Origin: a virus
Length of the DNA: 64,000 nucleotides
IMG/VR virus record: IMGVR_UViG_3300030329_002967
Span: 6,710-70,709 of that record
Direction: 5' to 3' (one strand)
The notes under the pieces are model-generated. The model was not told where the DNA came from. It searched no databases and was given only the letters and a program-made list of their open reading frames with translations. The position numbers and the translations under genes are program-made. Positions 1 through 64,000 of the stretch are shown piece after piece (within the stretch, counting starts at the first letter, position 1; each line of letters starts with the position of its first letter).

Positions 1-7
1 GAGAAAA

Positions 8-1042
8 TTATACAAACTTAGATGTATAGATTTCATTATCTTCTCCTAACACCATTTCCTTTACTTGCTCCAAGTTAAGGTCATCTGGATCATCTATACC
101 TTCTGGATAAAGGCACATATAAACTGGTACATGAGGCAACAACATATCTAACGCCCCTCCTCCACGAAATGCCCTACCAAACATACCTACCTCCCCTGCA
201 TCATCATTGTCGTACAGCATATAAACTGGATTATCCAGATCCACAATACTGTCTCTTTGCGCCTCGCTCATACTACTCCCCATAGTAGCAACAGGATTAC
301 AAAACTCCCTTACACCTAATGAAACCATATGCGCTAAAGCAAACAAACCCTCGACAACTAAGATAGGCTTCCTATCTGGATTACCCTCACTCCAAGGAAT
401 AAGATGCTCCCCAAGTAAGAGGCAACTCTTTTTAAGGCCAGCGTAATCCTTAACCTTAGGTTTTAGATCATCATATATAGCCCTTCCAGTAAACCCATAC
501 AAAGAAGAATCTATACCTCTAACAGGAAACATAATCCTCTTATCCTCTTTATCATATCGTAGCCCTAACTGCTCAGCCGCATCTAAAGTAATTCCTCTAC
601 ATTCAAGATAATTACACGCTTCACTAAACTCATGCACCCTAGGGTATATCCTATACAAAACCTTCTCAGTATCCTCGTCTATAGACGTTAAATAATCAGA
701 CTCTCGTTCCTCAAACTCAAATTCGCCGAAAGTATTAGGAACCTCGTCCGTCCACGCCCTAACTATAAGATCAGAATAATTCTCACCTCTAATTATACCT
801 AAAGAGCTTAAAAATATAGTAAGATTTCCATGCCGTTTACAGGTAAAGCAATTAAACCCAGAATACCCCTCAGGATTAATCTTAAACGAAAATGAAGGTC
901 TGCTATCTGTACCACTTATATGATCAGTTGACGCAAAAGGGCAACGGCATACGAGCCACTCACTGCGGCTAGGCGATCCCGTCTTATCTACTACTGGTAT
1001 CCCTAACTCAGCCAACAATTCCCTAAGCTTAGCCTCAGTCAT
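8..1042 (-). CDS. DNA primase (DnaG-type, Zn-binding + TOPRIM)
   Basis: N-terminal CPF..H..D.RPSF / CFTC zinc knuckle; RIMFP..GFTGR; LVVEG; YDNDDAG TOPRIM motifs. Confidence 0.93.
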   Translation of the reverse strand: MTEAKLRELLAELGIPVVDKTGSPSRSEWLVCRCPFASTDHISGTDSRPSFSFKINPEGYSGFNCFTCKRHGNLTIFLSSLGIIRGENYSDLIVRAWTDEVPNTFGEFEFEERESDYLTSIDEDTEKVLYRIYPRVHEFSEACNYLECRGITLDAAEQLGLRYDKEDKRIMFPVRGIDSSLYGFTGRAIYDDLKPKVKDYAGLKKSCLLLGEHLIPWSEGNPDRKPILVVEGLFALAHMVSLGVREFCNPVATMGSSMSEAQRDSIVDLDNPVYMLYDNDDAGEVGMFGRAFRGGGALDMLLPHVPVYMCLYPEGIDDPDDLNLEQVKEMVLGEDNEIYTSKFV

Positions 1043-1512
1043 TTTTCTCCCCCCTCACATATAAGCTCTGTCTCCCTTAAATAAATACCACTAATGTACT
1101 TATCGGAAGGACAGGACGCTAAAGCTATAGGGCTTATCTTTTTGTGCATCCTCCATATAGCACAACCAGCGCAACAGGATACAAAAGGAATACATGGCCC
1201 CACAATAGGCTTAGCCCCCTCTTCCTCTTTAGTATAATAAAACCTTCCTATAAACCTAGCCTTACGCCCTTCCTTACAATAAGGCACTAAATCAGCCAGC
1301 ATATCCCTAACAGCATCATCACCATAAGTTTGATTTAAATTATCTGACCCTAATGACTCCTTCTTTAACAAATCCCATAAGTCACTCTTATCTTTTTCAG
1401 AAAAAGAATCATCAAATAATCCGCTTACAGCGACTACAAGACTAGCTAGAGCCTTTTGAAGCTCTTCTGGTAAATCATGTAGCTCTTCTGGTAAATCAGA
1501 ATCGTCTAACAT
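1039..1512 (-). CDS. hypothetical protein
   Basis: ORF coupled to both neighbours; Cys cluster CCAGC. Confidence 0.6.
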   Translation of the reverse strand: MLDDSDLPEELHDLPEELQKALASLVVAVSGLFDDSFSEKDKSDLWDLLKKESLGSDNLNQTYGDDAVRDMLADLVPYCKEGRKARFIGRFYYTKEEEGAKPIVGPCIPFVSCCAGCAIWRMHKKISPIALASCPSDKYISGIYLRETELICEGGEK

Positions 1513-1922
1513 TACTTCTTAGGCTTAACAACCACGTTCTCAGTAAGATTCTTAACCTCAGAACAACGGGTAGCTACCTCTGTTCCTGCCACTCCCACTA
1601 CACTGGACTTTGTAGCAGATACGCACTCCATAAAATCCTTATCGTTAACCAGCTTCCTAAGTTGATGGACATCAACAACTGTTCTCGTAGGAGTCTGAAA
1701 TGATGCCTCAAGAATTACCCTTCCCGTAGAGCATCTAGTATCAAAAACCTGAGAATCAAGCTGTTGCTCCTTCATCAAAGAATAAAGCTTTTTACGAGCC
1801 TCAGTAGCCTTACGGGTAGCTTTATTAGCTTGTTGGTTTCTCTCATAGAACTCGACCGTAAGCTCTTCAAGTTCGGCTTCTATATCTCTTTTAACTCTCT
1901 GTCTATTAAGTTTATTACTCAT
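1512..1922 (-). CDS. hypothetical protein; start re-called at 1922 (MSNKLN)
   Basis: The track's extra N-terminus is the translated promoter repeat; ATG lies 6 nt downstream of TATAAT. Confidence 0.65.
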   Translation of the reverse strand: MSNKLNRQRVKRDIEAELEELTVEFYERNQQANKATRKATEARKKLYSLMKEQQLDSQVFDTRCSTGRVILEASFQTPTRTVVDVHQLRKLVNDKDFMECVSATKSSVVGVAGTEVATRCSEVKNLTENVVVKPKK

Positions 1923-1928
1923 AATTTT

Positions 1929-1957
1929 ATTATAACACAGTTTAAAACCTTTGTCAA
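1929..1957 (-). promoter_or_regulatory. sigma70-type promoter repeat (TTGACA-17-TATAAT)
   Basis: Minus strand reads TTGACAaaggttttaaactgtgtTATAAT, same family as the early-region copies. Confidence 0.85.
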
Positions 1958-1966
1958 CTAAATATA

Positions 1967-4849
1967 TCAACTATTTGAACGCTGTTCAAACCAACTAGGC
2001 TTAACTGCCTCCTCAACCTCTATCTCGTCCATATCTCCTAGATTACTTCCCACGCTAACATCAGCAATCATAGGAAAGGGTGACTCGATTCCAAACCACT
2101 CCATAAGAGGTGGATTCTCCATATAATACTTAACCGATTCAGCCGCTTCCTGTACTCTATCCTCCTTAACCGCAAGTACGACTGCATCATGTATGAACAT
2201 CAGAGGGCGCATCAAATCAGTAGGCGCATCCCTAGATAACCTTATAAGAGATATAAGCCCCAAATCACTAGCAAACCTCTGAACAGTAGAGTTTATAGCC
2301 TGTCTTTCTGAGTTTCCCTGTATACCTTCATCAAAAGACAGGATATTCGGTAACCGCCTTAAAGCTCCATGCAGTCCTCTAACATAACCATTACGCCTAA
2401 CTTCCCTTTTCCTATCCCTATGCCATTTACTAAGTGCTGGATATTTCGTAAAGAACTCCTCTCTAGTAGATTTAGCTTCTTCATCGCTATACTCAATCCC
2501 ATACTCTGTCTTAGCGTATACTTTGAATCCCTTCCACCACATACCGTACAGATAACCAAAAGCTACACTTTTAGCTTGGAACCTCTTAAGATCACAATAA
2601 TCCTTAACAGTTATATGGCTTCTCTCATCAGCAGTTAAAGACCTCAAATATTTATCTGAATTAGGCCAGTCCTCATAACATTCAGTCAAAAGCGTTCTAT
2701 CGCTTCTGCCAGCCAGAAAATCACTTTCGGAAACGCCCATGATAGCCGCCGCTGTAGCAGAATGGATATCCCCACGCTCCCTATATATACGAATCATATT
2801 ATGCTCGTTAGCCTCCCAAGCCGCTACACGAAGCTCAACCTGAGAATAATCCGCTTCCATAAACACATACCCCTCAGGAGGGACAAAGACCTTTCTAAAA
2901 GACTTAGCCATATCACCACGCTTAGGGATATTCTGTAAGTTAGGGTCACTACTCGCAGTCCTTCCAGTAACAGTTCTATGTAAATGAAAACTAGAATGAA
3001 TTACTGGATTCTCTTGTATATATCTCCAAAACCCAGACGGCTCACTAGTCATAACCTCATAGACATTTCCGCACTCATCAACCCTCAGACACTTCCCAGC
3101 CGTATACGGGACATCAGTCAAATCCATATACGGCCTCCTGAGCCTCTTTAGATTAGTGATAGAGCAGTAAGAAATCCCTGCAACGTCCAACGCACTTTTA
3201 ACCCTGCTAGGCAACGCTCCCGACTTCAGCCTCTTAACGGGAATAACTACCTCAGAACCCTCACTCCCTACATAAGTAGACCTCATCTTAGCCAACTTAA
3301 AATATTGAGTTAATTTACGAACAAAAGGTATATGCTCAAAATAAGGTAAATGCCCTTTAGCCGACGTACTAGGAACCTTCTCCCCATCGGGCAAATTTTT
3401 AGTAGCCTTAGTAAACATAATTGGCTCCAGCCTATTGCCCTCAGAATCACGAATACCCTCTTCGCCAAATAAAATATCTACCACAAACTTCTGCCTTGTA
3501 AAAGACCAAGCCCCAATATGCTTACGCAATACGGGTGCTGGAACCTCTTCTATTAACTCGTCATACATCTCTTTCTCCCTATTGGTCAACTCCTGCTCCA
3601 GTCTACGCAAAGAATCTACATCAATATTGATCCCCTCCTGCTCCATCTTTAGGAAAGCTCTTAAGCTAGGCATTTGAACCTTAAGAAAGCAATTCCATTG
3701 CTCCTCATCCTCCTTAGCAATAGGAAGGAGTGCATTAGCTAATCTATAAGTAGCATCCGTATCTCCTCCTGCGTACTCCAGCATTTTATTAAATGGAACA
3801 TCCTGCATACGAGACTTATTAGTAGTCTTATTAAAATCATCTGCATACCCAGCCATAGACGGAACCCATCTTCTAACACAATCGTCTAAGGACTTACTCA
3901 TCATATTCTCATCCGCAACAAAAGCTAACTGCATAGTGTCGGCATACCAATTAGCTACCTCTATATCCAAGGTATTAAGAGCATGAATATCGAACTTAAG
4001 GTTATGCCCTGCTACTGCTATATCCATAGCTAATAACTCTTTAAGCTGACCTATTAACCTATCTCTATCATCTACGGTATAGCTAGAAAACCAACTAGGA
4101 GTATCTTCAGAACTAAGCGATGAGTCCCTCACATAATCAACATCAAGTGGAATAACTACAGCCGTTCCTTTTTTGGTAGTAATACTAACCGTTAATACAC
4201 GAAAGGTGCTAGAGTAGTGATCCACCCCAACAGTCTCACAATCCAATGCTAGTGACTTAGGAGGATCATCAATAATATACTGAATATCAGAACACCAAGA
4301 ATACCCCTCTGAATAATCCCTCCTTCCATACTCATCTAAATCCCAGCCCTTATCCTGTAAATCTTTAATCTGCCTAAAATCAGATTCATATATCTCTTTA
4401 AGCTCAGGTCTACGCAAAACATGATAAGGAGCCAATAAAGGTAAAACAGGTATATCTCCTGTAGAAAGGGATGTAATAAATGTGCCTCTAGCCTTCGTTA
4501 TCTGAACAGATTTTCCGGCCAACTGTCTATTACCTATCTTGCCTAGCGGCAAAATAACCTTAGCCCCCTCAAGCAAGGGCTGTAGCTCCTGTAAAAAACC
4601 CTCTCTATACTCAGATACAAAATTACCTATTCTGCTCTCACTACCATCTAAATCTATACTTATAGGGGGGCAGGGAGTAATGAACGTAAACCTCTCAGGC
4701 CCAAACCCACAAATCTTAGCCTGACGAAGAAACAACTTCATAGCAACATCAGTCATAACCCCTCCAGACCTAAATACACTCTCAGGAATAGCATCAGTGA
4801 TTACCACTATGTCTCCAATAGATCCCTCAACTACATTAATACTGCTCAT
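1967..4849 (-). CDS. polA: family A DNA polymerase with 3'-5' exonuclease and N-terminal degenerate uracil-DNA-glycosylase-like domain
   Basis: Exo I LDCET, Exo II GHNLKFD, Exo III YAGGD; TVTGRTASSDPNLQNIP; motif A DYSQVELR; motif B RFQAKSVAFGYLYG; motif C IHD; N-terminal ~165 aa follow the family-4 UDG pattern (LG..., ITKARG, P.....P..LR). Confidence 0.95.
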   Translation of the reverse strand: MSSINVVEGSIGDIVVITDAIPESVFRSGGVMTDVAMKLFLRQAKICGFGPERFTFITPCPPISIDLDGSESRIGNFVSEYREGFLQELQPLLEGAKVILPLGKIGNRQLAGKSVQITKARGTFITSLSTGDIPVLPLLAPYHVLRRPELKEIYESDFRQIKDLQDKGWDLDEYGRRDYSEGYSWCSDIQYIIDDPPKSLALDCETVGVDHYSSTFRVLTVSITTKKGTAVVIPLDVDYVRDSSLSSEDTPSWFSSYTVDDRDRLIGQLKELLAMDIAVAGHNLKFDIHALNTLDIEVANWYADTMQLAFVADENMMSKSLDDCVRRWVPSMAGYADDFNKTTNKSRMQDVPFNKMLEYAGGDTDATYRLANALLPIAKEDEEQWNCFLKVQMPSLRAFLKMEQEGINIDVDSLRRLEQELTNREKEMYDELIEEVPAPVLRKHIGAWSFTRQKFVVDILFGEEGIRDSEGNRLEPIMFTKATKNLPDGEKVPSTSAKGHLPYFEHIPFVRKLTQYFKLAKMRSTYVGSEGSEVVIPVKRLKSGALPSRVKSALDVAGISYCSITNLKRLRRPYMDLTDVPYTAGKCLRVDECGNVYEVMTSEPSGFWRYIQENPVIHSSFHLHRTVTGRTASSDPNLQNIPKRGDMAKSFRKVFVPPEGYVFMEADYSQVELRVAAWEANEHNMIRIYRERGDIHSATAAAIMGVSESDFLAGRSDRTLLTECYEDWPNSDKYLRSLTADERSHITVKDYCDLKRFQAKSVAFGYLYGMWWKGFKVYAKTEYGIEYSDEEAKSTREEFFTKYPALSKWHRDRKREVRRNGYVRGLHGALRRLPNILSFDEGIQGNSERQAINSTVQRFASDLGLISLIRLSRDAPTDLMRPLMFIHDAVVLAVKEDRVQEAAESVKYYMENPPLMEWFGIESPFPMIADVSVGSNLGDMDEIEVEEAVKPSWFEQRSNS

Positions 4850-6114
4850 AAAATATAATCATTATCTGAATTAGAGTCACCCACTGTCTCGCCATCCTCA
4901 ACTAAAGGAACCTCAGATAAATCAACAGGCGTAAATGTAAAGGCCGTTGCAAATCTAGGAGAATCCCCCTCCCTATTCTTCATCACTTCAATAATCCTCT
5001 GAGTAGACTCATTAGGTGATGCTCCATCCCTCACCCCCAGTACAATGCTTGCATCCTGAGGGATAGAATCAGAGCCAGCTATATCACCTAAGTCAAAAGA
5101 CTTCTTAGATCTATTCTTCTGATTACGATTAAACTGCACACTCGCCACTACAGGGATATCATATCTTATAGCTATCTGCTTAAGCTCTCTAATAACCTCA
5201 CTGATACTCTCCCACCTACTTACATATCCCATTTTCCTACCTGACGGAGACAAGAGATATGCCGCATCGACATATACGCACGAAGGCGAAAACTCCAGTA
5301 CCATCTCTTCGATTGCGCCACAATCTTTCTTCATGTCTCCCGACAAAAGATGTACAGGGCTTCTACCTGACTCAGAGTCTATAGCTTCCATCATTCTCTG
5401 TTCTGGATGAGAGCCTACCTCACCAGCCCTAATGAAATTAGGGTTTATCCTAGTAGATCTCCCTAACCAACGCCTAGCAATCTGACGCATACTCATCTCC
5501 ATAGATATAAAAGCTATCGGATTATTTGCACGGGAAGCCGCATAAGCCATCTCCATTAATAACCATGACTTCCCCATACTCGGCCTACCAGCAATCACCA
5601 CAAGGTCACCTCCCATTAATCCACAAGTAGCCTCATCTAACGTATCCCACCCAGTAGGTATACCACGCAATCCCGGTGCATTCTTAGCTTCTAAATAATC
5701 AGAAGCCACACCTACCAACTCATCCGAAATAGTAGTAAATGAACTAGTGCCTATTGCCCTTCTAGCCTCCTGCAACATCTCAGACAAAACGTCTATAACG
5801 CCATCGGTATCCCTATTACGCATAGACTCAACCAACCTAGGATGCCTCTCATTCACCTCAGAGTAAGCAAACCTCTTCCTCAATAAGTCATAATAATAAT
5901 CGGGAGACGAAGACTGCCTAAGGGTAGAAAGCGGATGCCCAGCGGATGCCACCTCATCAGCAGTAGGCAACGCTCCGTAAGTATCTAAATGGTTCTTTAC
6001 ATAAAGAAGTGCTGGAACCTCTTCTTCCAAGAAGAACTCAGTAGATGACTTTCTTATAATAGACTCATTTGAGTGTTCAATACAGGCTCGTAATAATTTT
6101 AATCCTACAGACAT
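4846..6114 (-). CDS. DnaB-like replicative helicase
   Basis: GIPTGW..LD; Walker A AGRPSMGKS; ISMEM; VYVD; QFNR; GSDSIPQDA; KNREG. Confidence 0.95.
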   Translation of the reverse strand: MSVGLKLLRACIEHSNESIIRKSSTEFFLEEEVPALLYVKNHLDTYGALPTADEVASAGHPLSTLRQSSSPDYYYDLLRKRFAYSEVNERHPRLVESMRNRDTDGVIDVLSEMLQEARRAIGTSSFTTISDELVGVASDYLEAKNAPGLRGIPTGWDTLDEATCGLMGGDLVVIAGRPSMGKSWLLMEMAYAASRANNPIAFISMEMSMRQIARRWLGRSTRINPNFIRAGEVGSHPEQRMMEAIDSESGRSPVHLLSGDMKKDCGAIEEMVLEFSPSCVYVDAAYLLSPSGRKMGYVSRWESISEVIRELKQIAIRYDIPVVASVQFNRNQKNRSKKSFDLGDIAGSDSIPQDASIVLGVRDGASPNESTQRIIEVMKNREGDSPRFATAFTFTPVDLSEVPLVEDGETVGDSNSDNDYIL

Positions 6115-6141
6115 TAATTTTTATATATTAATAAACAGGCA

Positions 6142-6732
6142 TTAAACCTGTATAAACTTTTTTACAACTCGGTTTTCAATAAGACTACGGAAGCTCTGAC
6201 TAAATACGTCATCCCCTATCAGCCTCTTCTCAGTATGAATTAATAACGATTTACCTTGCATCAACCATTTAGACATCACCCATTCAAGAGTTTTTAACTG
6301 ACTATCCGAATGGCTCCCAGATTCGCAATAATTAATACCATCAACTACAAGCAGACCCTTACCCTGTAACTCCTCCCACATATCATCATTAAGGTTAGGA
6401 GGCATAAGTTCAAGCGCATGAACACACTTAACCGACACACCTTTTAGGACTGCCGCCCTAGCTATCAAATAAAACACCTTCATCATATCAGAATCAGAAG
6501 TATAGACTAATTCAACTACTGAAGACTTAGTGCTTAAACCTGCCAATCCCCCTTCTTCGATCCAATCCAACGCCTCAACGCAATGATTAAATACACTAGA
6601 ATCCTTATCCCATCTTGAAAGTGATTCATCACTTGTATGTAAAAATGACGGTATCCCAGCTAACGCAAAAGATTTTTTAATATCATTAGATTTCAATACC
6701 TGACTCGAACTCGCCGAAAGATCCTTCTTCAT
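6142..6732 (-). CDS. possible degenerate DnaC/IstB-like helicase loader
   Basis: Sits between initiator and helicase; AGIP..F start and LLVVD Walker-B-like strand, but no Walker A. Confidence 0.4.
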   Translation of the reverse strand: MKKDLSASSSQVLKSNDIKKSFALAGIPSFLHTSDESLSRWDKDSSVFNHCVEALDWIEEGGLAGLSTKSSVVELVYTSDSDMMKVFYLIARAAVLKGVSVKCVHALELMPPNLNDDMWEELQGKGLLVVDGINYCESGSHSDSQLKTLEWVMSKWLMQGKSLLIHTEKRLIGDDVFSQSFRSLIENRVVKKFIQV

Positions 6733-8020
6733 TATTTATAGCCCTTTTATTTCTTTTCTCTTCTTGTCTACTCATAAACTCCTCAACACTTATTCCAGCC
6801 TTGAGAGCTTCGTTTTCAAGCTTAACTCTTAATTTCTCTAATAACTCCCTTTCTCTCCTCAACTCATCCTTAATATCCTTATAACCAGTTTCACGCTTAG
6901 CTATACCCTCAGCTTTTTCGTGATCCATCCCTCTCTCTATAAGCCTCTCATACTTTCTCTCCCACTCATCAAGGCTACGCCAACGCTTCACCTTCTCCTG
7001 CTCATTATAGGCATCCTCTATCTTATGCCTTATCTTAGAGTTCACCATAATATTAATACTAGGAGAATCTGGATAATCGCTCATCCAATAAAAGCACAAC
7101 TCTTTTAAAGCCTTCCAATTCTCAAATACCCAACGTAAGTAATCCAAAAACTCACCTTCGTCCCTAGACTTAGTCCACTCCACCGCATATTTATGTAGTA
7201 TAGACAAACTAGCTTTAGCAACAGGAGGCAACTTTCCCTTAGGGTAGTTATCAGTAAACAAACTTCTCCATATCTCAGGCAACGATGATCGAGAAGGCAC
7301 GAACCCTGACTTCTCTCCATTTGCACGGCGTTCATATTTACCTTTAGCCCTCAACCTATCTAATCGTTGTGCGCTTTTTTTAGTTCGCAACCGAATAGCC
7401 TTCTCCATCTCGATAAGAGCATCCCCTATCTTATCCGCACCGTCAGGTGCGACTGTTGGAGAATTTTCTCTATTATTATTTATCTCTCTTTGTTGTTCCA
7501 CTATTGGTACACTTTCACTGTCCCACTTTTGTACCACCTCCTGTTCCACTTTTGGTACAGTTTTATTTTGCTTAAGTCTCTTAGGTATCTTCATTTTTGG
7601 ATTCCAATCTAAGTTAAGGCAGTATTTATATGAGTTTCCAGTCCTCTCTCTGAGGATTGCTCCTCTCTCAATAAGATTCGCAACCACTCCAGATACATAT
7701 CCTCTATTAGTAGATATAGGGGAGGCATAGCACTTTTCATCTGACCACACGCCTTTACAGAAGTGCTTTCCCGTAATCCTCTCCCACTTTTTACCCCATC
7801 CCACTGTCCTATCATATATAAAAAGAACTGTTCGGAACTCTAGGTTACTAAGTGAGTTTCCCCACTCTCTAAGGATAAGTCTAAGTACGTCTTTGGAAAA
7901 CTCCCAACTACGATATTCGCCCTCTTTCACTAAGTTAAACCCTATTTTCGTGATAACTCTTAAGAACTTTATCTTTCCTATACTCGTATAACGTCTTATA
8001 AGGTAATCCGCATCTCCCAC
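6686..8020 (-). CDS. replication initiator, lambda O-like N-terminal HTH (true start may be ~30 codons downstream)
   Basis: LSNLEFRTVLFIYDRTVGWGKKWERI matches the phage O/replisome-organiser pattern; internal iteron-like repeats. Confidence 0.7.
   Translation of the reverse strand: MGDADYLIRRYTSIGKIKFLRVITKIGFNLVKEGEYRSWEFSKDVLRLILREWGNSLSNLEFRTVLFIYDRTVGWGKKWERITGKHFCKGVWSDEKCYASPISTNRGYVSGVVANLIERGAILRERTGNSYKYCLNLDWNPKMKIPKRLKQNKTVPKVEQEVVQKWDSESVPIVEQQREINNNRENSPTVAPDGADKIGDALIEMEKAIRLRTKKSAQRLDRLRAKGKYERRANGEKSGFVPSRSSLPEIWRSLFTDNYPKGKLPPVAKASLSILHKYAVEWTKSRDEGEFLDYLRWVFENWKALKELCFYWMSDYPDSPSINIMVNSKIRHKIEDAYNEQEKVKRWRSLDEWERKYERLIERGMDHEKAEGIAKRETGYKDIKDELRRERELLEKLRVKLENEALKAGISVEEFMSRQEEKRNKRAINNEEGSFGEFESGIEI
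7494..7559. repeat. three iteron-like direct repeats (TGT(T/C)CCACT(A/T)TT(G)GTAC) beside an AT-rich tract; probable replication origin
   Basis: Copies start at 7494, 7519 and 7542, inside the initiator gene; AT-rich run at ~7462-7492. Confidence 0.6.
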
Positions 8021-8232
8021 ATCTTCTAGATAGCAAGCGGCTTATACCACCTTTATTTTCTAAACTACCATAGTCCATCCATTTATGGGTTAGGTAGCCA
8101 TCGGCACAAGGGAATAATCTTTTCCCTTCATCGTTGTATGTTTTCTTTGACAGTATCATTATATTATATTAGTTAATGTTATTATTTTGATACAATTACT
8201 CATTAAATCCTAATTCTAATGAGTCTCTTGCC

Positions 8233-8266
8233 TGAGGGTAGTGGGGATAAAACCCTACTACCCTCA
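8233..8266. terminator. GC-rich hairpin between the AAA operon and the replication genes
   Basis: TGAGGGTAGT(G)GGG-ataaa-aCCCTACTACCCTCA inverted repeat. Confidence 0.55.
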
Positions 8267-8280
8267 TATTATTAATAGTC

Positions 8281-8673
8281 TTAGGTACTTAATAATTTTT
8301 TACCACTTCTCGTATATAAGTCCTCTATTCCTTTAGGAATCCAAAATGGTATCCTACGTCCTTTAGTAAGCGATTGGATTACTAAAATTTCCGTCTCTAC
8401 TGCATCATCGTAATCCTCAAAATAAGCAATCTCCTCACCTTCGGGTAGCTTTGTATGAGGCAGTACACTATCCATAATAAATTTAGTAGTCCAACGCTTA
8501 TCCGAATCAGCCCATCTAATATACCATTCTTGGTAATCCTCATCCCACTCGATTAGGGTGACTCGCTTTACTTTAGCCTTTCCAAACTTAGTAAGATCCA
8601 CTCCCCTACCTTTTTTATGCTTAAGCCCGAACAGAGATCCGTCGGGCCTTACTGTAATTAATTGCTTAGCCAT
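8281..8673 (-). CDS. conserved hypothetical, fourth member of the AAA/DUF1257/DUF2997 operon
   Basis: ITVRPDG...G.A.V.R...IEWD...W...F..Y..A...E pattern; coupled to the DUF2997 gene. Confidence 0.6.
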   Translation of the reverse strand: MAKQLITVRPDGSLFGLKHKKGRGVDLTKFGKAKVKRVTLIEWDEDYQEWYIRWADSDKRWTTKFIMDSVLPHTKLPEGEEIAYFEDYDDAVETEILVIQSLTKGRRIPFWIPKGIEDLYTRSGKKLLST

Positions 8674-8876
8674 TAAAGTCCCTCCATTTCTAATGTCTCG
8701 TCAGTATTAGTATTGTACATCTCTTCAGTCTCCTCAATCTTGGCGAGATTCTCATCCCCTCCAGTAAGAGCGTCCAGTATGGGCTTTGTAGCATCCGTAC
8801 ACGCCGACCCTGTAAATCCCTCAGCTTTAATCTTCGGAACTCCTATCTTATCAATTTCAATATATATTTTAGCCAT
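8673..8876 (-). CDS. DUF2997-family protein
   Basis: I.IDK.G...I.AEGFTGSAC.DATK.I..AL signature. Confidence 0.8.
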   Translation of the reverse strand: MAKIYIEIDKIGVPKIKAEGFTGSACTDATKPILDALTGGDENLAKIEETEEMYNTNTDETLEMEGL

Positions 8877-8893
8877 TGTCTTATTCTTATAAA

Positions 8894-9454
8894 TTAAACT
8901 TCAACCTCAATATGAACTGACCCGTCTTCGTCTGTATACTGATTCATCACTGTATATCCAGAGTCAGTAGCAGAATTTATAGCGGCATTAACTGAATACG
9001 ACTGCAACGCCTTACCCATAGAGTGTAGTATTTGATCTGTATCAGACTGCTCACCCGACCAGTGTTGAGTATCTGCCCCATCATACTTAGCTCCTAAGAA
9101 CTCTTTAATAGCCCCTTTACCCTCGGAAGATCCCTCCACACAATGACTTGCATAATCATAGTCATCAAATATAGGAACGAGATTCCCGTCCTTATTTTTA
9201 ATAAATCCAATATCATAGTACGCATCCTTAACCTTAAGGACATAATCGCACTCGTCAGGATTAGCATGGAAGACTAGGTCATCATTCTTACCTACCAAGT
9301 GCTTAGCGATTTGGTTATTGTAATACATCCTAGGGACTGCATTTCGCACCAACTCGACGTTTATACCCTGAGATATTAAGTCTTGTTCCATCTGACGCAG
9401 GGTTCTCTCGTCATCACTGATGGTGACTTTATTTACTGTTGCTGTATGGCTCAT
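8894..9454 (-). CDS. DUF1257 / Ycf35-like protein
   Basis: MSH.....I.D start, YDIGF, C-terminal Q.Y....A...GY.V....EDGS..IEV. Confidence 0.75.
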   Translation of the reverse strand: MSHTATVNKVTISDDERTLRQMEQDLISQGINVELVRNAVPRMYYNNQIAKHLVGKNDDLVFHANPDECDYVLKVKDAYYDIGFIKNKDGNLVPIFDDYDYASHCVEGSSEGKGAIKEFLGAKYDGADTQHWSGEQSDTDQILHSMGKALQSYSVNAAINSATDSGYTVMNQYTDEDGSVHIEVEV

Positions 9455-9506
9455 AGTTTTATTATATTATACCAAGGTTTTTGACAAATCAAGAAAATTA
9501 AATATT

Positions 9507-10157
9507 TTAAAGATTAATGCCTCGCCTCTTTCTTATTCTTGTTACTACTTTTCTTTTTTCTCCCGTGTCGAGGTCTACAACCTCTTTCACAATCTTTTTA
9601 TCAGCAGATAACTTCTCAGGAACTAATACATCTGAGACAATATTTAATGACTCAAAAATATTACTCCCCGACAACCTCCTAATATGCTCCCCTATAGGGG
9701 CTTCTGAAGACAACTCATTCTCCAACTCTTCAACATCTAGTATATCAAACTTACCTTTAAGGAAAGCTGAGGTATACGCCACCCTAGCCTCTTCCAGTAA
9801 TGGGATAGTAAGATGCCTAAACGCCGCATTATCCCTCACTCTGATATGGAAGTATCCTGACTTTTCCATATGCCCGTAACCTCTCCTAACATTAACCTTA
9901 ACTCTAACCAATGCCCCCTCTTCAAGGCTATAAGATGAGTCAACAAATCTACCGCATATATCGGGCTTAACGCCCGGCACTGAAGGAACAAAGGTTGGAC
10001 TCCCAACTTCCTCTATAGAGCTATTATTCGGGTTTCTAGCGGCAACATTAAGGAACTGAATACCTACTGACGGAGTTCTAGATACACTAAACGCACTTAC
10101 AGAAGCACTTTGCTTTTTTAAATTAACCTTACCTGTCCTTATACTTAATTTTATCAT
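9507..10157 (-). CDS. hypothetical protein within the AAA operon
   Basis: 216-aa ORF; basic C-terminal tail RIRKRRGINL. Confidence 0.65.
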   Translation of the reverse strand: MIKLSIRTGKVNLKKQSASVSAFSVSRTPSVGIQFLNVAARNPNNSSIEEVGSPTFVPSVPGVKPDICGRFVDSSYSLEEGALVRVKVNVRRGYGHMEKSGYFHIRVRDNAAFRHLTIPLLEEARVAYTSAFLKGKFDILDVEELENELSSEAPIGEHIRRLSGSNIFESLNIVSDVLVPEKLSADKKIVKEVVDLDTGEKRKVVTRIRKRRGINL

Positions 10158-10171
10158 ACTATTTATATTGC

Positions 10172-11815
10172 TTAATTAACTGCTCTACGCCCTTTAGTTC
10201 TTTTCCTAGCAATCTTAGGTGAGGCACTCAATCCTCCATCAGCCCTAGAAGCGTTACGAGCATTATTTTTAGCCCAGTTCTCCATAGACTTAAAATCCTC
10301 AGGGAACGCCTCGCTAAGAGGCTTCATAATCTCAAGCTGAGCTACCAAGCTCTTACCTGTAATGCTTTCGCCACTCCTAAAGCTAACCTTCTTAGCCTCT
10401 TTAACTGCCGCCTCTATCTCTGCGCTCACAAATCCTTTAGATGCTGTAACCGCTAAATACAGGTCGCTAACCTCTTTAGGGTCTTCATTACGCTTCTTAA
10501 GATGGATATCTAATACAGCCTTCCGCTCAACCTCATTCGGTGGAAGCACCGCAAACACTTCATCCATGCGTCCCTTTCTCAGCATCTCGGAAGGTAAGCC
10601 CTCAACCCTATTAGCGGTTAGAATCCAAAAGATATCTGCCTCAGACTCCTGCATAGCTGTAAGGAATATACCAAGAACTCGCTGGCTCACTCCACTATCG
10701 CCTCCTCCTTTATGCGCTCCTCCTAAAGCCTTATCAACCTCATCAATAAGAGCAACGCATGGTGACATAGATTCTAACTGCTTAATTGCAGACCTAGCTT
10801 TAGACTCTGAAGACCCTACGATCCCAGCAAAACACTTAGATACGTCCACCCTAACCAATGGCCTATTAAGAACTGTTCCAGTAGCTTTACCAAGCAGAGT
10901 CTTACCAGTTCCCGGTGGCCCTACAGCAACTATCCCCTTAGACTTATCCACTCCTGCACTATACGCCTCAGGAGTCATACACTCTGAAGCAGTCTTGATC
11001 CACTCTTTAAATACCTCTAACCCTCCTACATCCTCCATGCTGACACCCTTCATCAATTCAAGCACCTCAGATTGCTTAACAACATCAGTCTTAGAATCAA
11101 GAATGGTTCCATTAAAATCAGTAAACTCAATCTCATGCCACTTCTTCTTAGAGTCCTTGGGTGGGCGGTTCTCCACTATCGCCTTAGACATCGCAACTTC
11201 AGCTTCCATCTGAGTCATTCCAGAAGCAGAACCGACGATGGTATCCTTAAGGCTATCTTCATACATAACAGGCACTTCCTCTCCCTCAGGAGTAGAAGAC
11301 TCTATTACATAATCATAAATCTCTGCTATCTCCTCCCTATTCGGAAGATCGTAGTCCACTACGGGGATATCATGCTGTAACTCCTCAGGGAGATTCTGGC
11401 ACTCAGGTACAATTAGGACTAGCCTCAAAGCGGTAGACTCGGCAAAATCCCTAGCATAGTGCCTAAGGCACTCTACAAAACCGGGGTGCTTAGCCAACCA
11501 AGGATGCACGGCGTTCATAACAAACACTCCAGCTTCCCAAAACTCCTTGCCCCCTCCATCGATATCCATAATCTTTTTCAATGCCTTATAAACATCAGCT
11601 ACCCCATCCCCATTAACAATAGTACCTGATTCAAACTCTTCCGAAGTATACTTAGTCCACCCATCCCGAATATTCCAAATTCCGAAAGGCAGTCCCTTAG
11701 AGAAGGCGAACTCTCTTAGGGATTCAATAGCCCTAAATGGTTCCCTAGTTCTGGTAAGCATTACCCCGACCCCTGAGGAGGAAAGGGTATTAATTTGTTT
11801 TAAGTATTTTTTCAT
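10172..11815 (-). CDS. Ycf46-type AAA+ ATPase (inactive N-terminal + active C-terminal AAA domain)
   Basis: DVGGL..FKEW; GPPGTGKT; GIVGSSE; LIDEVDK; GDSGVSQRVLG.FLT.MQE; TAN...LPSEMLRKGRMDE; W....AR.AS. Confidence 0.9.
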   Translation of the reverse strand: MKKYLKQINTLSSSGVGVMLTRTREPFRAIESLREFAFSKGLPFGIWNIRDGWTKYTSEEFESGTIVNGDGVADVYKALKKIMDIDGGGKEFWEAGVFVMNAVHPWLAKHPGFVECLRHYARDFAESTALRLVLIVPECQNLPEELQHDIPVVDYDLPNREEIAEIYDYVIESSTPEGEEVPVMYEDSLKDTIVGSASGMTQMEAEVAMSKAIVENRPPKDSKKKWHEIEFTDFNGTILDSKTDVVKQSEVLELMKGVSMEDVGGLEVFKEWIKTASECMTPEAYSAGVDKSKGIVAVGPPGTGKTLLGKATGTVLNRPLVRVDVSKCFAGIVGSSESKARSAIKQLESMSPCVALIDEVDKALGGAHKGGGDSGVSQRVLGIFLTAMQESEADIFWILTANRVEGLPSEMLRKGRMDEVFAVLPPNEVERKAVLDIHLKKRNEDPKEVSDLYLAVTASKGFVSAEIEAAVKEAKKVSFRSGESITGKSLVAQLEIMKPLSEAFPEDFKSMENWAKNNARNASRADGGLSASPKIARKRTKGRRAVN

Positions 11816-11823
11816 ATCAGTTT

Positions 11824-11852
11824 ACTATATCACACAAAAAAACATTTGTCAA
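11824..11852 (-). promoter_or_regulatory. sigma70-type promoter for the AAA operon
   Basis: TTGACA-17-TATAGT with TG extension; ATG 8 nt downstream. Confidence 0.8.
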
Positions 11853-11902
11853 TATTGAAAATAAAAAATTTTTTACTATACATCTGTTATAAGATTCTAT
11901 AA

Positions 11903-12298
11903 TTATATAAATCGAGCTAAGGTTGCGCCTTTGCCTTCTGCCTCTTCGATCATCCCACTAGCTATCTCCATACGAGGCTCAAGATACTCTTCACGTTGCC
12001 CAAAGAAAGTAAACCCATCTATCGCCCTAACCTCTATACCCATATCAATAAACTCTCTTAGGTCAGATAATTTATACTGCTCTACAGATTTTGAAAATTC
12101 TCTAATAGGTATAGGAGGTAAGGACTCGAAGTCTGGGTCATACCCTAAAGCACTCATAAAATGCCTAGTATTCTCTCTAGCCATACTTAGTTCTTCTTTA
12201 GTTTGAACTAAAGAATTATTTTCATCCACAAAATGAAGTGATGCACACATATCATTATATATAGCACAATTCATAACATTTGCAAGAAAAAATATCAA
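11903..12298 (-). CDS. hypothetical protein (real start probably ~12250, MCAS)
   Basis: ORF; its 5' part overlaps a TTGCAA/TATAAT-like promoter. Confidence 0.55.
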   Translation of the reverse strand: MIFFLANVMNCAIYNDMCASLHFVDENNSLVQTKEELSMARENTRHFMSALGYDPDFESLPPIPIREFSKSVEQYKLSDLREFIDMGIEVRAIDGFTFFGQREEYLEPRMEIASGMIEEAEGKGATLARFI

Positions 12299-12318
12299 CT
12301 ATTTGAACACTGTTCAAA

Positions 12319-12642
12319 TTAATCATTATCACTAAGTTTATCTAAAATTTTCGTCTGCTGAACTTCAATCCTTTCCAGCACCCCGTCAGTTCCTTCCTGT
12401 CTAGTTCGTATAACGGCTAAGTCTGTCTTGATCGCTCCTATTGCCTCAGAATGTCTAGTAAGCGTTTCAGAATGAGAGGTAATAACTCTGTCGTGCCTCT
12501 TTAATTCCTCACTTTCAACAGCTTCCCTAGACATCATTGTTAGGGCGAAGGAAACCATAGATACTCCTCCCGTAATAATAGTGATACAAAACCATTTAGG
12601 TAATTTAACAACCTCTCCGTCTTTAATCTTTTCGGCGTTCAT
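12319..12642 (-). CDS. single-TM coiled-coil protein of the lysis cassette
   Basis: One hydrophobic helix followed by heptad coiled coil; downstream of the endolysin. Confidence 0.6.
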   Translation of the reverse strand: MNAEKIKDGEVVKLPKWFCITIITGGVSMVSFALTMMSREAVESEELKRHDRVITSHSETLTRHSEAIGAIKTDLAVIRTRQEGTDGVLERIEVQQTKILDKLSDND

Positions 12643-12679
12643 ATATTATACTACTAATATACATCATCGCCTAAGCACC

Positions 12680-13762
12680 TCAATCAGATGCTACACGAAT
12701 TAAGCTTCCCATTTTAAATAGGTCTGCTTCCGCATCACGCCTAAGATGCAGTCCTTTGAGTTTAGAATAATCCCAAAGCCTTTTCATAGATCTTATATGC
12801 GAGGGAACATAACCAGCATAGCCTCTAGCAATATCAGTCTTAATGTCCCTCATCTCTTTTCGGGTTGATCCCCTCATTGATGCGCCCCTATTAAATACCA
12901 GAGAAGTAAGTGCCGCATTCTCATGTGGGTGTAATCTAGTTGTAGATATGTCAAACGCTCTTCTAGCTCTCTCACTATAATTAGGAATCGTAATCTCATA
13001 AAACACATGAGAAGCTTGATCCCATGTTACCCTCACCGAGTTCTTAACCCTAGGTAACCCATTATAGTACGCATCTCTTCCTTTTAGCCCTCTAACCTTT
13101 TTTAAGTCTCTCACCATAGAGGCCGTAAGAACGCCTTTAAAAGCCTCTTCTATTTCTGCCTCACTCATATGCCCTAAATCTATTCCGAAGCCTACAGTGA
13201 CCCCTGACTGCGTACTACGCCACGCTGGAACAGTAGGCTTCATCAACCTAGACTCATAATAAGCCCTACCGCCTACCTCATAATAAATAATCATATCCAC
13301 ACCCTTTTTACTAACAGGCAATTCAGTTGGGCAGGATGCCCTTCCATGCACAATAGAAAAGAAAATAATCAGCCATGTAATTATAATCCACTTAGTCTTA
13401 TCAACTGGAGCCATACGATGCCATCCTACATCAAAAACCTTACCAAAATCCCTACCCAAAGTATTCTTAAACGCCCACCTTAATACTAACCAACCTACAA
13501 GACCAGCTACCGCAACAGTCATAAGCAGATTAAATAACTCTACCAGCCCATAAGAAGCACTAAATGTCTTATAAGAGGCTTCAGCCACTATACTAGAAGA
13601 ACCCTCAGTCAACTCCACCCCAGTAGCTTCAGCCTCAGCCTTAAGCTGATTACTATCATTAAACCCATTTATAAGATTAATAATAAAAAGAGCAAGATAA
13701 AACCCAGCGATGGTTACACACGCAACCTTAATATCCCTACGAACTGAATTACATTTACTCAT
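12680..13762 (-). CDS. endolysin (lysozyme/pesticin-like muramidase) with N-terminal multi-TM region
   Basis: IIYYEVGG..YY, P..P...SGVTVGFGIDLG, ALTSLVFNRG, IRSMKRLW, GL..RR.AEA.LF; three hydrophobic segments in the first ~140 aa. Confidence 0.85.
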   Translation of the reverse strand: MSKCNSVRRDIKVACVTIAGFYLALFIINLINGFNDSNQLKAEAEATGVELTEGSSSIVAEASYKTFSASYGLVELFNLLMTVAVAGLVGWLVLRWAFKNTLGRDFGKVFDVGWHRMAPVDKTKWIIITWLIIFFSIVHGRASCPTELPVSKKGVDMIIYYEVGGRAYYESRLMKPTVPAWRSTQSGVTVGFGIDLGHMSEAEIEEAFKGVLTASMVRDLKKVRGLKGRDAYYNGLPRVKNSVRVTWDQASHVFYEITIPNYSERARRAFDISTTRLHPHENAALTSLVFNRGASMRGSTRKEMRDIKTDIARGYAGYVPSHIRSMKRLWDYSKLKGLHLRRDAEADLFKMGSLIRVASD

Positions 13763-13983
13763 TTGCTACTACCTATAACAACTGCTCTACGATAACTCCA
13801 CTCTGAGTGAAACTTCTGCCCTCTCCCTATAAGAACCCCTTCGGAAAATCGGTATTCAACGCCTTCCTTTAAAGTTATATGAGGAGGGTCATAAAGTGCG
13901 CTTTCGTTCAATGTCGTATCGTTGCGAAAGACGTTCGAGCCGCAACTTGGCAGAAGGACTACCATCAGAAGCGGCTTCGTCCA
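13759..13983 (-). CDS. putative o-spanin (outer-membrane lipoprotein); start uncertain
   Basis: KPLLMVVLLPSC lipobox; overlaps the upstream gene in another frame. Confidence 0.55.
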   Translation of the reverse strand, partial: WTKPLLMVVLLPSCGSNVFRNDTTLNESALYDPPHITLKEGVEYRFSEGVLIGRGQKFHSEWSYRRAVVIGSSK

Positions 13984-14080
13984 TTTTATCTTGGATAGAA
14001 TAAAGGTAAACACGTTGTCTCCAACTAACATAAGCACTGTACGCCGTAAGTGCCGCCGCTAGTGCTTTAAGTATTTTCAC
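13889..14080 (-). CDS. putative i-spanin
   Basis: N-terminal TM + short helical domain; overlapped by a lipoprotein ORF; lies between holin and endolysin. Confidence 0.55.
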   Translation of the reverse strand: MKILKALAAALTAYSAYVSWRQRVYLYSIQDKMDEAASDGSPSAKLRLERLSQRYDIERKRTL

Positions 14081-14244
14081 TTTTTGCGCTTATTCATCAC
14101 TGACCAGACCAGTCCTACAAGAGTTACAACTGCGGCAACGCCCGTTGTAACTTCTTCTCCTGTAGCAAGTCCTCTTTCAGTGATAAAACCTCCCCCGAAG
14201 GTGAGAATGTGCCTTACGATTCCTAATATAGCTTCCTTACTCAT
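14077..14244 (-). CDS. putative holin, 55 aa (absent from ORF track)
   Basis: My translation: MSKEAILGIVRHILTFGGGFITERGLATGEEVTTGVAAVVTLVGLVWSVMNKRKK; two TMs, RH.LT..GG and WS..K motifs, basic C-terminus. Confidence 0.8.
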   Translation of the reverse strand: MSKEAILGIVRHILTFGGGFITERGLATGEEVTTGVAAVVTLVGLVWSVMNKRKK

Positions 14245-14286
14245 AATTCAATAATATGATGGATTAATATGATTTCAATAAAATAA

Positions 14287-15624
14287 TTAAGCAGGGACTT
14301 CGTAACCCCTAACAATAACGGTAACAGTCTTTCCTATAGAGGGCGTTCCTGCGCTAGTTTGGCGAGTACTTATATAAATCTTCTTAGTGCCATCTCCAGT
14401 AATACCTGCTCCCGGTGCGCCAAACGAGGTATCTGATGCTGACCTAACTGACCCATCTGGCTGTAAATCATCAGACCATTCCGTAAGCTCACCTGTGGTA
14501 GAGTTCACATCGCCTATATGAATGGTAGGAGGGTTAGCCCCAGCAGATCCGAGTACATCTGTATCAGTAACAATGTAAGCCCACTCTGTAGCATAGAACT
14601 TAAGCCCATTAGTTATAATAGCATAAGTAGCTAATGGTACATGACCCTCTGTAACAGAGTGCGCTAAGTACAAAGCGGAATCTGCGGCTGTAGTTCCAGC
14701 AGTAACCGTAATAGCGTGTGGGCCGTAATTTACGGCTGTAAGAGTAATTTTATCAGTAGAGCCGTTTGCCGCTGTAATACCAGCAATGCCATTAGTAGAG
14801 TCTCCTGCCGCACTAGCTCCATACTTTGCTAACGCAGTATTGCTAGTACCATTAATGGCCGCAAGAATATTAGTAGATGATCTAGCAGATGGGCCAGTAT
14901 TCTGTATAAATATCTCCCCTGCCGCTGGAGTTACCGCACTAAGGTCAGCAACAAGCTTAAGGGTAATATCTGTCCCAAGTCCACCAGCACCAGTTGACAC
15001 ATTAACCTTCACTGTATTATCTGATCCAATGCTAACATAGAGCGCATCTGTAGCTACACTTCTAGCTCCGTCTGGTTGAGGAGATGCAGGGTGTGCATCA
15101 TTAAGAACAATGTCAGGAAACTCATATTGAGCGAACTTAGCTCCACGACTAGGTGCAGAATCACTAGGACGAAAGACATTATTATGCACACGGGCATACA
15201 CCGTTTGGCTTCTAACCCAATCAGTAGCAGACGTTCCCCCGCCTGACTCAGATAAAGCTACCTCAAACCCTACGTCAACATAAGTTATGTCATCGGCGGT
15301 AGTTGAATTAACCGCAAGTAATGTATCTATCTCGTCTGTATCAGTATCTATACTAATACTATAAGACCCATCGTCGTTATTAGGGGCTGTAGTTGTAGAC
15401 CCGAAAGATACTAAAGATCCATCAAATTTATCCTTCTCTTTAAGAGCTACCGCAACATAAGAAGTAGATGCCTTCTTCCTAGGGTTTCCCCTATCGTCCA
15501 AAAATTGTATATCAAACGAGACATTATCCCCTCGTTTTAAAGGAATTGGGTTTCCTGTACTATATGCGTCAGGAAAGCCTTTTTTCTTCTGGATAGTCCC
15601 GTCTTCTCTAATATAAAGCTTCAC
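14287..15624 (-). CDS. tail fibre / receptor-binding or baseplate protein
   Basis: BppU-like N-terminus (LKRGD....I.F.D); A/G/T/S-rich beta-strand C-terminus; last gene of the tail module. Confidence 0.65.
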   Translation of the reverse strand: MKLYIREDGTIQKKKGFPDAYSTGNPIPLKRGDNVSFDIQFLDDRGNPRKKASTSYVAVALKEKDKFDGSLVSFGSTTTAPNNDDGSYSISIDTDTDEIDTLLAVNSTTADDITYVDVGFEVALSESGGGTSATDWVRSQTVYARVHNNVFRPSDSAPSRGAKFAQYEFPDIVLNDAHPASPQPDGARSVATDALYVSIGSDNTVKVNVSTGAGGLGTDITLKLVADLSAVTPAAGEIFIQNTGPSARSSTNILAAINGTSNTALAKYGASAAGDSTNGIAGITAANGSTDKITLTAVNYGPHAITVTAGTTAADSALYLAHSVTEGHVPLATYAIITNGLKFYATEWAYIVTDTDVLGSAGANPPTIHIGDVNSTTGELTEWSDDLQPDGSVRSASDTSFGAPGAGITGDGTKKIYISTRQTSAGTPSIGKTVTVIVRGYEVPA

Positions 15625-15688
15625 ACTATATTTTAAGATTACAGTAACCCCCTGTCAAGGTCTACTATTTGAACGATGTGCAAATAGT

Positions 15689-16738
15689 CTAACTAGGATC
15701 ATAAGTATTGTCAGGATCAATAGGATCATCAAGTGCATGATCTGAGCCTTTTTCGCCTCCATCGACCTCATTCTCAACTCGATACTTAACTATTGTAATA
15801 TCGCTCATCCAATATTGTTCAAGAGATTCTAAAGTATACGGATGATCATCACGGGTATTCCTTATCTTATCTGCCTCTTCCTTAAAATGGTTTTCATTTT
15901 TGTCATTAGCAATCAGATGAGGGTGATTAGCAGGTAGTTCGGTTTCTTTAAATGTAACCTTCCCTATAAGAAAAAACTGACATCCATAACCTACCTCATT
16001 CTCACCGGAATCCGCAACTTCAGAAGGATCTTTAGTAGCGTCTATAATCCACACCTGCGCCCGATCAGCCCCAGCCTTGATTTGATTTATATTATCCGTC
16101 CCTCCAGTAAGCTCATTACCATCCTTATCCTTCCTAGAAGTCCACGCTTTAACCCAAATTCTAAAATCCTTAGTAGCTTGTGCATTTACGAGTTGGGATA
16201 TTATCCAACCTGCTCCCTCCTCATCAACAGCCACTCCCTCAACGGCCTTACCATCTGCCGCACTCTCCGCTTCTGTAACTAAAGTAGGGAATATAGGCTC
16301 TATGTCATTTCCCCATACAGGACACCCGTCCTTATCTATAGCCGCATATACATTCTGGTTTTGTTTACGAAAATTACCATACTGATCTGTATGCGATAAA
16401 ATCTCGCCGGGTGATCCGACTTCACAAGCGGCATTAATAAACGCAACACTACCAGTATTTATATACAGTGTTTGATCCGCAAAAGAAAAATGTAGCTCAA
16501 ATCTTCCTACAAACACTCGATTTTGTTCGGGTATTATATCAAATGAGAAATTTACCCCATCGTTAGCCTTAGTAAGGGCAATAGTACTAGAAGACTGAGG
16601 AACTGGTAAAGTCTGATATAGTTTATTAACCCCTTTAGCTAAGGTATTCAAAGCTACTTCCAACTCAGGTTGATCGGGTGCTGAAAACTCAGGTACGAGT
16701 GTAGATCTGTCCTTAGTATTATGATTAATAGTACCCAT
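15689..16738 (-). CDS. putative tail tip/hub protein
   Basis: Position downstream of the tape measure; acidic, beta-rich. Confidence 0.5.
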   Translation of the reverse strand: MGTINHNTKDRSTLVPEFSAPDQPELEVALNTLAKGVNKLYQTLPVPQSSSTIALTKANDGVNFSFDIIPEQNRVFVGRFELHFSFADQTLYINTGSVAFINAACEVGSPGEILSHTDQYGNFRKQNQNVYAAIDKDGCPVWGNDIEPIFPTLVTEAESAADGKAVEGVAVDEEGAGWIISQLVNAQATKDFRIWVKAWTSRKDKDGNELTGGTDNINQIKAGADRAQVWIIDATKDPSEVADSGENEVGYGCQFFLIGKVTFKETELPANHPHLIANDKNENHFKEEADKIRNTRDDHPYTLESLEQYWMSDITIVKYRVENEVDGGEKGSDHALDDPIDPDNTYDPS

Positions 16739-16740
16739 TA

Positions 16741-17514
16741 TTAAATGTTAATTTTCGCTCCCACAGGATAAATATCTTTATTCCATTTCCTTACTCCTGA
16801 CAGTCTCCAATTCCTAGTAACCTTAAACCCCGTCCCTACAGGTTCGACATCACACGAAATCTGTAACCAATCACGCTGGGGGTGACCATTTAAATTACCC
16901 ATGCCGTGACCATCGGGAATCCTAAGTCTTTTACCAATATTATTTAGATGTTGTGCGATAACAAATGCATCTTTCTTCGGCACTAACCTAGTTTCAGAGA
17001 AAATAAACCCTCCTTCCAAATAGGATTTAACACCGTAAAGGGCATTGCCGGCTTCATCAATAAACCCTTCAAACTTATGTTGGCCCTTCATACCCTTTGG
17101 AGTCCATCTCGCCCCGTTTAATGGCAAGCCCGGAGTTCCAGCAAAATCCTCAAAATCTGGATGAGTTTCAATAGGCTCGTTAGAAGAAGTTCCCCTTAGG
17201 CTATACTTGGTGCTAGTATCTTCTTCATCTTCTTCATCTTCGCCTGTTGGATCGGGTATCCCCTCAAAATTTACCTTAACTTGAGCCAAGCATCCGGGTT
17301 GTCTTGTAATAGTAGCCGTTTTAAATCTTAACCAATCAAAGTCAGGGTGAACCCTTATTTGATTCACCAGTACAGGAGCTACCTCATACTTGCAGGTATA
17401 GGTCAATGAAGCCTTCGCTATACCATCCTCATCGTAATTAATTGTAGCAGGTACATTCTCTACTAATTTAATTAAACTCTCGCCTATATAAACTGTATCT
17501 ATCTTTGTTGCCAT
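16741..17514 (-). CDS. putative distal tail protein
   Basis: Directly after the tape measure; EPIETHPDF, GVKSYL, W..DIY motifs. Confidence 0.55.
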   Translation of the reverse strand: MATKIDTVYIGESLIKLVENVPATINYDEDGIAKASLTYTCKYEVAPVLVNQIRVHPDFDWLRFKTATITRQPGCLAQVKVNFEGIPDPTGEDEEDEEDTSTKYSLRGTSSNEPIETHPDFEDFAGTPGLPLNGARWTPKGMKGQHKFEGFIDEAGNALYGVKSYLEGGFIFSETRLVPKKDAFVIAQHLNNIGKRLRIPDGHGMGNLNGHPQRDWLQISCDVEPVGTGFKVTRNWRLSGVRKWNKDIYPVGAKINI

Positions 17515-17526
17515 ATCAATTATGCT

Positions 17527-20187
17527 TTAAATATCATCAATCTCTATTAAAAATCCGGGGTTCTCTCCCATACGCTGTAGCATAGTTTCTAATAGGGTAG
17601 CCGTCTTAGAAGTATTCCTAACAATATCTAATTGAGGATCAGCACCGACCCTGCCTACTCTTCCTCCACCTCCTATAGCCGCCAAAGACGAAACTACGGG
17701 AGTAAGAAAGCCTGTTTTCTTTAATTGCGCTCTAGCGTCAACAATCTGGGCGGCTATTGCAGATTTTTCCGACCAGACACCGGGCTTCTCACCAAACTTC
17801 TTAGCCATTTCTTGAATAGATAGCATCCTCTCAACTTCTTTAGCCTCTTGTACCCTACCAGCAATCTTAAGCTTAAGGATTGCCAACTCCTCCTTAGCTT
17901 CCTTTACCCTCTTAGATTCAGCGTCCCTCGCTCTCTTATCACCCACCCTAAGTTTTTTAATTTCCTGTCTCAACCCAAACAATTTCCTAGCTTCCTCTGT
18001 AGTACTCTTAGAATGAATCCACTCCTTACTATTCATCTTATCTCTAATAGCGGCAATTCTCTCTGTAAGATGAGCCTCATCTCTCAGCCCTGCGTGTTTA
18101 ATCATCATAGCGGCCTTCTCCTCAGGGGTTGCAAGCTCACTAATTTGTTGCTCTTTAAAAAGGTCTACGTCAGACTTATCCAACTCTGCAAGTACCATCC
18201 TCCTATCTGCTTCCTCAGCCATTTTCCTATTCCTAGCCCGCTGATTTCTTTCTTCTAAGGCTATTTTCGCTTCGGCTTCGGCTCTTATTGCGCCCTCTAA
18301 TTCAAATTCTTTTGTTTTACGGGCATTAATGCCATCTAATATTTTTAAATGTCTTTCAGCTTGAACAAATAATGTACTGCCTTCTTTATTCTGATCCCTC
18401 ATAGCCTCAGTCCCTTTTCTCAAGGACTCATACATAACATCAAACTGTACACGATCCGTTGTCGCTATTAACTCTTTAACATCACTAATATTACTCTTAG
18501 CTTGATTCACTGCACTCTTTTGAATATTTAAGTCCTTATGAGCTTTCCACATAGCCGATATCGAAGCGATCTTATTACCCTCATCCCTAAATAAATTAAT
18601 TGCTTCAGTAGCCCCAGCCCATATCCCAGCACCTATCGTAGCGGCGGTAGCAATCGTACCTGCCAATACCTTCACTCCTGATTTTGCGGCGACTACTCCT
18701 GCTCCCCCTGCGACTCCGCCTGCGACTGCTCCTCCAGTTGCCTGTGCCGCTTTTAACGCCTTAGTGGCGGCTACCGCCCCCCATAGACCCTTAGTAAGTA
18801 AAGCAAATTTTGCTGTCACTCCCACTATAGCAAACGCCACCCCTTTAAACAGAAGGAGTCCAGATATAAGCAACGCTGGCCCCTTAAGGAAACTTAAGTG
18901 TTTATTAAGGAATGCCAACGATTCTGCCACTGCCTTAATAACCCCGACAACAGCAGTAAATACATTCGTAAGTGACCTACCTAACTCAATAGCCGCTTCC
19001 GATTTGGCGAACTCTCTTAGCATCTTCCCTAAGCTCTCTAAAGTATCTCTAAACGCCTGTCCCAAACCAGAATCCCCAATAACCAATAAGACCTCTTGAA
19101 ACGCTGACCTCACTCTAAACGCCGCCCCTTTCAAGGTATCATCCATAGTTTTTGCCATCTTCTCTGCCGCACCTTCAGACCCCTCGGTAACTCTAATCAT
19201 ATCCTCAAATGCATCTACCTGAGAAGTAAGGATTCCTGCGGCTACTCCAGCACGTTGACCGAAAATACCATAAGCGTTTCCAGCGTCCACTCCAACCCTC
19301 TTCAACTCTTTAAATATAGTGATAAAGCTATTAGTCGCTGGATTAATCTTATCCATGTTCGCCCCCATCTCCTTAATCTTTCGAGTAGCGATATTCGTAG
19401 GGTCAGCGAGTTTAGACATAACCCCTCTAAGGGCTGTACCACCCATAGTGGCTTGAATACCACTACTTGCAAGAACACCAAGAGCCGCTGAAGTCTCCTC
19501 AACAGATTTTCCTAAGCCTCCAGCCAGAGGAGCAATAAACTTCATACCTTGCCCCAACTGCTGAATATTCGTATTAGAGTTAGCCGCTGTAGCCGCCATT
19601 ACGTCTGCAAACCTTCCAGTCTCCTCAAACTTCGCCCCCATAGCAGTCATCACATTTGTAACAATATCTGCGGCTGTAGCCATATCCAATGATCCCGCTT
19701 GCGCCAAATGCAATACAGAAGGTAAAGCCGCCATAGATTGCTTAGCATCCAATCCTGCCATTCCTAAGAATACCAAACCACCTGCGGCATCAGTAGCAGA
19801 AAACCTAGTGTCTCTACCCATCTGCCTAGCCAGCTTACTCATATCCCTAAACTGGATATTAGTAAACCCAGCGGCTTGCTCCACAACTGACTTAACCCTA
19901 GCCATTGAGTCTTCAAAATCAGCGTTAACCTTAATTAACTCCCTTACAGCATCTTTACCAAACCGAAGAGTCTGGTATGCACCAGCAACAACCAAAACAT
20001 TACGAACAAGCCTACCAAATGCGCTACCTAACCGCTTAGTATCACGTTCAGCACCTCTAGTAGCACGACTCATCCTGTCTAAGGATGCGGTCATCTTATT
20101 AAGCGAAGCGTTTATTTCCTTAAGCTTATGATTAAGGGCAACCGAACCGCCTTCTTTAAAATTAATAAATATTGTCTCCGAAGCCAT
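17527..20187 (-). CDS. tail tape measure protein (TP901-type core)
   Basis: FEDSMARV..., T.FSAT.AA.GL..L.MAG, A...SNTNI.QLG..MK, GI....GGTALR, G.AEKMA.TM.D.L.G; Ala/Gly-rich. Confidence 0.95.
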   Translation of the reverse strand: MASETIFINFKEGGSVALNHKLKEINASLNKMTASLDRMSRATRGAERDTKRLGSAFGRLVRNVLVVAGAYQTLRFGKDAVRELIKVNADFEDSMARVKSVVEQAAGFTNIQFRDMSKLARQMGRDTRFSATDAAGGLVFLGMAGLDAKQSMAALPSVLHLAQAGSLDMATAADIVTNVMTAMGAKFEETGRFADVMAATAANSNTNIQQLGQGMKFIAPLAGGLGKSVEETSAALGVLASSGIQATMGGTALRGVMSKLADPTNIATRKIKEMGANMDKINPATNSFITIFKELKRVGVDAGNAYGIFGQRAGVAAGILTSQVDAFEDMIRVTEGSEGAAEKMAKTMDDTLKGAAFRVRSAFQEVLLVIGDSGLGQAFRDTLESLGKMLREFAKSEAAIELGRSLTNVFTAVVGVIKAVAESLAFLNKHLSFLKGPALLISGLLLFKGVAFAIVGVTAKFALLTKGLWGAVAATKALKAAQATGGAVAGGVAGGAGVVAAKSGVKVLAGTIATAATIGAGIWAGATEAINLFRDEGNKIASISAMWKAHKDLNIQKSAVNQAKSNISDVKELIATTDRVQFDVMYESLRKGTEAMRDQNKEGSTLFVQAERHLKILDGINARKTKEFELEGAIRAEAEAKIALEERNQRARNRKMAEEADRRMVLAELDKSDVDLFKEQQISELATPEEKAAMMIKHAGLRDEAHLTERIAAIRDKMNSKEWIHSKSTTEEARKLFGLRQEIKKLRVGDKRARDAESKRVKEAKEELAILKLKIAGRVQEAKEVERMLSIQEMAKKFGEKPGVWSEKSAIAAQIVDARAQLKKTGFLTPVVSSLAAIGGGGRVGRVGADPQLDIVRNTSKTATLLETMLQRMGENPGFLIEIDDI

Positions 20188-20199
20188 ACCTACTAAACA

Positions 20200-20403
20200 T
20201 TAAAGGTTAGACATCAATTCTTCAAGGGATTCCTCACGGGATAGCACCCTGCATTTAACTCCCTCCTTAAGATAATAATAATGCTCATACGCAAATACAA
20301 CCTTAAGGGGCATACTATAAAAGATATCCTTTGCCCACACTCCACTAACCGAATGAACAACAGCGCACATTCGGACTAACCAAGGTGGGCTTAATCGTTT
20401 CCC
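20200..20403 (-). CDS. -1 frameshift extension of the tail assembly chaperone (gpGT-like)
   Basis: G GGA AAC slippery heptamer at 20397-20403; the -1 frame reads RLSPPWLVRMCAVV...LEELMSNL to TAA at 20200, just before the tape measure. Confidence 0.8.
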   Translation of the reverse strand, partial: GKRLSPPWLVRMCAVVHSVSGVWAKDIFYSMPLKVVFAYEHYYYLKEGVKCRVLSREESLEELMSNL

Positions 20404-20915
20404 TCTACAGGCTTTTCTGGAGCAGTGCTTGTACTTTTATCTGGAATAGCTTCCACCTGCGTACTAACAGAATCGCTTATTAACTGAATAACTTTTCCAG
20501 TAATAATCTCTACCTCATTAGCGTTAATAGTATTAGCTATTTTCATAGCCTCAGCGATTAATTTAGGTCTATCGCCGAATGCCAACTCAGTAGCTTTATT
20601 GACATCACAACTCTGGAGCGTAATAAATATACATATCTCCAGCAAAATATTATCAATTTCGTCAACCTCCACGCCGTCTATTAATGGACTCTTAACCTGA
20701 CTAAGCAACGCTATAGATGCCAAAGTAAGAGGCCGTAACTCTATCCCTAGCACCACATCTTTAACTCCCAGCATATCGGCAACAACAGATTGATCCAAGT
20801 CCTTCTGAACCCCCTCAATACTTTTATCGGTGTCTACCTCCTCAGGAATATTAACTTCATCATTACCTTCTTCTTTGGTAACGGACTTTCTTTTTCTAGC
20901 TACTTTCTTACTCAT
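20391..20915 (-). CDS. tail assembly chaperone (gpG-like)
   Basis: Upstream of the tape measure; ends EGND on a slippery site. Confidence 0.8.
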   Translation of the reverse strand: MSKKVARKRKSVTKEEGNDEVNIPEEVDTDKSIEGVQKDLDQSVVADMLGVKDVVLGIELRPLTLASIALLSQVKSPLIDGVEVDEIDNILLEICIFITLQSCDVNKATELAFGDRPKLIAEAMKIANTINANEVEIITGKVIQLISDSVSTQVEAIPDKSTSTAPEKPVEGND

Positions 20916-20936
20916 AATATTTGAACGTCGTGCAAA

Positions 20937-21383
20937 TTACGAACCGTCAGGATTACACCTAACCATTCCCTTCTTAATACAATTTTTCTCCTTCTTACTC
21001 CCCTCCTTAACAAATAACACCGCACTACCGCTTGGGGATTTATACGAAACGATAGGTACACTCCTAACCATATTAGCCTTTAACCAGTCCATGTTCTTAA
21101 CAGCGCACATAGCAAAAGTAAAAGGATGCTCAGGATTCTGATCTATCCATTTCATATCCTCAGAGAACGCCTTGATTAGCTCTTGGGTCTGCATAGTCCC
21201 GTCCTCAGAACACTCTTGAAAATTAAAGAGCCACTTCTCCTTACCGTCTTTTAACCGTACATGATTATGCGATTTATACTTATAAAGTGGTACGCCTACG
21301 CTCAAAAGGCATACGGCTAACTCAAGGTTTGCTACCCTAATGAAAGACGATGATTCGATATCTGAAATATTTTCCTCGCTCAC
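20937..21383 (-). CDS. hypothetical protein
   Basis: ORF in the tail module. Confidence 0.6.
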   Translation of the reverse strand: MSEENISDIESSSFIRVANLELAVCLLSVGVPLYKYKSHNHVRLKDGKEKWLFNFQECSEDGTMQTQELIKAFSEDMKWIDQNPEHPFTFAMCAVKNMDWLKANMVRSVPIVSYKSPSGSAVLFVKEGSKKEKNCIKKGMVRCNPDGS

Positions 21384-21440
21384 GGCTTCGGCTCAATCAA
21401 GGCTAGGCTCAAAGTCCACACCTTATATCTAAACTATAAA

Positions 21441-21632
21441 CTAAGTATTATCTGTAAAATTAAGACCTATAGAAAACTTAGGAGGTACAGGATCTACTTG
21501 TACATCAACCCCAACCCTTGAAGGAGGGTCAGAAAAAGGAATAGGAAGGCTTGCCCCTGTTTTAAGTGACTCGCAGGAAACCCCACAAATTAATAGCGCA
21601 ACCGCTCCGATTATAGTCAGTAACTTATTCAT
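21441..21632 (-). CDS. small lipoprotein
   Basis: MNK + hydrophobic stretch + GVSC lipobox-like motif; Pro-rich mature part. Confidence 0.6.
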   Translation of the reverse strand: MNKLLTIIGAVALLICGVSCESLKTGASLPIPFSDPPSRVGVDVQVDPVPPKFSIGLNFTDNT

Positions 21633-21649
21633 AATTATCTATCTAATAT

Positions 21650-22021
21650 TTAGCTATTTATGCCGCTATATTGAGTAGCCTTAACAGTAGTCTTAACAAA
21701 GTCTTCGTTAGTCTTCTCAATCGTAATCTCTTCAATTACATTCTTAGCTCCAGAAGTCTCTAAGTTATAATCAGATGAGGTAAGAGTAAGAGTATCTCCT
21801 ACGTTAGTAGACCCTAGCTCTCCATACCCCTCAATAGTTATCTCTGCTGTAGGATTATAAGTGGCTACGGCAACTATAATACCGCACTTATCTCTAATTT
21901 CTTTTTTATCAACTTTTTGATTTGAACTAACGCTCTGAGTAACTAAACCCAACTCATCGTCCTCAACACCAAAATCGATTGTTCCGGTGTCTCCATCTTT
22001 TAAAACTGTTCCACAAGCCAT
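21650..22021 (-). CDS. putative major tail tube protein (minimal, 123 aa)
   Basis: Lies between tail terminator and chaperone; acidic, Thr-rich beta pattern. Confidence 0.6.
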   Translation of the reverse strand: MACGTVLKDGDTGTIDFGVEDDELGLVTQSVSSNQKVDKKEIRDKCGIIVAVATYNPTAEITIEGYGELGSTNVGDTLTLTSSDYNLETSGAKNVIEEITIEKTNEDFVKTTVKATQYSGINS

Positions 22022-22082
22022 ATTATTCTATAGTAAAATTATAATTAAATTTCGCACATCAATATAAGGTGTCAATACTATT

Positions 22083-22649
22083 TTATCCAGTAGTAGTTGG
22101 AAAATTATTTGCTCTCTGCCCTCTACAGTAAGGCAATAGATCACAAGATACAGTTATATATGATTGAAATGTTAATTCAGAAGTTTCAGAATCTCCTACA
22201 GAAATAGTTAAGGGTCTATGCAATGTCTGTAAAAGCCTAGCATCCGCTACAGGAGAGGATGCCGCTGTGTCCTCAATGGCATCTCGCACTAAAGCTAACC
22301 ACTCCAAGAAACCTTTACTCGCCGAGGAATCAGTAGGGTCACGCCGAAACCACCCATGCTTCCTAGAGGTAGCAAATCTAAATGTAAGATCAAGGGACTC
22401 CACTGTATTAATATTGCCCCTAGCCGCCGTACTCCCCGATACTGGCGCACCAGCCCACAAATTCTCCACAATATTAATAGACCAAGGCTGAAGCAAAGGT
22501 AAGTCATCCTCGCCATCTACCTTTAGGGTTCCTTCAGTATCGTAATTAAGTCCATCAAGAGACTTACCTGACCCCGTATGATAAGTAAGACGCTTGTCTA
22601 TAACCCAAGCCGCCGCCGTCGCATTAAAATTATCTGTAATTGCACTCAT
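22083..22649 (-). CDS. putative tail terminator/completion protein
   Basis: Synteny. Confidence 0.5.
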   Translation of the reverse strand: MSAITDNFNATAAAWVIDKRLTYHTGSGKSLDGLNYDTEGTLKVDGEDDLPLLQPWSINIVENLWAGAPVSGSTAARGNINTVESLDLTFRFATSRKHGWFRRDPTDSSASKGFLEWLALVRDAIEDTAASSPVADARLLQTLHRPLTISVGDSETSELTFQSYITVSCDLLPYCRGQRANNFPTTTG

Positions 22650-23131
22650 TTAATTGCTTTCTTTATATATCTCTCCAAAGTTTCTCCGTATATCCTCTTA
22701 ATATGGTTTATTCGGACGATTTTCATAGCTTTAATTCCTCTAACCCTCTTAACGAAAACAAAGTCTCTCCCACTTTTAAAAGATTTACGTTTAGCTATTA
22801 CCCCTCTAGCCCCTACCCTATGCGCCCTCCTAGTCTTAGGGATAAATAAATATCCTCCTCCAGTAGCCCCATGCGCCTTAGTTCCCTTATCAAGATAAGA
22901 AGCAACTGGGGATTTATTATAAACAGACCACCCATGCCCAATCCTAGATACAAACCAAGATTGTTTAGTTTTCCCTGTAAAACCAACAGGTGTTCTATCC
23001 TTAAGATCACGCTTTACTGCATTAGCGGCAATTAGAGTATTAGCCTTAAGTCTTGAGGGGCTTAACGCCCGTTGACTCCTCTTCACTAAAGCCTTAGCTC
23101 GACCAAACTCGGCACTAACCGTAAAGGCCAT
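22646..23131 (-). CDS. HK97 gp10-like neck/tail completion protein
   Basis: Basic; RTPV..TG....SW, YL..GT..H, V.G motifs. Confidence 0.75.
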   Translation of the reverse strand: MAFTVSAEFGRAKALVKRSQRALSPSRLKANTLIAANAVKRDLKDRTPVGFTGKTKQSWFVSRIGHGWSVYNKSPVASYLDKGTKAHGATGGGYLFIPKTRRAHRVGARGVIAKRKSFKSGRDFVFVKRVRGIKAMKIVRINHIKRIYGETLERYIKKAIK

Positions 23132-23775
23132 TAAAAGAAAGTGCTATGCTGTCTCCAAGGATGTAATAAAGTCTTAGCCTCAGGAGGAACAGCCGTTTCT
23201 AAAAGTTCAGTCCTGCCCCCATCAAGACCTATCTCTTCTTTTCTATTTTCATTACTCCAGTTAGCGGCGATAAGCGTACAAGCCCTTCTAACTGCTGAAG
23301 GCATAGTAGGAGGAGGTGCGGTAGATGGATTAGAGCCGTCTAACGCATACCCGAAAGTTCCCTTTATATCCATATTTTGAATAAATGGATATGTACCAAA
23401 AACCGCTCCGGGGTGCGGAAACGTGACTGCTCCTTGTTTATAAACTATGAACTCCCCAGCCCTATAATAATAAGTATCCGCATTATACTTATCCGCATCA
23501 GCAGGACTCTCGGTATGATCGCTATATACCCATAACCCTGTAATTGTAATTATAGGCCAAGGAAAATGAACCTCGTTTTCTAAAACGTGCGCCCTAGGGA
23601 CAGTGTATGCAGTAGAAGAATAATCTTGATACCGAAAATTAGTATTGCAATAATCCTCTATAAAACGAGAGGCTAAGTTAATCTGGTTTTGATACCAAGA
23701 GGTATCAGAACTTGAAGAGTTCTTAGTCTCCTTTTGCACATCCTCCAACGTGCAATATGGCCTATCGAGTGCCAT
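23131..23775 (-). CDS. head-tail adaptor (gp6/gp15-like)
   Basis: YCTLEDV, I..ASR.IE.YC, G.FGY, P.AV..AC..IA, L.PWR. Confidence 0.75.
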   Translation of the reverse strand: MALDRPYCTLEDVQKETKNSSSSDTSWYQNQINLASRFIEDYCNTNFRYQDYSSTAYTVPRAHVLENEVHFPWPIITITGLWVYSDHTESPADADKYNADTYYYRAGEFIVYKQGAVTFPHPGAVFGTYPFIQNMDIKGTFGYALDGSNPSTAPPPTMPSAVRRACTLIAANWSNENRKEEIGLDGGRTELLETAVPPEAKTLLHPWRQHSTFF

Positions 23776-23779
23776 GCGG

Positions 23780-23944
23780 TCACTTTACCTTCCCGTATGT
23801 CTTGGCATACGCCTTAACCTCTACAACGCCTACAGTCCCGTCCTCCTCGGTAGGAGGAACGCTCTCTATCTTAACCCCTAACTCCTCAGCTAATCTAACT
23901 GCGGAACTAGTAGCTTTAATAGACTTGGCTGTTCCTTTATTCAC
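23780..23944 (-). CDS. 54-aa protein resembling an E3-binding (peripheral subunit-binding) domain (absent from ORF track)
   Basis: My translation from GTG: MNKGTAKSIKATSSAVRLAEELGVKIESVPPTEEDGTVGVVEVKAYAKTYGKVK; fills the gap exactly with a GTGA overlap. Confidence 0.6.
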   Translation of the reverse strand: MNKGTAKSIKATSSAVRLAEELGVKIESVPPTEEDGTVGVVEVKAYAKTYGKVK

Positions 23945-24123
23945 TCCGCTTTTGACTTTTTTTTTGGAGATGATGTTTTGGCTTTAGGCTTTGACTTACC
24001 GACCTCAGCGATAACTGCGTCTTTATCTTCAGCCTGTTCCCATCTACTAATCCAATCGCTTTCAGCCGCTTCACTAAGTCCTGCGGCACTAAGTGCTTTA
24101 TTTAAATCTGCTCTACTCGACAT
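23941..24123 (-). CDS. small hypothetical protein, Lys-rich tail
   Basis: ORF coupled to its neighbours. Confidence 0.55.
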   Translation of the reverse strand: MSSRADLNKALSAAGLSEAAESDWISRWEQAEDKDAVIAEVGKSKPKAKTSSPKKKSKAE

Positions 24124-24128
24124 AATAC

Positions 24129-24731
24129 TTATACGTTTATTGATTCTGGTTTACGGGTTCTCTTTCTAACGACTTTTTTCTTTGCAGTTTTAGTTTTTTT
24201 AATCGGCTTAGCTGTAACTTCGCCGTATACTCCTAAAGAGCTAATTTCGTCATTATTAAGTTTATCCCATTCATATACTCTAGCTACAGAAACAATAATA
24301 TCAACTGAATCATTTTTCAACCCTCTATATACTGGAGATCGATAAATTTTACATCCTACTGTCTCCATAGCCTTAACAATCCTATTAAGAGTATGTAAAG
24401 AATACCTAGATTGTAAAATCTTATACAGAGTAGGATGGCCCCACGCAATAGTCCTTAAATCAAAAACACTATCCACACAAAGAGGTTTAGTAATTATATT
24501 CCTTTTACGCTGTTCCTCAGAAACCTTTTTTTCTTTTAGCTCATAGTCAGGCTTCCCCTCTAACGCACCCCAATACCAATCGTATATCTCAAATACTTGA
24601 TTTTTTTGAATCCTGCCTACAGGGGCGAGAGTCTTAGGCTCACCTTTATGTTTTACTATTCTCATATAATCCCATCTTAATACTTCATTAAAAGTAGTCA
24701 AGGAAATAAAGCTTAAGACCCTTACAAGCAA
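24129..24731 (-). CDS. hypothetical protein (start likely ~24665, MRIV)
   Basis: ORF; basic C-terminus. Confidence 0.55.
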   Translation of the reverse strand: MLVRVLSFISLTTFNEVLRWDYMRIVKHKGEPKTLAPVGRIQKNQVFEIYDWYWGALEGKPDYELKEKKVSEEQRKRNIITKPLCVDSVFDLRTIAWGHPTLYKILQSRYSLHTLNRIVKAMETVGCKIYRSPVYRGLKNDSVDIIVSVARVYEWDKLNNDEISSLGVYGEVTAKPIKKTKTAKKKVVRKRTRKPESINV

Positions 24732-24760
24732 AAACCGCTAACCCCGAAGGATTAGCGGTT
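24730..24760 (-). terminator. Rho-independent terminator after the major capsid gene
   Basis: AACCGCTAATCC-TTCG-GGGTTAGCGGTT followed by a T run on the minus strand. Confidence 0.85.
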
Positions 24761-24819
24761 GCTACCTAAATTAGCGGAAGGGCGAACAAACCGCTAAAAG
24801 AGATGTGTTGGACTACAAA

Positions 24820-26559
24820 TTAAGCAGTGTAATTGTATCCTACGTTCAGTGTAGTATTGCTTGCGCTTGGTGATTCAAGCGGTGCAAAAGCTCTGCGGAA
24901 CGAAGCAATAACTTGATTCGACTGCTGAAGCTTGTCTTGGTTAACCTCAACGGTAAACCCACGCCTTGCCCCGACTACAAACTGAGGACGATTAACAAGA
25001 ACGATAGAACCCTGAGTCGTTGTAGACCCATCATAGATTCCAGCGGCGGTTAAATCCTCACGTTGGAAAGCAGATACAAGTACCTTAATTCCAAATATAG
25101 AACCAAGGGTTCCAGTAAGGAGAGTAGCATTGTTGTTTCCAACCTTATCAATCGTCTGCATTGCATCGACTTTCATAAGATCGTTATAAGCCTTCGGCCC
25201 TACGATAAACACAAGGTCAGCAGGATTGATGCCCCACTTGCCCATAGCTTTACGCATAGTAGCGAGGTTATCCTCGTCTACAGCAGTAAGGTCAGACTTA
25301 AGGTTAGCATGAACAGCCGTACCCCATCTACGAAGACCATCCCAAGCTCTACGCCTGTCAGTGGTCTGATTAGTAACAGAGCCAGTATCCATGTGAGAAG
25401 TACCAGTTGCGTCTCCATTAAGAATAACGTCTTCAAACGCTTCTACTGCACCAACAGTAAGCTGGTCAGTAACCATAGGAAGAATAGCAAGGATAGCATC
25501 TTCATCTGCCTCGTAGCTGTACTGGGTTACCCCAAGAAGCTTCTTAGCAGTAAGTGTTACCTTTGCAGTACCCGGTGATGATTCCGTAGGATCAGTACCA
25601 GCCCTAGGAAGAGCGGTAGGCTCACTACCTGACAGGTAATAAGTCGGACGAGTAGTGGTTAGCGGAAGCTCATAAGGTTGAGTCGGCATAGCAATTTCGC
25701 CAGCGGCGAACTCTGCCGCAATAGCAGACTCAAGATAAAAGCGTGACTGAAGATCACTAGACAAATCAGTAGGAACTAACTCATCACCTGAGCTAGAACC
25801 AGTAGATGTAAGTGCCTTACTACCTATTGAAGACTTGATGCTCTTAAGTTTCTGCTCACCTTTAAGGGCGGCGAACTTAAGCTGATCATCAGTGATTCCG
25901 TCATTCATGTCTGTAACAGGGGCAGAACCCTTAGCTACATTCTCACGCTGAACGTCAGAATCAGTGTTCATAACCATAAGGTTAAGTAGTTGCTTCTGAG
26001 AAACAGGCAAGTTACCTAGTCGATGTTCGACAGGGAAATTTGCGTTGAACTCACTATGCTCGACACGCTTAGGTGTACGAGTTGACTTTGAGAACTCGTC
26101 AAGTGCTTTGACTAGCTCATCTTTGGTAATACCTTGATCTGGCATGGATTTTTTGACCTCCTCTATTATTGCGTCTGTATCGACGGTTTGTGAATGTTTC
26201 TTTACGATTTCTTCGACCTCGGAAGAATCAGTAGAAGCTTCTTTAAGCTTCTCGACAAGATCATCAGCGTCTACAGCAGGTGTAGAAGGTACAGCGTCTT
26301 TTACAGCTTCACCGATAAGGGACTTAAGTTCCTCGTCTGTGACGCCTTTTTCTTCTGTTTCTTCAGCCGCTTCTTCAGCTTCTTCTCCGTCTTCTCCTTC
26401 TTCTTCAAGTGCGAACTCTTTACAGATTGACTCAACGTCAAGACCAGCCTCATTAGCTTTCTCTTCAAGAGAAGCCATAAGCTCCTGCTCTTCGTCTGTC
26501 AATCCTTCTTGCGACTTAGCCTTAAGCTGAGCCAGTTGAAGTTTTTCCTTCAGTTTCAT
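24820..26559 (-). CDS. major capsid protein (HK97 fold) with long acidic N-terminal scaffold/delta region
   Basis: G.ELVP..LS, V.L.AKKL, ED..LNGD, G.IFGI.V..S, R..F; ~245-aa acidic helical leader; downstream of the protease. Confidence 0.92.
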   Translation of the reverse strand: MKLKEKLQLAQLKAKSQEGLTDEEQELMASLEEKANEAGLDVESICKEFALEEEGEDGEEAEEAAEETEEKGVTDEELKSLIGEAVKDAVPSTPAVDADDLVEKLKEASTDSSEVEEIVKKHSQTVDTDAIIEEVKKSMPDQGITKDELVKALDEFSKSTRTPKRVEHSEFNANFPVEHRLGNLPVSQKQLLNLMVMNTDSDVQRENVAKGSAPVTDMNDGITDDQLKFAALKGEQKLKSIKSSIGSKALTSTGSSSGDELVPTDLSSDLQSRFYLESAIAAEFAAGEIAMPTQPYELPLTTTRPTYYLSGSEPTALPRAGTDPTESSPGTAKVTLTAKKLLGVTQYSYEADEDAILAILPMVTDQLTVGAVEAFEDVILNGDATGTSHMDTGSVTNQTTDRRRAWDGLRRWGTAVHANLKSDLTAVDEDNLATMRKAMGKWGINPADLVFIVGPKAYNDLMKVDAMQTIDKVGNNNATLLTGTLGSIFGIKVLVSAFQREDLTAAGIYDGSTTTQGSIVLVNRPQFVVGARRGFTVEVNQDKLQQSNQVIASFRRAFAPLESPSASNTTLNVGYNYTA

Positions 26560-26703
26560 ATTTAAGAATGATTAGATGTTTATATTTATTGATTTCTGCT
26601 GACAAACTTACTACCTATTGGGTTCAGAATCTTAAGGAGAAAAATTAATTATAGTTAATATTCATTCATTAACCTTTACGGTCAACAGTGATATTAACAT
26701 TTT

Positions 26704-27801
26704 TTAAAGTTTTTGGCGAATTTCACCACCGAAACTCTTACGGTGAGCCTTAAAAACTTTTTCTGCGTAATCAGTGTCTAACGACCTAACTTGAAATCTA
26801 GCGTCAGGATTAGCTGGAACTACCACAAGAGAAGTCTCATGGAGTCTAATCTCTTCTATACCTTTTAAGTCATCTTTATAAAAAAATGACCCTCCTATTG
26901 ATAAAGTCTTAAGACTACCTTCCATAATTTGAAACCTAACGTGCTGTGCGTCAGGATGAGGGGAGTTAGTAACCCTTCCTTTGACAAATAAACCCTTGTC
27001 CTTAACTACCCTCACCATATCATAGTGACCCATAAGATTATTTACAGACCTCATATGGTCTGTAAGCATAACAGGATTTTCCTTAAACTCAGTCAGCCAC
27101 TTATCAAATGCGTCAGGCACTATATAATCACCGTCTCTATCTTCAGGCGTAACTCCCTTAAAAGTAGAAGCAAATCCCTCAAAAGTAACATCACGGTAAT
27201 CAACGACATTTCCGTCATCGTCTGTAAGCTCAGTCGCATTAGACGCTTTACTTAAAGGATCATTAGAAAACCAAGATCTAACATCTCTATCCTTAACGGT
27301 AACCGCATCAATCTCTGTTAAATCCTCAACAGGGACATTAACGCAGGAGTCCTGAGACATAATAAGTACCCCGTCACTATTAGGGAGAGTTAACTTAACC
27401 TTCGCCTCCCCTTGTTTAATATCATCAACTACCCCAGCAATAGATGTTCCCTTCTCACTAAGCCTAAAAAACACAGTTTTGCCAACTAAAGGAACTTTAG
27501 ACTTAGGCTTTTCCTCCTCATCGCCGTACCCATCGCTAACAATTCTCTGATACTCGTCCATATTAACACAAGGCATATAAAAAGTCTCTCCATCTACAGT
27601 ATGCGTATGTGAACCAGTGCATCCTATTACTTCAGCCCTAGCCTCGGCTTCTTCAGAAGTAGTATAAGTGTCAGTCCCTACCTGTTCCTTACTTTTAGAA
27701 CCCTTAGGGTTAAAATCCTTAGAGCGTTTAACCAACTTACCTTTAATTCTATCCCAAACTGTAGCGTCCCTATTAACGCTGGTAATCTTAAATGAAGACA
27801 T
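26704..27801 (-). CDS. HK97-type prohead protease with N-terminal extension
   Basis: FEGFASTF, DRDGD.I...AF, PVML.DH, GL.V.G, LSIG, L.E.SLV.VPANP.A; N-terminal A..RA..IGC.GSH.H......YMPC motif. Confidence 0.92.
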   Translation of the reverse strand: MSSFKITSVNRDATVWDRIKGKLVKRSKDFNPKGSKSKEQVGTDTYTTSEEAEARAEVIGCTGSHTHTVDGETFYMPCVNMDEYQRIVSDGYGDEEEKPKSKVPLVGKTVFFRLSEKGTSIAGVVDDIKQGEAKVKLTLPNSDGVLIMSQDSCVNVPVEDLTEIDAVTVKDRDVRSWFSNDPLSKASNATELTDDDGNVVDYRDVTFEGFASTFKGVTPEDRDGDYIVPDAFDKWLTEFKENPVMLTDHMRSVNNLMGHYDMVRVVKDKGLFVKGRVTNSPHPDAQHVRFQIMEGSLKTLSIGGSFFYKDDLKGIEEIRLHETSLVVVPANPDARFQVRSLDTDYAEKVFKAHRKSFGGEIRQKL

Positions 27802-27838
27802 AACAGGAATTTACTTCAATTTGAACGCCGTGCAAACC

Positions 27839-28753
27839 CTATTCATAATCGATAAGATCTAAGTGCCTTTCAAAATGCACACGCCTTTGACTGCGGCTAC
27901 CATCCAACTGAGGCAAGTTGCGATAAAAGAACCTTAACCATATGCACCCAATCGGTTTTGGAGGGAACCCCTTAAGATTCTCCCAATTAACCTTACCTTT
28001 ATTATAATGATTTTTATAACTAGGGATCTGCAAATGCCATTGAGTCCTATGAACAATTTTTCCTTTAGAGGAAACATGACGCTTTGTAATAGGAAACTCC
28101 CAAGCATCGTGAGTATGGCCTTGGCAAACTATGTCAGCGTCAGAGTATACGGCCCTCCGTGATGCCTGTATTACGTTCTTAGTTACTGGGCCACCGCCTC
28201 CATACCCATGATGATAATCAATAAGATATGAGTATTGCTCTGTCTTACCCATTGAAAACACAAGTCTCACAAACCCCTGTATACTACCAGCCTGAACAGT
28301 AGATGTAGGACAAGCTACTTTTAGCCCCTCAACAAATCTACCAGTTATATCAGTTTCACACCTCTTAGATACACTAGCTTCATGGTTGCCAACCCCTACC
28401 ATAACAAAATTATCACCATAAGGGGCAAAAAATTTCACGCCAGTATCTATAACAGAGTCTATGTAATTATCCACATTATGCTCCTCCCTTATACTGCTCT
28501 TACTCCCCCTAGGGTCATATTTCCCCTGCATAAGACAGAAAAGATCCCCCGTATCTATAATCATCGCATTCCTATCTTTAGCCTTCTTAAGATGCTCTAA
28601 CTGCAAATCTGTATTAGATTTAGGATTATCCCAGTGCCTATCTGAAGTTAATAGAACCCACTGCTCCCAATTGCGTAAAGTATCTCCCTTAACATCTACC
28701 TGTATAATGTCCTTATGAGTAGAGGCTTTAAAACGTAAACCCTTTTCATTCAT
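27839..28753 (-). CDS. calcineurin-like metallophosphoesterase
   Basis: SDRH, GDLF, GNHE, HHG.GGG, GHTH. Confidence 0.85.
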   Translation of the reverse strand: MNEKGLRFKASTHKDIIQVDVKGDTLRNWEQWVLLTSDRHWDNPKSNTDLQLEHLKKAKDRNAMIIDTGDLFCLMQGKYDPRGSKSSIREEHNVDNYIDSVIDTGVKFFAPYGDNFVMVGVGNHEASVSKRCETDITGRFVEGLKVACPTSTVQAGSIQGFVRLVFSMGKTEQYSYLIDYHHGYGGGGPVTKNVIQASRRAVYSDADIVCQGHTHDAWEFPITKRHVSSKGKIVHRTQWHLQIPSYKNHYNKGKVNWENLKGFPPKPIGCIWLRFFYRNLPQLDGSRSQRRVHFERHLDLIDYE

Positions 28754-28801
28754 ATAAGGGGAATATATGCCCTAAAGCATAATTTTCCAGTTATTAACAA
28801 T

Positions 28802-29023
28802 TTAAACACCGCATATTACTTCCCCATCAGTTTCTATCCATACTTTAGCTCCGCACGGCAACGGCTTGTCAGGTGAATAAACCACCTTACAGGGAGAGTT
28901 AATAACAACCGAGTGGCAATACTCATTAGTCTTATATGTCTTAACCGTAATAACTGGTTCTCTTTTACCTGTTTTATAATTACTGCGTATCTTATGCTGA
29001 TTAATATGTATCTTTTTTTTCAT
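28802..29023 (-). CDS. conserved small phage protein
   Basis: IHINQH.I..N.K.G..EPVITVK...Y.PDKPL.CGA.VWIET. Confidence 0.7.
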   Translation of the reverse strand: MKKKIHINQHKIRSNYKTGKREPVITVKTYKTNEYCHSVVINSPCKVVYSPDKPLPCGAKVWIETDGEVICGV

Positions 29024-29049
29024 ACCAACTAAACCCTACCTTATACAAC

Positions 29050-29412
29050 TCATGCCCCCCACATCACCCTTATTCTTATCATTTCAGCCTTAAACCAAGA
29101 GAACATCTGCCCTGCGGCATCTCTGTAGTTTAGCTCAAGGGTCACTCGTTGATTAAATATAGACCCCTGCAAAGGGTTAAAGGGTCTGAACCAATTAGCA
29201 TTTGGATCTTCTTCCTGCTTTACTTCAAGAATGTACCAAATAGGTCTATCGAACGTAGAGTCAGATATAAAACTAATTTCAACCACCCCCATTGCAGGGT
29301 AATGGAAAATCTGTAATTCTGGTACAGGGGGTATTGTACCCCAATGGTCATCAGCTTTTAATAACGTAGAGGCTAAATATGTTAAAGATAGTAGGAGTGA
29401 TAGCCTCCTCAT
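29050..29412 (-). CDS. hypothetical exported protein
   Basis: Signal-peptide-like N-terminus. Confidence 0.55.
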   Translation of the reverse strand: MRRLSLLLSLTYLASTLLKADDHWGTIPPVPELQIFHYPAMGVVEISFISDSTFDRPIWYILEVKQEEDPNANWFRPFNPLQGSIFNQRVTLELNYRDAAGQMFSWFKAEMIRIRVMWGA

Positions 29413-29463
29413 AGCTTACCTTCATACCCAAAGCATCACCCCCCGTACTTAGGGATATAGAAA

Positions 29464-30015
29464 TTAATTATCTATATGATTCCACTGTTTAGCGTATGAC
29501 TCAGCGGCCTTTGACATAACAAACTGAACATACTCTTCATCAGTACCGATACCGGGATCTTCTACGGTAGTAGGCAAATCTGGGGTTCCTTCAACATAAT
29601 CTGGATTTGGAATCTCACGATCTCCTTGTTCAGCCACATAATCTGGATTTGGAATGGTAGGTTCTCCTTGTTCAGCTACATAATCTGGATTTGGAATGGT
29701 GGGATTTCCTACTGCTGGAATATAATCGTCATCCTCTGGATCTCCTTGTTCAGCCACATAATCTGGATTTGGAATAGTCTCATCTCCTCGTGCTGGAACA
29801 TAATCAGGGTTAGGAATAGTCTCTTCTCCCTCTGCTGGAACATAGTCTGGATTAATCATCTCAGGAGATCCCTCAGGTTTAATATAATCTGGATTAGGCA
29901 TCGGTGGCAAACTTTCGTTATAAGCCTCCCTTGAACTGGTAATACCAGCAAGATGCTCCTCTTCTTCAATATTTATTTCAAATTTCATTTGTGTTATCCT
30001 CTTTTTCTTCGTCAA
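29464..30015 (-). CDS. Pro/acidic repeat protein (IPNPDYV repeats)
   Basis: Seven NPDY units visible in the translation. Confidence 0.7.
   Translation of the reverse strand: MTKKKRITQMKFEINIEEEEHLAGITSSREAYNESLPPMPNPDYIKPEGSPEMINPDYVPAEGEETIPNPDYVPARGDETIPNPDYVAEQGDPEDDDYIPAVGNPTIPNPDYVAEQGEPTIPNPDYVAEQGDREIPNPDYVEGTPDLPTTVEDPGIGTDEEYVQFVMSKAAESYAKQWNHIDN
29590..29905. repeat. intragenic ~45-bp tandem repeats
   Basis: Recurrent ACATAATCTGGATTTGGAAT and TCTCCTTGTTCAGC. Confidence 0.85.
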
Positions 30016-30163
30016 TGGTTATTGCCTTAAAAGCTTCTATCGCTTCTGAAATCTTAGTTGCATTATCCTTCTCAAATGCACTTAACCCTAGGGTTTGAGT
30101 TCCAGTAGTTATTAGTTGTAGTAGTATTGTGCGTTGCTCAGTTGTCATCAAGTGATGGTACAT
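29978..30163 (-). CDS. small hypothetical protein (possible fibre chaperone)
   Basis: Directly downstream of the fibre gene. Confidence 0.45.
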   Translation of the reverse strand: MYHHLMTTEQRTILLQLITTGTQTLGLSAFEKDNATKISEAIEAFKAITIDEEKEDNTNEI

Positions 30164-30190
30164 TAAGTAATTATAGTTTCAAGGACTTTT

Positions 30191-33100
30191 TTAAGCGAAC
30201 GCAATTTCATGTTCTGTTCCTCCCCCATCTTGGAAATAAAGTTTGTTGTCTGATTTGGTGTAAACTTTACCAACATCGGCGGTTGCCGTTGGAGTTGTAG
30301 TTTCGGTCAGAGCCATCGCTCCAGTTACCTTGACCCCATCAGTTAATGTCTCGAATTTCTGCGAGTTATCGTGACGAAATTTTACCGCACCATTTTTAGT
30401 ACAGATAATCGCAGTTTCCCCATATACACCGTCACTATCATTGAAACCTAACGCTAAATCATTAATTGCCGAAATTTGAAATTCATTGCCTCCTGTGTAC
30501 GCAATACGGCCACGCACATTGTTATACCAGAGCTTCAAGTCACGGTGAGTTCCTAGAGCCAGCAACGAATGATCTGGGAATACTGTGCTTGGGGTATAAG
30601 TTTGACCTTCTATTCCTATTCCAGTATACGATCCGTCTAAGAAGAAATAGGTTGCTACGTCACTACCAGTACCATCATCTGCTTGGAAAATGATATCTTT
30701 ATCGGCTCCGTCTTGTCTGATGTAAAGATCAGTGGCTTGTGTGTTAAGAATGTAAGAAGCACCTGCCATGTGGGTGATCCTCAGATCCATATCATTCCCG
30801 AAATTCAAAGTACTATCATCTGGGAATATGGTTCTTGGGTATCCAGAGGATACGCCTCCGTCGAGACGGAAGTACTCTTCTATCCCATTACTGCCGTCAT
30901 CGCATTTGAATACGATATCATGGTCATTAGCATTATTTTGAATAATGAGATTTCCCTCATTCTGGGTATTGGAAATATAACTATCCGTTCCGTCGTGATA
31001 AATCTGTAAATCATGGCTATTACCAAAATAAGCGTAAGCATTGTCATTATGCAAAGAGCTTTTAACAAAGTTGTTTACCTCTGAGTCTCCATTAATAACG
31101 AGGTACTCAGTCGTTCCTCCACTACCATTATCGTTTAGGAATACTATATCACCATTATCAGCACCCTGTGTAATCTTAAGATCCCCGGTAGTGTTATTGG
31201 TTATCATAGAGTTTGTGCCATCGTGATAAAGTTCTAAATCAAGACTATCTCCTAGCCTGATTCTACCGCCATCAGCGTGTGCCTGATGATTACCTCCCAT
31301 GATGACATCACCATTGAATGTAGCTCCAGCCGCAAACGTAGTCGCTCCTGCCGCTGTAATAGTCAGTCGAGTATTACCATCAGTTTGAAGTTTTAGCCCA
31401 CTCGCCGCACCTGTCCCAAGGTCTTCAGTATCCAAAACAAGATAATTACTATCAAATTTAAGCGTTGCTCGTTCGTAGTTAGAAGCGTCCGTATACGTTT
31501 CATATAACTCAAGAGCCGTTGCAGTTGTTCCGTCTGCAATAGTAAGATTTGCGGTTGGCGTTCCCGTATTTATGCCTACTTTGCCGTCATCGTCTATTGA
31601 TAGTCTGGTGTACTGTGTTCCACCTTCACTTGCGGCTTCGAGCATTAAAAACCTTCCGCTAGAGTCTATGGATTGATGCCATATTTGACCCGTTCCCGTT
31701 CTAGAAAGCCTAAAGGTGGGAGCGGTTGCGTGTGACACATGAAGCATGGCGTTAGGACTTGTAGTCCCTATTCCTACATTGCCTCCAAAATGGTTTATCA
31801 TATCAGTACTGGCCTGATAGACACCGTAAGGAGTATTGGTTTGAGTACCATGAGTTAAATCTCCTATATACAAACCATACGTATTAGTTATTGTATGACC
31901 TGAATTTTCAAATGACGACATAATGCCATCTGCAACAGCATATCCTATCCAATTAGTGATAGTACCGTTTCCACCTAATTCTGTATGAGTATTATAATGA
32001 GCTACGGTATGAATTTGTCCACTACCTGAAGTGTGAACTCTACTCATGTGGTTTTTTAAGTAAGTTCCTGTTCCTGTAGAACTAACTGTTGTCATCACTT
32101 GTTGATGAGCTGTATTTGTAAAACTACCACCTGTACCTGTTAGGTTAAAATAATCTTGTATTTTATATCCGCCAGTTTGCGTACTAGTAGCGGTTAATGT
32201 AGCGGTTGTTTGGACTGTAGCGTCCATAGTTGAGCCTGATAGTGTTTGAGAATCTGCTATATCTAATAAAGCGGCTGGCGAGGTAGTGCCGATGCCTAAC
32301 TTAGAATCTCCCCCTAAAATTAAATCATCTGTGCTTTCGTCCCATAACATATAAGCTCCGCTAGTATTTCCAAAGAACTTAACATCATGCCCATCAGTGT
32401 CGGCTCCTACGGTCAAGGTTCCAGATGCGGTTACTCCAGTCGAGTTTGTAGCGAATCTTTTAGTGCCACCGCCCCATAGTTCCACAATCTTACCGCTCCC
32501 TGTTTTAGCACCAAACATCATGTTTCCGCTTACAGGATCTCTCATGTATAAACTAGAACCTACCTCAAAATACAGGTCGCCGTCGCCTTGCTCTTGAATG
32601 TGCGAATTATTACCATTGTGGTATATCAATAGATCATTACCATCCCCAAACGCTATCCTACTATTGTCAGGCCATTTAGTGCTAAGCATCGTAGTAGCAC
32701 TACCGTCGTGAGTGGCGTCTCCTCCATCTAACCAAAAATAGTTGGCTAATGTACCGTTTCCAGCATCGCATTGAAATATCAAATCCCCGTCATCACCTCC
32801 ATTGGCAATGATCATATCTAAGTTATCAACTTTAAGAACGCCAGAATTTGAACTTGATGAATCATACAACTCAAGCTGTGGAGTGCTTTGCTGAATTTTT
32901 ATACCGCCGTAAGCAGTCATCAACCCAGTAGTTGCATGAATCGCAACTCTAAGACTACTATCTGTTTCAAATTTTAGCCCGCTTGCTGTTCCTGTTCCAA
33001 GATCGTCAGTACCTACAACGAAGTAGCCGCTATCGAATTTAAGTATTCCACGTTCGTAATTAGAATCATCAGTCCAAGTCTCGTATAACTCAATCGCAGT

Positions 33101-33865
33101 TGCAGATGTTGAATTTGCTATAGCAAGCTCTGAGGCGGGTACGGTCTTGCCTATACCAACTTTGCCATTAGAGCGAAACCTGACAATTTCAGTTCCTCCA
33201 ACATTTGTTTGGTCGGAATGGAATGTAATATTATATCCGCTATGGGCCGCTAACCTAAGATTGCCCTCCAAGTCAATAGTACCATGAGCATCAACACCAA
33301 CCCTTTTAACTCTGATTGCCCCCTCAACGTGAAGGGGTGATGCAGGGGCCGCGACTCCGAGTCCTACGTTTCCATTGTCTTTGTCTATTAAAAAATAAGT
33401 ATCACCACTATCCTCTGTTATTTCAAAATGCCCTGTTTGGTAATTCCTACCAATGTCCCAGTAAGTCGATGAAGACCCACTAGCTAATCGTAATTGCTTA
33501 TCATTTCCACCATCACCTTGAATTTCTAAAATAGATCCGGGGGTCGTATTTCCGATGCCAAAATTAGCCCCAGTGTTAATATAACTGACGTTAGCGTTAC
33601 ATCTGATAGCACACTCAATAACACCCCCGTCATACAGAAACAGTTCCCCTTGATCAGCCGTGCCGTCCATCGACACCTTGAAAATATCGTTGGAAGAACC
33701 AGCTTTGTGGAGGACTATTCCATCATCAGAAGCACTGACCTCCACGTTTAGTGCGTGGGAAGGGCTAGTCGTATTGATCCCTAACCTATTATTAGTAGTA
33801 TCTAAATAAAGCGGCTCGCCGTCCGAAAATTTACTACCGTGACTATGAATACTTGGATTAATCAT
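30191..33865 (-). CDS. long fibre/adhesin-like virion protein
   Basis: Repeated GNVGIGTTSP...L and G...DL.IYHDG.NS.I modules typical of phage fibres; duplicated ELYET..D.SNYER module. Confidence 0.8.
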   Translation of the reverse strand: MINPSIHSHGSKFSDGEPLYLDTTNNRLGINTTSPSHALNVEVSASDDGIVLHKAGSSNDIFKVSMDGTADQGELFLYDGGVIECAIRCNANVSYINTGANFGIGNTTPGSILEIQGDGGNDKQLRLASGSSSTYWDIGRNYQTGHFEITEDSGDTYFLIDKDNGNVGLGVAAPASPLHVEGAIRVKRVGVDAHGTIDLEGNLRLAAHSGYNITFHSDQTNVGGTEIVRFRSNGKVGIGKTVPASELAIANSTSATAIELYETWTDDSNYERGILKFDSGYFVVGTDDLGTGTASGLKFETDSSLRVAIHATTGLMTAYGGIKIQQSTPQLELYDSSSSNSGVLKVDNLDMIIANGGDDGDLIFQCDAGNGTLANYFWLDGGDATHDGSATTMLSTKWPDNSRIAFGDGNDLLIYHNGNNSHIQEQGDGDLYFEVGSSLYMRDPVSGNMMFGAKTGSGKIVELWGGGTKRFATNSTGVTASGTLTVGADTDGHDVKFFGNTSGAYMLWDESTDDLILGGDSKLGIGTTSPAALLDIADSQTLSGSTMDATVQTTATLTATSTQTGGYKIQDYFNLTGTGGSFTNTAHQQVMTTVSSTGTGTYLKNHMSRVHTSGSGQIHTVAHYNTHTELGGNGTITNWIGYAVADGIMSSFENSGHTITNTYGLYIGDLTHGTQTNTPYGVYQASTDMINHFGGNVGIGTTSPNAMLHVSHATAPTFRLSRTGTGQIWHQSIDSSGRFLMLEAASEGGTQYTRLSIDDDGKVGINTGTPTANLTIADGTTATALELYETYTDASNYERATLKFDSNYLVLDTEDLGTGAASGLKLQTDGNTRLTITAAGATTFAAGATFNGDVIMGGNHQAHADGGRIRLGDSLDLELYHDGTNSMITNNTTGDLKITQGADNGDIVFLNDNGSGGTTEYLVINGDSEVNNFVKSSLHNDNAYAYFGNSHDLQIYHDGTDSYISNTQNEGNLIIQNNANDHDIVFKCDDGSNGIEEYFRLDGGVSSGYPRTIFPDDSTLNFGNDMDLRITHMAGASYILNTQATDLYIRQDGADKDIIFQADDGTGSDVATYFFLDGSYTGIGIEGQTYTPSTVFPDHSLLALGTHRDLKLWYNNVRGRIAYTGGNEFQISAINDLALGFNDSDGVYGETAIICTKNGAVKFRHDNSQKFETLTDGVKVTGAMALTETTTPTATADVGKVYTKSDNKLYFQDGGGTEHEIAFA

Positions 33866-34170
33866 CTTTTCGATTCTCCGATTTCTACGAATACTGTTTT
33901 TGATGTAGAGCCTATTGCTATAATTTTTACTCTATTAGTTTTAGCACTTAACCTAATTTCTTTACTACCATCTCCTGTAAACCTAGAAGTTCCGTCTCCG
34001 TCTGCATATGCAGTATAAGTAGTCCCACCATCAAGAGAGTACTGAATTTCCCATGTAAAGTTTTGCGCTGTAGTTCCCGTCTTCTCTTGTAAGGCTACAG
34101 CGTAGATGTCTCCTACGTCTGCCCCCACAAAATCCACTGTATCATTAGTCCCTGTTACTGATTCTGCCAT
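33862..34170 (-). CDS. small beta-rich virion protein
   Basis: IQYSLDGGTT motif; coupled to the fibre gene. Confidence 0.55.
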   Translation of the reverse strand: MAESVTGTNDTVDFVGADVGDIYAVALQEKTGTTAQNFTWEIQYSLDGGTTYTAYADGDGTSRFTGDGSKEIRLSAKTNRVKIIAIGSTSKTVFVEIGESKR

Positions 34171-34223
34171 AACTGTATTATTTAGTTAATTTAATATAAA
34201 ATACTTTTGAACGGTGTGCAAAT

Positions 34224-35192
34224 TCATCGTGTATATGATCCCCCTTGTTGCATAACTAAATCTGGTGGATCTCCGTCTTTCTTATACATACCGCTAGGTA
34301 CTATAAGCCCACTATGTCCTATATGAAAGTCAAGTTCCCCTTCTCTGTTTATTGGAATATTCCTTAAATTACAGGTGGGCATCCCATCAAGGTGAGGGGA
34401 TCGCTTTTCTATATGCCTACATCCTATAACCGACACATGACTAATTTTCCCACTGGCGACCAGCGCAACCTTAGTTGCAGTATCAGTCACCCTACCCATC
34501 TCAGTCCTAGCTATTGTAGGAACTCTATTACTGGAAATGCTAGGAACTTTATCCCTTAGCTTATCAGCTACCTCGCCAACAGACATTCCTTGTGAAACAC
34601 CCTCTGCTACAGTTCTCCTAATTATTCCCCTCGTAGTTTCATTAATACTGGTAATATACTTCCCAACACCTCTAACCCTCCTGTCCATTACATGAGCATA
34701 ACTACGATTAGGCTCCACCCCTAACGCTGTAGAAACTTTACCATACACATCATCAGCAACCGATTGTAAAATCGGAACCATTATAATAGCAGTCTGTAAA
34801 CCATCTGCTCCAGTTTCGTCTTGAATAGCTGACTCCCACGCCGCTAACTGAGTCTCCGAATTTAACTGCTTTGAACGAACCCCATAAAAATTACTATACC
34901 TGCCCAGCGCACCCTCAATCACCCTATCGACACTATCCTGTATCGCCGAAGACAGTTTATCTGAAAGGCTTAAAATCCCTCTACCTCTTGCGCTCCTATT
35001 TATATTAGATATATCCAGAATCAAGCTCCTGCCATTATCAGTATTAAGCTCCTCATAACTCCATCCATCAGCAGGGACGAATGACTTCCTATAAGCATTA
35101 AATAATTTTAATGGAGAGGGGCGAAATCGTCCTATCCTATTAGCCGCACGTTCCGAAGCACTTGGGCTACGCCTCCTCTTCGTAACTATCAT
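34224..35192 (-). CDS. head morphogenesis protein (SPP1 gp7 / Mu F-like)
   Basis: I.ETTR..I...V.EG...G.S, R..TIARTE; follows the portal. Confidence 0.8.
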   Translation of the reverse strand: MIVTKRRRSPSASERAANRIGRFRPSPLKLFNAYRKSFVPADGWSYEELNTDNGRSLILDISNINRSARGRGILSLSDKLSSAIQDSVDRVIEGALGRYSNFYGVRSKQLNSETQLAAWESAIQDETGADGLQTAIIMVPILQSVADDVYGKVSTALGVEPNRSYAHVMDRRVRGVGKYITSINETTRGIIRRTVAEGVSQGMSVGEVADKLRDKVPSISSNRVPTIARTEMGRVTDTATKVALVASGKISHVSVIGCRHIEKRSPHLDGMPTCNLRNIPINREGELDFHIGHSGLIVPSGMYKKDGDPPDLVMQQGGSYTR

Positions 35193-36468
35193 CAGCCTCG
35201 ACTACGCTCTCTATAACCTCAGTAGACGGATCTGAAACCCCAGCAAGCTCTAAAGGAACTCTAGTCGTATCTACCAAAAACTGATCTAAAAGAGGATTAT
35301 CAATTACAGGTAAATTACATAACTCCCTCAACTCATTAGCAGTCATAGCCCCAAGTTCAACCAACGGCTTATACTCCTTAACAATCTGCTCTACGTCAAT
35401 GAGTCCACTCATCTCGTAGCTAATCTGATCCCCTGTCCCTAAAAACCCGTCAGAGTTTATCTTACCTACAAGCATATCCAACAGAGGGACAATCTTATAT
35501 TTTCTAAAGTTTACCTCGTCCTGCCTAGCAGTTGCATAATTAGCCGCACCATCTATACCAACAATAGAAAGAGGTATACCATGATTTAAGAAAATCTGCT
35601 CCACATTCCATTTCTCTTTTTCTATAGACTGCATCTCAGCCATAGTCATACCGAGCCTGTGGTAGTTCCACTTACCGTTCAGAAACGCTACCTTTCCTGC
35701 GTTTTTCTTCCCACTATACTCAACATTAAACTTTTTCCTCAACTTAGCCCACTGAGCTTCGTCAGCGATATCAGTCTCTCTAGTCATCACTCCCGACAAC
35801 TGCGCTCCATTTTCGATAAATTTTTCCCCCAGAAAAGACTTATTAATAAACTCATTATATATAGACTCTGAAGGCTCAATAGACCCCATTCCCATAAGAG
35901 AGTCGGTAGGGTGTACGCTTCTAAAATGTATAATTTCCTCAGGACTATACTTAACTTCATTGCCATTAACCGTATAAATATAGCTAGAAATCTTATTCTC
36001 CTTGTCAGGAACCACCTTCATGTGATGAGGCATTAACGGATAGAGGTGTAATGGCCTCCCTTTCATATCCATCTGATCCTTCAACCAATAAGCATTTCCT
36101 ACTAACTCCATATGAAAAGCCCACATCTCAAGTAACTCAGGCCACGAATCATAAGGGTTAGGGCTAACTAAGATACCCGACTCTCTCTCCTGCGCCGTGC
36201 GATCTCCCATCTTAAACTTTGCAGACAGAATAACTGACGAAATAATCCTACATGATCTAAACGTAGCCCAGCATTTCTTAGACCCAGCCTCCAAATATGA
36301 ATTATAGTCTTCAAACTTATGAATAGGAACCCCTATTCTATACTCGATCCACTCCCTCTCCTTGGTATCAAAAGGATACCTACTAATTGCGGCTAATTCA
36401 GCCTTAGTAGCTTTACTAAGGTCTATGTCAGAGCTACCCCTCCTAAATAATTTATCAAGTACTCCCAT
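35167..36468 (-). CDS. portal protein (HK97 family)
   Basis: PNPY, L.GNAYW, LYPL.P, EIIHFR, G.G, F.ENGA..SGV, G.KNAGK...L..G, GIP....G, NYA, T.NE.R. Confidence 0.95.
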   Translation of the reverse strand: MGVLDKLFRRGSSDIDLSKATKAELAAISRYPFDTKEREWIEYRIGVPIHKFEDYNSYLEAGSKKCWATFRSCRIISSVILSAKFKMGDRTAQERESGILVSPNPYDSWPELLEMWAFHMELVGNAYWLKDQMDMKGRPLHLYPLMPHHMKVVPDKENKISSYIYTVNGNEVKYSPEEIIHFRSVHPTDSLMGMGSIEPSESIYNEFINKSFLGEKFIENGAQLSGVMTRETDIADEAQWAKLRKKFNVEYSGKKNAGKVAFLNGKWNYHRLGMTMAEMQSIEKEKWNVEQIFLNHGIPLSIVGIDGAANYATARQDEVNFRKYKIVPLLDMLVGKINSDGFLGTGDQISYEMSGLIDVEQIVKEYKPLVELGAMTANELRELCNLPVIDNPLLDQFLVDTTRVPLELAGVSDPSTEVIESVVEADDSYEEEA

Positions 36469-36479
36469 AATACACTAAT

Positions 36480-37295
36480 CTATCTATTGTCTTCGCCCGA
36501 CCTTCTACGACTAGCCCTTTTTCTAGTAACTTTCTTACTAGCCCTCTTAATCTTTTTTGGCGTAGGGGCTTCCTCGTTTTTACCAATAAGGTCAATCAAC
36601 TCTTCCCCATTTAAGGAATACACCCCTTTATCATTAGGTTTACACTCAACGCAAGATCCAGTAATTAGATTAACTGTCCCTTTAATTGGTGACCACACCA
36701 TTACTCTACCTAATCTCTTTGAATCCTCAGGATAAGCCTTAGTTATAAGCTCAAGTACATTATCAGTAGGGGCTATTACTTTTTCAAACCCGTCTCTCTT
36801 CATTATATCTCTTTCCCTAAACAGGGAAACCCCAAGATGCTTATTTATATTAACATAATCTGCTAAATTATTGGTAGCAATTATCAGATCAAAAGTACCC
36901 TCAAGCCACTGACTCTGTTCCCTTAATAAAATAGGACGCTCTTCGTTAGGAGTATCAGCTAAAATCTTAAGTATTGCCTCCGCTTTACCAATAGGAGTAG
37001 ATTTTTTATCTAAAGCCTTATCTAAAGCATCCTTAAAACTCCCCTCTTCTAAAGAATCTTTATTAGTTACAACCAAAGTAGCGGCATCTTGAAATCTTCT
37101 AACAGAATCCCTAACAAATACCACCTTCTCTGCCTTATTCCACGCATCTAAGCCTATTTTTTTCTTAGCAACAGAGGGAATCTCCCATCTAGCTACCGTA
37201 TCAACTGGCTCTAATTTAAATCCAGTAGAAAACATAGTGTTTCCAGTAAGAGGGTTTTCAATAAGTATAAGCTTCCCGTCTTTAGAAGATTTCAT
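36480..37295 (-). CDS. degenerate sulfotransferase-family-like protein
   Basis: LILIENPLTGNT (cf. FIHIPKTGGT), VFVRDSVRRF (cf. FVRNP..RF.S), EQSQWL...FD. Confidence 0.4.
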   Translation of the reverse strand: MKSSKDGKLILIENPLTGNTMFSTGFKLEPVDTVARWEIPSVAKKKIGLDAWNKAEKVVFVRDSVRRFQDAATLVVTNKDSLEEGSFKDALDKALDKKSTPIGKAEAILKILADTPNEERPILLREQSQWLEGTFDLIIATNNLADYVNINKHLGVSLFRERDIMKRDGFEKVIAPTDNVLELITKAYPEDSKRLGRVMVWSPIKGTVNLITGSCVECKPNDKGVYSLNGEELIDLIGKNEEAPTPKKIKRASKKVTRKRASRRRSGEDNR

Positions 37296-37379
37296 ATAGG
37301 AATTTTAATCCATGTAGCACCGTATGCAAGGAATCACTTACTTACTATGTCAAATTAATTAAATTGAACGGCGTTCAAT

Positions 37380-37520
37380 TTAATCTACTTTCCTATTTTT
37401 AAGAAATTCTTTATAGCACTTCCTGCAAATCTTCTCTAAGGGTGCGTCACCCTCAGCACAAACAGATATACAGTCCTCTTTCCTAACAATTACAGAGCAT
37501 CGGCTACATCTATTAGGCAT
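37380..37520 (-). CDS. 46-aa zinc-finger-like protein (absent from ORF track)
   Basis: MPNRCSRC...ICRKCYKEF; two CxxC motifs; overlaps the groES stop. Confidence 0.55.
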   Translation of the reverse strand: MPNRCSRCSVIVRKEDCISVCAEGDAPLEKICRKCYKEFLKNRKVD

Positions 37521-37779
37521 ATTCTTTGCAGATAATTTTAGGCTCGTCTATAACGATAAAATCCTCTCCCTCGTGAGTATAATGCGTCCCTTGCAATTTG
37601 GTTATCATAACCCTGTCTCCTTTATTAAGATACTCACACTTATCTCCTACAGCGACCACCTCTCCCCAAGTCTCTGTTGTTCTTGAAACCTCAGGAACAA
37701 TAATTCCTCCCTGAGTAACCTCTGTCCGTGAATCCATCTTCACTAACAGCCTATTATTTATTGGATTTAAATCAGCCAT
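37513..37779 (-). CDS. groES: co-chaperonin GroES (start re-called at MADLNP)
   Basis: L.P..NRLLVK, T.GGIIVP, GEVVAVG, GD.V, G......G....V..E..I. Confidence 0.9.
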   Translation of the reverse strand: MADLNPINNRLLVKMDSRTEVTQGGIIVPEVSRTTETWGEVVAVGDKCEYLNKGDRVMITKLQGTHYTHEGEDFIVIDEPKIICKEYA

Positions 37780-37783
37780 AAAC

Positions 37784-38062
37784 TTAATAATCTCGATAAT
37801 CGCTATCCTCTTCCTTGTCAACAACCTTAGGAGCAGTATTGCTCCCAATCAAAACAAGTAACACAACGATAGAGATAAGCCAAACTAGTGGCCCTCCAAG
37901 AGCAACCGCCAACGCCATTGCCGTCCTAGACCCTGCGTTTCGATGATCCTCTTTTACACCTATCGTCCAAGTAGGGATAGCAATCAAGAACAGCCACACG
38001 ACCATCCACAAAAATGACTTCCCTGTTCCCTCTATAGCGTCTACTACATACTCTATTATCAT
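37784..38062 (-). CDS. two-TM membrane protein
   Basis: Two hydrophobic helices. Confidence 0.6.
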   Translation of the reverse strand: MIIEYVVDAIEGTGKSFLWMVVWLFLIAIPTWTIGVKEDHRNAGSRTAMALAVALGGPLVWLISIVVLLVLIGSNTAPKVVDKEEDSDYRDY

Positions 38063-38102
38063 AATTTTATTATTTTCATTAACATTTATTCAATCATTAA
38101 AA

Positions 38103-38382
38103 ATAAATAACGGATGTTCAATGTAGGCATTTCAACCTTGTTTGGAGATCTCCTCCAACTCTATTTCCGTTATTTATAATTTTTTTAAAGGAAGCACCTT
38201 ATGCGCTAAGAGATCGGGCATTAGCACCCTCCAGCCCCTTAGACCGATTTGCAGGGTATTCCAGCGTATTTATAGATCCCCACCTAACAACTGGCCCTGC
38301 ACCCGTGTACGCAACTCTCATCCTGCGCTCTTATCAGTACAACCACACGAAGTCATCACATAAGATGCTTTCTTTAAAAAAA
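38103..38382 (-). ncRNA. candidate structured ncRNA pair (stem-closed ~200-nt and ~75-nt elements)
   Basis: ~23-bp closing stem 38180-38203/38359-38382 and perfect 12-bp stem 38103-38114/38166-38177; no minus-strand ORF; promoter-like TTGCAA..TATACT at 38430-38457. Confidence 0.6.
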
Positions 38383-38474
38383 TCATTATCTAAATTCAAA
38401 GAACATGGGATCTCTCCCACTAATAATTAAGTATATCACAGGATTTAAACTTTGCAAGCAAAAGTTATCACTAT

Positions 38475-39356
38475 CTACCCCCATACACACTCCTCAGGAA
38501 CCTTATCATCCCTCCACTTCAATAACCCATCAACACCTCTCACCGCATTAGGGTGTCTCATAGCACCAGACTCAAACAACTGCCAGCCCTTCACCTCTAT
38601 AACCCTTCCGATATATTTCCTATCCTCATTCCAGATGTCTTGCCTCTCCGCATCCGTGAAGCCACCTCCAACCCTTACCTTCTTAACTAACTCACCATCC
38701 ACATAAAGACCGCAAACCAACGCCCCCAGCTTCCCCACATTCCTTCCACCACCCTCTTCCACACCCATCACCACATAATCCATCGTAAACACCTGCTTCT
38801 TGCGGTAGATCACCGCCCCGACATAAGCCTCATCACTCCGCTTGTAAATAAGACCCTCTCCCCCACCATTCTCCACCTCACGCTCCCAAACCTCTTCAGC
38901 CTCCTCAATCGGAAACGTAGGCACTAGCTCAAACATAGACCCCTCAAACTCCACCTCCTCCAGCAACCCCCTTCTCTCATTCCACGGCAACGCATACGCC
39001 TCCCTCTCAATCCCCGTCCCATTATGCAAATCAATCTCCAGCACATCAAACACCATAACCTTTCCCAAACCACCCTCACCACTCGTAGCCCTCTGCGTCC
39101 CTACCAAATACTCCCCCACAATCACCCCACTATACTTACAGTCCAACCCCGACCGTCCCTCATACTTCAACTGTCCCTGCCTCGAATAAATCCGTACCTC
39201 TCCCTCCTCAAACACACACCTAGCCCACCAACCATCATACTTCACTTCCACCACATCCGCATACCTATCATACGCCTCCCCATGCTCCTCCACATTAACA
39301 TACTTCTGCACCCTCCCACTCAACCTCCCCTTCTCAACAACTCTCTCTTTTATCAT
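38475..39356 (-). CDS. ATP-dependent DNA ligase (start re-called at MIKERV)
   Basis: EVKYDG adenylation motif, YSRQG, GE, VFD, EGLIYK, D.VV.G..EG.GR..G.LGAL, VGGGFTD..R, MRHP, R.DK. Confidence 0.93.
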   Translation of the reverse strand: MIKERVVEKGRLSGRVQKYVNVEEHGEAYDRYADVVEVKYDGWWARCVFEEGEVRIYSRQGQLKYEGRSGLDCKYSGVIVGEYLVGTQRATSGEGGLGKVMVFDVLEIDLHNGTGIEREAYALPWNERRGLLEEVEFEGSMFELVPTFPIEEAEEVWEREVENGGGEGLIYKRSDEAYVGAVIYRKKQVFTMDYVVMGVEEGGGRNVGKLGALVCGLYVDGELVKKVRVGGGFTDAERQDIWNEDRKYIGRVIEVKGWQLFESGAMRHPNAVRGVDGLLKWRDDKVPEECVWG

Positions 39357-39362
39357 ACCCCC

Positions 39363-39391
39363 ACCATACCACACAAAAAAACATTTGTCAA
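39363..39391 (-). promoter_or_regulatory. sigma70-type promoter for the ligase
   Basis: TTGACA-17-TATGGT with ATG 6 nt downstream; near-identical to the AAA promoter. Confidence 0.7.
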
Positions 39392-39684
39392 TATTGAAAA
39401 TACGAAAATATGCAAAAATACCGAAAAGCACAAACCCCTTTTGCACATCGTTCAAATCTACACCCCTCTTACCCCCCCACCATGTGCCTCAAATGTGCCT
39501 CAAATGCCACTCATCACCCCCCATTTACACCCCATTTAGTTTTTAATTTTTAATTATTCATGTGGTGTATCCCGTCAATTTCGTTAGGAAAACGGTATAA
39601 TCGGTTTTGAGTTCGCGAATTTTGAAAAGCAAAAGAGCCGAGCAGTCACCTGCCCGACTCAATCGCTCTTTTATGTTTACCAGT

Positions 39685-40143
39685 TTAATCTTTAAGGTCA
39701 CTAGTGTTAACACTTAGTTTGATATCGTGCTTTACGTCGTGTAATTCCTGCTCAAGCTCGCAAACTTCGTTAGTTCTTTCTCTCAATCTATTAGTAAGTG
39801 ATTGAGTTTTTTCCTCAAGCTCTTTTACTTTTTTCTTAAGCTCACGAACCTCTGCCCATCCATTTTTTGCTGACTCTTTCCATAGCGCATTCATTGCGTT
39901 ATTGGATATTCTGATCTTAGCTTTTGCCTTTGGTCTTTCCTTTATAGCGATAAGCAAATCTAAGACTAGAATAAGCATCATGTGAAAGGCGAGGACTGTC
40001 ATATTGAAGAATAAGACGAGAACAGTCTGCTCCACTGTGATAAGCGAAATTATGAACGATGTGCAAACAAGCACAAGCGAAGTTAATGTTATTACCATTA
40101 CTGGCATTGTGAAGCTCTTAAGAATATTGATTAATTTTTTCAT
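39685..40143 (-). CDS. membrane-anchored coiled-coil protein
   Basis: Two TMs followed by coiled coil. Confidence 0.6.
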   Translation of the reverse strand: MKKLINILKSFTMPVMVITLTSLVLVCTSFIISLITVEQTVLVLFFNMTVLAFHMMLILVLDLLIAIKERPKAKAKIRISNNAMNALWKESAKNGWAEVRELKKKVKELEEKTQSLTNRLRERTNEVCELEQELHDVKHDIKLSVNTSDLKD

Positions 40144-40157
40144 TGTTTTGTTTAGTT

Positions 40158-40180
40158 GTGGGGAGGCTTTCGCCTCCCCT
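40158..40180. terminator. GC hairpin
   Basis: GGGGAGGC-TTTC-GCCTCCCC. Confidence 0.6.
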
Positions 40181-40187
40181 AATTTAA

Positions 40188-40397
40188 TTACTGGTTTGTA
40201 GCAAACTCGAATGCTGTATCTGGCTGAAAGTCAGGACTAATTGCTTGCCCTGTATACCCATCATCAAATCCGTCAGTCTCGAATAGCTCGACACCGTCAA
40301 GGCATTCAGTTGGTACATCGTCAAGCATTGCGTCAAACATTCTCTCATAATCGACCCCTTGAGGTTCGCCGTTATTGATATTATTTTCTGTAAACAT
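40188..40397 (-). CDS. small acidic protein
   Basis: D/E-rich ORF with a promoter directly upstream. Confidence 0.55.
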   Translation of the reverse strand: MFTENNINNGEPQGVDYERMFDAMLDDVPTECLDGVELFETDGFDDGYTGQAISPDFQPDTAFEFATNQ

Positions 40398-41018
40398 GAT
40401 AATATTTTAACCCATCCTTTAACCTTTGCAATAAAAAAGATACATTATTTCAATATATTTATCAGACATTATTATAATTACTATAATACAGCACCTCCTC
40501 CTATATTGTTGTTCATTTGAACACCCCTATATCTTTTTTACGGAATCTGTGTAAAAACACCACCAGTGTAAAGATGAACACCATGTAAACGTGAACACCT
40601 CGTAGATATTGATACCACATATAGCACTAACTACCTATTCGGTGAGCTTGCGATGGAACTGGAGGCGTGGTCATTCGGCGGGGCCACGATAACCCTGCAC
40701 CGCATAATCGCATATAGAGGTAGTAGCCAGCAAGGTAGTAGCGCAAGGTGATGTACCTTGGCGCATCACTTACTCAGTAAGGAATTGAACGGCGTTCAAA
40801 TATATGCCAGCCCCCCTGTAGCCCCTGTACATACAGATAGCTTAATCGCTAATATACTATATCGCCTAGGGGTAGCCTTGAACGTAGGCTAAGAATGTTA
40901 AGATAGGCTTAGATTAAAAAAAATAGATAAGGAGTAGCTTCCTCGGTAGGATTAGCCGTTGCTTATATGTAGGCTAAGATATTAATGATAAGGGTAGCTA
41001 CCGCACTAAGGTTAAACC

Positions 41019-41303
41019 TTAGGTAGAAGCGTAAGCTTCCTTATGTGCCTTAACTGCCTTCTTGACGGTATATGGATCTTCACATAGGGATACCCTAAAC
41101 TGTAGATCTAACATCTTGTTTACTTCAGTTAGGATAGCGTCGGCGTTGTCCTGCACCTCTACATATAGGTGTCGGGCCGAACCTTCGCCGCTACATGGGT
41201 GAGTCTCGTCGTAAACTCTCTTGCAGTCTTGCATGATGTTGATGCATACCTGTGCAATCTGTGCCATGCCCTCTAGTGATAAATTTTCAATTTTTTCAAT
41301 CAT
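41019..41303 (-). CDS. early hypothetical protein
   Basis: Promoter repeat at 41310-41338. Confidence 0.65.
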   Translation of the reverse strand: MIEKIENLSLEGMAQIAQVCINIMQDCKRVYDETHPCSGEGSARHLYVEVQDNADAILTEVNKMLDLQFRVSLCEDPYTVKKAVKAHKEAYAST

Positions 41304-41351
41304 GCTATTACTATAGCTTAGGTTAAGACCTTTGTCAAGTTATTTTATTTA

Positions 41352-41483
41352 AATAAAAGGTGTGAGGAGGGATTTACTTTTTACCCTCAACTTTCGGTTT
41401 CAACATATTGCAGTTTAACCTAATCGCACTCCGCTCTCTTCGCTCAGCCGGTTGGCCCCTGCTCAAGACACAGATACTTTATT
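41352..41483 (-). ncRNA. candidate structured ncRNA
   Basis: ORF-free, imperfect closing stem, internal GAGGG/CCCTC hairpin, 3' U-rich tract. Confidence 0.4.
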
Positions 41484-41504
41484 GCTGTTGTAACAATTAT
41501 TCAG

Positions 41505-41810
41505 TCACTCACGTTGAGGAGCTACCTCAAAATTCATATCATCACTTAGTTGCTGTAAGCATTCCATAACATCGGTAAGTGATGCATCTACTGCGTCTAC
41601 CGTCTTATGTACATTACTCACCCTAGCTAACAGTAACGCTATAGTTATCTTGCTTAATTGGTCACTTGGGATTAACTCATCACCGCACACACACCGTAAT
41701 GCATTAACTGAAACTTCCACGGTTCCATGTGGGGAAGGTAGTTTAAGTTCCCTCGGTACTAGGTCGTAATAACCATCGCCGCATTCTGTACAACAAATTC
41801 CTTCTTTCAT
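41505..41810 (-). CDS. zinc-ribbon protein (YgiT/MqsA-N-like)
   Basis: CTEC...V.V.A.RC.CG.E. Confidence 0.6.
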   Translation of the reverse strand: MKEGICCTECGDGYYDLVPRELKLPSPHGTVEVSVNALRCVCGDELIPSDQLSKITIALLLARVSNVHKTVDAVDASLTDVMECLQQLSDDMNFEVAPQRE

Positions 41811-41814
41811 CGTG

Positions 41815-41985
41815 CTATTTCTTAGCCCTAAGACCTATGTCATATCGCTGAGTGGTATGCTTATACCATACAGCCATACGCCGATCCTCTTCTTTCTGCT
41901 TTATCCTTTCCAACTCGTGAGCAGTAGGTTTGGTAGCTTTCAATACTCTATTCCTCTCAAGGATACTTTTTTTAAATGGACTCAT
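41815..41985 (-). CDS. 56-aa basic early protein (absent from track)
   Basis: ORF directly behind promoter 41995-42023. Confidence 0.5.
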   Translation of the reverse strand: MSPFKKSILERNRVLKATKPTAHELERIKQKEEDRRMAVWYKHTTQRYDIGLRAKK

Positions 41986-42036
41986 CGTACTATTACTATA
42001 GCATAGTATAAAACCTTTGTCAAATAAAAAAGGCTA

Positions 42037-42129
42037 CTATTTTCTTGGTTTAGATACCGCAAAGAACCTAAGCACTGCTACCATAATTAGTAGCCAAAAT
42101 ATTAAACCAACTATAACTAATGGACTCAT
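42037..42129 (-). CDS. 30-aa single-TM peptide (absent from track)
   Basis: MSPLVIVGLIFWLLIMVAVLRFFAVSKPRK. Confidence 0.5.
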   Translation of the reverse strand: MSPLVIVGLIFWLLIMVAVLRFFAVSKPRK

Positions 42130-42618
42130 TACTTACCTTCCAATTCATCGATTATTTCAATGAGTTCATCTACCTTATCTTCAAGCTTTCTAAACCTTGA
42201 CTCGATAGCGTCCAACACCTCTTGCCATGACCTCAATTCTGTACGGGGTATATCGTTATCACTCATTGCTTTTACTAATCTATTGGCTGACGGCGTAAGC
42301 GTTTCTCTAAGATGCGCTTATACTTCTTAGCTTTAGCGGCTGAATTACCTCCACGGTGAAACTGCCCGTCCTCTTGCTTTGAACCTTTCATTATTCTCTT
42401 CATCATGCTTAACTATAGCACAAGTTAAAACCTTTGTCAACTAATTATATCAACTAATATTCGATAGTATTGAAACCGTTACAAGTGCCATTGGCATAAT
42501 TATAAAGCCCACGACATTGAATATAAACTGGGGTCTGCGGTTAGGTTTACCTTCTTCGTAGTATACTCCTCCCATCTCTTCCCACCATAGGTACAGGCGG
42601 GTACTCCACTTAGTTTTT

Positions 42619-42819
42619 TTATTTTTCATTATTTATCGTGTCAGCAATAAGCTCATTAATTCTCGTAAGGTTACGCTCTACTAGCCTTGCTTGAATACTG
42701 GCTTCAAGCTCATCAAAGGGCTTACCGATCTTAGTTATCTGACCTATTGCGTTTAGGGCCAGTGCTGTATTAGCTTCTATGCGAGCTAGGAGTGCGTGTG
42801 TATCGGTTGATATTCTCAT
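42619..42819 (-). CDS. early hypothetical protein
   Basis: ORF in the early unit. Confidence 0.5.
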   Translation of the reverse strand: MRISTDTHALLARIEANTALALNAIGQITKIGKPFDELEASIQARLVERNLTRINELIADTINNEK

Positions 42820-42824
42820 AGTCC

Positions 42825-43046
42825 TTAGATTCGTGATTCGTTTGAGCAGAGCTTGTCGGCTGATCTTCTGGCCTCGTCCTCTGCTCTATGCCATTCGGCT
42901 TCCTGATCCAGTTCTTCCTGCTCTATCATTTCGATAATGTCAGTCTCGTGAATAAGGTGGCCTCCTGCATCCTCGTAATACTCACTCGCTGGGTGAGAGG
43001 TAATGTGGTTGGCTTCGATATAATCTTTAATTTTTTCTTCCATCAT
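42825..43046 (-). CDS. early acidic hypothetical protein
   Basis: ATGATG start 6 nt from the -10 box. Confidence 0.65.
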   Translation of the reverse strand: MMEEKIKDYIEANHITSHPASEYYEDAGGHLIHETDIIEMIEQEELDQEAEWHRAEDEARRSADKLCSNESRI

Positions 43047-43099
43047 GATCTTACTATAGCACAGTCTAAAACCTTTGTCAAATAAAAAAGGTATTTATT

Positions 43100-43288
43100 T
43101 TAACTAGGGTGGGTAAGGGTGGTAACGGTAATATCATTAACGTGCTGGCGATCCCAATCATCGAACCCATCCATTAGATTATCGACCTTAACATCAGCAT
43201 CATCACGGGTGTCGAATGGGCCGTATACGGTGGCCCCGCAATTATCCCAACTCACTACTACAACTAGTTTATCTCCTTGTTTCATCAT
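43100..43288 (-). CDS. early hypothetical protein
   Basis: ATGATG start 5 nt from the -10 box; YGPF motif. Confidence 0.65.
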   Translation of the reverse strand: MMKQGDKLVVVVSWDNCGATVYGPFDTRDDADVKVDNLMDGFDDWDRQHVNDITVTTLTHPS

Positions 43289-43322
43289 GCCCTATTATAT
43301 CACAGTCTAAAACCTTTGTCAA

Positions 43323-43649
43323 CTAAAAAGAACTACTATATTCAATATCTGGGAACTCAATACGATGCCTCAACTCATCTTGGCCTCTCATCGCATGAAG
43401 CGAGCTTTCGCCTCCTATATGAAACTCGATACGCTCATCATCCGAGAACTCCCTGTACTCTTTCCAATCGTAAATCGTAAAGAATGAGCCATCGCTGGTC
43501 AGCATATCCCATTCAACTGTTGTCTTATCACCACCTCCACGCCAGCACGGTTCACCGCACACTGCTTTAATCTGATTTACAGACGCTAATATCGTCTGCC
43601 CGTGAAAACTTGTACTAATGAACGGAGTATTTTTTGCTTGTTTCATCAT
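43323..43649 (-). CDS. conserved phage early protein
   Basis: G.P....GDK...EW, FTIYDWK, FHIGG motif common in phage hypotheticals. Confidence 0.7.
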   Translation of the reverse strand: MMKQAKNTPFISTSFHGQTILASVNQIKAVCGEPCWRGGGDKTTVEWDMLTSDGSFFTIYDWKEYREFSDDERIEFHIGGESSLHAMRGQDELRHRIEFPDIEYSSSF

Positions 43650-43717
43650 GCTTTAATATAGCACACCCTAAAACCTTTGTCAAATAAAAAGAGCATTTAT
43701 TTTATGCGTTATTTAAC

Positions 43718-43746
43718 TTGACAAAGGATATAACCTGTGTTATATT
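43718..43746 (+). promoter_or_regulatory. divergent plus-strand promoter with no downstream ORF
   Basis: TTGACA-17-TATATT, back-to-back with the copy at 43655-43683. Confidence 0.75.
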
Positions 43747-43810
43747 AAGAGGGCGGTTAGTGAGATGGGTTGCCATTGGGTACGCTGGCCTAGAGTTCCG
43801 CTTAAAGGTT

Positions 43811-43928
43811 AAAAAAAGCGGCTACCACGATTAGGAAAACACCTACTCCTTCTCAGCCTAGAACCCCCTCTTGATTGAGAAGTCGAATGCAGGTGAAACT
43901 ACTCCCTACCTATGAAATCGTGGTAGCC
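43811..43928 (-). ncRNA. candidate structured ncRNA / long-stem terminator
   Basis: Perfect 13-bp IR GGCTACCACGATT/AATCGTGGTAGCC with nested CACCT/AGGTG and CTTCTCA/TGAGAAG stems, then T7 on the minus strand. Confidence 0.55.
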
Positions 43929-44126
43929 AAAGTGATCCTACTCGTACCAAGTAACCTTGGCAAGTGGGAATTTTTCAAGCACCTTAGCTACGAAAGCTTC
44001 TGCTGATCTGCGCTTGTAGCCAAATGGTCTAATTCTAGTCTCAAGGCCCGGTAATGTGTACTCTATTTCAATCATGCCTTACTATAACACAGGTTAAAAC
44101 ATTTGTCAACTAAAAAGATATACTAT

Positions 44127-44381
44127 TTAAATCATAACTGCGTAACCCTCGATGGCATCCTCTTCTCGGTCGCGTACGCCTTCGGTATAAGCGTTGGCCC
44201 AAGTCTCCCAATTATCCCCATCGTCTACGATGCCGATATTGGTTGGCATATTCACCCCGTTCTCCGCATCGAGTGCGTAGTATCCGATGTCGTAAGCGAC
44301 TTGGGCGATGGTGTTTTCGGTGACGTTGCCATCCTTATCGACAACTTCCTCATACTTCTTTCTTAGGGTTTCGTTCATCAT
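44127..44381 (-). CDS. early acidic hypothetical protein
   Basis: ATGATG start behind a promoter. Confidence 0.65.
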   Translation of the reverse strand: MMNETLRKKYEEVVDKDGNVTENTIAQVAYDIGYYALDAENGVNMPTNIGIVDDGDNWETWANAYTEGVRDREEDAIEGYAVMI

Positions 44382-44517
44382 ACCTAACTATATCACAGTA
44401 TAAAACCTTTGTCAACTAAAAAAGGTATTTAAATTGATGCTATCCCCATTAGTCTCCTCCTTTCGGATTGTAGGCGTGGTCTGACGCCTCGTTGTTCGGT
44501 CTTTCGACCTACACTAA

Positions 44518-44662
44518 TGGCTGTCCGTAGCAGGACTCGAACCTGCGACCTCCCCTTATACCATTAACAATGACTAGTTGCTTAAAGCGATACCAGCGAG
44601 TAGTCACTCTCTACTGGCTCTACTTCTAGGCGGGTTGCTCTGCCAACTGAGCTATACGGACA
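44518..44662 (-). tRNA. atypical tRNA-like RNA with a ~75-nt insert replacing the anticodon loop
   Basis: (T)GTCCGTA/TACGGAC(A) acceptor stem, TAGCTCAGTTGGCAGAGC D arm, AGGTC variable loop, GCAGG-TTCGAGT-CCTGC T arm, 3' GCCA; no canonical anticodon stem-loop. Confidence 0.75.
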
Positions 44663-44676
44663 TCAATTTAATTCTC

Positions 44677-44782
44677 ACTGATGACTCACTCCCATATAGG
44701 GTTAACGAGGAGTAATTACTTCCTCCATCGAACCGCTTGCAATCGGTTTCAACTTCACCCTATAGGGGAGTGAATCATCAGT
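44677..44782 (-). ncRNA. candidate structured ncRNA
   Basis: 25-bp closing IR with 2 mismatches enclosing two small hairpins; downstream of ATG-less promoter 44829-44857. Confidence 0.6.
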
Positions 44783-44892
44783 AATTTACGGGATAAGCTA
44801 CTTACTTTTACTTCACCTCCCGTGATTAAATATAGCACACCCTAAAACCTTTGTCAACTAAAAAGATATATTTTTATTTTTTATTTTTTTCC

Positions 44893-44920
44893 TTGACATA
44901 ATAAATAGTTATGCTATATT
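44893..44920 (+). promoter_or_regulatory. divergent plus-strand promoter
   Basis: TTGACA-16-TATATT with TG extension. Confidence 0.55.
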
Positions 44921-45042
44921 AGCACTGTTCGACAAATAGCCACGGTTGATGTAACCGATTGAACGATGTGCAAAATGCTCAATTCCTCAAAGGAGGTGGG
45001 ATTAAAACTTTCCCTATTCGGTAACCCCTAAAAAAACCTGCG

Positions 45043-45318
45043 CTACCGAAGAGCGGATAAAGGGGTCGGCTTAAACCATAAATCCCTCTCTATGCGAGCG
45101 GATGCCGCCTCAAAGGTAGACAAAGAGAAATAGCCTAGCTCACTCACATAGCCGTCCACAAGGCCAAAAAAGGTATCCTCACCATCAAACTCAGTTGCAT
45201 ACCAAGTGTAATTCCCAAAAGGGGTAAAGTACTTTACTATCGCCACTGGATCTTCCTCATGCTCAGTTGATCCAAGCTTAGGTAATTTACGTCGTAACTC
45301 TTTAGTTAATAATTTCAT
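45043..45318 (-). CDS. DUF2958-family protein
   Basis: LP.L...E......VK.FTP....TWY.TE.D....FFGLV.G...ELGYFSL, IERDL.F.P. Confidence 0.85.
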   Translation of the reverse strand: MKLLTKELRRKLPKLGSTEHEEDPVAIVKYFTPFGNYTWYATEFDGEDTFFGLVDGYVSELGYFSLSTFEAASARIERDLWFKPTPLSALR

Positions 45319-45343
45319 AATTAGTCTTAGTATAGCGGTACAA

Positions 45344-45499
45344 CTAAAAGCTTACCTTGCCCCTGCACTTAGCCTTACTCCTAGCCTTACGCTTATCTGT
45401 AATCCTACGGGTTCCGCTTACCATAAGCCAAGCGATAAACTTATCCCCACGCTTAACTCTGGCATGGGACACTGACTTTCTTTTTTTCGTTTTCATCAT
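45344..45499 (-). CDS. 51-aa highly basic protein (absent from track)
   Basis: MMKTKKRKSVSHARVKRGDKFIAWLMVSGTRRITDKRKARSKAKCRGKVSF; behind promoter 45505-45533. Confidence 0.6.
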   Translation of the reverse strand: MMKTKKRKSVSHARVKRGDKFIAWLMVSGTRRITDKRKARSKAKCRGKVSF

Positions 45500-45714
45500 A
45501 CCTAACTATAGCACATCCTAAAACCTTTGTCAAATAAAAAGACATACTTTATTGGTGATGTCTTTTAAGGCATATCCTGCGCCACTTCCTACGGGTAGTA
45601 GCAACATCCATGTCACAACTCTGTAGCAGACGCTTCCAACTCTCCCAGTTAGGTCTAGGCACGGGAGTCTCCTCCCATGCCCTTTTGCGTTCTTCGGGTG
45701 TAGTCACTTTCATA

Positions 45715-46125
45715 TTAATCTATTTCGTTACTGTAAGGACGCTTAGCGTCAACTACGTTCTTCCAACCATGACAATCCGCAACAAAGCCTTCGGACTCCA
45801 GAAACCCAACGTGCGAGCGAGCTTGCTCAACTGAGGTATCCATCGCATCAGCCAACTCATCAAAGTTCTCCCTACCGTTCAACACGATAGGACACTCGGA
45901 CGAGAAGATATACCTATTAAACGCCGCTCCTGCCCAATCAAGTCTACATCCCGTAAAGTCCCTAGGCACTCTCTGCTTACCCATAGCCGTCTGTACGCAC
46001 TCTTTAAGCCTAATGAACGAAGGACGAACCCCAAAATCTTCGGCGACTCTCCTACGGATCTCTGCTCCCTCCTTCAACTCGGCTGGGGTTGCCAGCCTTC
46101 CTTTATTTTTCTCTTTTTGCATCAT
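45715..46125 (-). CDS. early hypothetical protein
   Basis: ATGATG start behind a promoter. Confidence 0.65.
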   Translation of the reverse strand: MMQKEKNKGRLATPAELKEGAEIRRRVAEDFGVRPSFIRLKECVQTAMGKQRVPRDFTGCRLDWAGAAFNRYIFSSECPIVLNGRENFDELADAMDTSVEQARSHVGFLESEGFVADCHGWKNVVDAKRPYSNEID

Positions 46126-46184
46126 GTAGGTACATTAGCACAATAAAAAGATCTTTGCAAGTTTTATTTTCAATTATTTACAAA

Positions 46185-46214
46185 TAAAAAAAGGGAGGCT
46201 TTCGCCCCCCTTTA
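46185..46214 (-). terminator. Rho-independent terminator
   Basis: GGGGGGC-GAAA-GCCTCCC + T7 on the minus strand. Confidence 0.75.
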
Positions 46215-46217
46215 TTG

Positions 46218-46280
46218 TTATTTTTTGTTAATCTCGTCGTAGACAAGAATAGCCAGCAGTATTAATGCAAGTATTGTCAT
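46218..46280 (-). CDS. 20-aa hydrophobic peptide, copy 1
   Basis: MTILALILLAILVYDEINKK; paralogue at 50606-50668. Confidence 0.75.
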   Translation of the reverse strand: MTILALILLAILVYDEINKK

Positions 46281-46287
46281 AAATAAT

Positions 46288-46650
46288 TTAAACTACTACC
46301 ACCTCTACACGATCTTCCATTTCAGGAAAATCGCCCTTAATCTTTCCTGCAAGATAAGCTCTAGCTCTCTCCTTACCTACGTTGATCCACTCCCGTGAGT
46401 CAACAGGGCGGCCATTCACCTTAGGCAAGAAGTGTTCTTGGTGGAATCCAATCCCGGTTATCCCGTTAACTCGCTCCCTTGTGGTAGGGGTATTCCATCC
46501 TGCCAGCGTAGCAAACACTTCGCCATTTTCACGTTTGATAATCTTGTTACCAAACAGCCATACGCTTTCACCGTCCGTGTAAGTGTTATCCACTCTTAAC
46601 TCTCTGCCCGACTCAAATGCGGATTTAATTCGTTGTGTTATTTTTCTCAT
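46288..46650 (-). CDS. conserved phage early protein
   Basis: MRKIT..I..AF, NT, L.GN.I, GW.T.TT.ER.N motif. Confidence 0.7.
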   Translation of the reverse strand: MRKITQRIKSAFESGRELRVDNTYTDGESVWLFGNKIIKRENGEVFATLAGWNTPTTRERVNGITGIGFHQEHFLPKVNGRPVDSREWINVGKERARAYLAGKIKGDFPEMEDRVEVVVV

Positions 46651-46684
46651 GCTTTACTATATCACAGGTTAAAACCTTTGTCAA

Positions 46685-46855
46685 CTAAAAAGATGTAACT
46701 TCATCAATATAATTAACATTAAAATCATTATCTTCGAGTAGCTTTCTATCAGAGTAGTTCCTGACTATCTCTTCTGCTTCTTCTTTGTCCTTTGCTTCTA
46801 CTTCGTAGCAATTCATTATGCTAACGCCAACGTAGTATTTTTTCTTCTTACTCAT
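46685..46855 (-). CDS. small hypothetical protein (EVEA...EEA motif)
   Basis: AAGGAG Shine-Dalgarno before MSKKKKY. Confidence 0.55.
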   Translation of the reverse strand: MSKKKKYYVGVSIMNCYEVEAKDKEEAEEIVRNYSDRKLLEDNDFNVNYIDEVTSF

Positions 46856-46859
46856 CTCC

Positions 46860-47351
46860 TTATCTTCCATCTCTTTTATCCAGATCCTCTGGTTTCAGAT
46901 ACTCTGCTAGGTGTTGGCAATCCTCATCGGGGTAGTCATATACTTCTACGTTACCTTTTGAATCATGCTTATAGTTCCCGTCTTCATCCTTTAGTGCGTA
47001 GGATAAATCCCAAACTACTACTTCGTATTTTTTCTTCTTACTCATCTCCTTATCTTCCCAATCTATTGAATGAGCATAAACAAGTAACCCTTCCAAAGCC
47101 TGTGAAGGATCTGTAAGCTTTAATACAATATTGCACCCTTCATCTATAAGCTCCTCATTCTCAGAATTATCATAATCAAGTACCGCCTCTAAGGTTGGCG
47201 TATCTCTAACTATAACTGCTCTGTGATGCTGAAAAGAACGCTTACGAATTGCTCCAACGTCTCTAACCTTTAATGGATATACGAGAGTAGCTTCGTCGTA
47301 AGCTCTTGTGCAGGACTTCCTTATCTGTCTATACTTATTAGTGTTTTTCAT
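46860..47351 (-). CDS. early hypothetical protein, apparently two fused ORFs
   Basis: Internal SD + MSKKKKY identical to the start of the next gene. Confidence 0.55.
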   Translation of the reverse strand: MKNTNKYRQIRKSCTRAYDEATLVYPLKVRDVGAIRKRSFQHHRAVIVRDTPTLEAVLDYDNSENEELIDEGCNIVLKLTDPSQALEGLLVYAHSIDWEDKEMSKKKKYEVVVWDLSYALKDEDGNYKHDSKGNVEVYDYPDEDCQHLAEYLKPEDLDKRDGR

Positions 47352-47400
47352 CGTGCTTTACTATAACACAGGTTAAAACCTTTGTCAACTAAAAAGGCTA

Positions 47401-47982
47401 CTAATATTGATCTCCTTCCCTAGCGTATACTTCAACTCGCCTCTGAATTTCATCAAAGATTAAGTTAATAGTCTTCCGGCTAGTCTCCGTTCCGTAGTAC
47501 CCACTCCCATGCGTTCCTTCTTTGATTCTATTAACCCTCAGAGCCACTAACTTAAGTAACTCTTCACTGGTACAGGTTTCAAAAAAATCAGTATAAACAT
47601 CCCAATTCCATTCAACTCCATAAAGATCATTATCGGGTTTAGTAACAGGCTCTTCCTTATTCTTAGGAGCAGAGCAGAGCCGAGTAGACGCATACTCGCT
47701 TATATAAGGATTCATCCACTCCTTAACAAAATAATTAAGGGATCTTGTTCCTATAACTCCTTCATTAATAGGATGCCTACCTTTTCTATCATACCTATAT
47801 TGGATAGAAATGGAATTAGGTTTACCTGTCGCTTCCTCCACTGCCTTAATCGCATCCTCACCTACCCAATTCTGCTGAAGATAATGTTGGCGAAATCTTC
47901 CAACTTTACTGCAAACGCCATCAATTACTTCAGATGGGACGTTGCTCTCAATAAACTCTTTAATTGTTTCTATATTCATCAT
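47401..47982 (-). CDS. early hypothetical protein
   Basis: ATGATG start behind a promoter. Confidence 0.7.
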   Translation of the reverse strand: MMNIETIKEFIESNVPSEVIDGVCSKVGRFRQHYLQQNWVGEDAIKAVEEATGKPNSISIQYRYDRKGRHPINEGVIGTRSLNYFVKEWMNPYISEYASTRLCSAPKNKEEPVTKPDNDLYGVEWNWDVYTDFFETCTSEELLKLVALRVNRIKEGTHGSGYYGTETSRKTINLIFDEIQRRVEVYAREGDQY

Positions 47983-48037
47983 GCTTTTAATATAACACAG
48001 GTTAAAACCTTTGTCAAGTTATTTTATATAAGTTTTT

Positions 48038-48388
48038 TTAAGCTATCGCCTTCCTTCCTAACCCTTCCATATTTAGCTCTGGCCGCATCTCCTTAATCAT
48101 TGCAAGCTCACAGGCATGGGCTTCTTTCTTGCCTCGTATGATAGTCACTACTTCCCGTGTAAAGGCATCTGGCCCCGACTCTCTGATAGCATCAGCTATA
48201 CGAGTAACCTTACCGTACTGAAGTGCATTCCGTGTATGGGCCTTGAACCTATTCTTCACTGAACGAGTGAATGCCCTGCCTTCCGCTACTACCACACCTA
48301 TATACTGATCTCCTGTAGTATTGCAGGTAAGTTTATAAATCACATAGTTCCTATCGGAGCGTTTCTTGCGTGGTTTGTTTTTCATCAT
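48038..48388 (-). CDS. GIY-YIG-like nuclease-domain protein
   Basis: YVIYKLT...TG..YIG, R...H, E...I.....LN. Confidence 0.75.
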   Translation of the reverse strand: MMKNKPRKKRSDRNYVIYKLTCNTTGDQYIGVVVAEGRAFTRSVKNRFKAHTRNALQYGKVTRIADAIRESGPDAFTREVVTIIRGKKEAHACELAMIKEMRPELNMEGLGRKAIA

Positions 48389-48444
48389 GCCTACAGTATA
48401 CACAATAAAAGAACTTTGTCAAATAAAAAGATTGAACGACGTTC

Positions 48445-48625
48445 AAAAAAAATAGGGTCGGGAGAAACTCTTATATGCTGACTGTACGCCAACTAGTAAC
48501 TCCCGACCCCGGTATGATGAAAAAAGCTTGTAACAGTAACCAACCAAAGTTTTCGAGAATTTAAGATCCTGTTGTGGATCGCTCTATCACTTTGTAACTC
48601 CCTTGGTAGAGAGTGGTTACTGTTA
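48445..48625 (-). ncRNA. two tandem stem-closed candidate ncRNA elements
   Basis: IRs GGGTCGGGAG/CTCCCGACCC (48455-48509, followed by a T tract on minus) and TAACAGTAACCA/TGGTTACTGTTA (48531-48625). Confidence 0.5.
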
Positions 48626-48944
48626 AAATTATCTCCAATCGCCTATATGAACCACGTACTTATTCATATCAGGTGCTTCAATCTCAAAGGAAAGCTTCTC
48701 CATCTTCAGCCAGTAGATTAACTTAACCAACTGCTCTGTCTCGTATAATGTAATTGTGTCTCCCATCATGCTTTTACTATATCACAGGTTAAAACCTTTG
48801 TCAAATAAAAAGTGTTGGATTTTTGATAACGTGGATTTACCATTTATGGTGGGCTTACCATCGTTACTCTCAGACTCGCTGGTTTTCAACAGCAAGAGGT
48901 TATTTCTGCGTTTAGAAATTACCCAACTACCTTTGTACAAAATG

Positions 48945-49127
48945 TTAACAATAATCATTATGAGTAAATATATCTTTCCATAGTTTTACAACTTCCTTAT
49001 CACTCATCTTATTATAAACGAAATCTAACAGGAGATCGACTATCTCACCTTCATGCATAGTGCGAGCTTCCCTTTGAGCTAATTCAAAACGCTTATTCTT
49101 TAACTCAATCATCTCTTCTTCTTTCAT
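48945..49127 (-). CDS. hypothetical protein
   Basis: ORF in the early unit. Confidence 0.5.
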   Translation of the reverse strand: MKEEEMIELKNKRFELAQREARTMHEGEIVDLLLDFVYNKMSDKEVVKLWKDIFTHNDYC

Positions 49128-49132
49128 AACTT

Positions 49133-49381
49133 CTAACGATACTTACTGTTAAACTGTAACTCCCAACCCTTCGGGCTAACTCCCGTGACCGCAAACTCCC
49201 TGTCATCCGCACTAAGCGACCTTAGCGCATCTTGAGCTAAAGCCCCTTGGTTGTACCGAAACAACTCCTGCGCTGGAATAGCGACGCTATACTCCTCTCC
49301 CGTAACGACACACGGCCCCGTAAAAGTGTAAACGTGTGGGTCGTAGGACTCTTCGTATTTGCAGTTTTGTAGGTATGCCAT
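49133..49381 (-). CDS. conserved small phage protein
   Basis: G.L.QDA...LSADDREF..TG..P..W motif. Confidence 0.7.
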   Translation of the reverse strand: MAYLQNCKYEESYDPHVYTFTGPCVVTGEEYSVAIPAQELFRYNQGALAQDALRSLSADDREFAVTGVSPKGWELQFNSKYR

Positions 49382-49583
49382 AATTATTCGTAGCTGTAAG
49401 GGATGCTGTCATCTGAATAAACTTCAGATAGTTGTTTTGCGATTAGTGCGACCCTCTCGGTTTCATTCGCATCATCATTCAATATCTCCCATAGCTCTCG
49501 TGGATCTGACTCCCCGAAAACTTCCCGTGGGTCTTGTTGTATCAATTCTTTATTTTTCATCATGCCTTACTATAACACAGGAA

Positions 49584-49850
49584 TTATTCTTTGTCAATTA
49601 AAATATATAACTTTTTTAATAACCTTCTGTACCGAGCATCCAGTACTATAACTACCCCTAAGATAAGAATGTTCAGCACCTTGATAGGCAGGAGTTCCAT
49701 GCCTTTTTCGGAATCAACTAAATACAGCATAACCCACGCAAATGTGCCTACCAGCACTGCCCATAGCAATAACTCCTTTATTCTATACAGTCTGCAAAGC
49801 CTACTATGTAGGCGAGTAGACTCGCTAAATTGGTATTCGGTTTTCTTCAT
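49584..49850 (-). CDS. two-TM membrane protein
   Basis: Two hydrophobic helices. Confidence 0.55.
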   Translation of the reverse strand: MKKTEYQFSESTRLHSRLCRLYRIKELLLWAVLVGTFAWVMLYLVDSEKGMELLPIKVLNILILGVVIVLDARYRRLLKKLYILIDKE

Positions 49851-50254
49851 CTCTTCGATCTGCTGGTGTAATATTCGTTAAGCTCCTTCTGGGTTTCGGT
49901 AAATGAATCCCATGACTTACTCAGGTGGGCTGAGGTAACTCGCTCGTTATGCTCATCTTCACCTGCGTAGAGCGGGATGGCGCAAGTCTTCCCGTCTTCG
50001 TCACATGGCCTGTAGTTATCCACATGATCCCATAAGTCTACGTTTGGTATCCACCAAAGGTTAGTCTTTCGGGTCTGCTCTAGGTAGGCATCTGAGCCAG
50101 TCTTGGTGTCCTTAGAGTCGAAGCCTAAGCCGTAAATTCTTGCCAGCCTTCCCATAGCCTCAAATGGGTTTCGGCCAGTGCAGTAGCCCATACAACTCGT
50201 AGCGAAGTACGTGCCTTTCTGGGATGTTAAATATAAGTCTAAGTTTTTCATCAT
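49847..50254 (-). CDS. early hypothetical protein
   Basis: ATGATG start behind a promoter. Confidence 0.65.
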   Translation of the reverse strand: MMKNLDLYLTSQKGTYFATSCMGYCTGRNPFEAMGRLARIYGLGFDSKDTKTGSDAYLEQTRKTNLWWIPNVDLWDHVDNYRPCDEDGKTCAIPLYAGEDEHNERVTSAHLSKSWDSFTETQKELNEYYTSRSKR

Positions 50255-50304
50255 GCTATTACTATATCACAGGTTAAATCCTTTGTCAAGTTATTTATGT
50301 AAGT

Positions 50305-50562
50305 TTATATTACGTGGCCCTCATAGAGATAAAGATCGTCTGGGAAATCACCTCCGCACGTTACCCATGTAATCCCGGTAACCCTGTAATCGTACTGTTC
50401 GCACTCACCGAATACGTCATAGTCCTCATACCAAGGTGCAGGGTATTCGCCTCCTACCTCTGGCTTCAGTTCGGCTACAATCCCTGAGAACTCTTCGCCC
50501 TTCCATATGAAGCGTATTCGCTGGCCTACGCTTACTGCTGTACTGCACTGTTGTTTCATCAT
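50305..50562 (-). CDS. early hypothetical protein
   Basis: ATGATG start behind a promoter. Confidence 0.65.
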   Translation of the reverse strand: MMKQQCSTAVSVGQRIRFIWKGEEFSGIVAELKPEVGGEYPAPWYEDYDVFGECEQYDYRVTGITWVTCGGDFPDDLYLYEGHVI

Positions 50563-50605
50563 ATTATACTATAACACAGGTCAAAACCTTTGTCAAGTTA
50601 TTTAT

Positions 50606-50668
50606 TTATTTTTTATTGAGTTCGTCATAAATCAAAATCGCCAGTAAAAGAAGGGCTAATATTGTCAT
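50606..50668 (-). CDS. 20-aa hydrophobic peptide, copy 2
   Basis: MTILALLLLAILIYDELNKK; own promoter at 50674-50701. Confidence 0.75.
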   Translation of the reverse strand: MTILALLLLAILIYDELNKK

Positions 50669-50746
50669 GCCCTAATATAGCACATAAAAAACCTTTGTCA
50701 AGTAAATTATATATTTAATTTTTTTAATTTTTATACGATATTTTGC

Positions 50747-50775
50747 TTGACAAAGGACATAACCTGTGTTATACT
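50747..50775 (+). promoter_or_regulatory. divergent plus-strand promoter with no downstream ORF
   Basis: TTGACA-17-TATACT; near-identical to 43718-43746. Confidence 0.75.
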
Positions 50776-51238
50776 ATACACGGAACCTTGATGCACTAAC
50801 GGTAATATGCGATTGGTGAAACTTCGTCCTTAAATGGCCTTATACTATTCGACGGAGCCTGAAAAACCGTGGGTGCGGTGAATCTTACCCATTCGGCGTA
50901 CCCAAAAAACCCTGAGGCGCACTATTCGGCGTAGAAAAAACCACCGATAGGCCGCATAAACCTCCATATCCCTTTTTTATAATCCAACAACTCTATCAAG
51001 CTAAGCCCCATCAAGCTCAAAAAAGTGCCTCAAAAAAATGTGTGCCGTCCCTAGCTTTGCCAAATTTTCGAGATTATTTTAAAAATTAAAAATTAAATAT
51101 TATATAAAAGTTAATGTAAATGTGAACATGAATGTGTGTATACAGATAGGGATAAGGATAGGAATAGATCTATAGATAAGTATAGGTCTTAATTGTTCTA
51201 TTCTATTATAGAGATAACGTGGCGCAACGGGTTGAGTC

Positions 51239-51448
51239 TTAAGATTGCTCTGCCGCTTCCTCCATCTCTTGAGCTAAGTCTTCGTCCACCGCACTCCAGT
51301 CAAAGTTATCTGCAACTTCAGAACTCTTACTATCCCAATCAGCCTGTGACACTGGCGCACCTATATCATCCCTCGTCCACACCTTACCTATTATATGCTC
51401 GTCAGGCTCAAGATCAGATAAGCTATCTATAAATTCATCAACAGTCAT
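51239..51448 (-). CDS. small acidic protein
   Basis: D/E-rich ORF. Confidence 0.55.
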   Translation of the reverse strand: MTVDEFIDSLSDLEPDEHIIGKVWTRDDIGAPVSQADWDSKSSEVADNFDWSAVDEDLAQEMEEAAEQS

Positions 51449-51584
51449 CTTTATCTAAATTCAAATATACAGAAAGGCTGTACCTCAGTGCAAAAACTGC
51501 TAAGGACAACCATAACCCAGTACATATAAATGTAATAAGCATGAGCAGACCCTAGCCCACTATTGAACGTCGTGCAAATACGCT

Positions 51585-53060
51585 TTAAGCGATAAGTAAA
51601 ACGTCCCGCTTAACCAGCATCTCCCACGCTATAGACACTGCATCAACTTGGTCATCATGCCTAGCCTCAGGAAACAACTCAAGCTCATTAAGAAAATCCT
51701 TATTCCAATCCCCTCTCACCACACAAACCTTACCAGCCTCTATTAAGTTCAACCAAGGTTGCGCTCTCAGAAGCTTACCTCCCCTTGGAGGGTTCTTCTT
51801 CACCACACTAACCTGTCCAAGCAACTCCTGTTTAACATCAGAGTACACAGCATCAAATCCTGACACACCCTCAACGCCTATACGGAAAACACGGTCATTG
51901 TCTCTATCGATTAAACTCTGGGTAATAATCATATTACGCATCTGCGCCCACGCTTTTTGACCCCTCCTAGAATTAATAATATAAAACCTACCATTCTTAT
52001 CCCTAGCGCAAAGGACACCAGCGGTAAAGTCTGCTTGCTGTCCCTCAGTAATAGCCAAGTCCCATCCTCTAACCCACTCCACATCTCTAGGAACTTCATC
52101 CTTTGTTATAAAAACTAAATTAGATATATCGCATTGCTCGCCGCTAGCGGTCTGAGGTCTACCCATATACTGAGACTCCCACTCATAAGAAGGCATCATA
52201 GCCTTCACACCTTCAAGAAATTTTAAAGGCCGTTGCTCAGGGAATAAAGCCTCTCCCGGTTCCCGTCCAAGTACATCCCCCTCTTCTGCAATAGCCGCCA
52301 AGTTTGTCTGCTGAAATAACAACTCCTCATGCCCAGCATCAATAAGCTTCCTCTGTCCTTCCTCAGAAATTAACCCCCCAATAAGATCGTCAGGATGCCA
52401 CCTCGTAGCTATAATGAATATCTTTCCATCGGCACTCATACGAGTAAGGCAGTCAGCATGAAACCACTGATTAATTTTTCTTCTCTGCGAAGGAGACTCT
52501 GCCTCCGCTCTTCCAGAATGCGGATCATCAATTATCAGCCAATCGACCCTCCTACCAGTAAGCTTTGAACCAGCCGACCTAGCTTGAATATTAGAATTAT
52601 TAGTAAACAATACATCCCCTGCCCTATCTCGACCCTTAACAGGTCTTATGTCTGGAAAAATCAACTGATATCTAGGACTCTCCATAACCCTCCTAGCCTC
52701 GTCAATAAACTCTGTAAGCAAAGAATGAGAAAACCCTGTAAGCGCAATATTAATTCCCGGCTCTGCCCCAATAAGCCATGCGGCTACCCTAACAGAAAGC
52801 ATCCTACTCTTTCCATGCTGAGGAGGAACCGAAACGACCTGATACTTACCTATCTTACCCTCCCAGCACTTCTGAGCTACGTCAGCCAGATAAGTATGCA
52901 AAGCCCCTAAAGAATAAACCTGACCCTCTACCTGAGGCCACATAAAATGAAGGAACGAAAGTAAGTCTTTCCTAGATGCCCCCACAAGTACTTCAAGAAC
53001 AGCCTCATGCTCGTCTTTAGAAAAGTTAGAAGTTGATTCCTTAGTGTTTGTCTTCGCCAT
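51585..53060 (-). CDS. terL: terminase large subunit
   Basis: VPPQHGKS Walker A, LTGRR.D.LIIDDP Walker B, TRWH.DDL.G, RGWDLA, D.T.G, FP...HDDQVDA. Confidence 0.95.
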   Translation of the reverse strand: MAKTNTKESTSNFSKDEHEAVLEVLVGASRKDLLSFLHFMWPQVEGQVYSLGALHTYLADVAQKCWEGKIGKYQVVSVPPQHGKSRMLSVRVAAWLIGAEPGINIALTGFSHSLLTEFIDEARRVMESPRYQLIFPDIRPVKGRDRAGDVLFTNNSNIQARSAGSKLTGRRVDWLIIDDPHSGRAEAESPSQRRKINQWFHADCLTRMSADGKIFIIATRWHPDDLIGGLISEEGQRKLIDAGHEELLFQQTNLAAIAEEGDVLGREPGEALFPEQRPLKFLEGVKAMMPSYEWESQYMGRPQTASGEQCDISNLVFITKDEVPRDVEWVRGWDLAITEGQQADFTAGVLCARDKNGRFYIINSRRGQKAWAQMRNMIITQSLIDRDNDRVFRIGVEGVSGFDAVYSDVKQELLGQVSVVKKNPPRGGKLLRAQPWLNLIEAGKVCVVRGDWNKDFLNELELFPEARHDDQVDAVSIAWEMLVKRDVLLIA

Positions 53061-53352
53061 TATAAAATTTAGACATCAACTTATCCATATCAGCTTCTAA
53101 CATTCCTATCTTCAAGTCCTGCCTAACGTCGGAAGGGAGGCTTCCGCTTCCCCACTTCCCTGCGGGCCAATCAGAGACAAAGATTGCGTGTTTATCTACA
53201 TCCTTCGCCATCATTTGAATTTGAAAGTCATTGTGTTGCACTTGCGACTGTAATTTTGAAGCCCACCATACTATTCCACCTGCTTGAACAGCTAAACCAA
53301 CGCATAGAGAAATTAAATATTTACTGTCCACTCTCCTCCTCCTCTGGAACAT
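53041..53352 (-). CDS. single-TM hypothetical protein between the terminase genes
   Basis: Hydrophobic helix Q.GGIVWWAS; overlaps both neighbours. Confidence 0.55.
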   Translation of the reverse strand: MFQRRRRVDSKYLISLCVGLAVQAGGIVWWASKLQSQVQHNDFQIQMMAKDVDKHAIFVSDWPAGKWGSGSLPSDVRQDLKIGMLEADMDKLMSKFYNGEDKH

Positions 53353-53884
53353 CTATCACCGTAGTCCTATCATTGACATTCTTATCTGGCAACAAAGAAG
53401 GGTTACGGGTTATAATAGCCTTCAATGCCTCCATCTTTTCTGTATCAGTCAATGTAGCCTCACTAACACCAGCTACTATAAGAGGTGTACCATCACTCCC
53501 TACTTGAACAGTGTCCCTACGAGCATAATCATTAGGTCTACGCCTCTCCAACCACCAAGCCGCCGCTTGCCAATTACCCTTTCCTGCGGCCTTTTGGATG
53601 CACATCACATTCCTATGCTCTGCCTGAGTGGTAGCATCCTCAACCATCTCATAAAATTCTCTAGCTACAGTTCCCTCAGGTGCGGAGTTCCCCTGTTTCA
53701 TCCATCTATAAAAAGATGAAGGGCTAATCCTAGCCACCCTACAAGCCGCCGAATAAGTATTACCAGCGATTAGCGCACCCTTTATTTTCTCGCATACATT
53801 AGGGTCAGTCCTAAGATCTGTCCTACCAGTATCAAGAACTTCCTCCCCAGACGCACTAATTCTTTTACCTTTACCTTTACTCAT
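53321..53884 (-). CDS. terS: terminase small subunit
   Basis: HTH (G.....AC....IS...FY.W...G) and WQAAAWWLERR.P; upstream of terL. Confidence 0.8.
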   Translation of the reverse strand: MSKGKGKRISASGEEVLDTGRTDLRTDPNVCEKIKGALIAGNTYSAACRVARISPSSFYRWMKQGNSAPEGTVAREFYEMVEDATTQAEHRNVMCIQKAAGKGNWQAAAWWLERRRPNDYARRDTVQVGSDGTPLIVAGVSEATLTDTEKMEALKAIITRNPSLLPDKNVNDRTTVIDVPEEEESGQ

Positions 53885-54504
53885 TGCTCATTAAGTTCCT
53901 CTATATCCTCTCCCAAGTCAAGTAACGACTCCTTAGCAAATATATTAACCTCAAGACAATGAGGGCAAATAGTCTCTATATGCTTAGACTCAGCCTCTCC
54001 TCTATACGGCTCAGAATAAGGATCTGCCAACTCACCCTCACCATCATCTAAAGAAACCTCTATACCAGCACTATCTAAAATATCTTGCCACTCCCCCTGA
54101 GAGAAGAACGCAGACATACTTAAAGGATCTTCAGTTACTATATCCTTAAGCTCTTCTTGTAATATTTCATCATCCCAATAACTAAACTCGCCAACCTTAT
54201 TATCAGCAATGCGGAATCTCCTAGCCTTTTCCTCAGGTAAATCAAGACGCACCACGCCTACCTCCTTAACTTCTAACCGCATCAACGCCTTATACCTCGT
54301 ATGCCCAGCAATAATTACTCCCTCTTTATCAACAATTATTGGTACATTATAGCCATACTTAGAAATAGACTCAGTTACATCCGTAACCGCTTCCTCATTT
54401 TTTCTAGGATTCCTCCAATAAGGAACTATTGAGTCAATACTAACCTTTTCAATATTTACAGAATGTTTATTCTCAGTCTTCATAATATTCCAAATTCTAC
54501 TCAC
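53881..54504 (-). CDS. ParB/Srx-like N-terminal-domain protein with C-terminal CxxC
   Basis: PY.RNPR.N, SI..YG...PI.VD, IIAGHTR, RIADNK..E...WD; CPHC. Confidence 0.88.
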   Translation of the reverse strand: MSRIWNIMKTENKHSVNIEKVSIDSIVPYWRNPRKNEEAVTDVTESISKYGYNVPIIVDKEGVIIAGHTRYKALMRLEVKEVGVVRLDLPEEKARRFRIADNKVGEFSYWDDEILQEELKDIVTEDPLSMSAFFSQGEWQDILDSAGIEVSLDDGEGELADPYSEPYRGEAESKHIETICPHCLEVNIFAKESLLDLGEDIEELNEQ

Positions 54505-55121
54505 TTCACCAATCTCTTATCTATATGATAAGGCTCCTTACAATGCTCACACTTAACCTCAAAGGTCATATCCTGCGCCCTTTCATCCAAATCCTCATAT
54601 TTTTTATCAAGAGCTTCCTGAGTCGCTTCAATCTTTTCTTTAGTAGGGGAATTAACTGAAGTACCTGCCTCATCCAATGACCCTAACAGTAATTCCAACT
54701 CGCCACTCTTAAAGAAAACATCCATAGCGCCATCTCCTTCTACCGCCCTTATCTCAGGCACAAGTAACTCTTTATCCCAAGATGCCACCTCAGATACCTT
54801 ATTGTCGGCAATCCTAAATTCCTTAGCCTGTGCCTCCGATAAATGGCTTGCGACCATAACACTAACTTTAGGCACTTTCATATCCTGTAATGCTTTATAC
54901 CTCGTATGCCCAGTAACTATTACCATGTCAGAGTCAACGACTATAGGGACAGCATAACCGAACTCCTTAATTGACTCTTTAACCGCATCAACAGCGTCAG
55001 CAGGGATCTTACGAGGGTTCTTACCGTAAGGTTTTATATCACCTATATCAACTTCCTTAATATCTCCACTATTAATTATCTTATCTAACTCAGACTGTAA
55101 TTGGTTCTTCTGGATGCTCAT
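54501..55121 (-). CDS. second ParB/Srx-like protein with C-terminal CxxC
   Basis: PY.KNPR, SIKEFG...PIVVD, GHTR, RIADNK; CEHC. Confidence 0.88.
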   Translation of the reverse strand: MSIQKNQLQSELDKIINSGDIKEVDIGDIKPYGKNPRKIPADAVDAVKESIKEFGYAVPIVVDSDMVIVTGHTRYKALQDMKVPKVSVMVASHLSEAQAKEFRIADNKVSEVASWDKELLVPEIRAVEGDGAMDVFFKSGELELLLGSLDEAGTSVNSPTKEKIEATQEALDKKYEDLDERAQDMTFEVKCEHCKEPYHIDKRLVK

Positions 55122-55770
55122 CTTTATATTCCTTTTTAAATTTAAGTTGCTGTTTCATTTCCCAAGACTTTCGATAATTGACATTCTCAAACAGCTTAGA
55201 GAATCCAGTAACGTGCTTAAGCCTCACTAGTTCATCGGCACTCATACCCAACTCAGAGCATATAGCCTCGTCCGTCCACCCATTATCAAGCATCTCGAAA
55301 ACCATATTACCCATACCACTAACCGAGTGCTTACCTCTAGCCCTATTATGCCTAACAGTAGAAGCCATCCTATCATTAATATCCTTATCAATAACAACGA
55401 CGGGAAGCATCCCGTCAGTAGTTTCCATTATATCCTTATTCCTTCTCATGGTAGAATACCTATGAAACCCATCGACTATCACATACTTACCCCTATCAGC
55501 ATCATATATAGTAACAACTGGCTGAGTATATCCATCATGGCTAATAGATGTATACAATAACTGCATCTCAGTATCAGCTACAGCATTAGGATTATAATCA
55601 TTAGCCTCAACATCAGTAATCGGAACCCAAGTTACATTACCAACCGGGTGAATCGCATCTACCATCTTATGTATAAGAAGTGAATACTTATTAGCGAGAG
55701 CTAATTTATCTTTAATACCCTCGCACTCAGTAAATTCTTTAATTAATTCAGATTCTATACTCATAAACAC
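55090..55770 (-). CDS. IbrB-like ParB domain + HTH protein
   Basis: HPV..V.WV, ANDYNPN.VA, DGYTQP.V, IVDGFHR, RMAST.RHNRARGKH, GW.D..I..ELGM. Confidence 0.88.
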   Translation of the reverse strand: MFMSIESELIKEFTECEGIKDKLALANKYSLLIHKMVDAIHPVGNVTWVPITDVEANDYNPNAVADTEMQLLYTSISHDGYTQPVVTIYDADRGKYVIVDGFHRYSTMRRNKDIMETTDGMLPVVVIDKDINDRMASTVRHNRARGKHSVSGMGNMVFEMLDNGWTDEAICSELGMSADELVRLKHVTGFSKLFENVNYRKSWEMKQQLKFKKEYKDEHPEEPITV

Positions 55771-56006
55771 TAAACTTCTTTTGGATGCATCATTATAAAT
55801 CCTTTACCATTACACTTAACTCCCAGCACATTATAATCTATCCACTCAACTGCTTCTTCATGGCCCATACCTTGACTCATAAACACACTTACCATCTTTT
55901 TATAATCATATACTAATAAGCCACAATCAGATGAGCCTACGATTGCATCGTCTAACCCATCTAATATTAATGCTCCGTCTTCAAGATTATCTATTTCTAC
56001 ACTCAT
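55770..56006 (-). CDS. conserved small phage protein
   Basis: DG.DDAI.G, VYD..K, GM..EEA.EW..YN..G. Confidence 0.75.
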   Translation of the reverse strand: MSVEIDNLEDGALILDGLDDAIVGSSDCGLLVYDYKKMVSVFMSQGMGHEEAVEWIDYNVLGVKCNGKGFIMMHPKEV

Positions 56007-57154
56007 GGCTCGATTGTCTCCTTCTTTTCAGATTCAGCTAACTCCATTCTTAATTTTCTATTAGATTTTACAACCGCATAATTCTCAGGGGCGGCTAAGA
56101 AGTTAGAAACTTTAACACCTTCATGGTCGTTACATAAAATAGACATAACTTGAGCCTTGTATACTCCCCTATTGTCAAGAAATCCAGCCATATCTCTCTC
56201 CATCCTAGAAAACATTCCCTTAAACTTAGAATTTAACTTGGGTTCAGTAATAAGCTTCTCAAGCAAATGATCCCTATAATCTTTCCAATCCCCAAACATA
56301 GGAGGAACATCCTTAGGAAAATAATCTTGGACTCCCATCTTCCCAGCCATGTCTATCCCCTCTATTCTCTTAACCAACCTCTCATAAGTCTGAGGCTCGA
56401 TCTCCTGTAAGACAAACAATGCCCATACAGCAGTCTCATGGTGAACATTACTCACCCTCATCTTAGTGCTTGCTACGCCATACCTATAAAAATGATCGTA
56501 TAATTTACAGTAAGGCCAATCATGGTCGTTTATAGCTTTCCATATATCAGTAGTAGCCCAATCATAAATAGGATAAAACGTCACGTTAGTAGTAGGCTCA
56601 AGAGTCTTTCCCCAAGTCACCCATTTATAACAAAGTGAGTGCGTGAGAGCTACAGTCCTAGAGGGAGACTCCTCGCACCTAACCCCGGCTAAAAAGGCCG
56701 TCTTCTTATTGGGCCACAAGACATTAGGTATCTTCTTAAACAACTGAGAAAATCTATCAGTCCCGAAATTATTTTCAGTAATAGCATAAGACTCCTTAGG
56801 TCTTATCCAAAGATCCTCCTTACCCTCATCCCAGCATTCAAGCCAATGCTCATCTACACTAGTAGCATTAAATAGTTTAAACGGTATCTGCAACCAATAT
56901 GGTTCAACGTCAGGATGCTCCATCATCTGACGAACAGAATCGATAGTCGCTTGCCACTCAGCCTCTTGATCCAAGAACAACACCTTAAGAGGTAATCTAT
57001 TCGCCTCCTTCGCCGCTTCCAAGGCTAACTGAAACGTAACAGTAGAATCCTTACCTCCACTAGTAGACACTACTACATTGTCAAACTCAGAAAAGATCCA
57101 CCTCATACGCCTCCTAGCCGCATCTAAAACATTCTCATTCTTAAAGGTTTTCAT
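56003..57154 (-). CDS. IbrA-like PAPS-reductase/PP-loop protein (DUF3440-associated)
   Basis: NV..AA..R, SGGKDS PP-loop, LDQEAE, GVR.EES..R, YPIYDW...DIW, MRVS, EP.T. Confidence 0.9.
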   Translation of the reverse strand: MKTFKNENVLDAARRRMRWIFSEFDNVVVSTSGGKDSTVTFQLALEAAKEANRLPLKVLFLDQEAEWQATIDSVRQMMEHPDVEPYWLQIPFKLFNATSVDEHWLECWDEGKEDLWIRPKESYAITENNFGTDRFSQLFKKIPNVLWPNKKTAFLAGVRCEESPSRTVALTHSLCYKWVTWGKTLEPTTNVTFYPIYDWATTDIWKAINDHDWPYCKLYDHFYRYGVASTKMRVSNVHHETAVWALFVLQEIEPQTYERLVKRIEGIDMAGKMGVQDYFPKDVPPMFGDWKDYRDHLLEKLITEPKLNSKFKGMFSRMERDMAGFLDNRGVYKAQVMSILCNDHEGVKVSNFLAAPENYAVVKSNRKLRMELAESEKKETIEP

Positions 57155-57792
57155 ATTTTACAAATCTTATCTTTAGAAAAATGCCTTCTTTTAATATTCT
57201 TACTCCAATTCCTAGTAACCCTATAGCCTATATTACCTATCTTTCTAGGATTTCCAGCAACAGAGGACACATTGACATTATGCTGAACAATACTAGGGAG
57301 CGTCACATAAATAGGTAGTCCTTCTGACTTTAGATAATCACGCAACAGTACATCATCGTGCTTAGCCTCATTTGAACGCTGTGCAAATTCCAAAATCTTT
57401 CTAGCTATATCACAAGTAATTACAATGCACTGTTGCCAACAATGATTATAATTCTCTCCCCAATTATACCCTTCAGCCTCTGCCTCAACCATCCCCTTCC
57501 TAGGAGGAGCAAATAAAGATATTACTCTTTTCTCCTCAAGACCTTTCAATATATCTGAAAGGGCATTATCGGCATCCTTATGCCATAAACAATCATCCTG
57601 CATAATTAACCCCGATTCTGATGAATCCTTTATCTTCTCACATATACATAAAAAATTATATAAAGGGCTAATGCATTTAGTATCCTCAACTACCTCAACA
57701 TCCTTAATAAAGGACATCTTTTTAGATTCACCCTTCAGCTTACTTGCCATATCAGCCCTAGACGGGACAGTCTGTATATACATTTTTATCAT
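57151..57792 (-). CDS. GT-A-fold glycosyltransferase (GT25-like)
   Basis: Q..P.R, IMQDD, HDD, PS.VQH motifs. Confidence 0.7.
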   Translation of the reverse strand: MIKMYIQTVPSRADMASKLKGESKKMSFIKDVEVVEDTKCISPLYNFLCICEKIKDSSESGLIMQDDCLWHKDADNALSDILKGLEEKRVISLFAPPRKGMVEAEAEGYNWGENYNHCWQQCIVITCDIARKILEFAQRSNEAKHDDVLLRDYLKSEGLPIYVTLPSIVQHNVNVSSVAGNPRKIGNIGYRVTRNWSKNIKRRHFSKDKICKI

Positions 57793-58157
57793 TTAATCAC
57801 TTTCTTACAGCCATTCTTATACTCTTTTACTACCTTAAATCCATATTTAATCATACAGGGGAAGGAGCTAGGGGTGCATACTGCCTCTATCGGTTTATCA
57901 TTAAAGGCAGACAAATGATACTCCAATAGCTTTCGGTACACTCCTCTAAGGCGATACTCTGGTCGAACATATATAGTCTTCAAAATATATTTAGTCGAAT
58001 AGACCTTTACTCCTGCCCATCCGAGCAACTTATCAGTTCCTTCAAGGAACGCCCCAAACAGATAATCTACATTAGTAAGAGTCAGCGAAGCCTTTTTCAT
58101 CTCCCTCGTATAAGGCTTTATCGCTTCTTGATCTATCTGTACTATTCTTACTTTCAC
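57789..58157 (-). CDS. GNAT acetyltransferase
   Basis: YVRPEYR.RGV...L acetyl-CoA motif A; KYGF. Confidence 0.85.
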   Translation of the reverse strand: MKVRIVQIDQEAIKPYTREMKKASLTLTNVDYLFGAFLEGTDKLLGWAGVKVYSTKYILKTIYVRPEYRLRGVYRKLLEYHLSAFNDKPIEAVCTPSSFPCMIKYGFKVVKEYKNGCKKVIK

Positions 58158-58843
58158 CTATTGTCAACCATAGCCATAAAAGTTTTACTGCTTACGCCAG
58201 ACTTCCAAACCTTAAACCTTGTTCCAAACTTAGATTTCATCATTCCTACAATCATAGCCTTAGGTAACTCAAAACAATGAAACTCAAAAACAGATAGTAC
58301 ACTACGATTAATAAAATCCTCCCCTGCTTTAGACCTAATAAAATTAATCTCACCTCCCTCTATATCCATCTTAACTATATACCTCCCAGCGTTCCGACAC
58401 TCTTTACGAGCTACAAAATCCTCAGTAGATAAAAGTAAAGCCATAGAGCTATGCAATTTATTACTAACCTTATTGGGCGCACCTATACTAAAATCACCAG
58501 AAAAACCTTCTCTTCGATAATAAATATTATTAGACGCAGTAATGCGTCCTACTCCAACCTTATGGGGTACAGCACTTGGGCATAACTTAGCCAAATTATA
58601 AGAAAGATCCTCAAACGTCTCTGGAACTGGCTCATAACAATGTATCTTTGCTTTTGGAAATAAGTCATTAGCTTTTATAGCGAACATACCAATGTTAGCT
58701 CCCACATCAAAAACAGTATCTATTCTTAAGTTCCTATACCCAGCCGTCTTATAGCAATCATTTTGTATCACCTCTTTAAAAGGATACTGAGCATAGCTCC
58801 TTGAAGGCTTAGCATAAGATAATATATAGTCTCTACTTATCAT
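58154..58843 (-). CDS. FkbM-family SAM methyltransferase
   Basis: DVGANIG.F, YEP.P, KMDIEGGE, EFH. Confidence 0.9.
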   Translation of the reverse strand: MISRDYILSYAKPSRSYAQYPFKEVIQNDCYKTAGYRNLRIDTVFDVGANIGMFAIKANDLFPKAKIHCYEPVPETFEDLSYNLAKLCPSAVPHKVGVGRITASNNIYYRREGFSGDFSIGAPNKVSNKLHSSMALLLSTEDFVARKECRNAGRYIVKMDIEGGEINFIRSKAGEDFINRSVLSVFEFHCFELPKAMIVGMMKSKFGTRFKVWKSGVSSKTFMAMVDNR

Positions 58844-59199
58844 TTTTCACCTGCTTTCAAGGCAACCTTATCTGAAGGCTTAGCATAAAACGGAAAGGGG
58901 TTCTTTATATCGTTAGGGACAGTATTTCCCTCTATCACTGCCCGATTAATAATTGAAGTAGTTTTTATCTCATAACCCATAGTCCAGTATGTATACCTAC
59001 CAAAATCAAAATATCTTAAAAGAGTCTTAAAGAAGAACGCATCACGCCCATATAACCTTATATGCTCAACAAAGCTAACAAACTCTTCGTCATCCCTACA
59101 TTTATTCCTAACCACATAGAAGTGAGGATACTTAGGCATTGTCTTAGCGTAAGTCCAATTATGTGATTCTATAAATCTAGTAATTTCTTTATGAGTCAC
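58840..59199 (-). CDS. conserved hypothetical protein
   Basis: W.YAKTMP..PH.Y, I...G, YWTMG, IINRA. Confidence 0.7.
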   Translation of the reverse strand: MTHKEITRFIESHNWTYAKTMPKYPHFYVVRNKCRDDEEFVSFVEHIRLYGRDAFFFKTLLRYFDFGRYTYWTMGYEIKTTSIINRAVIEGNTVPNDIKNPFPFYAKPSDKVALKAGEK

Positions 59200-59201
59200 A
59201 A

Positions 59202-59603
59202 TTATACACCGCTACAAAAATCATACCATCTTTCCAGCACCACTCTATCAACAAACACCGTATCTATAATAGTAGAAGTATTAACTGGATGCCTAGCCCT
59301 ATACCATCTCCCTTTCATAGAATGACAATACTTTGTACTCTCCCACTCATCTCCTTGGCGCAAATAAAGTATTACATAATCCCCACTACCTAGATCCTTT
59401 CGGTGAATCAATTCTTTATCCACTACCCACTTAACAGCATCCCAAAAATTATTATAAGCAAATAAAGAAGGGTCATCTACACTATTAAATATCCTACCGT
59501 TCTCCAAGATAGCTGGAAACTTTTCCTTAGTGGTAACATAAAATAAGACATCTTTAAGATACCCATACTTATCTACCGATAAATTATATTCCTTAGTTAT
59601 CAT
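59202..59603 (-). CDS. hypothetical protein, weak ADP-ribosyltransferase-fold resemblance
   Basis: LFYVTT......ILENG strand-helix pattern. Confidence 0.4.
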   Translation of the reverse strand: MITKEYNLSVDKYGYLKDVLFYVTTKEKFPAILENGRIFNSVDDPSLFAYNNFWDAVKWVVDKELIHRKDLGSGDYVILYLRQGDEWESTKYCHSMKGRWYRARHPVNTSTIIDTVFVDRVVLERWYDFCSGV

Positions 59604-59838
59604 CTAATACTAACTCACTCTGAGGATTAGAGCATACCGACTCCATTATTAATTGATCCCTAGCACTATCTTCATCAATATAATCCTTAAGAACCTCGCC
59701 AAGCCTAATAAAACGCAAAGCAATATGAGTAGGACACTTAGTCCCTAAACATCTAAACTGCTCTGGAAACTCAGGATAGGAATCCACATCTATACTCACC
59801 GCTTCATTAATAAAGCTATTAATCTCTTTAATATCCAT
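59593..59838 (-). CDS. hypothetical protein
   Basis: Coupled ORF. Confidence 0.5.
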   Translation of the reverse strand: MDIKEINSFINEAVSIDVDSYPEFPEQFRCLGTKCPTHIALRFIRLGEVLKDYIDEDSARDQLIMESVCSNPQSELVLDDN

Positions 59839-59903
59839 AACTTATAAAAATTATACTAACTAAGAATCGGGGCTTGGTCAACAATTTTTATTTGCATAAA
59901 TAA

Positions 59904-60269
59904 TCAAAAGCGACTTTTACTTGACCACTCATCCTGAGTGCAACTCACTAAAGAAACTACCCCTGCTCTTGTTAGAGGTAGATAAATCTTCTCCATCCCT
60001 ACCCATCTCATAGGAGCATCCTTCTCATTATATTCTTGTGCAAATCGATTAATTAAATCTTCCTGCTCTTTTAAATAAACCTCAGCAAGATATCCGTGCA
60101 TCTCTCTTTTGTGAGGAGGATACTTATCAGATAGCTTATCCAACTCCTTCATAAACTTTTTACCTATACGTTTATGCCTTTTAACTATCCTGTCTGCTGA
60201 CATTTTACTGTCATGCCAAGTAGTGCGTGTCCCATTGCGATACTCTCTTGTTACCCTGTATATATTCAT
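59904..60269 (-). CDS. hypothetical protein
   Basis: ORF. Confidence 0.55.
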   Translation of the reverse strand: MNIYRVTREYRNGTRTTWHDSKMSADRIVKRHKRIGKKFMKELDKLSDKYPPHKREMHGYLAEVYLKEQEDLINRFAQEYNEKDAPMRWVGMEKIYLPLTRAGVVSLVSCTQDEWSSKSRF

Positions 60270-60305
60270 TTAATTACTCAGTTATATGGTTTTATATTAA
60301 TTATA

Positions 60306-60812
60306 TTAGTTACCTCCTAAAATATTCTCAGTTTCCTCTCCTTCAAAAGCTGGATTATATCGCTGAACAGCACCCGGAGCTTCCTTCTCAGGATGATTAG
60401 TTACCGACCTACCATCGCTAAATCCTATAGGAAAACTAATTTTAGGGTCTGCGATAGCCCAGAGATGGTATTGATTTGAAGTGTCCACCAACCTAGACTC
60501 CGCTGGGTATAACTCCACCGCCTCGCACTCAGCACCAACCAAGTCATTCTTAATCTGCTGAAAGTCACGCCAATCCCTAGAAGGGCTACGGTCATGCGTC
60601 TTAATAGATAAGTGAAGCATCCTCTCTTCTTCCTTTCCGACGCTAAGGGGGGTAATAAATACTTGATAATAGCCATTAACAAACCACCGCTCTTCGGGAT
60701 TTTGTGAGTACGCAAGGCTCCCTCTATCGACTGGAACTTCTTCCCACGCCCACTTAGGATTTGCAATAATACAATACTTATTCCATCTCTTATTTTTCTT
60801 TCTCTTAGCCAT
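60306..60812 (-). CDS. conserved phage protein
   Basis: HLSI...D....W...Q.IK..L.G...EAVE.YP..S.LVD..N.YHLW; own promoter at 60818-60846. Confidence 0.8.
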   Translation of the reverse strand: MAKRKKNKRWNKYCIIANPKWAWEEVPVDRGSLAYSQNPEERWFVNGYYQVFITPLSVGKEEERMLHLSIKTHDRSPSRDWRDFQQIKNDLVGAECEAVELYPAESRLVDTSNQYHLWAIADPKISFPIGFSDGRSVTNHPEKEAPGAVQRYNPAFEGEETENILGGN

Positions 60813-60817
60813 GCCTT

Positions 60818-60846
60818 ATTATAACACAGGTCAAAACCTTTGTCAA
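60818..60846 (-). promoter_or_regulatory. promoter repeat
   Basis: TTGACA-17-TATAAT, ATG 5 nt downstream. Confidence 0.85.
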
Positions 60847-61027
60847 GAGAAAATATCAACTAATTTGTCTTCTTTAAAGGCAAAAAGCCAAAACCGTTAG
60901 CGCATAAAATATCGCAAAGATAGAAACTATTGCGAAAAACTCTAATGCTAACCCTTTAATAAACCTAACTCTATATCTCTTACGTCGGGAAGACACCCAC
61001 CTCGTAAACTCACTTCTTCTACTCATA

Positions 61028-61798
61028 CTAATATAACTGAATTGCTCTTCTTCTCTTACTTCTTACAGGATTAAAGAGTTTAGACCTATCGAATTTACCG
61101 CCGTTGATATCCCATATGGTATCGCTATCCACGTTCCATATCTTATTAACATCAATATATACGTTATATCCATTATACATCCTATGTTGCTCTGTAATCT
61201 CTTGCTTACTAAATTTACCATAGTTTAGATCACTGAGACAGCGATAATACACATCAATTATATCGCACTCTGTAATCTCCTTACCATCAACACTTAAGAA
61301 TGAATCCCTCCATTCCATAATCCTGCTACGAACTTGATTTTCTACAGCAGGAACCTCTGAATAACCCCCTCTAAGTTTATCCTTAAACCTTCTAAAAATA
61401 TTACAGTTATAACCCTCATCTATCCTAAAACTATTATGATAAGAGAACGCACCCTTATTTTTTAAGAAGAGGATGTTCTTGCCTAACCTTTCTAACTCCC
61501 TCCATTTTTCCGACATATCGGTAAGCTCCTCTCGCTTATGCGTTAGGTTTAGATTAGTCTCAACTGTTGACCTTGCCCCATAAAAAGTAAACGACCCTAG
61601 TATCACAGGCACAACATTAGTAGCACCAAACAAATCAAATACAGGAGCCTCATCCTTAATCCCATGATTAAAGAACGCCATTAAAGCAATTCCGTATATT
61701 TTGTCGCTATTTCCTTGCCTACACCACCCCATACGAACAGTTAAGGGCATCACTGAAGGCAACCTTCCTTTATTTATAACATCTGTATTCATAAGCAT
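61028..61798 (-). CDS. hypothetical protein with WGR-like elements
   Basis: GNSDKIY, YGAR, K..GGY.E. Confidence 0.5.
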   Translation of the reverse strand: MLMNTDVINKGRLPSVMPLTVRMGWCRQGNSDKIYGIALMAFFNHGIKDEAPVFDLFGATNVVPVILGSFTFYGARSTVETNLNLTHKREELTDMSEKWRELERLGKNILFLKNKGAFSYHNSFRIDEGYNCNIFRRFKDKLRGGYSEVPAVENQVRSRIMEWRDSFLSVDGKEITECDIIDVYYRCLSDLNYGKFSKQEITEQHRMYNGYNVYIDVNKIWNVDSDTIWDINGGKFDRSKLFNPVRSKRRRAIQLY

Positions 61799-61930
61799 TC
61801 ATTCATTCGCCTCTCGCCCTTAGCCCCAAGAATAAAACTAAAGGCAAGAGGACTTACATACGAACACTATACAGTACAGTATAATATACCTTCTATTATT
61901 TCTGTCAAGTAAATGTCCGTCCTCTTATCT

Positions 61931-61959
61931 AGTATAACACAGGTTAAAACCTTTGTCAA
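61931..61959 (-). promoter_or_regulatory. promoter repeat
   Basis: TTGACA-17-TATACT. Confidence 0.8.
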
Positions 61960-61987
61960 CTAAAAAGATATACTATTTGAACGCTGT

Positions 61988-63478
61988 TCAAATATCTACG
62001 GACTTAACCCTATCAGTAGTCATAAGATCATGTATCTGAAGCTCTACATAACTAGGCCAGCAACCTTCTCCACCTATCACAGACTTCACAACAGACACTA
62101 CTCCGCTAGGCTTCGTCTTACTTCCTCCATTAACTCTAGCCATAACAAACGGTAGTAACAACTTCGCACAATTATCAAAAGTAGAGGGAAACGCATAATT
62201 AGATAGCGCACAATCATTAATAGTTGCAGTAGAGTAATCCAATACAGACCTATCCCACTCAACCATAACCCTACCAAACATAGCTCTCATATAATCTATT
62301 ACATCGCTCATACCTAAATGGATAAGTGAACCATAAGTAATAAACCTTCCCTCCTCTCCCCATAACCTCTTATCATTTATCTTCCTAGTATGTAATGGGG
62401 TATCGCTATACTGATAATGGTAATCCCCAATAGCCCCCTCATCATCTAAGTCATACAGAGTTTTTGTCTGACCCTCTTTTACAAAAGAATCATACGCACC
62501 ACGACTCATAAAACTAACTGGTATAAAGCTCTCCCACTCATTTAATATATACTCCCTACAAAAATCAAACGCTCGTAAAACCTGCGAAGGCGTAGAATTA
62601 TCTACGGTCTTCTTTAAATCTGACTCTAAATTAGATCGCACACTATGTATTAGTATAGACTCATAATAATCCCTATCATCTGCTTTGTTATCAGTAATAT
62701 TTCCAGACCTCCATCTTCTATTACGGCAAGCATAAGAAGTCTCTTCCTCGGATGGGCTAGGCATACTTACGCTTTCGGACATTCTACAAACTAAAGACGC
62801 ACACATATCCCACAACTTATCATTACCGGGATAACTCTCTTTAAGTTCGTAACAAAGCCTATAACTAGATTTCACAAGATGACTAAAAGCATTACCCGAC
62901 ATAGCCTTAACACTCTCCATAGCAGACCTTAGGTCGGGTTTCTCAGGGCTACGCCCCTCCTCAGTAGTCTCATAAATATAAGCCTGTGACGCTCCTTCAA
63001 CTACAGCACAACCTAAACTAGCGTACTTCGCTACGAGTACCAAAAGCCGCTTCTCATCAATTAACAAGTCTGAATTATTTAACGCCTTACCCAAATCTGG
63101 CCCACTATATTCCCCCTCACGCACCCTCACTAACAATCCCAAAAAATTAACCGTACCACCTGACAATGAGCATACTTCCGGGTTAATACTAAAATCGAAT
63201 ATTGTATCTTCTACCTTATCCAACAAGCCATTAACGCTATTATCCTTATCAGATAAGCCGATTACCTTATTATAAATAGTAGAAGCAGTCCACGCCCATA
63301 CCAACGGCATTAACCCCCTATTACCATTAACCAAAGCTATGTTACAAGCCATATACATCTTCATAGAAGCATAAGCTAATATAGGATTCTTAGATTCAGA
63401 AGGGTCGTAAGGTAATTCGCCTAAAGCTTCAAGCCCCAAATTAATAGGGTTACCAACTGGATGATTTAATAAAGACAT
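61988..63478 (-). CDS. hypothetical protein with C-terminal DUF3626-like (putative ART-fold) domain
   Basis: G..KT.Y, R......LWG, YG.L, FG......, T.T..D, YVELQIH.......V pattern. Confidence 0.5.
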   Translation of the reverse strand: MSLLNHPVGNPINLGLEALGELPYDPSESKNPILAYASMKMYMACNIALVNGNRGLMPLVWAWTASTIYNKVIGLSDKDNSVNGLLDKVEDTIFDFSINPEVCSLSGGTVNFLGLLVRVREGEYSGPDLGKALNNSDLLIDEKRLLVLVAKYASLGCAVVEGASQAYIYETTEEGRSPEKPDLRSAMESVKAMSGNAFSHLVKSSYRLCYELKESYPGNDKLWDMCASLVCRMSESVSMPSPSEEETSYACRNRRWRSGNITDNKADDRDYYESILIHSVRSNLESDLKKTVDNSTPSQVLRAFDFCREYILNEWESFIPVSFMSRGAYDSFVKEGQTKTLYDLDDEGAIGDYHYQYSDTPLHTRKINDKRLWGEEGRFITYGSLIHLGMSDVIDYMRAMFGRVMVEWDRSVLDYSTATINDCALSNYAFPSTFDNCAKLLLPFVMARVNGGSKTKPSGVVSVVKSVIGGEGCWPSYVELQIHDLMTTDRVKSVDI

Positions 63479-63490
63479 TTATATAAAATA

Positions 63491-63516
63491 CCCCTACCAC
63501 CCTAAAGTGGTAGGGG
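63491..63516 (-). terminator. Rho-independent terminator
   Basis: CCCCTACCAC-6-GTGGTAGGGG followed by TATTTT on the minus strand. Confidence 0.7.
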
Positions 63517-63544
63517 CGCAATTATTGTTACAGTTACGTCGATA

Positions 63545-64000
63545 CTATACCGACAAGTCCAACCACTCGGTCACGATGTGATGCAAAGCCTGAGACTCAG
63601 AAGTATCACTACCAATAACGCTCTTAGCCTTATCAATAGCTTCCTCCCAAACCTTAGCTTGGTCATCGTGTGCAATAAAGGTGAACTTCACCTGAGTTGC
63701 AGTATCAAGATTACCGTGAGTCTCCTCCCCAGCATCAACCAACGCCTTACGAACCTTATCTCCAAGCTCATTTGAGGTACTGGTCTTAGCCTCATCAATC
63801 CACTCATCGACATTATCCGTATTGATAACCTTACGAAGAGGTAGCATCTGACGGAGCTTAGTCCATCCTATCTTACCAAGCTTAGACTCGGTAGTTACCT
63901 GAGAAAACATCTCATACAGGTCAACGTAATACGCCGCTGTTCGAGGCTCAATACCCAAGGTATCCTTAACGTAAGAATTAAATCCTACATTCCCTTCACT
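63545..64000 (-). CDS. hypothetical protein, 5'-truncated by the window edge
   Basis: Frame stays open to the window end; F..YV...LGI..RTA....Y, IGWTKL. Confidence 0.6.
   Translation of the reverse strand, partial: SEGNVGFNSYVKDTLGIEPRTAAYYVDLYEMFSQVTTESKLGKIGWTKLRQMLPLRKVINTDNVDEWIDEAKTSTSNELGDKVRKALVDAGEETHGNLDTATQVKFTFIAHDDQAKVWEEAIDKAKSVIGSDTSESQALHHIVTEWLDLSV

What the first reader, a model, noticed from the sequence alone, without database searches (positions are those of the whole stretch)
38103..48951. Family of ~10 dispersed stem-closed ncRNA candidates, four sharing a GUUGAAA motif
Seen: many ORF-free gaps are closed by 8-25 bp inverted repeats enclosing 35-160 nt of further structure, too large for ordinary terminators (38103-38177, 38180-38382, 41352-41483, 43820-43928, 44446-44520, 44677-44782, 48455-48509, 48531-48625, weaker 48822-48951). 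Four carry minus-strand GTTGAAA (38130-38136, 41398-41404, 44747-44753, 48884-48890). The 41.4-kb and 44.7-kb elements share GTTGAAACCG followed by a GAGG...AGTAA.T.CTCCTC hairpin. Known: CRISPR repeat 3' handles often end (A/G)TTGAAA(C); phages encode RNA anti-CRISPRs and antitoxin-mimic RNAs; T7 and SPO1 early regions use long stems as RNase III sites. Inference: an arsenal of early decoy/sponge RNAs, with plain RNase III processing stems as the alternative.
Basis: partly seen in the sequence, partly recalled or inferred. Interest (0 to 1): 0.75.

Follow-up and report, generated by a model that had tools for sequence, protein, structure and literature searches.

The report
Mixed phage RNA structures, not one family
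The hairpin-closed elements in this marine phage are a mixed set (large terminators, one known manA RNA, and a non-coding unit with a tRNA-shaped RNA fused to a conserved, uncatalogued tail RNA), not one family of decoy RNAs.

Summary
The stems are real. Seven of 9 elements fold far better than shuffles (z -4.1 to -9.0), and perfect inverted repeats are enriched (8 vs 1.9 expected).

They are not one family. The elements share only 7-11-nt words. GTTGAAA is at background in the window (7 seen, 7-8 expected). It is lost in both relatives that could be checked.

The region is a promoter-dense cassette array: 19 near-identical sigma-70 promoters, 18 of them with an ATG 5-9 nt after the -10 box, so the mRNAs look leaderless. 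This resembles the PeSL cassettes of T4-type phages.

- **Terminator-like:** elements at 38.1, 43.8 and 48.5 kb (two there) are stem-closed structures followed by U tracts.
- **manA:** 41357-41530 is a manA RNA (Rfam, 56.8 bits, cut-off 55.2).
- **Non-coding cassette, 44857-44444:** a 106-nt covarying stem, a 140-nt tRNA-shaped RNA whose anticodon loop is replaced by about 70 nt, and a 78-nt four-helix tail.
- **Orphan or unsupported:** the 203-nt element is an orphan; the 48.9-kb element is unsupported.

The tail belongs to a family absent from Rfam 15. It occurs on 10 IMG/VR loci, usually right after tRNA-shaped genes, and in a few Patescibacteria genomes, with strong covariation.

The parts
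41310..50701 (-). Array of 19 near-identical sigma-70-type promoters (TTGACAaaggtttta...TGnTATAGT). In 18 of them an ATG lies 5-9 nt after the -10 hexamer, so the small ORFs look leaderless.
38103..38177 (-). 75-nt element: 12-bp closing stem, two inner hairpins, then a U-rich tail. Terminator-like end of the non-coding leader from the promoter at 38457-38430.
   Evidence: z -4.7. Tail has 6 U in the first 10 nt. An RNA contig of run X7 covers 38022-38206. No Rfam family.
38180..38382 (-). 203-nt orphan structured RNA with a closing duplex of about 28 bp and four inner hairpins. It lies just downstream of the ligase gene and the promoter at 38457.
   Evidence: MFE -74.8 vs -55.4 for shuffles, z -4.5. 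Arms of 28 nt, 89% complementary. No Rfam match. No blastn relative in phage records.
41357..41530 (-). manA RNA (Rfam RF01745). It overlaps the last 26 nt of ORF 41810-41505 and ends 18 nt before the next promoter.
   Evidence: 56.8 bits vs gathering score 55.2, full model 1-192. A diverged copy in run X6 has one compensatory pair and most changes at positions unpaired in the single-sequence MFE fold.
42033..42095 (-). Stem-closed structure (8-bp closing stem) followed by U6.
43820..43928 (-). 109-nt long hairpin with a 13-bp perfect base, followed by GCUUUUUUU. Terminator of the 45-aa ORF cassette.
   Evidence: z -5.7. Starts 9 nt after the stop codon; 7 U in the first 10 nt of the tail.
44829..44857 (-). 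Promoter of the only cassette without an ATG start: the non-coding unit.
   Evidence: 11 of 12 consensus matches. No ATG after the -10 box.
44677..44782 (-). 106-nt RNA: a 17+8-bp closing duplex enclosing two hairpins, 15 nt upstream of the tRNA-shaped gene. Likely a processing or protective stem.
   Evidence: z -9.0. Against L004, of 41 pairs: 31 same, 3 one-sided changes that keep pairing, 2 compensatory, 5 broken. Not manA by Rfam.
44522..44661 (-). 140-nt tRNA-shaped RNA with canonical acceptor, D and T arms. About 76 nt stand where the 9-nt anticodon loop region should be.
   Evidence: Rfam tRNA 46.3 bits with a 76-nt insert. Default ARAGORN finds nothing. With introns allowed it calls Ile(TAT) with a 67-nt insert after U33 and a poor anticodon stem. 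One change in L004.
44444..44521 (-). 78-nt four-helix tail RNA that starts directly after the discriminator base. Member of a conserved family absent from Rfam 15.
   Evidence: Model R1 scores it 96 bits, the only copy in the window. Covariation. Relatives.
46190..46213 (-). Canonical intrinsic terminator, included for comparison.
48455..48509 (-). 55-nt element with a 10-bp G+C-rich closing stem followed by U8. Strong terminator.
   Evidence: z -7.0. 9 U in the first 10 nt of the tail.
48531..48625 (-). 95-nt element: 12-bp closing stem, two inner hairpins, and U6 starting 5 nt downstream. First of two tandem 3'-end structures after a 46-aa ORF.
   Evidence: z -5.8. Starts 3 nt after the stop codon.
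48822..48951 (-). The weakest listed element; not supported as a structure.
   Evidence: z -1.2. Overlapped by a 58-aa ORF, 48958-48782.

Best explanation
The stretch is the hyperplastic, promoter-dense gene-cassette region of an uncultured marine tailed phage. The stem-closed elements are the RNA-level punctuation and cargo of those cassettes, and they have several unrelated origins.

1. **Large terminators.** Each cassette starts at a strong sigma-70-type promoter. That promoter apparently makes a leaderless mRNA (inferred from spacing). Several cassettes end in an unusually large, often branched hairpin followed by a U tract. Such a hairpin would terminate transcription and protect the 3' end (inferred from anatomy): 38103-38177, 42033-42095, 43820-43928, 48455-48509, 48531-48625.
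2. **manA.** One cassette ends in a manA RNA (shown by the Rfam score).
3. **A purely non-coding cassette (44857 to 44444).** It holds a long covarying duplex, a tRNA-shaped RNA whose anticodon loop is replaced by a roughly 70-nt domain, and a conserved four-helix tail RNA. I propose that the tRNA-shaped module is a processing and stability handle. Host RNase P and the 3' tRNA-processing nuclease would cut at its ends and release three stable RNAs. The tail's invariant junction would be the functional site, binding a conserved partner that is not yet known (inferred).
4. **An orphan.** 38180-38382 is an orphan 203-nt structured RNA in a promoter-proximal leader.
5. **Shuffling.** The repeated promoters serve as recombination points that reorder the cassettes (shown by one relative with a different cassette order).
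For: **Architecture.**
- 19 minus-strand promoter matches at 11 or 12 of 12 consensus positions, as a repeat family of up to 17 copies.
- An ATG lies 5-9 nt after the -10 box in 18 of the 19.
- Relative L004 places the non-coding cassette between homologues of 46233-45503 and 45542-45373, a different order. Contigs of DNA runs X4 and X5 replace or delete blocks at cassette borders.

**Terminator reading.** U-rich tails with 5-9 U in the first 10 nt follow 38103, 42033, 43820, 48455 and 48531. Four of them (42033, 43820, 48455, 48531) sit between a stop codon and the next promoter; 38103 ends the non-coding leader.

**RNA level.** All 7 well-folded elements are more stable on the transcribed strand.

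**manA.**

**Non-coding cassette.**
- Its promoter is not followed by an ATG.
- In L004 the tRNA-shaped gene plus tail show 1 change in about 220 nt, while the upstream stem has 12 substitutions plus 3 inserted bases in 106 nt (mainly in the closing stem and first inner hairpin; it keeps its closing duplex) and the flanks are 88-93% identical.

**Tail family.**
- 10 of 11 IMG/VR loci that hold the 17-mer score 45.6-92 bits with model R1, including one not in the seed.
- On the model-fitted alignment 92.1% of cells are paired, against 77.2% in shuffles (0 of 500 reach it) and 36-43% when partners are slid. 11 of 21 pairs change on both sides.
- In 9 of the 10 loci the tail directly follows a T arm and acceptor strand.
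- Stand-alone copies with their own promoter-like site and terminator occur in two Patescibacteria MAG contigs. 3 of 121 sampled genomes of that phylum have a match.

**Not one family.**
Against: - No transcript ends were seen. The runs are kept only as contigs, and no RNA contig lay on 44094-45506. Termination, leaderless starts and RNase P or 3'-nuclease processing are therefore all inferred.
- The branched structures have 35-85 nt between their closing arms, far beyond ordinary terminators. The T tract in front of each -35 box also occurs where no hairpin exists, so some U tails may belong to the promoter module.
- GTTGAAA is nominally concentrated in the elements (8 of 1000 shuffles), which I leave unexplained.
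- The tRNA-shaped gene could be a true tRNA with an intron. Removing 67 nt after U33 gives a canonical loop, CU-UAU-AA. AUA makes up 39% of Ile codons. L013 gives a clean Thr(UGU) after removal of an insert at the same position.
- Only one diverged relative (L004) covers any of the other elements. Elements at 38103, 38180, 43820, 48455 and 48531 have no comparative support at all.
Confidence: 0.72

Rival explanations
1. One reading: the elements are an arsenal of early decoy or sponge RNAs. Four of them would present a CRISPR-repeat-like GUUGAAA(C) handle to titrate host defence proteins.
For: GTTGAAA is in 4 of the 9 elements, and only 8 of 1000 shuffles match that. All four copies are on the transcribed strand. 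Two elements share GTTGAAACCGA.
Against: - The window-wide count equals expectation (7 vs 7.3-9.6).
- The motif lies in different structural contexts in the single-sequence folds: unpaired in the folds of 38103 and 48822, in the 3' strand of a stem in manA, and in a stem in 44677.
- It is broken in L004 and changed at two positions in the X6 manA variant, so 0 of 2 testable orthologues keep it.
- The manA consensus at these positions reads differently.
- No extended repeat-like similarity exists among the four contexts.
- No CRISPR repeat library was available here to test mimicry directly.
Confidence: 0.04
2. The stems are RNase III processing sites, as in the T7 early region. They would cut polycistronic or read-through RNA into stable units rather than terminate transcription.
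For: Two elements have duplexes long enough for RNase III: about 25 bp in 44677-44782 and about 28 bp in 38180-38382. The closing stem of 44677-44782 covaries while its interior drifts. It sits 15 nt upstream of the tRNA-shaped gene (coordinates), as rRNA and tRNA processing stalks do (recalled).
Against: Nearly every gene has its own promoter, so there is little polycistronic RNA to cut. Most other closing stems are 8-13 bp, and several are followed by U tracts. No cleavage data exist.
Confidence: 0.15
3. Sub-claim on 44522-44661: it is a working tRNA-Ile(UAU) gene interrupted by a 67-nt intron of an unknown, non-group-I kind. The intron would be removed to supply decoding of AUA codons.
For: - ARAGORN with introns allowed gives a canonical CU-UAU-AA loop.
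- AUA is 39% of Ile codons in long ORFs, 23 per 1000 codons.
- L013 yields Thr(UGU) with a perfect 5-bp anticodon stem and an insert at the same 33/34 position.
- The single L004 change lies inside the putative intron.
- Lak megaphage tRNA genes carry unexplained introns (PMC6784885; abstract and the passages shown).
Against: - After removal the anticodon stem has C.A and G.G mismatches and an extra base after the D stem.
- Among relatives the called anticodons and insert positions differ (32, 34, 36, 40). One lacks U33, one lacks a purine at position 37, and two get no call at all.
- 67 nt is too short for a group I core, and no ribozyme or intron family matches.
- An uninterrupted tRNA with similar halves in runs X4 and X5 has a different anticodon stem and a CUU anticodon, so it is not the intron-less allele.
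- In the L010/L015 pair, by eye one part of the insert is identical and one hairpin differs in its stem letters with the same loop, like a functional domain.
Confidence: 0.2
4. The inverted repeats act at the DNA level, as recombination or replication signals of the cassette system, and RNA folding is incidental.
For: Cassette order differs in L004, and blocks are replaced at borders in X4 and X5. One joint falls at 38187, inside an arm of the 203-nt element. PeSL elements of T4-type phages do mediate such shuffling (PMC2839356; abstract and section 13 read).
Against: All 7 well-folded elements fold better on the transcribed strand, which implies G.U pairs that are mismatches in DNA. L004 changes create G.U pairs in the closing stem. 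The recombination-prone repeats are the promoters, not the stems, and the stems share no sequence.
Confidence: 0.07

Closest known systems
PeSL (promoter-early stem-loop) cassettes of T4-type phages (Arbiol et al. 2010, PMC2839356; Comeau et al. 2014, PMC4122927)
   Same: Many copies of a strong sigma-70-like promoter with an A+T-rich upstream tract lie next to stem-loops that act as terminators. They flank small ORFan genes in a hyperplastic region, and the cassette order is shuffled between relatives.
   Different: - Here the phage is not T4-like by its markers: family A DNA polymerase, tape-measure protein, HK97-type capsid family.
- The stem-loops are not part of the conserved repeat. They are separate from the promoter, differ from one another and are much larger.
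- The ORFs start at the transcription start instead of after a Shine-Dalgarno site.
manA RNA motif (Rfam RF01745; Weinberg et al. 2010, PMC2864571)
   Same: Full-length match above the gathering score, with the conserved sequence blocks present. It occurs in a marine phage.
   Different: The published copies are mostly in potential 5' UTRs (passage read). This one lies at the 3' end of a cassette and is separated from the next ORF by that ORF's own promoter. The score is only 1.6 bits above the cut-off. The additional files that list manA contexts could not be seen.
Phage T4 stable RNAs: species 1 (rnaC, 139 nt) and species 2 (rnaD, 119 nt)
   Same: Small non-coding RNAs co-located with phage tRNA genes. 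rnaC carries a tRNA-type T arm and terminal stem around a large non-tRNA middle. Their function is unknown.
   Different: I saw no sequence likeness by eye (no comparison was run). The RNA here keeps a complete canonical D arm, T arm and acceptor stem, and is fused to a conserved tail that T4 lacks.
'Enigmatic' introns in tRNA genes of Lak megaphages (Devoto et al. 2019, PMC6784885)
   Same: Phage tRNA genes are interrupted near the anticodon by conserved inserts that are not group I introns (passages read).
   Different: There, alleles with and without the insert align. Here the only uninterrupted look-alike has a different anticodon arm. No tail RNA appears in the abstract and passages I read.
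RNase III sites of the T7 early region
   Same: Long stems between early genes. This comparison is recalled, not tested here.
   Different: T7 early RNA comes from a few promoters and needs cutting. Here nearly every gene has its own promoter, and several stems carry U tracts.

Membership tests
manA RNA (RF01745) | Covariance-model score at or above the curated gathering score over the whole model | tested here: met
   56.8 bits vs 55.2, model positions 1-192 of 192, E 7.5e-12. The second element, 44677-44782, gives no manA match even at E up to 10.
manA RNA (RF01745) | Position in the 5' UTR of a gene (the usual published context) | tested here: not met
   It overlaps the end of ORF 41810-41505. 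A promoter at 41338-41310 lies between it and the next, leaderless-looking ORF.
PeSL-type regulatory cassettes | Repeated sigma-70 consensus promoter with an A+T-rich upstream tract, immediately upstream of ORFans | tested here: met
   19 sites at 11 or 12 of 12 matches; repeat families D1-D6. Nine of ten ORFs tested have no Pfam or PHROG family.
PeSL-type regulatory cassettes | A stem-loop that is part of the conserved motif, within or next to the promoter | tested here: not met
   The stems lie 9-136 nt upstream of the -35 box and are absent from many promoters (my reading of the ORF ends and promoter positions). They share no sequence.
PeSL-type regulatory cassettes | Cassette shuffling between relatives at the repeats | tested here: met
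   L004 has a different cassette order, with junctions at promoters. Block replacements appear in runs X4 and X5. This rests on one relative plus contig joints.
CRISPR-repeat mimic / RNA anti-CRISPR | Extended likeness to a CRISPR repeat, conserved among relatives | tested here: not met
   Only a 7-mer is shared. It is lost in L004 and in the X6 manA variant. Comparison with a CRISPR repeat library was not possible with these tools.
tRNA (RF00005) | Cloverleaf with a 7-nt anticodon loop on a 5-bp stem | tested here: not met
   Acceptor, D and T arms score 46.3 bits, but 76 nt stand in place of 9. Default ARAGORN finds no tRNA. After removal of the insert the stem has 2 mismatches in 5 pairs.
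Group I intron in a tRNA anticodon loop | Catalytic core (P3-P9), about 200 nt or more | tested here: not met
   The insert is 67 nt. No Rfam intron or ribozyme match at E up to 10. The insert alone folds no better than shuffles, z -0.4.
   The window copy scores 96 bits. 10 IMG/VR loci score 45.6-92 bits. No Rfam match at the window copy or at two genome copies.
Intrinsic (Rho-independent) terminator | G+C-rich hairpin with a short loop, directly followed by a U tract | tested here: inconclusive
   U tracts are present after 5 stem-closed elements. However, 35-85 nt lie between the closing arms, and the consensus scan lists none of them as such. It does list 46213-46190 and 39660-39635.

The most novel reading that the evidence does not exclude
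The 78-nt tail at 44444-44521 represents a new, widespread class of small RNA. Its roughly 30-nt junction core is invariant in the eight family sequences aligned, and the 17-mer inside it is exact in two Patescibacteria genome copies. The class binds a universally conserved cellular machine in tRNA processing or translation. Phages deliver it in bulk by fusing it to a tRNA-shaped scaffold that hijacks RNase P and the 3' tRNA nuclease for its release. This would make the 44.4-44.9-kb cassette a dedicated host-takeover RNA operon within a leaderless, promoter-per-gene early programme.
Probability: 0.25. Interest if true: 0.8.

Novelty: new variant of a known kind. Interest (0 to 1): 0.55.

Why it matters
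- **For annotation.** A string of impressive hairpins in a phage early region should not be read as one RNA family. Here they resolve into terminator-type cassette ends, a known motif and one real surprise.
- **The surprise.** A tRNA-shaped RNA is fused to a strongly conserved four-helix tail. The tail recurs on other marine phage contigs and stands alone in a few Patescibacteria genomes, yet it is absent from Rfam 15. Its invariant junction suggests a specific, conserved binding partner. A phage RNA that exploits tRNA processing to make another small RNA would be a new way for phages to act on their hosts.
- **The cassette array.** One strong promoter per leaderless small gene, with the order shuffled in a relative, extends the PeSL idea beyond T4-type phages. 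It offers a compact natural system for studying leaderless translation.

Tried and rejected
**Searches for relatives**
- No relative in phage GenBank records by megablast of 38000-49000.
- Distant blastn of the non-coding unit gave only generic tRNA halves. The leader 38095-38430 gave chance hits. manA gave none.
- IMG/VR searches with the ligase, the terminase, the promoter pattern, part of the tRNA insert, and a T-loop-plus-hairpin pattern found nothing.
- The one metagenome scan returned 6 stretches. L002, L003 and L007 are the same phage. L006 is identical over 43461-46686, so it is uninformative. L005 gave no blastn match to the window at the length cut-off I printed and was left aside. 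Only L004 helped.
- L009 and L016 were chance pattern matches. Of the 44 genome contigs matches to the 17-mer, 41 were chance or marginal (L030, 20.3 bits, E 0.0075, was not counted) and one (L038) is the phage itself.

**Structure and family tests**
It is blind to the long closing stems and also flags many coding windows, so I did not use it.
- RNAalifold on the MAFFT alignment missed the closing helix because of misalignment, so I used a model-fitted alignment instead.
- Targeted Rfam searches of the elements gave only weak generic hits: microRNA hairpins, STnc240, and YrlA at 15.8 bits.
- A hammerhead reading of the CUGAUGA in 44677-44782 was dropped because L004 does not keep it.
- An archaeal host with bulge-helix-bulge splicing was considered. 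I dropped it because the -35, the 17-bp spacer and the extended -10 box are all bacterial consensus.

**Sequencing runs (contigs only)**
- No RNA contig lay on 44094-45506. This says nothing about expression or splicing.
- The RNA library could contain DNA.

**Calls that failed**
- A mis-specified 'of' argument was corrected.

Full report
**Setting.** The window is bases 6710-70709 of a 70.7-kb linear IMG/VR virus record. All long ORFs lie on the minus strand. Pfam marks a family A DNA polymerase, a tape-measure protein, an HK97-type capsid family, a large terminase and an ATP-dependent ligase. Megablast finds no relative in 50,697 phage records. Runs that hold the stretch are marine metagenomes.

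**Cassette architecture.** Between 41.3 and 50.7 kb the consensus scan finds 19 minus-strand promoter sites with 11 or 12 of 12 matches (TTGACA, 16-17 bp, usually TGnTATAGT) and three plus-strand copies placed back to back with them. They form a repeat family of up to 17 copies. In 18 of the 19, an ATG (usually ATGATG) begins 5-9 nt after the -10 hexamer and opens the first ORF of the unit. The mRNAs are therefore probably leaderless. By eye, the 18 nt upstream of internal starts printed also show no obvious Shine-Dalgarno sequence. Nine of ten small ORFs tested have no Pfam or PHROG family. One weakly resembles Kyanoviridae Gp96. This layout matters for the finding: with no 5' leaders, almost every ORF-free gap lies between a stop codon and the next promoter.

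**Check of the observation.** On the minus strand, 7 of the 9 listed elements fold much better than 100 dinucleotide shuffles:

| Element | z-score |
|---|---|
| 38103-38177 | -4.7 |
| 38180-38382 | -4.5 |
| 43820-43928 | -5.7 |
| 44446-44520 | -4.1 |
| 44677-44782 | -9.0 |
| 48455-48509 | -7.0 |
| 48531-48625 | -5.8 |
| 41352-41483 as listed | -0.3 |
| 41357-41530 (full manA hit) | -1.2 |
| 48822-48951 | -1.2 |

All seven well-folded elements are more stable on the minus strand than on the plus strand. That points to G.U pairs and so to selection on RNA. Perfect inverted repeats of 10 bp or more with 20-220 nt between the arms number 8 in 38-49 kb, against 1.94 +/- 1.28 in shuffles. Two of the eight are promoter or start motifs. 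The structures are therefore real and more than chance.

**Not a family, and the motif.** All-against-all blastn of the elements and the other gaps gives only 7-11-nt words. The best is GTTGAAACCGA, shared by manA and 44677-44782. GTTGAAA occurs 7 times on the minus strand of the window against 7.3-9.6 expected, and never on the plus strand against 2.4-3.0 expected. Within the 980 nt of the nine elements it is the only 7-mer found in three or more of them (it is in four). Only 8 of 1000 shuffles reach four. There is a local concentration that I cannot fully explain, but the motif is not conserved. In L004 the copy in the 44.7-kb element is split by a 2-nt insertion. In a diverged manA copy in run X6 two of its bases differ. 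The manA consensus also reads differently at these positions.

**What the elements are.**

- **Terminator-like ends.** Five stem-closed structures are followed by U-rich tails. The count is U in the first 10 nt of the tail:
  - 38103-38177: 6 U
  - 42033-42095: 8 U
  - 43820-43928: 7 U, as GCUUUUUUU
  - 48455-48509: 9 U
  - 48531-48625: 5 U, starting 5 nt downstream

  The elements at 43820 and 48531 begin 9 and 3 nt after a stop codon. I read these as oversized, partly branched terminators and 3'-end protectors. This is inferred from anatomy. The standard scan recognises only the ordinary terminators at 46213-46190 and 39660-39635.
- **manA.** 41357-41530 is a manA RNA, at 56.8 bits against a gathering score of 55.2 over the whole model. 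A variant at depth 60.7 in run X6 differs at 17 positions plus indels. One pair changes on both sides (C-G to U-A), two changes keep pairing, two break a pair, and eleven lie at positions unpaired in the single-sequence MFE fold. Unlike the published 5'-UTR contexts (PMC2864571, passage read; additional files not visible), it sits at the end of a cassette, 18 nt before the next promoter.
- **Orphan RNA.** 38180-38382 is a 203-nt structure downstream of the promoter at 38457-38430, which is not followed by an ATG. It has no Rfam or blastn relative. RNA-library contigs of run X7 cover 38022-38206 at depth 24 and the ligase gene at depth 29.5, against 0-6.5 (bin means) over most of the region. 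DNA carry-over cannot be excluded.
- **Unsupported.** 48822-48951 is not supported as a structure and may be coding.

**The non-coding cassette.** The promoter at 44857-44829 is the one promoter in the 41.3-50.7-kb array that lacks an ATG. It is followed by three elements.

1. *44677-44782.* The closing duplex of 17+8 bp is kept in L004. Of 41 pairs, 31 are the same, 3 change on one side and stay paired, 2 are compensatory and 5 are broken. The interior, including GTTGAAA, drifts. Rfam does not call it manA.
2. *44522-44661.* The Rfam tRNA model scores 46.3 bits, with canonical acceptor, D and T arms and 76 nt where 9 belong.
   - Default ARAGORN finds no tRNA.
   - With introns allowed it proposes Ile(UAU) with a 67-nt insert after U33, but the resulting anticodon stem has C.A and G.G mismatches.
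   - The insert alone is not unusually stable, z -0.4.
   - No intron or ribozyme family matches.
3. *44444-44521.* This begins right after the discriminator base and folds into four helices.

In L004 the tRNA-shaped gene plus tail show one change, while the flanks are 88-93% identical.

**The tail is a conserved family.**

I treated it as a lead and tested it here.
- *IMG/VR loci.* Two pattern scans of IMG/VR gave 10 loci (7 distinct sequences) plus 2 chance matches.
- *Model search.* A covariance model built from 8 sequences scores the window copy at 96 bits and finds no second copy in the window (the next hit is 14.3 bits, E 0.29). It scores L014, which was not in the seed, at 45.6 bits.
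- *Pair counts.* On the model-fitted alignment, 92.1% of cells pair, against 77.2% in shuffles (0 of 500) and 36-43% when partners are slid. 11 of 21 pairs change on both sides. Helices 1 and 4 covary, and helices 2 and 3 are almost invariant in sequence. That alignment leans towards the model, and its 10 distinct rows include the one weak row.
- *Context in phage contigs.* In 9 of the 10 loci the tail directly follows a T arm and acceptor strand. L012 sits inside a cluster of 7 tRNA-clan matches (6 tRNA, 1 tRNA-Sec model).
- *Run X6.* Loose ends of an X6 contig show the same core behind a different tRNA 3' end. The third hairpin there reads CCCC-GCAA-GGGG instead of UCC-GAAA-GGA.
- *Prokaryote genomes.* In genome contigs, 3 of 44 matches to the 17-mer are real.
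  - One is this phage itself, in a MAG labelled uncultured Nisaea sp.. That is at most a weak host hint.
  - Two are in Paceibacterota and Saccharibacteria MAGs. There the RNA stands alone between a promoter-like site and a terminator.
  - 3 of 121 sampled genomes of that phylum match.
  - Rfam 15 has no family at these copies.

**Scaffold or intron?**

- *For a real, spliced tRNA.* Removal of the insert gives a canonical CU-UAU-AA loop. AUA is 39% of Ile codons. L013 gives a clean Thr(UGU) with an insert at the same position. There is a published precedent for unexplained phage tRNA introns (PMC6784885).
- *Against.* The anticodon stem is poor. The calls among relatives are inconsistent. The insert is too small for a group I core. 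A similar uninterrupted tRNA in runs X4 and X5 has a different anticodon arm, with CUU. In the L010/L015 pair, by eye one part of the insert is identical and one hairpin differs in its stem letters with the same loop, like a functional domain.

I put the non-decoding scaffold at about 0.55 and splicing at about 0.2. T4 rnaC shows that phages do keep tRNA-like stable RNAs of unknown role beside tRNA genes.

**Comparison and novelty.** The cassette array is closest to the PeSL cassettes of T4-type phages, which pair strong sigma-70 promoters with terminator stem-loops and shuffle by recombination (PMC2839356, abstract and section 13; PMC4122927, abstract). It differs in phage type, in its leaderless starts, and in stems that are not part of the repeat. 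manA is a known family. I found no description of the tRNA-shaped RNA with tail in Rfam 15 or in the listings of searches, which were not aimed at it specifically. This scan had already noted it on other DNA.

**Verdict.** The decoy-family reading is not supported. The region holds ordinary punctuation plus one unusual RNA operon.

Noticed in passing
41310-50701, also near 1919-1975, 60800-60865, 61930-61980: About 20 near-identical sigma-70 promoters, each followed within 5-9 nt by ATG (mostly ATGATG). This looks like a promoter-per-gene programme of leaderless mRNAs, and the internal genes also show no obvious Shine-Dalgarno sequence. Further copies of the promoter repeat lie outside the region.
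   Followed up: partly
43718-43746(+), 44893-44920(+), 50747-50775(+): Three plus-strand copies of the promoter sit back to back with minus-strand promoters. They would drive short antisense or divergent RNAs, one of them running into the 43820-43928 hairpin. No plus-strand ORF of note follows.
   Followed up: no
50860-50960 and 45005-45040: Iteron-like repeats (GGTTTTTT, a few bases, then CCGAATAG or GG). Three copies lie in an ORF-poor stretch downstream of the terminase gene and a fourth in the 44858-45042 gap. Possibly a replication or packaging signal.
   Followed up: no
37365-37379, 40785-40799, 48432-48446, about 51566-51580: A 15-bp palindrome, TTGAACGnCGTTCAA (one copy imperfect), recurs in gaps, once directly between a terminator U tract and a -35 box. 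It looks like an operator.
   Followed up: no
An RNA-library contig of run X7 covers 40583-40775. No Rfam match.
   Followed up: partly
46823-46877 and 47013-47067: A 55-nt direct repeat (84% identical). Contigs of runs X4 and X5, and locus L038, carry the 190-bp deletion between the copies.
   Followed up: partly
38187 to 42614: Contigs in DNA runs X4 and X5 join these two places with 37 other letters between them. Some strains therefore may lack the block that holds the 203-nt RNA, the ligase and manA. The likeness cut-off was 85, so another organism cannot be excluded.
   Followed up: no
44720-44735; L010 and L015 inserts: Hairpin loops carry the 6-nt palindrome UUGCAA: the first inner hairpin of 44677-44782 (kept in L004) and a covarying hairpin in the L010/L015 inserts. 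The palindrome ACUAGU lies in the window's tRNA insert. These could allow loop-loop pairing between copies. No statistics were done.
   Followed up: no
L059:7596-7676, L055:6724-6799: The stand-alone tail-type RNAs in two Patescibacteria MAGs lie just downstream of genes whose C-terminal ends look, by eye, like a tRNA-binding domain and an RNase R S1 domain. This was not tested with a profile search.
   Followed up: no

What the first reader, a model, noticed from the sequence alone, without database searches (positions are those of the whole stretch)
44518..44662. tRNA-shaped RNA whose anticodon arm is replaced by a domain carrying a tmRNA-tag-like mini-ORF
Seen: the minus strand has a clean acceptor stem (7 bp, extendable to 8, then G-CCA), D arm, variable loop and T arm. 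Where the 7-nt anticodon loop should be there are ~75 nt with their own hairpins (GCCAG..GAG.AGT/ACT.CTC.CTGGT, CATT/AATG), closed by only CCC/GGG. The insert reads UAGAA|GUA GAG CCA GUA GAG AGU GAC UAC UCG CUG GUA UCG CUU UAA = VEPVESDYSLVSL*. Known: tmRNA tags follow a UA(R)NN|GNN resume signal and are acidic with a Y-x-L-hydrophobic end. However, tmRNAs carry a G3.U70 alanine acceptor, lack a D stem and are far longer. Inference: a miniature tRNA/tmRNA chimaera, a tRNA-elbow decoy (e.g. against anticodon nucleases), or a tRNA with a very small novel intron. The tag resemblance may be chance.
Basis: partly seen in the sequence, partly recalled or inferred. Interest (0 to 1): 0.85.

Follow-up and report, generated by a model that had tools for sequence, protein, structure and literature searches.

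The report
tRNA-shaped module in phage noncoding RNA
An uncultivated marine phage carries one tRNA-shaped gene with about 76 extra bases where the anticodon loop should be, set inside a larger folded early RNA; it is real and conserved, but its tmRNA-like mini-ORF is what chance gives.

Summary
Rfam's tRNA model matches 44522-44661(-) at 46.3 bits, with 76 unaligned bases in the anticodon loop. Default ARAGORN finds nothing. The tmRNA reading is not supported. ARAGORN and Rfam give no tmRNA match, the record has no SmpB, the acceptor lacks G3.U70, a normal D arm is present, and 14302 of 20000 shuffles give an equally long open frame.

The element is the core of a promoter-bounded noncoding cassette of about 400 nt (fold z -7.1). 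The cassette has an upstream Y-shaped domain, a 10-bp closing helix, the tRNA-like module, and a downstream four-way domain that pairs with the CCA. In a diverged relative (L303), neighbouring DNA is 86-90% identical, yet the 245 nt of tRNA-like module plus downstream domain differ at 3 positions. Two of those form a compensatory pair in the closing helix.

Best reading (0.5): a tRNA-derived, non-decoding mimic embedded in an early phage RNA. Main rival (0.2): a tRNA-Ile(UAU) with a new kind of 67-nt intron. No homologue was found in more distant relatives, so the fold of the insert is unresolved.

The parts
44829..44857 (-). Early promoter of the cassette: TTGACA, 17-nt spacer, TG-extended TATATT
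   Evidence: 11 of 12 hexamer positions match. It is one of 19 copies of a conserved 19-nt promoter motif, all on the minus strand, against 0.01 expected by chance.
44788..44823 (-). Optional 5' hairpin
   Evidence: Predicted in the minimum-energy fold. It is absent from relative L303.
44675..44784 (-). Upstream Y-shaped domain: a 27-bp stem bearing two hairpins
   Evidence: Against L303 there are 14 substitutions, of which 2 pairs change on both sides and 3 on one side while staying paired; 5 pairs are broken.
44662..44671 (-). Closing helix, 5' strand (UUAAAUUGAU)
   Evidence: Pairs with 44429-44438. G at 44664 pairs with C at 44436. Both change (G-C to A-U) in L303, and both changes are also seen in run X7 on separate contigs.
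44518..44662 (-). tRNA-like module. Acceptor 44655-44661 with 44523-44529, D arm 44637-44652, T arm 44530-44546, then A and GCCA at 44518-44522
   Evidence: Rfam tRNA 46.3 bits.
44556..44631 (-). 76-nt insert in place of the anticodon loop, closed by CCC/GGG
   Evidence: Only two changes are seen in relatives: 44625 in X7 and L303, and 44631 in X8.
44582..44623 (-).
   Evidence: One search confirms the letters. One search shows the open frame is at chance level. No relative varies inside it.
44560..44574 (-). Anticodon-arm-like hairpin inside the insert: GUCA, loop UUGUUAA, UGGU
   Evidence: A hairpin of this kind with GUU appears in 25 of 20000 shuffles; one with any anticodon appears in 1801 of 20000. 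The choice of GUU was made after seeing the sequence. The hairpin competes with the other folds.
44446..44520 (-). Downstream four-way domain. Its outer helix CCAUUAGU/ACUAAUGG sequesters the CCA; it has two GAAA-loop hairpins and one 6-bp hairpin
   Evidence: Identical in window, L303, L320 and L323. Covered with few changes by contigs of X7, X8, X9 and X19.
44429..44438 (-). Closing helix, 3' strand. It overlaps the end of a 6-codon frame, MGIASI*, at 44429-44449
   Evidence: The only change in that frame in L303 is the compensatory partner of 44664.
44387..44415 (-). Promoter of the next cassette, marking the 3' limit of the unit
   Evidence: No intrinsic terminator was found between the two promoters (0 found in the region).

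Best explanation
The element is the tRNA-derived, L-shaped core of an early noncoding RNA cassette of roughly 360-400 nt in an uncultivated marine phage. It is neither a decoding tRNA nor a tmRNA.

Shown:
- The cassette has its own strong early promoter and holds no reading frame of 60 or more codons on either strand.
- All class-I tRNA arms and the bases usually involved in elbow and core contacts are intact.
- The anticodon loop is replaced by a conserved 76-nt domain.
- The strand 5' of the acceptor stem pairs with sequence about 225 nt downstream, and one compensatory change supports that helix.
- In the predicted fold the CCA is paired into a downstream four-way domain that does not vary among the copies compared.

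Inferred: the RNA acts folded as a whole, or at least needs that fold. It presents a tRNA elbow and acceptor-like arm to a host factor that binds tRNA, while the enlarged anticodon arm carries a second, exchangeable function.

The mechanism I commit to is tRNA mimicry early in infection: a decoy or sponge for a host tRNA-binding enzyme or a tRNA-targeting defence nuclease. A natural tRNA scaffold that stabilises and presents the inserted domain is the close alternative. The ancestor was a class-I tRNA. The 7-bp register and the remains of the anticodon arm look like tRNA-Ile(UAU). The 8-bp register (U:A, G, CCA) and a GUU hairpin look like tRNA-Asn.
For: - tRNA likeness: Rfam tRNA 46.3 bits against a gathering score of 29.
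- Own promoter and no terminator. No ORF of 60 aa or more lies in 44420-44825 on either strand.
- The 406-nt unit folds at -146.7 kcal/mol against -107.5 +/- 5.5 for shuffles (z -7.1; 0 of 100 shuffles fold as well).
- Relative L303 shows 3 changes in the 245 nt of tRNA-like module plus downstream domain, against 14 substitutions plus 3 inserted bases in the 110-nt upstream domain. Neighbouring DNA is 86.0% and 90.0% identical.
- Two of those 3 changes are the two sides of one pair of the closing helix. Overall 3 pairs change on both sides, against 0 in each of six slid controls; 20 of 500 shuffles reach this.
- The same two changes occur in run X7, and neither occurs in X8.
- The spliced product ARAGORN proposes would have only 3 of 5 anticodon-stem pairs, with an internal G.G. 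Only 7 of 1052 tRNAs from the fetched loci have so few pairs.
- The record has no RtcB, tRNA splicing endonuclease or SmpB, and Rfam finds no group I or ribozyme family at E up to 10.
- One contig of RNA run X19 keeps the T arm, the 3' acceptor strand and the downstream domain (3 other letters in 119). Upstream of the variable loop it carries an unrelated 9-10-bp hairpin, which suggests the central domain is exchangeable and that even this form is non-decoding.
Against: - No RNA data show the size or ends of the product.
- Support for the closing helix rests on one compensatory pair between two lineages.
- High conservation could reflect recent exchange of the cassette rather than selection.
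- Pairing of a 5' leader with a 3' trailer also occurs in ordinary tRNA precursors (recalled).
- The flanks of the insert rebuild a typical Ile loop, CU|UAUAA. The discriminator A73 and the pairs C4-G69, U12-A23 and C29-G41 fit the E. coli tRNA-Ile identity set (recalled).
- AUA makes up 39% of 864 Ile codons, and this is the only tRNA-like gene in the 70.7-kb record. All of this fits a real tRNA-Ile(UAU).
- No target or partner of the supposed decoy is known.
- The insert shows no better complementarity to the flanking domains than shuffles do: 824 and 568 of 1000 shuffles score at least as well.
- The X19 variant is a single 151-nt contig.
Confidence: 0.5

Rival explanations
1. It is a functional tRNA-Ile(UAU), the phage's only tRNA, serving its many AUA codons. 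The gene is interrupted between U33 and U34 by a 67-nt intron of a kind not yet described. The conserved insert and perhaps the flanking domains would take part in excision and ligation.
For:
- The flanks rebuild the loop CUUAUAA. Apart from one substitution, one missing G and one extra A, the arm remains match the anticodon arm of a phage tRNA-Ile(UAU) among the fetched loci.
- The 5' exon ends in U and the insert ends in G, as at group I splice sites (the rule is recalled).
- AUA is 39% of 864 Ile codons.
- The insert is conserved.
- Other phage tRNA genes carry small inserts next to the anticodon loop. L113 has two with homologous inserts, and one of them is a perfect tRNA-Asn once the insert is removed.
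Against: - 67 nt is far below the size of any group I intron (recalled), and Rfam Intron_gpI gives no match at E up to 10.
- The insert has no GGG that could pair with the 5' exon as a guide sequence.
- No bulge-helix-bulge appears in either fold.
- The record has no RtcB and no splicing endonuclease.
- The spliced anticodon stem would have 3 of 5 pairs, with an internal G.G; only 7 of 1052 tRNAs have so few.
- The one variant at that G (G to A in X8) does not restore the pair.
- Both ends of the acceptor stem continue into other helices.
Confidence: 0.2
2. It is a decaying tRNA gene broken by an insertion, carried along in a mobile promoter cassette, with no function of its own.
For: - Four near-complete related phage genomes (terminase 50-62% identical) have no tRNA, no tmRNA and no homologue of the unit.
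- The cassettes are reshuffled between close relatives.
- The anticodon stem is defective.
Against: - All arms and tertiary-contact bases are intact.
- The module and the downstream domain differ from L303 at 3 of 245 positions, while neighbouring DNA differs by 10-14%.
- There is a compensatory change in the closing helix.
- The cassette has a strong dedicated promoter.
Confidence: 0.12
3. It is a cis-acting regulatory leader. The tRNA-like fold and the downstream domain control access to the Shine-Dalgarno-like GGAGGAG and the AUG of the 6-codon frame, or read-through into the next gene, somewhat like a T-box with its own built-in tRNA.
For: - The CCA pairs with UGG overlapping an AUG that has a well-spaced GGAGG upstream.
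- There is no terminator before the next cassette.
Against: - The next gene has its own promoter.
- The only change in the 6-codon frame is explained by RNA pairing.
- Rfam gives no T-box match at E up to 10.
- In L303 the cassette is followed by a different gene.
Confidence: 0.06
4. It is a miniature tRNA/tmRNA chimaera that tags stalled proteins with the peptide encoded in the insert.
For: The frame exists as read. The element has an acceptor stem, a T arm and an encoded CCA.
Against: - The acceptor has C3-G70, or U-A in the 8-bp register, rather than G3.U70, and a full D stem is present.
- ARAGORN tmRNA mode finds nothing even at relaxed score, and Rfam tmRNA families give no match at E up to 10.
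- The record has no SmpB.
- The open frame is expected by chance in 72% of shuffles.
- About half of the fold ensemble buries the frame in helices.
- The X19 relative lacks this domain altogether.
Confidence: 0.02

Closest known systems
Class-I elongator tRNA genes of phages (tRNA-Ile(UAU) or tRNA-Asn(GUU) type)
   Same: The acceptor, D, variable and T arms and the bases for elbow and core contacts are the same; Rfam scores 46.3 bits. The D and T arms are letter-for-letter those of 63 bacterial tRNAs from the species collection.
   Different: 76 extra bases sit in place of a 7-nt anticodon loop. Only CCC/GGG remains of the anticodon stem. The acceptor stem can extend to 8 bp. Both ends continue into further helices.
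Phage T4 species 1 RNA (rnaC), a 139-nt stable RNA of unknown function beside the T4 tRNA genes
   Same: Both are phage-encoded small RNAs of about 140 nt with an acceptor-like stem and a canonical T arm but no usable anticodon arm.
   Different: There is no sequence similarity (nhmmer finds no hit at E up to 10). T4 rnaC lacks a normal D arm and reaches only 17.5 bits on the tRNA-Sec model. It lies in a tRNA cluster, not in its own promoter cassette.
GOLLD and ROOL, large ornate phage RNAs, some with tRNAs in a linker region
   Same: All are large structured noncoding RNAs of phages linked to tRNAs. [quoted passage not shown] PMC5737381 says both are often near tRNAs.
   Different: This unit is smaller (about 400 nt against about 580 and 800 nt), has no Rfam match to either family, and its embedded tRNA-like module is itself non-canonical.
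tmRNA
   Same: Both have an acceptor stem, a T arm, a CCA end and a non-tRNA domain between the two halves.
   Different: There is no G3.U70, a D stem is present, no pseudoknots were found, there is no detector match and no SmpB, and the frame is at chance level.
Bacterial tRNA genes with group I introns in the anticodon loop (tRNA-Leu(UAA), tRNA-Ile(CAU); recalled)
   Same: The insert lies in the anticodon loop, the 5' exon ends in U and the insert ends in G.
   Different: The insert is 67-76 nt, with no group I core and no internal guide sequence.
YrlA, the bacterial Y RNA with a tRNA-like domain (PMC4201824, listing and abstract seen)
   Same: Both are tRNA mimics whose anticodon side is replaced by another helix.
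   Different: In YrlA the RNA ends lie on the anticodon side and the RNA works with Rsr (recalled). Here the ends lie on the acceptor side, the Rfam YrlA score is 15.8 bits against a gathering score of 69, and the record has no TROVE/Rsr gene.

Membership tests
tRNA (Rfam RF00005) | Cloverleaf with acceptor, D and T arms and conserved elbow bases, scoring above the family threshold | tested here: met
   46.3 bits against a gathering score of 29, model positions 1-71 of 71.
tRNA (Rfam RF00005) | 5-bp anticodon stem closing a 7-nt loop with U33 and an anticodon | tested here: not met
   76 unaligned bases sit between ACCC and GGGG. Default ARAGORN finds no tRNA.
Intron-containing tRNA | Removing one contiguous insert restores a canonical anticodon arm | tested here: inconclusive
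   ARAGORN -i restores the loop CUUAUAA, but the stem has 3 of 5 pairs with an internal G.G. Only 7 of 1052 reference tRNAs have so few pairs.
Intron-containing tRNA | A spliced RNA exists | not testable with these tools
   The only RNA run holding part of the locus gave one contig, from a variant allele.
Group I intron | Conserved catalytic core (P3-P9) and an internal guide sequence pairing with the 5' exon | tested here: not met
   No Intron_gpI match at E up to 10 in 43800-45400. The insert contains no GGG.
Archaeal-type bulge-helix-bulge intron | Two 3-nt bulges separated by a 4-bp helix at the splice sites, and a splicing endonuclease | tested here: not met
   Neither fold places the ARAGORN junctions in such bulges (my inspection). 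The record has no tRNA_int_endo and no RtcB.
tmRNA | G3.U70 alanine identity pair in the acceptor stem | tested here: not met
   The pair is C3-G70 in the 7-bp register and U-A in the 8-bp register.
tmRNA | tRNA-like domain without a D stem; pseudoknots around the reading frame; recognised by tmRNA detectors | tested here: not met
   A 4-bp D stem is present. ARAGORN -m at a relaxed threshold finds nothing. No Rfam tmRNA family matches at E up to 10.
tmRNA | Tag frame conserved at codon level among homologues | tested here: inconclusive
   None of the relatives seen differs inside the frame. The frame itself is at chance level.
tmRNA | Partner protein SmpB (host or phage) | tested here: not met
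   No SmpB in the 70.7-kb record, which is estimated 80% complete. The host is unknown.
YrlA / Y RNA | Family covariance model match and a linked Rsr (TROVE) gene | tested here: not met
   15.8 bits against a gathering score of 69. No TROVE gene.
GOLLD / ROOL | Family covariance model match | tested here: not met
   No match at the gathering score in the window, nor at E up to 10 around the locus.
T4 species 1 RNA (rnaC) | Sequence homology to T4 rnaC | tested here: not met
   nhmmer of the 406-nt unit against the T4 tRNA/rnaC/rnaD region gives no hit at E up to 10.

The most novel reading that the evidence does not exclude
The 67-nt insert is a new class of tRNA intron in the phage's only tRNA, a tRNA-Ile(UAU) serving AUA, which makes up 39% of its Ile codons. 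The covariation-supported flanking domains and the closing helix would form, together with the insert, a discontinuous RNA machine. That machine would hold the two tRNA halves and excise the insert, either by itself or with a host nuclease and ligase. This would be the first small non-group-I tRNA intron in a bacterial virus.
Probability: 0.1. Interest if true: 0.9.

Novelty: new variant of a known kind. Interest (0 to 1): 0.55.

Why it matters
Phages are known to carry tRNAs, a few tRNA-like stable RNAs of unknown role (T4 species 1) and large ornate RNAs linked to tRNAs (GOLLD, ROOL). None of these has a worked-out mechanism.

This cassette is compact and has a clear anatomy. It has a strong early promoter and an intact tRNA elbow and acceptor. 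An exchangeable 76-nt domain replaces the anticodon loop. A downstream domain clamps the CCA, and one helix is supported by a compensatory change.

If it is a decoy, it would be an RNA-level counter-measure aimed at a host tRNA-binding enzyme or a tRNA-cutting defence. If it is spliced, it would be a new intron type.

It also shows a blind spot in annotation. Default ARAGORN and the genome-wide tRNA search both missed it. A first pattern scan turned up several other phage tRNA genes with 55-100-nt inserts.

Tried and rejected
- Homologue searches that found nothing useful:
  - The GenBank phage collection gave no DNA match for the 601-nt locus or for 10 kb around it.
  - The single-protein terminase search of viral contigs gave none.
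  - A promoter-motif scan gave 119 stretches, none related by blastn.
  - The exact 29-nt T-arm/acceptor string is in no other viral contig.
  - The pattern joining the T loop to the downstream hairpin gave 2 unrelated tRNAs in viral contigs.
  - The same pattern gave 25 stretches in metagenome contigs. Only 3 hold the unit (L320 and L323 near-identical, L303 diverged); the other 22 are ordinary tRNAs followed by a hairpin.
- Terminase-based relatives:
  - 63 loci hold no homologue of the unit (nhmmer, E up to 10) and no intron-bearing tRNA; ARAGORN finds 4 ordinary tRNA-Met(CAU) genes.
  - BLAST of the unit against five whole records gave only 14-18-nt chance matches.
  - Four whole related genomes hold no tRNA, no tmRNA and no unit.
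Most are tandem tRNAs, and none has an insert like this one.
- No complementary target of the insert turned up elsewhere in the window; the longest exact match is 11 nt.
- A hammerhead reading of the CUGAUGA in the upstream domain was rejected by hand, because no GAA follows helix II, and Rfam gives no match.
- An HDV-like or theta-ribozyme reading of the downstream domain was rejected by hand. The helices are simply nested with no pseudoknot topology. The theta consensus was recalled only, not checked.
- A built-in codon-anticodon contact (UUGUU of the insert with AACAA of the downstream domain), and any pairing between insert and flanks, is no better than in shuffles.
- A GAAA-tetraloop receptor in the insert (CCUAG.../...AAUGG against the recalled 11-nt receptor) is only a near match and was not tested.
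- The ancestor's identity is unresolved:
  - The best-matching phage tRNA is an Asn (47 of 56 positions) against Thr and Val (45 of 56).
  - Among 63 bacterial tRNAs with identical D and T arms, the anticodons are GUU 19, CUU 14, UUU 12, CAU 9 and others 9.
  - All 19 GUU genes, and none of the other 44, have U1:A72, G73 and CCA together. The element matches that signature only in its 8-bp register.
- Literature searches for phage tRNA introns or insert-bearing phage tRNAs listed nothing describing such elements. That says only that these searches of the held library found none. Supplementary files were not consulted.
- Parts of the locus without cover in the laid runs (for example 44788-44821 in X7) are not interpreted.
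Full report
**What is there.** On the minus strand, 44518-44662 reads as a class-I tRNA body. It has a 7-bp acceptor stem that a flanking U:A extends to 8 bp, followed by G-CCA. It also has a 4-bp D stem with an 8-nt GG loop, the variable loop AGGUC and a 5-bp T arm. Rfam's tRNA model matches 44522-44661 at 46.3 bits (gathering score 29, E 1e-6 for the window). It aligns all 71 model positions but leaves 76 bases unaligned where the anticodon loop should be. Default ARAGORN finds no tRNA or tmRNA in the window, and the genome-wide Rfam-based search of the record also missed the element. The bases that normally build the tRNA core and elbow are all in place by inspection: U8, A14, G15/C48, G18G19, G46 and U54U55C56. 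These roles are recalled.

**The mini-ORF.** However, a stop-closed open run of 13 or more codons occurs in 14302 of 20000 shuffles of the insert, and in 10257 of 20000 random 76-nt pieces of this strand. Several other checks go against a tmRNA:
- ARAGORN's tmRNA mode at a relaxed threshold finds nothing.
- No Rfam tmRNA family matches at E up to 10.
- The acceptor has C3-G70 rather than G3.U70, and a normal D stem is present.
- The record has no SmpB.
- None of the relatives differs inside the frame, so codon-level conservation cannot be tested.

The tmRNA reading is therefore unsupported.

**Context.** The window is part of a 70.7-kb virus record estimated 80% complete. All long ORFs lie on the minus strand. 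They include family A DNA polymerase, DnaB-like helicase, primase, terminase, portal, capsid, tail tape measure and an ATP-dependent ligase. A 19-nt early promoter motif occurs 19 times, all on the minus strand, against 0.01 expected. Most copies lie between 41.3 and 50.7 kb, among short ORFs. One copy sits just upstream of the element (TTGACA, 17 nt, TG-TATATT; 11 of 12 positions) and the next sits just downstream. No intrinsic terminator lies between them, and no ORF of 60 aa or more lies there on either strand. The 406 nt between the promoters fold at -146.7 kcal/mol against -107.5 +/- 5.5 for shuffles (z -7.1; 0 of 100 fold as well). The 145-nt element alone is unremarkable (z -1.64).

**Anatomy of the unit.**
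- A 5' hairpin.
- A Y-shaped upstream domain: a 27-bp stem with two hairpins.
- A 10-bp closing helix, 44662-44671 with 44429-44438.
- The tRNA-like module.
- A downstream four-way domain. Its outer helix CCAUUAGU/ACUAAUGG ties up the CCA, and two of its hairpins have GAAA loops.

A 6-codon frame (MGIASI*) with a good Shine-Dalgarno sequence lies in this last domain.

**Relatives.**
- The GenBank phage collection has no DNA match. The terminase is at most about 32% identical to any phage there.
- Metagenomic proteins include one terminase at 94% identity and many at 45-65%.
- 63 viral loci found with the terminase profile hold no homologue of the unit and no intron-bearing tRNA.
- Four whole related genomes hold no tRNA, no tmRNA and no unit.
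- In the phage's own record the element is the only tRNA-like gene.

The cassette is therefore confined to a narrow lineage.

A pattern scan of metagenome contigs gave two near-identical copies (L320, L323) and one diverged copy, L303. Public runs holding the locus are labelled marine, seawater or hydrothermal-vent metagenomes. Contigs from four runs of four studies were laid on it.

**What the relatives show.** In L303 the neighbouring DNA is 86.0% and 90.0% identical and the cassettes stand in a different order. This suggests recombination at the shared promoters. L303 lacks the 5' hairpin. The 110-nt upstream domain has 14 substitutions and 3 inserted bases. Of its affected pairs, 2 change on both sides, 3 change on one side and stay paired, and 5 break.

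By contrast, the 245 nt from the closing helix through the tRNA-like module and downstream domain differ at only 3 positions:
- One is an A-to-G change in the insert (44625).
- The other two (44664 and 44436) are the two sides of one G-C pair of the closing helix, which becomes A-U.

Across the whole structure 3 pairs change on both sides, against 0 in each of six slid controls; 20 of 500 shuffles reach this. Run X7 shows the same two changes, on separate contigs. X8 shows neither, but has a G-to-A change at 44631. This evidence comes from two lineages and is therefore thin. Still, it ties the 5' flank of the tRNA-like module to sequence about 225 nt downstream. It also explains the only change in the 6-codon frame as an RNA-level change.

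One 151-nt contig of an RNA run (X19) keeps the downstream domain, the 3' acceptor strand and the T arm, with 3 other letters in 119. It then diverges exactly at the start of the variable loop. In its place it carries an unrelated 9-10-bp hairpin with a 6-nt loop, followed by a purine-rich linker. This hints that the central domain is exchangeable, and that the other allele is not a decoding tRNA either. It is a single contig.

**The insert.** With the cloverleaf fixed, two folds share the ensemble about equally. One is a long irregular rod. Both variant positions are unpaired in the first fold and stay paired in the second (G.U to A-U, and A-U to G.U). This does not discriminate between them. 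The insert has no better complementarity to the flanking domains than shuffles do, and no target elsewhere in the window. It contains a hairpin with the loop UUGUUAA, the heptamer of a tRNA-Asn anticodon loop. Such a GUU hairpin appears in 25 of 20000 shuffles, though GUU was chosen after the fact.

**Which tRNA did it come from?** Two signals conflict.

In the 8-bp register, the outer U:A pair followed by G and CCA is the signature of all 19 tRNA-Asn(GUU) genes among 63 bacterial tRNAs with the same D and T arms. None of the other 44 has it. The best-matching phage tRNA is also an Asn, at 47 of 56 positions against 45 for Thr and Val.

In the canonical 7-bp register the picture is different:
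- The element has G1-C72 and A73, like most of the others.
- The flanks of the insert rebuild CU|UAUAA between CCC and GGG, followed by AGGUC. This is close to the anticodon arm of a phage tRNA-Ile(UAU) among the fetched loci.
- AUA is 39% of 864 Ile codons in 43 long ORFs.

**Intron or mimic?** Against splicing:
- The proposed product has 3 of 5 anticodon-stem pairs with an internal G.G. Only 7 of 1052 tRNAs called in the fetched loci have so few.
- The X8 variant at that G does not repair the pair.
- The insert is far too small for a group I intron (recalled) and matches no intron or ribozyme family.
- No bulge-helix-bulge is evident in either fold.
- The record has no RtcB and no splicing endonuclease.
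- Both ends of the acceptor stem continue into helices.

For splicing:
- The Ile-type loop halves flank the insert.
- The junctions are U|...G|.
- The phage uses AUA heavily.
- The insert is conserved.
- Other phage tRNA genes carry small inserts.

I put the non-decoding mimic at 0.5 and the intron at 0.2. Which host factor is mimicked is inference only.

**Comparison with known systems.**
- T4 species 1 RNA is the nearest precedent for a roughly 140-nt phage RNA with an acceptor-like stem and a T arm but no anticodon arm. It shares no sequence with this unit.
- GOLLD RNAs sometimes carry tRNAs in a linker region (passages read), but this unit matches neither GOLLD nor ROOL.
- YrlA, tmRNA and group I tRNA introns each fail defining features (see the membership table).

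I therefore file it as a new variant of a known kind, phage tRNA-like noncoding RNA. It is well defined in anatomy and unresolved in function.

Noticed in passing
L113 6439-6565 and 6720-6848 (= L035 202-328 and 483-611): Two neighbouring tRNA genes lie in a phage array of more than 25 tRNAs. They carry homologous inserts of about 56-60 nt just 5' of the anticodon loop. The second becomes a perfect tRNA-Asn(GUU) if the insert between positions 31 and 32 is removed. The same contig also has an uninterrupted tRNA-Asn(GUU) (4120-4193) and a permuted tmRNA (5144-5448). The shared insert motif occurs only in these two contigs. This may be a small mobile tRNA intron in a bacterial jumbo phage.
   Followed up: partly
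L007, L017, L029, L038, L067 (positions as): This is a family of tRNA-like genes with a central domain of about 90-100 nt, found in phage tRNA arrays that also hold a tmRNA. L007 and L029 differ by a hairpin swap that keeps the pairing.
   Followed up: no
window 41357-41530 (-): A manA RNA motif (Rfam RF01745, 56.8 bits against a gathering score of 55.2) lies 3 kb downstream, in the same early region.
   Followed up: no
window 41324-50705 and 1943, 61945 (-): There are 19 copies of a 19-nt early promoter motif. In relative L303 the promoter-bounded cassettes stand in a different order, which suggests recombination at the promoters.
   Followed up: partly
window 44429-44449 (-): A six-codon frame, MGIASI*, with a well-spaced GGAGG lies inside the downstream domain. 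Its AUG is paired with the CCA of the tRNA-like module. Its only change in L303 is the compensatory partner of 44664.
   Followed up: yes
window 56003-57154 (-) and others: One ORF has a PAPS-reductase domain plus DUF3440. Three ORFs have ParB N-terminal domains, and one has a GIY-YIG endonuclease domain. Cpn10, DUF1257, DUF2997, DUF3721 and a Kyanoviridae Gp96-like protein also appear. The host is not identified.
   Followed up: no
run X8, contigs 9 and 10 laid on 44529-44550 and 44636-44655: An ordinary tRNA with a GUU anticodon arm, from another organism, shares about 20 nt of the D arm and of the T arm letter for letter with the element. It appeared as a false 'joint' skipping 85 bases.
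   Followed up: yes
window 44578-44715 (+): A 45-codon TTG-started frame lies on the opposite strand across the element. It is the only listed frame there and runs against the direction of all genes, so it is taken as spurious.
   Followed up: no
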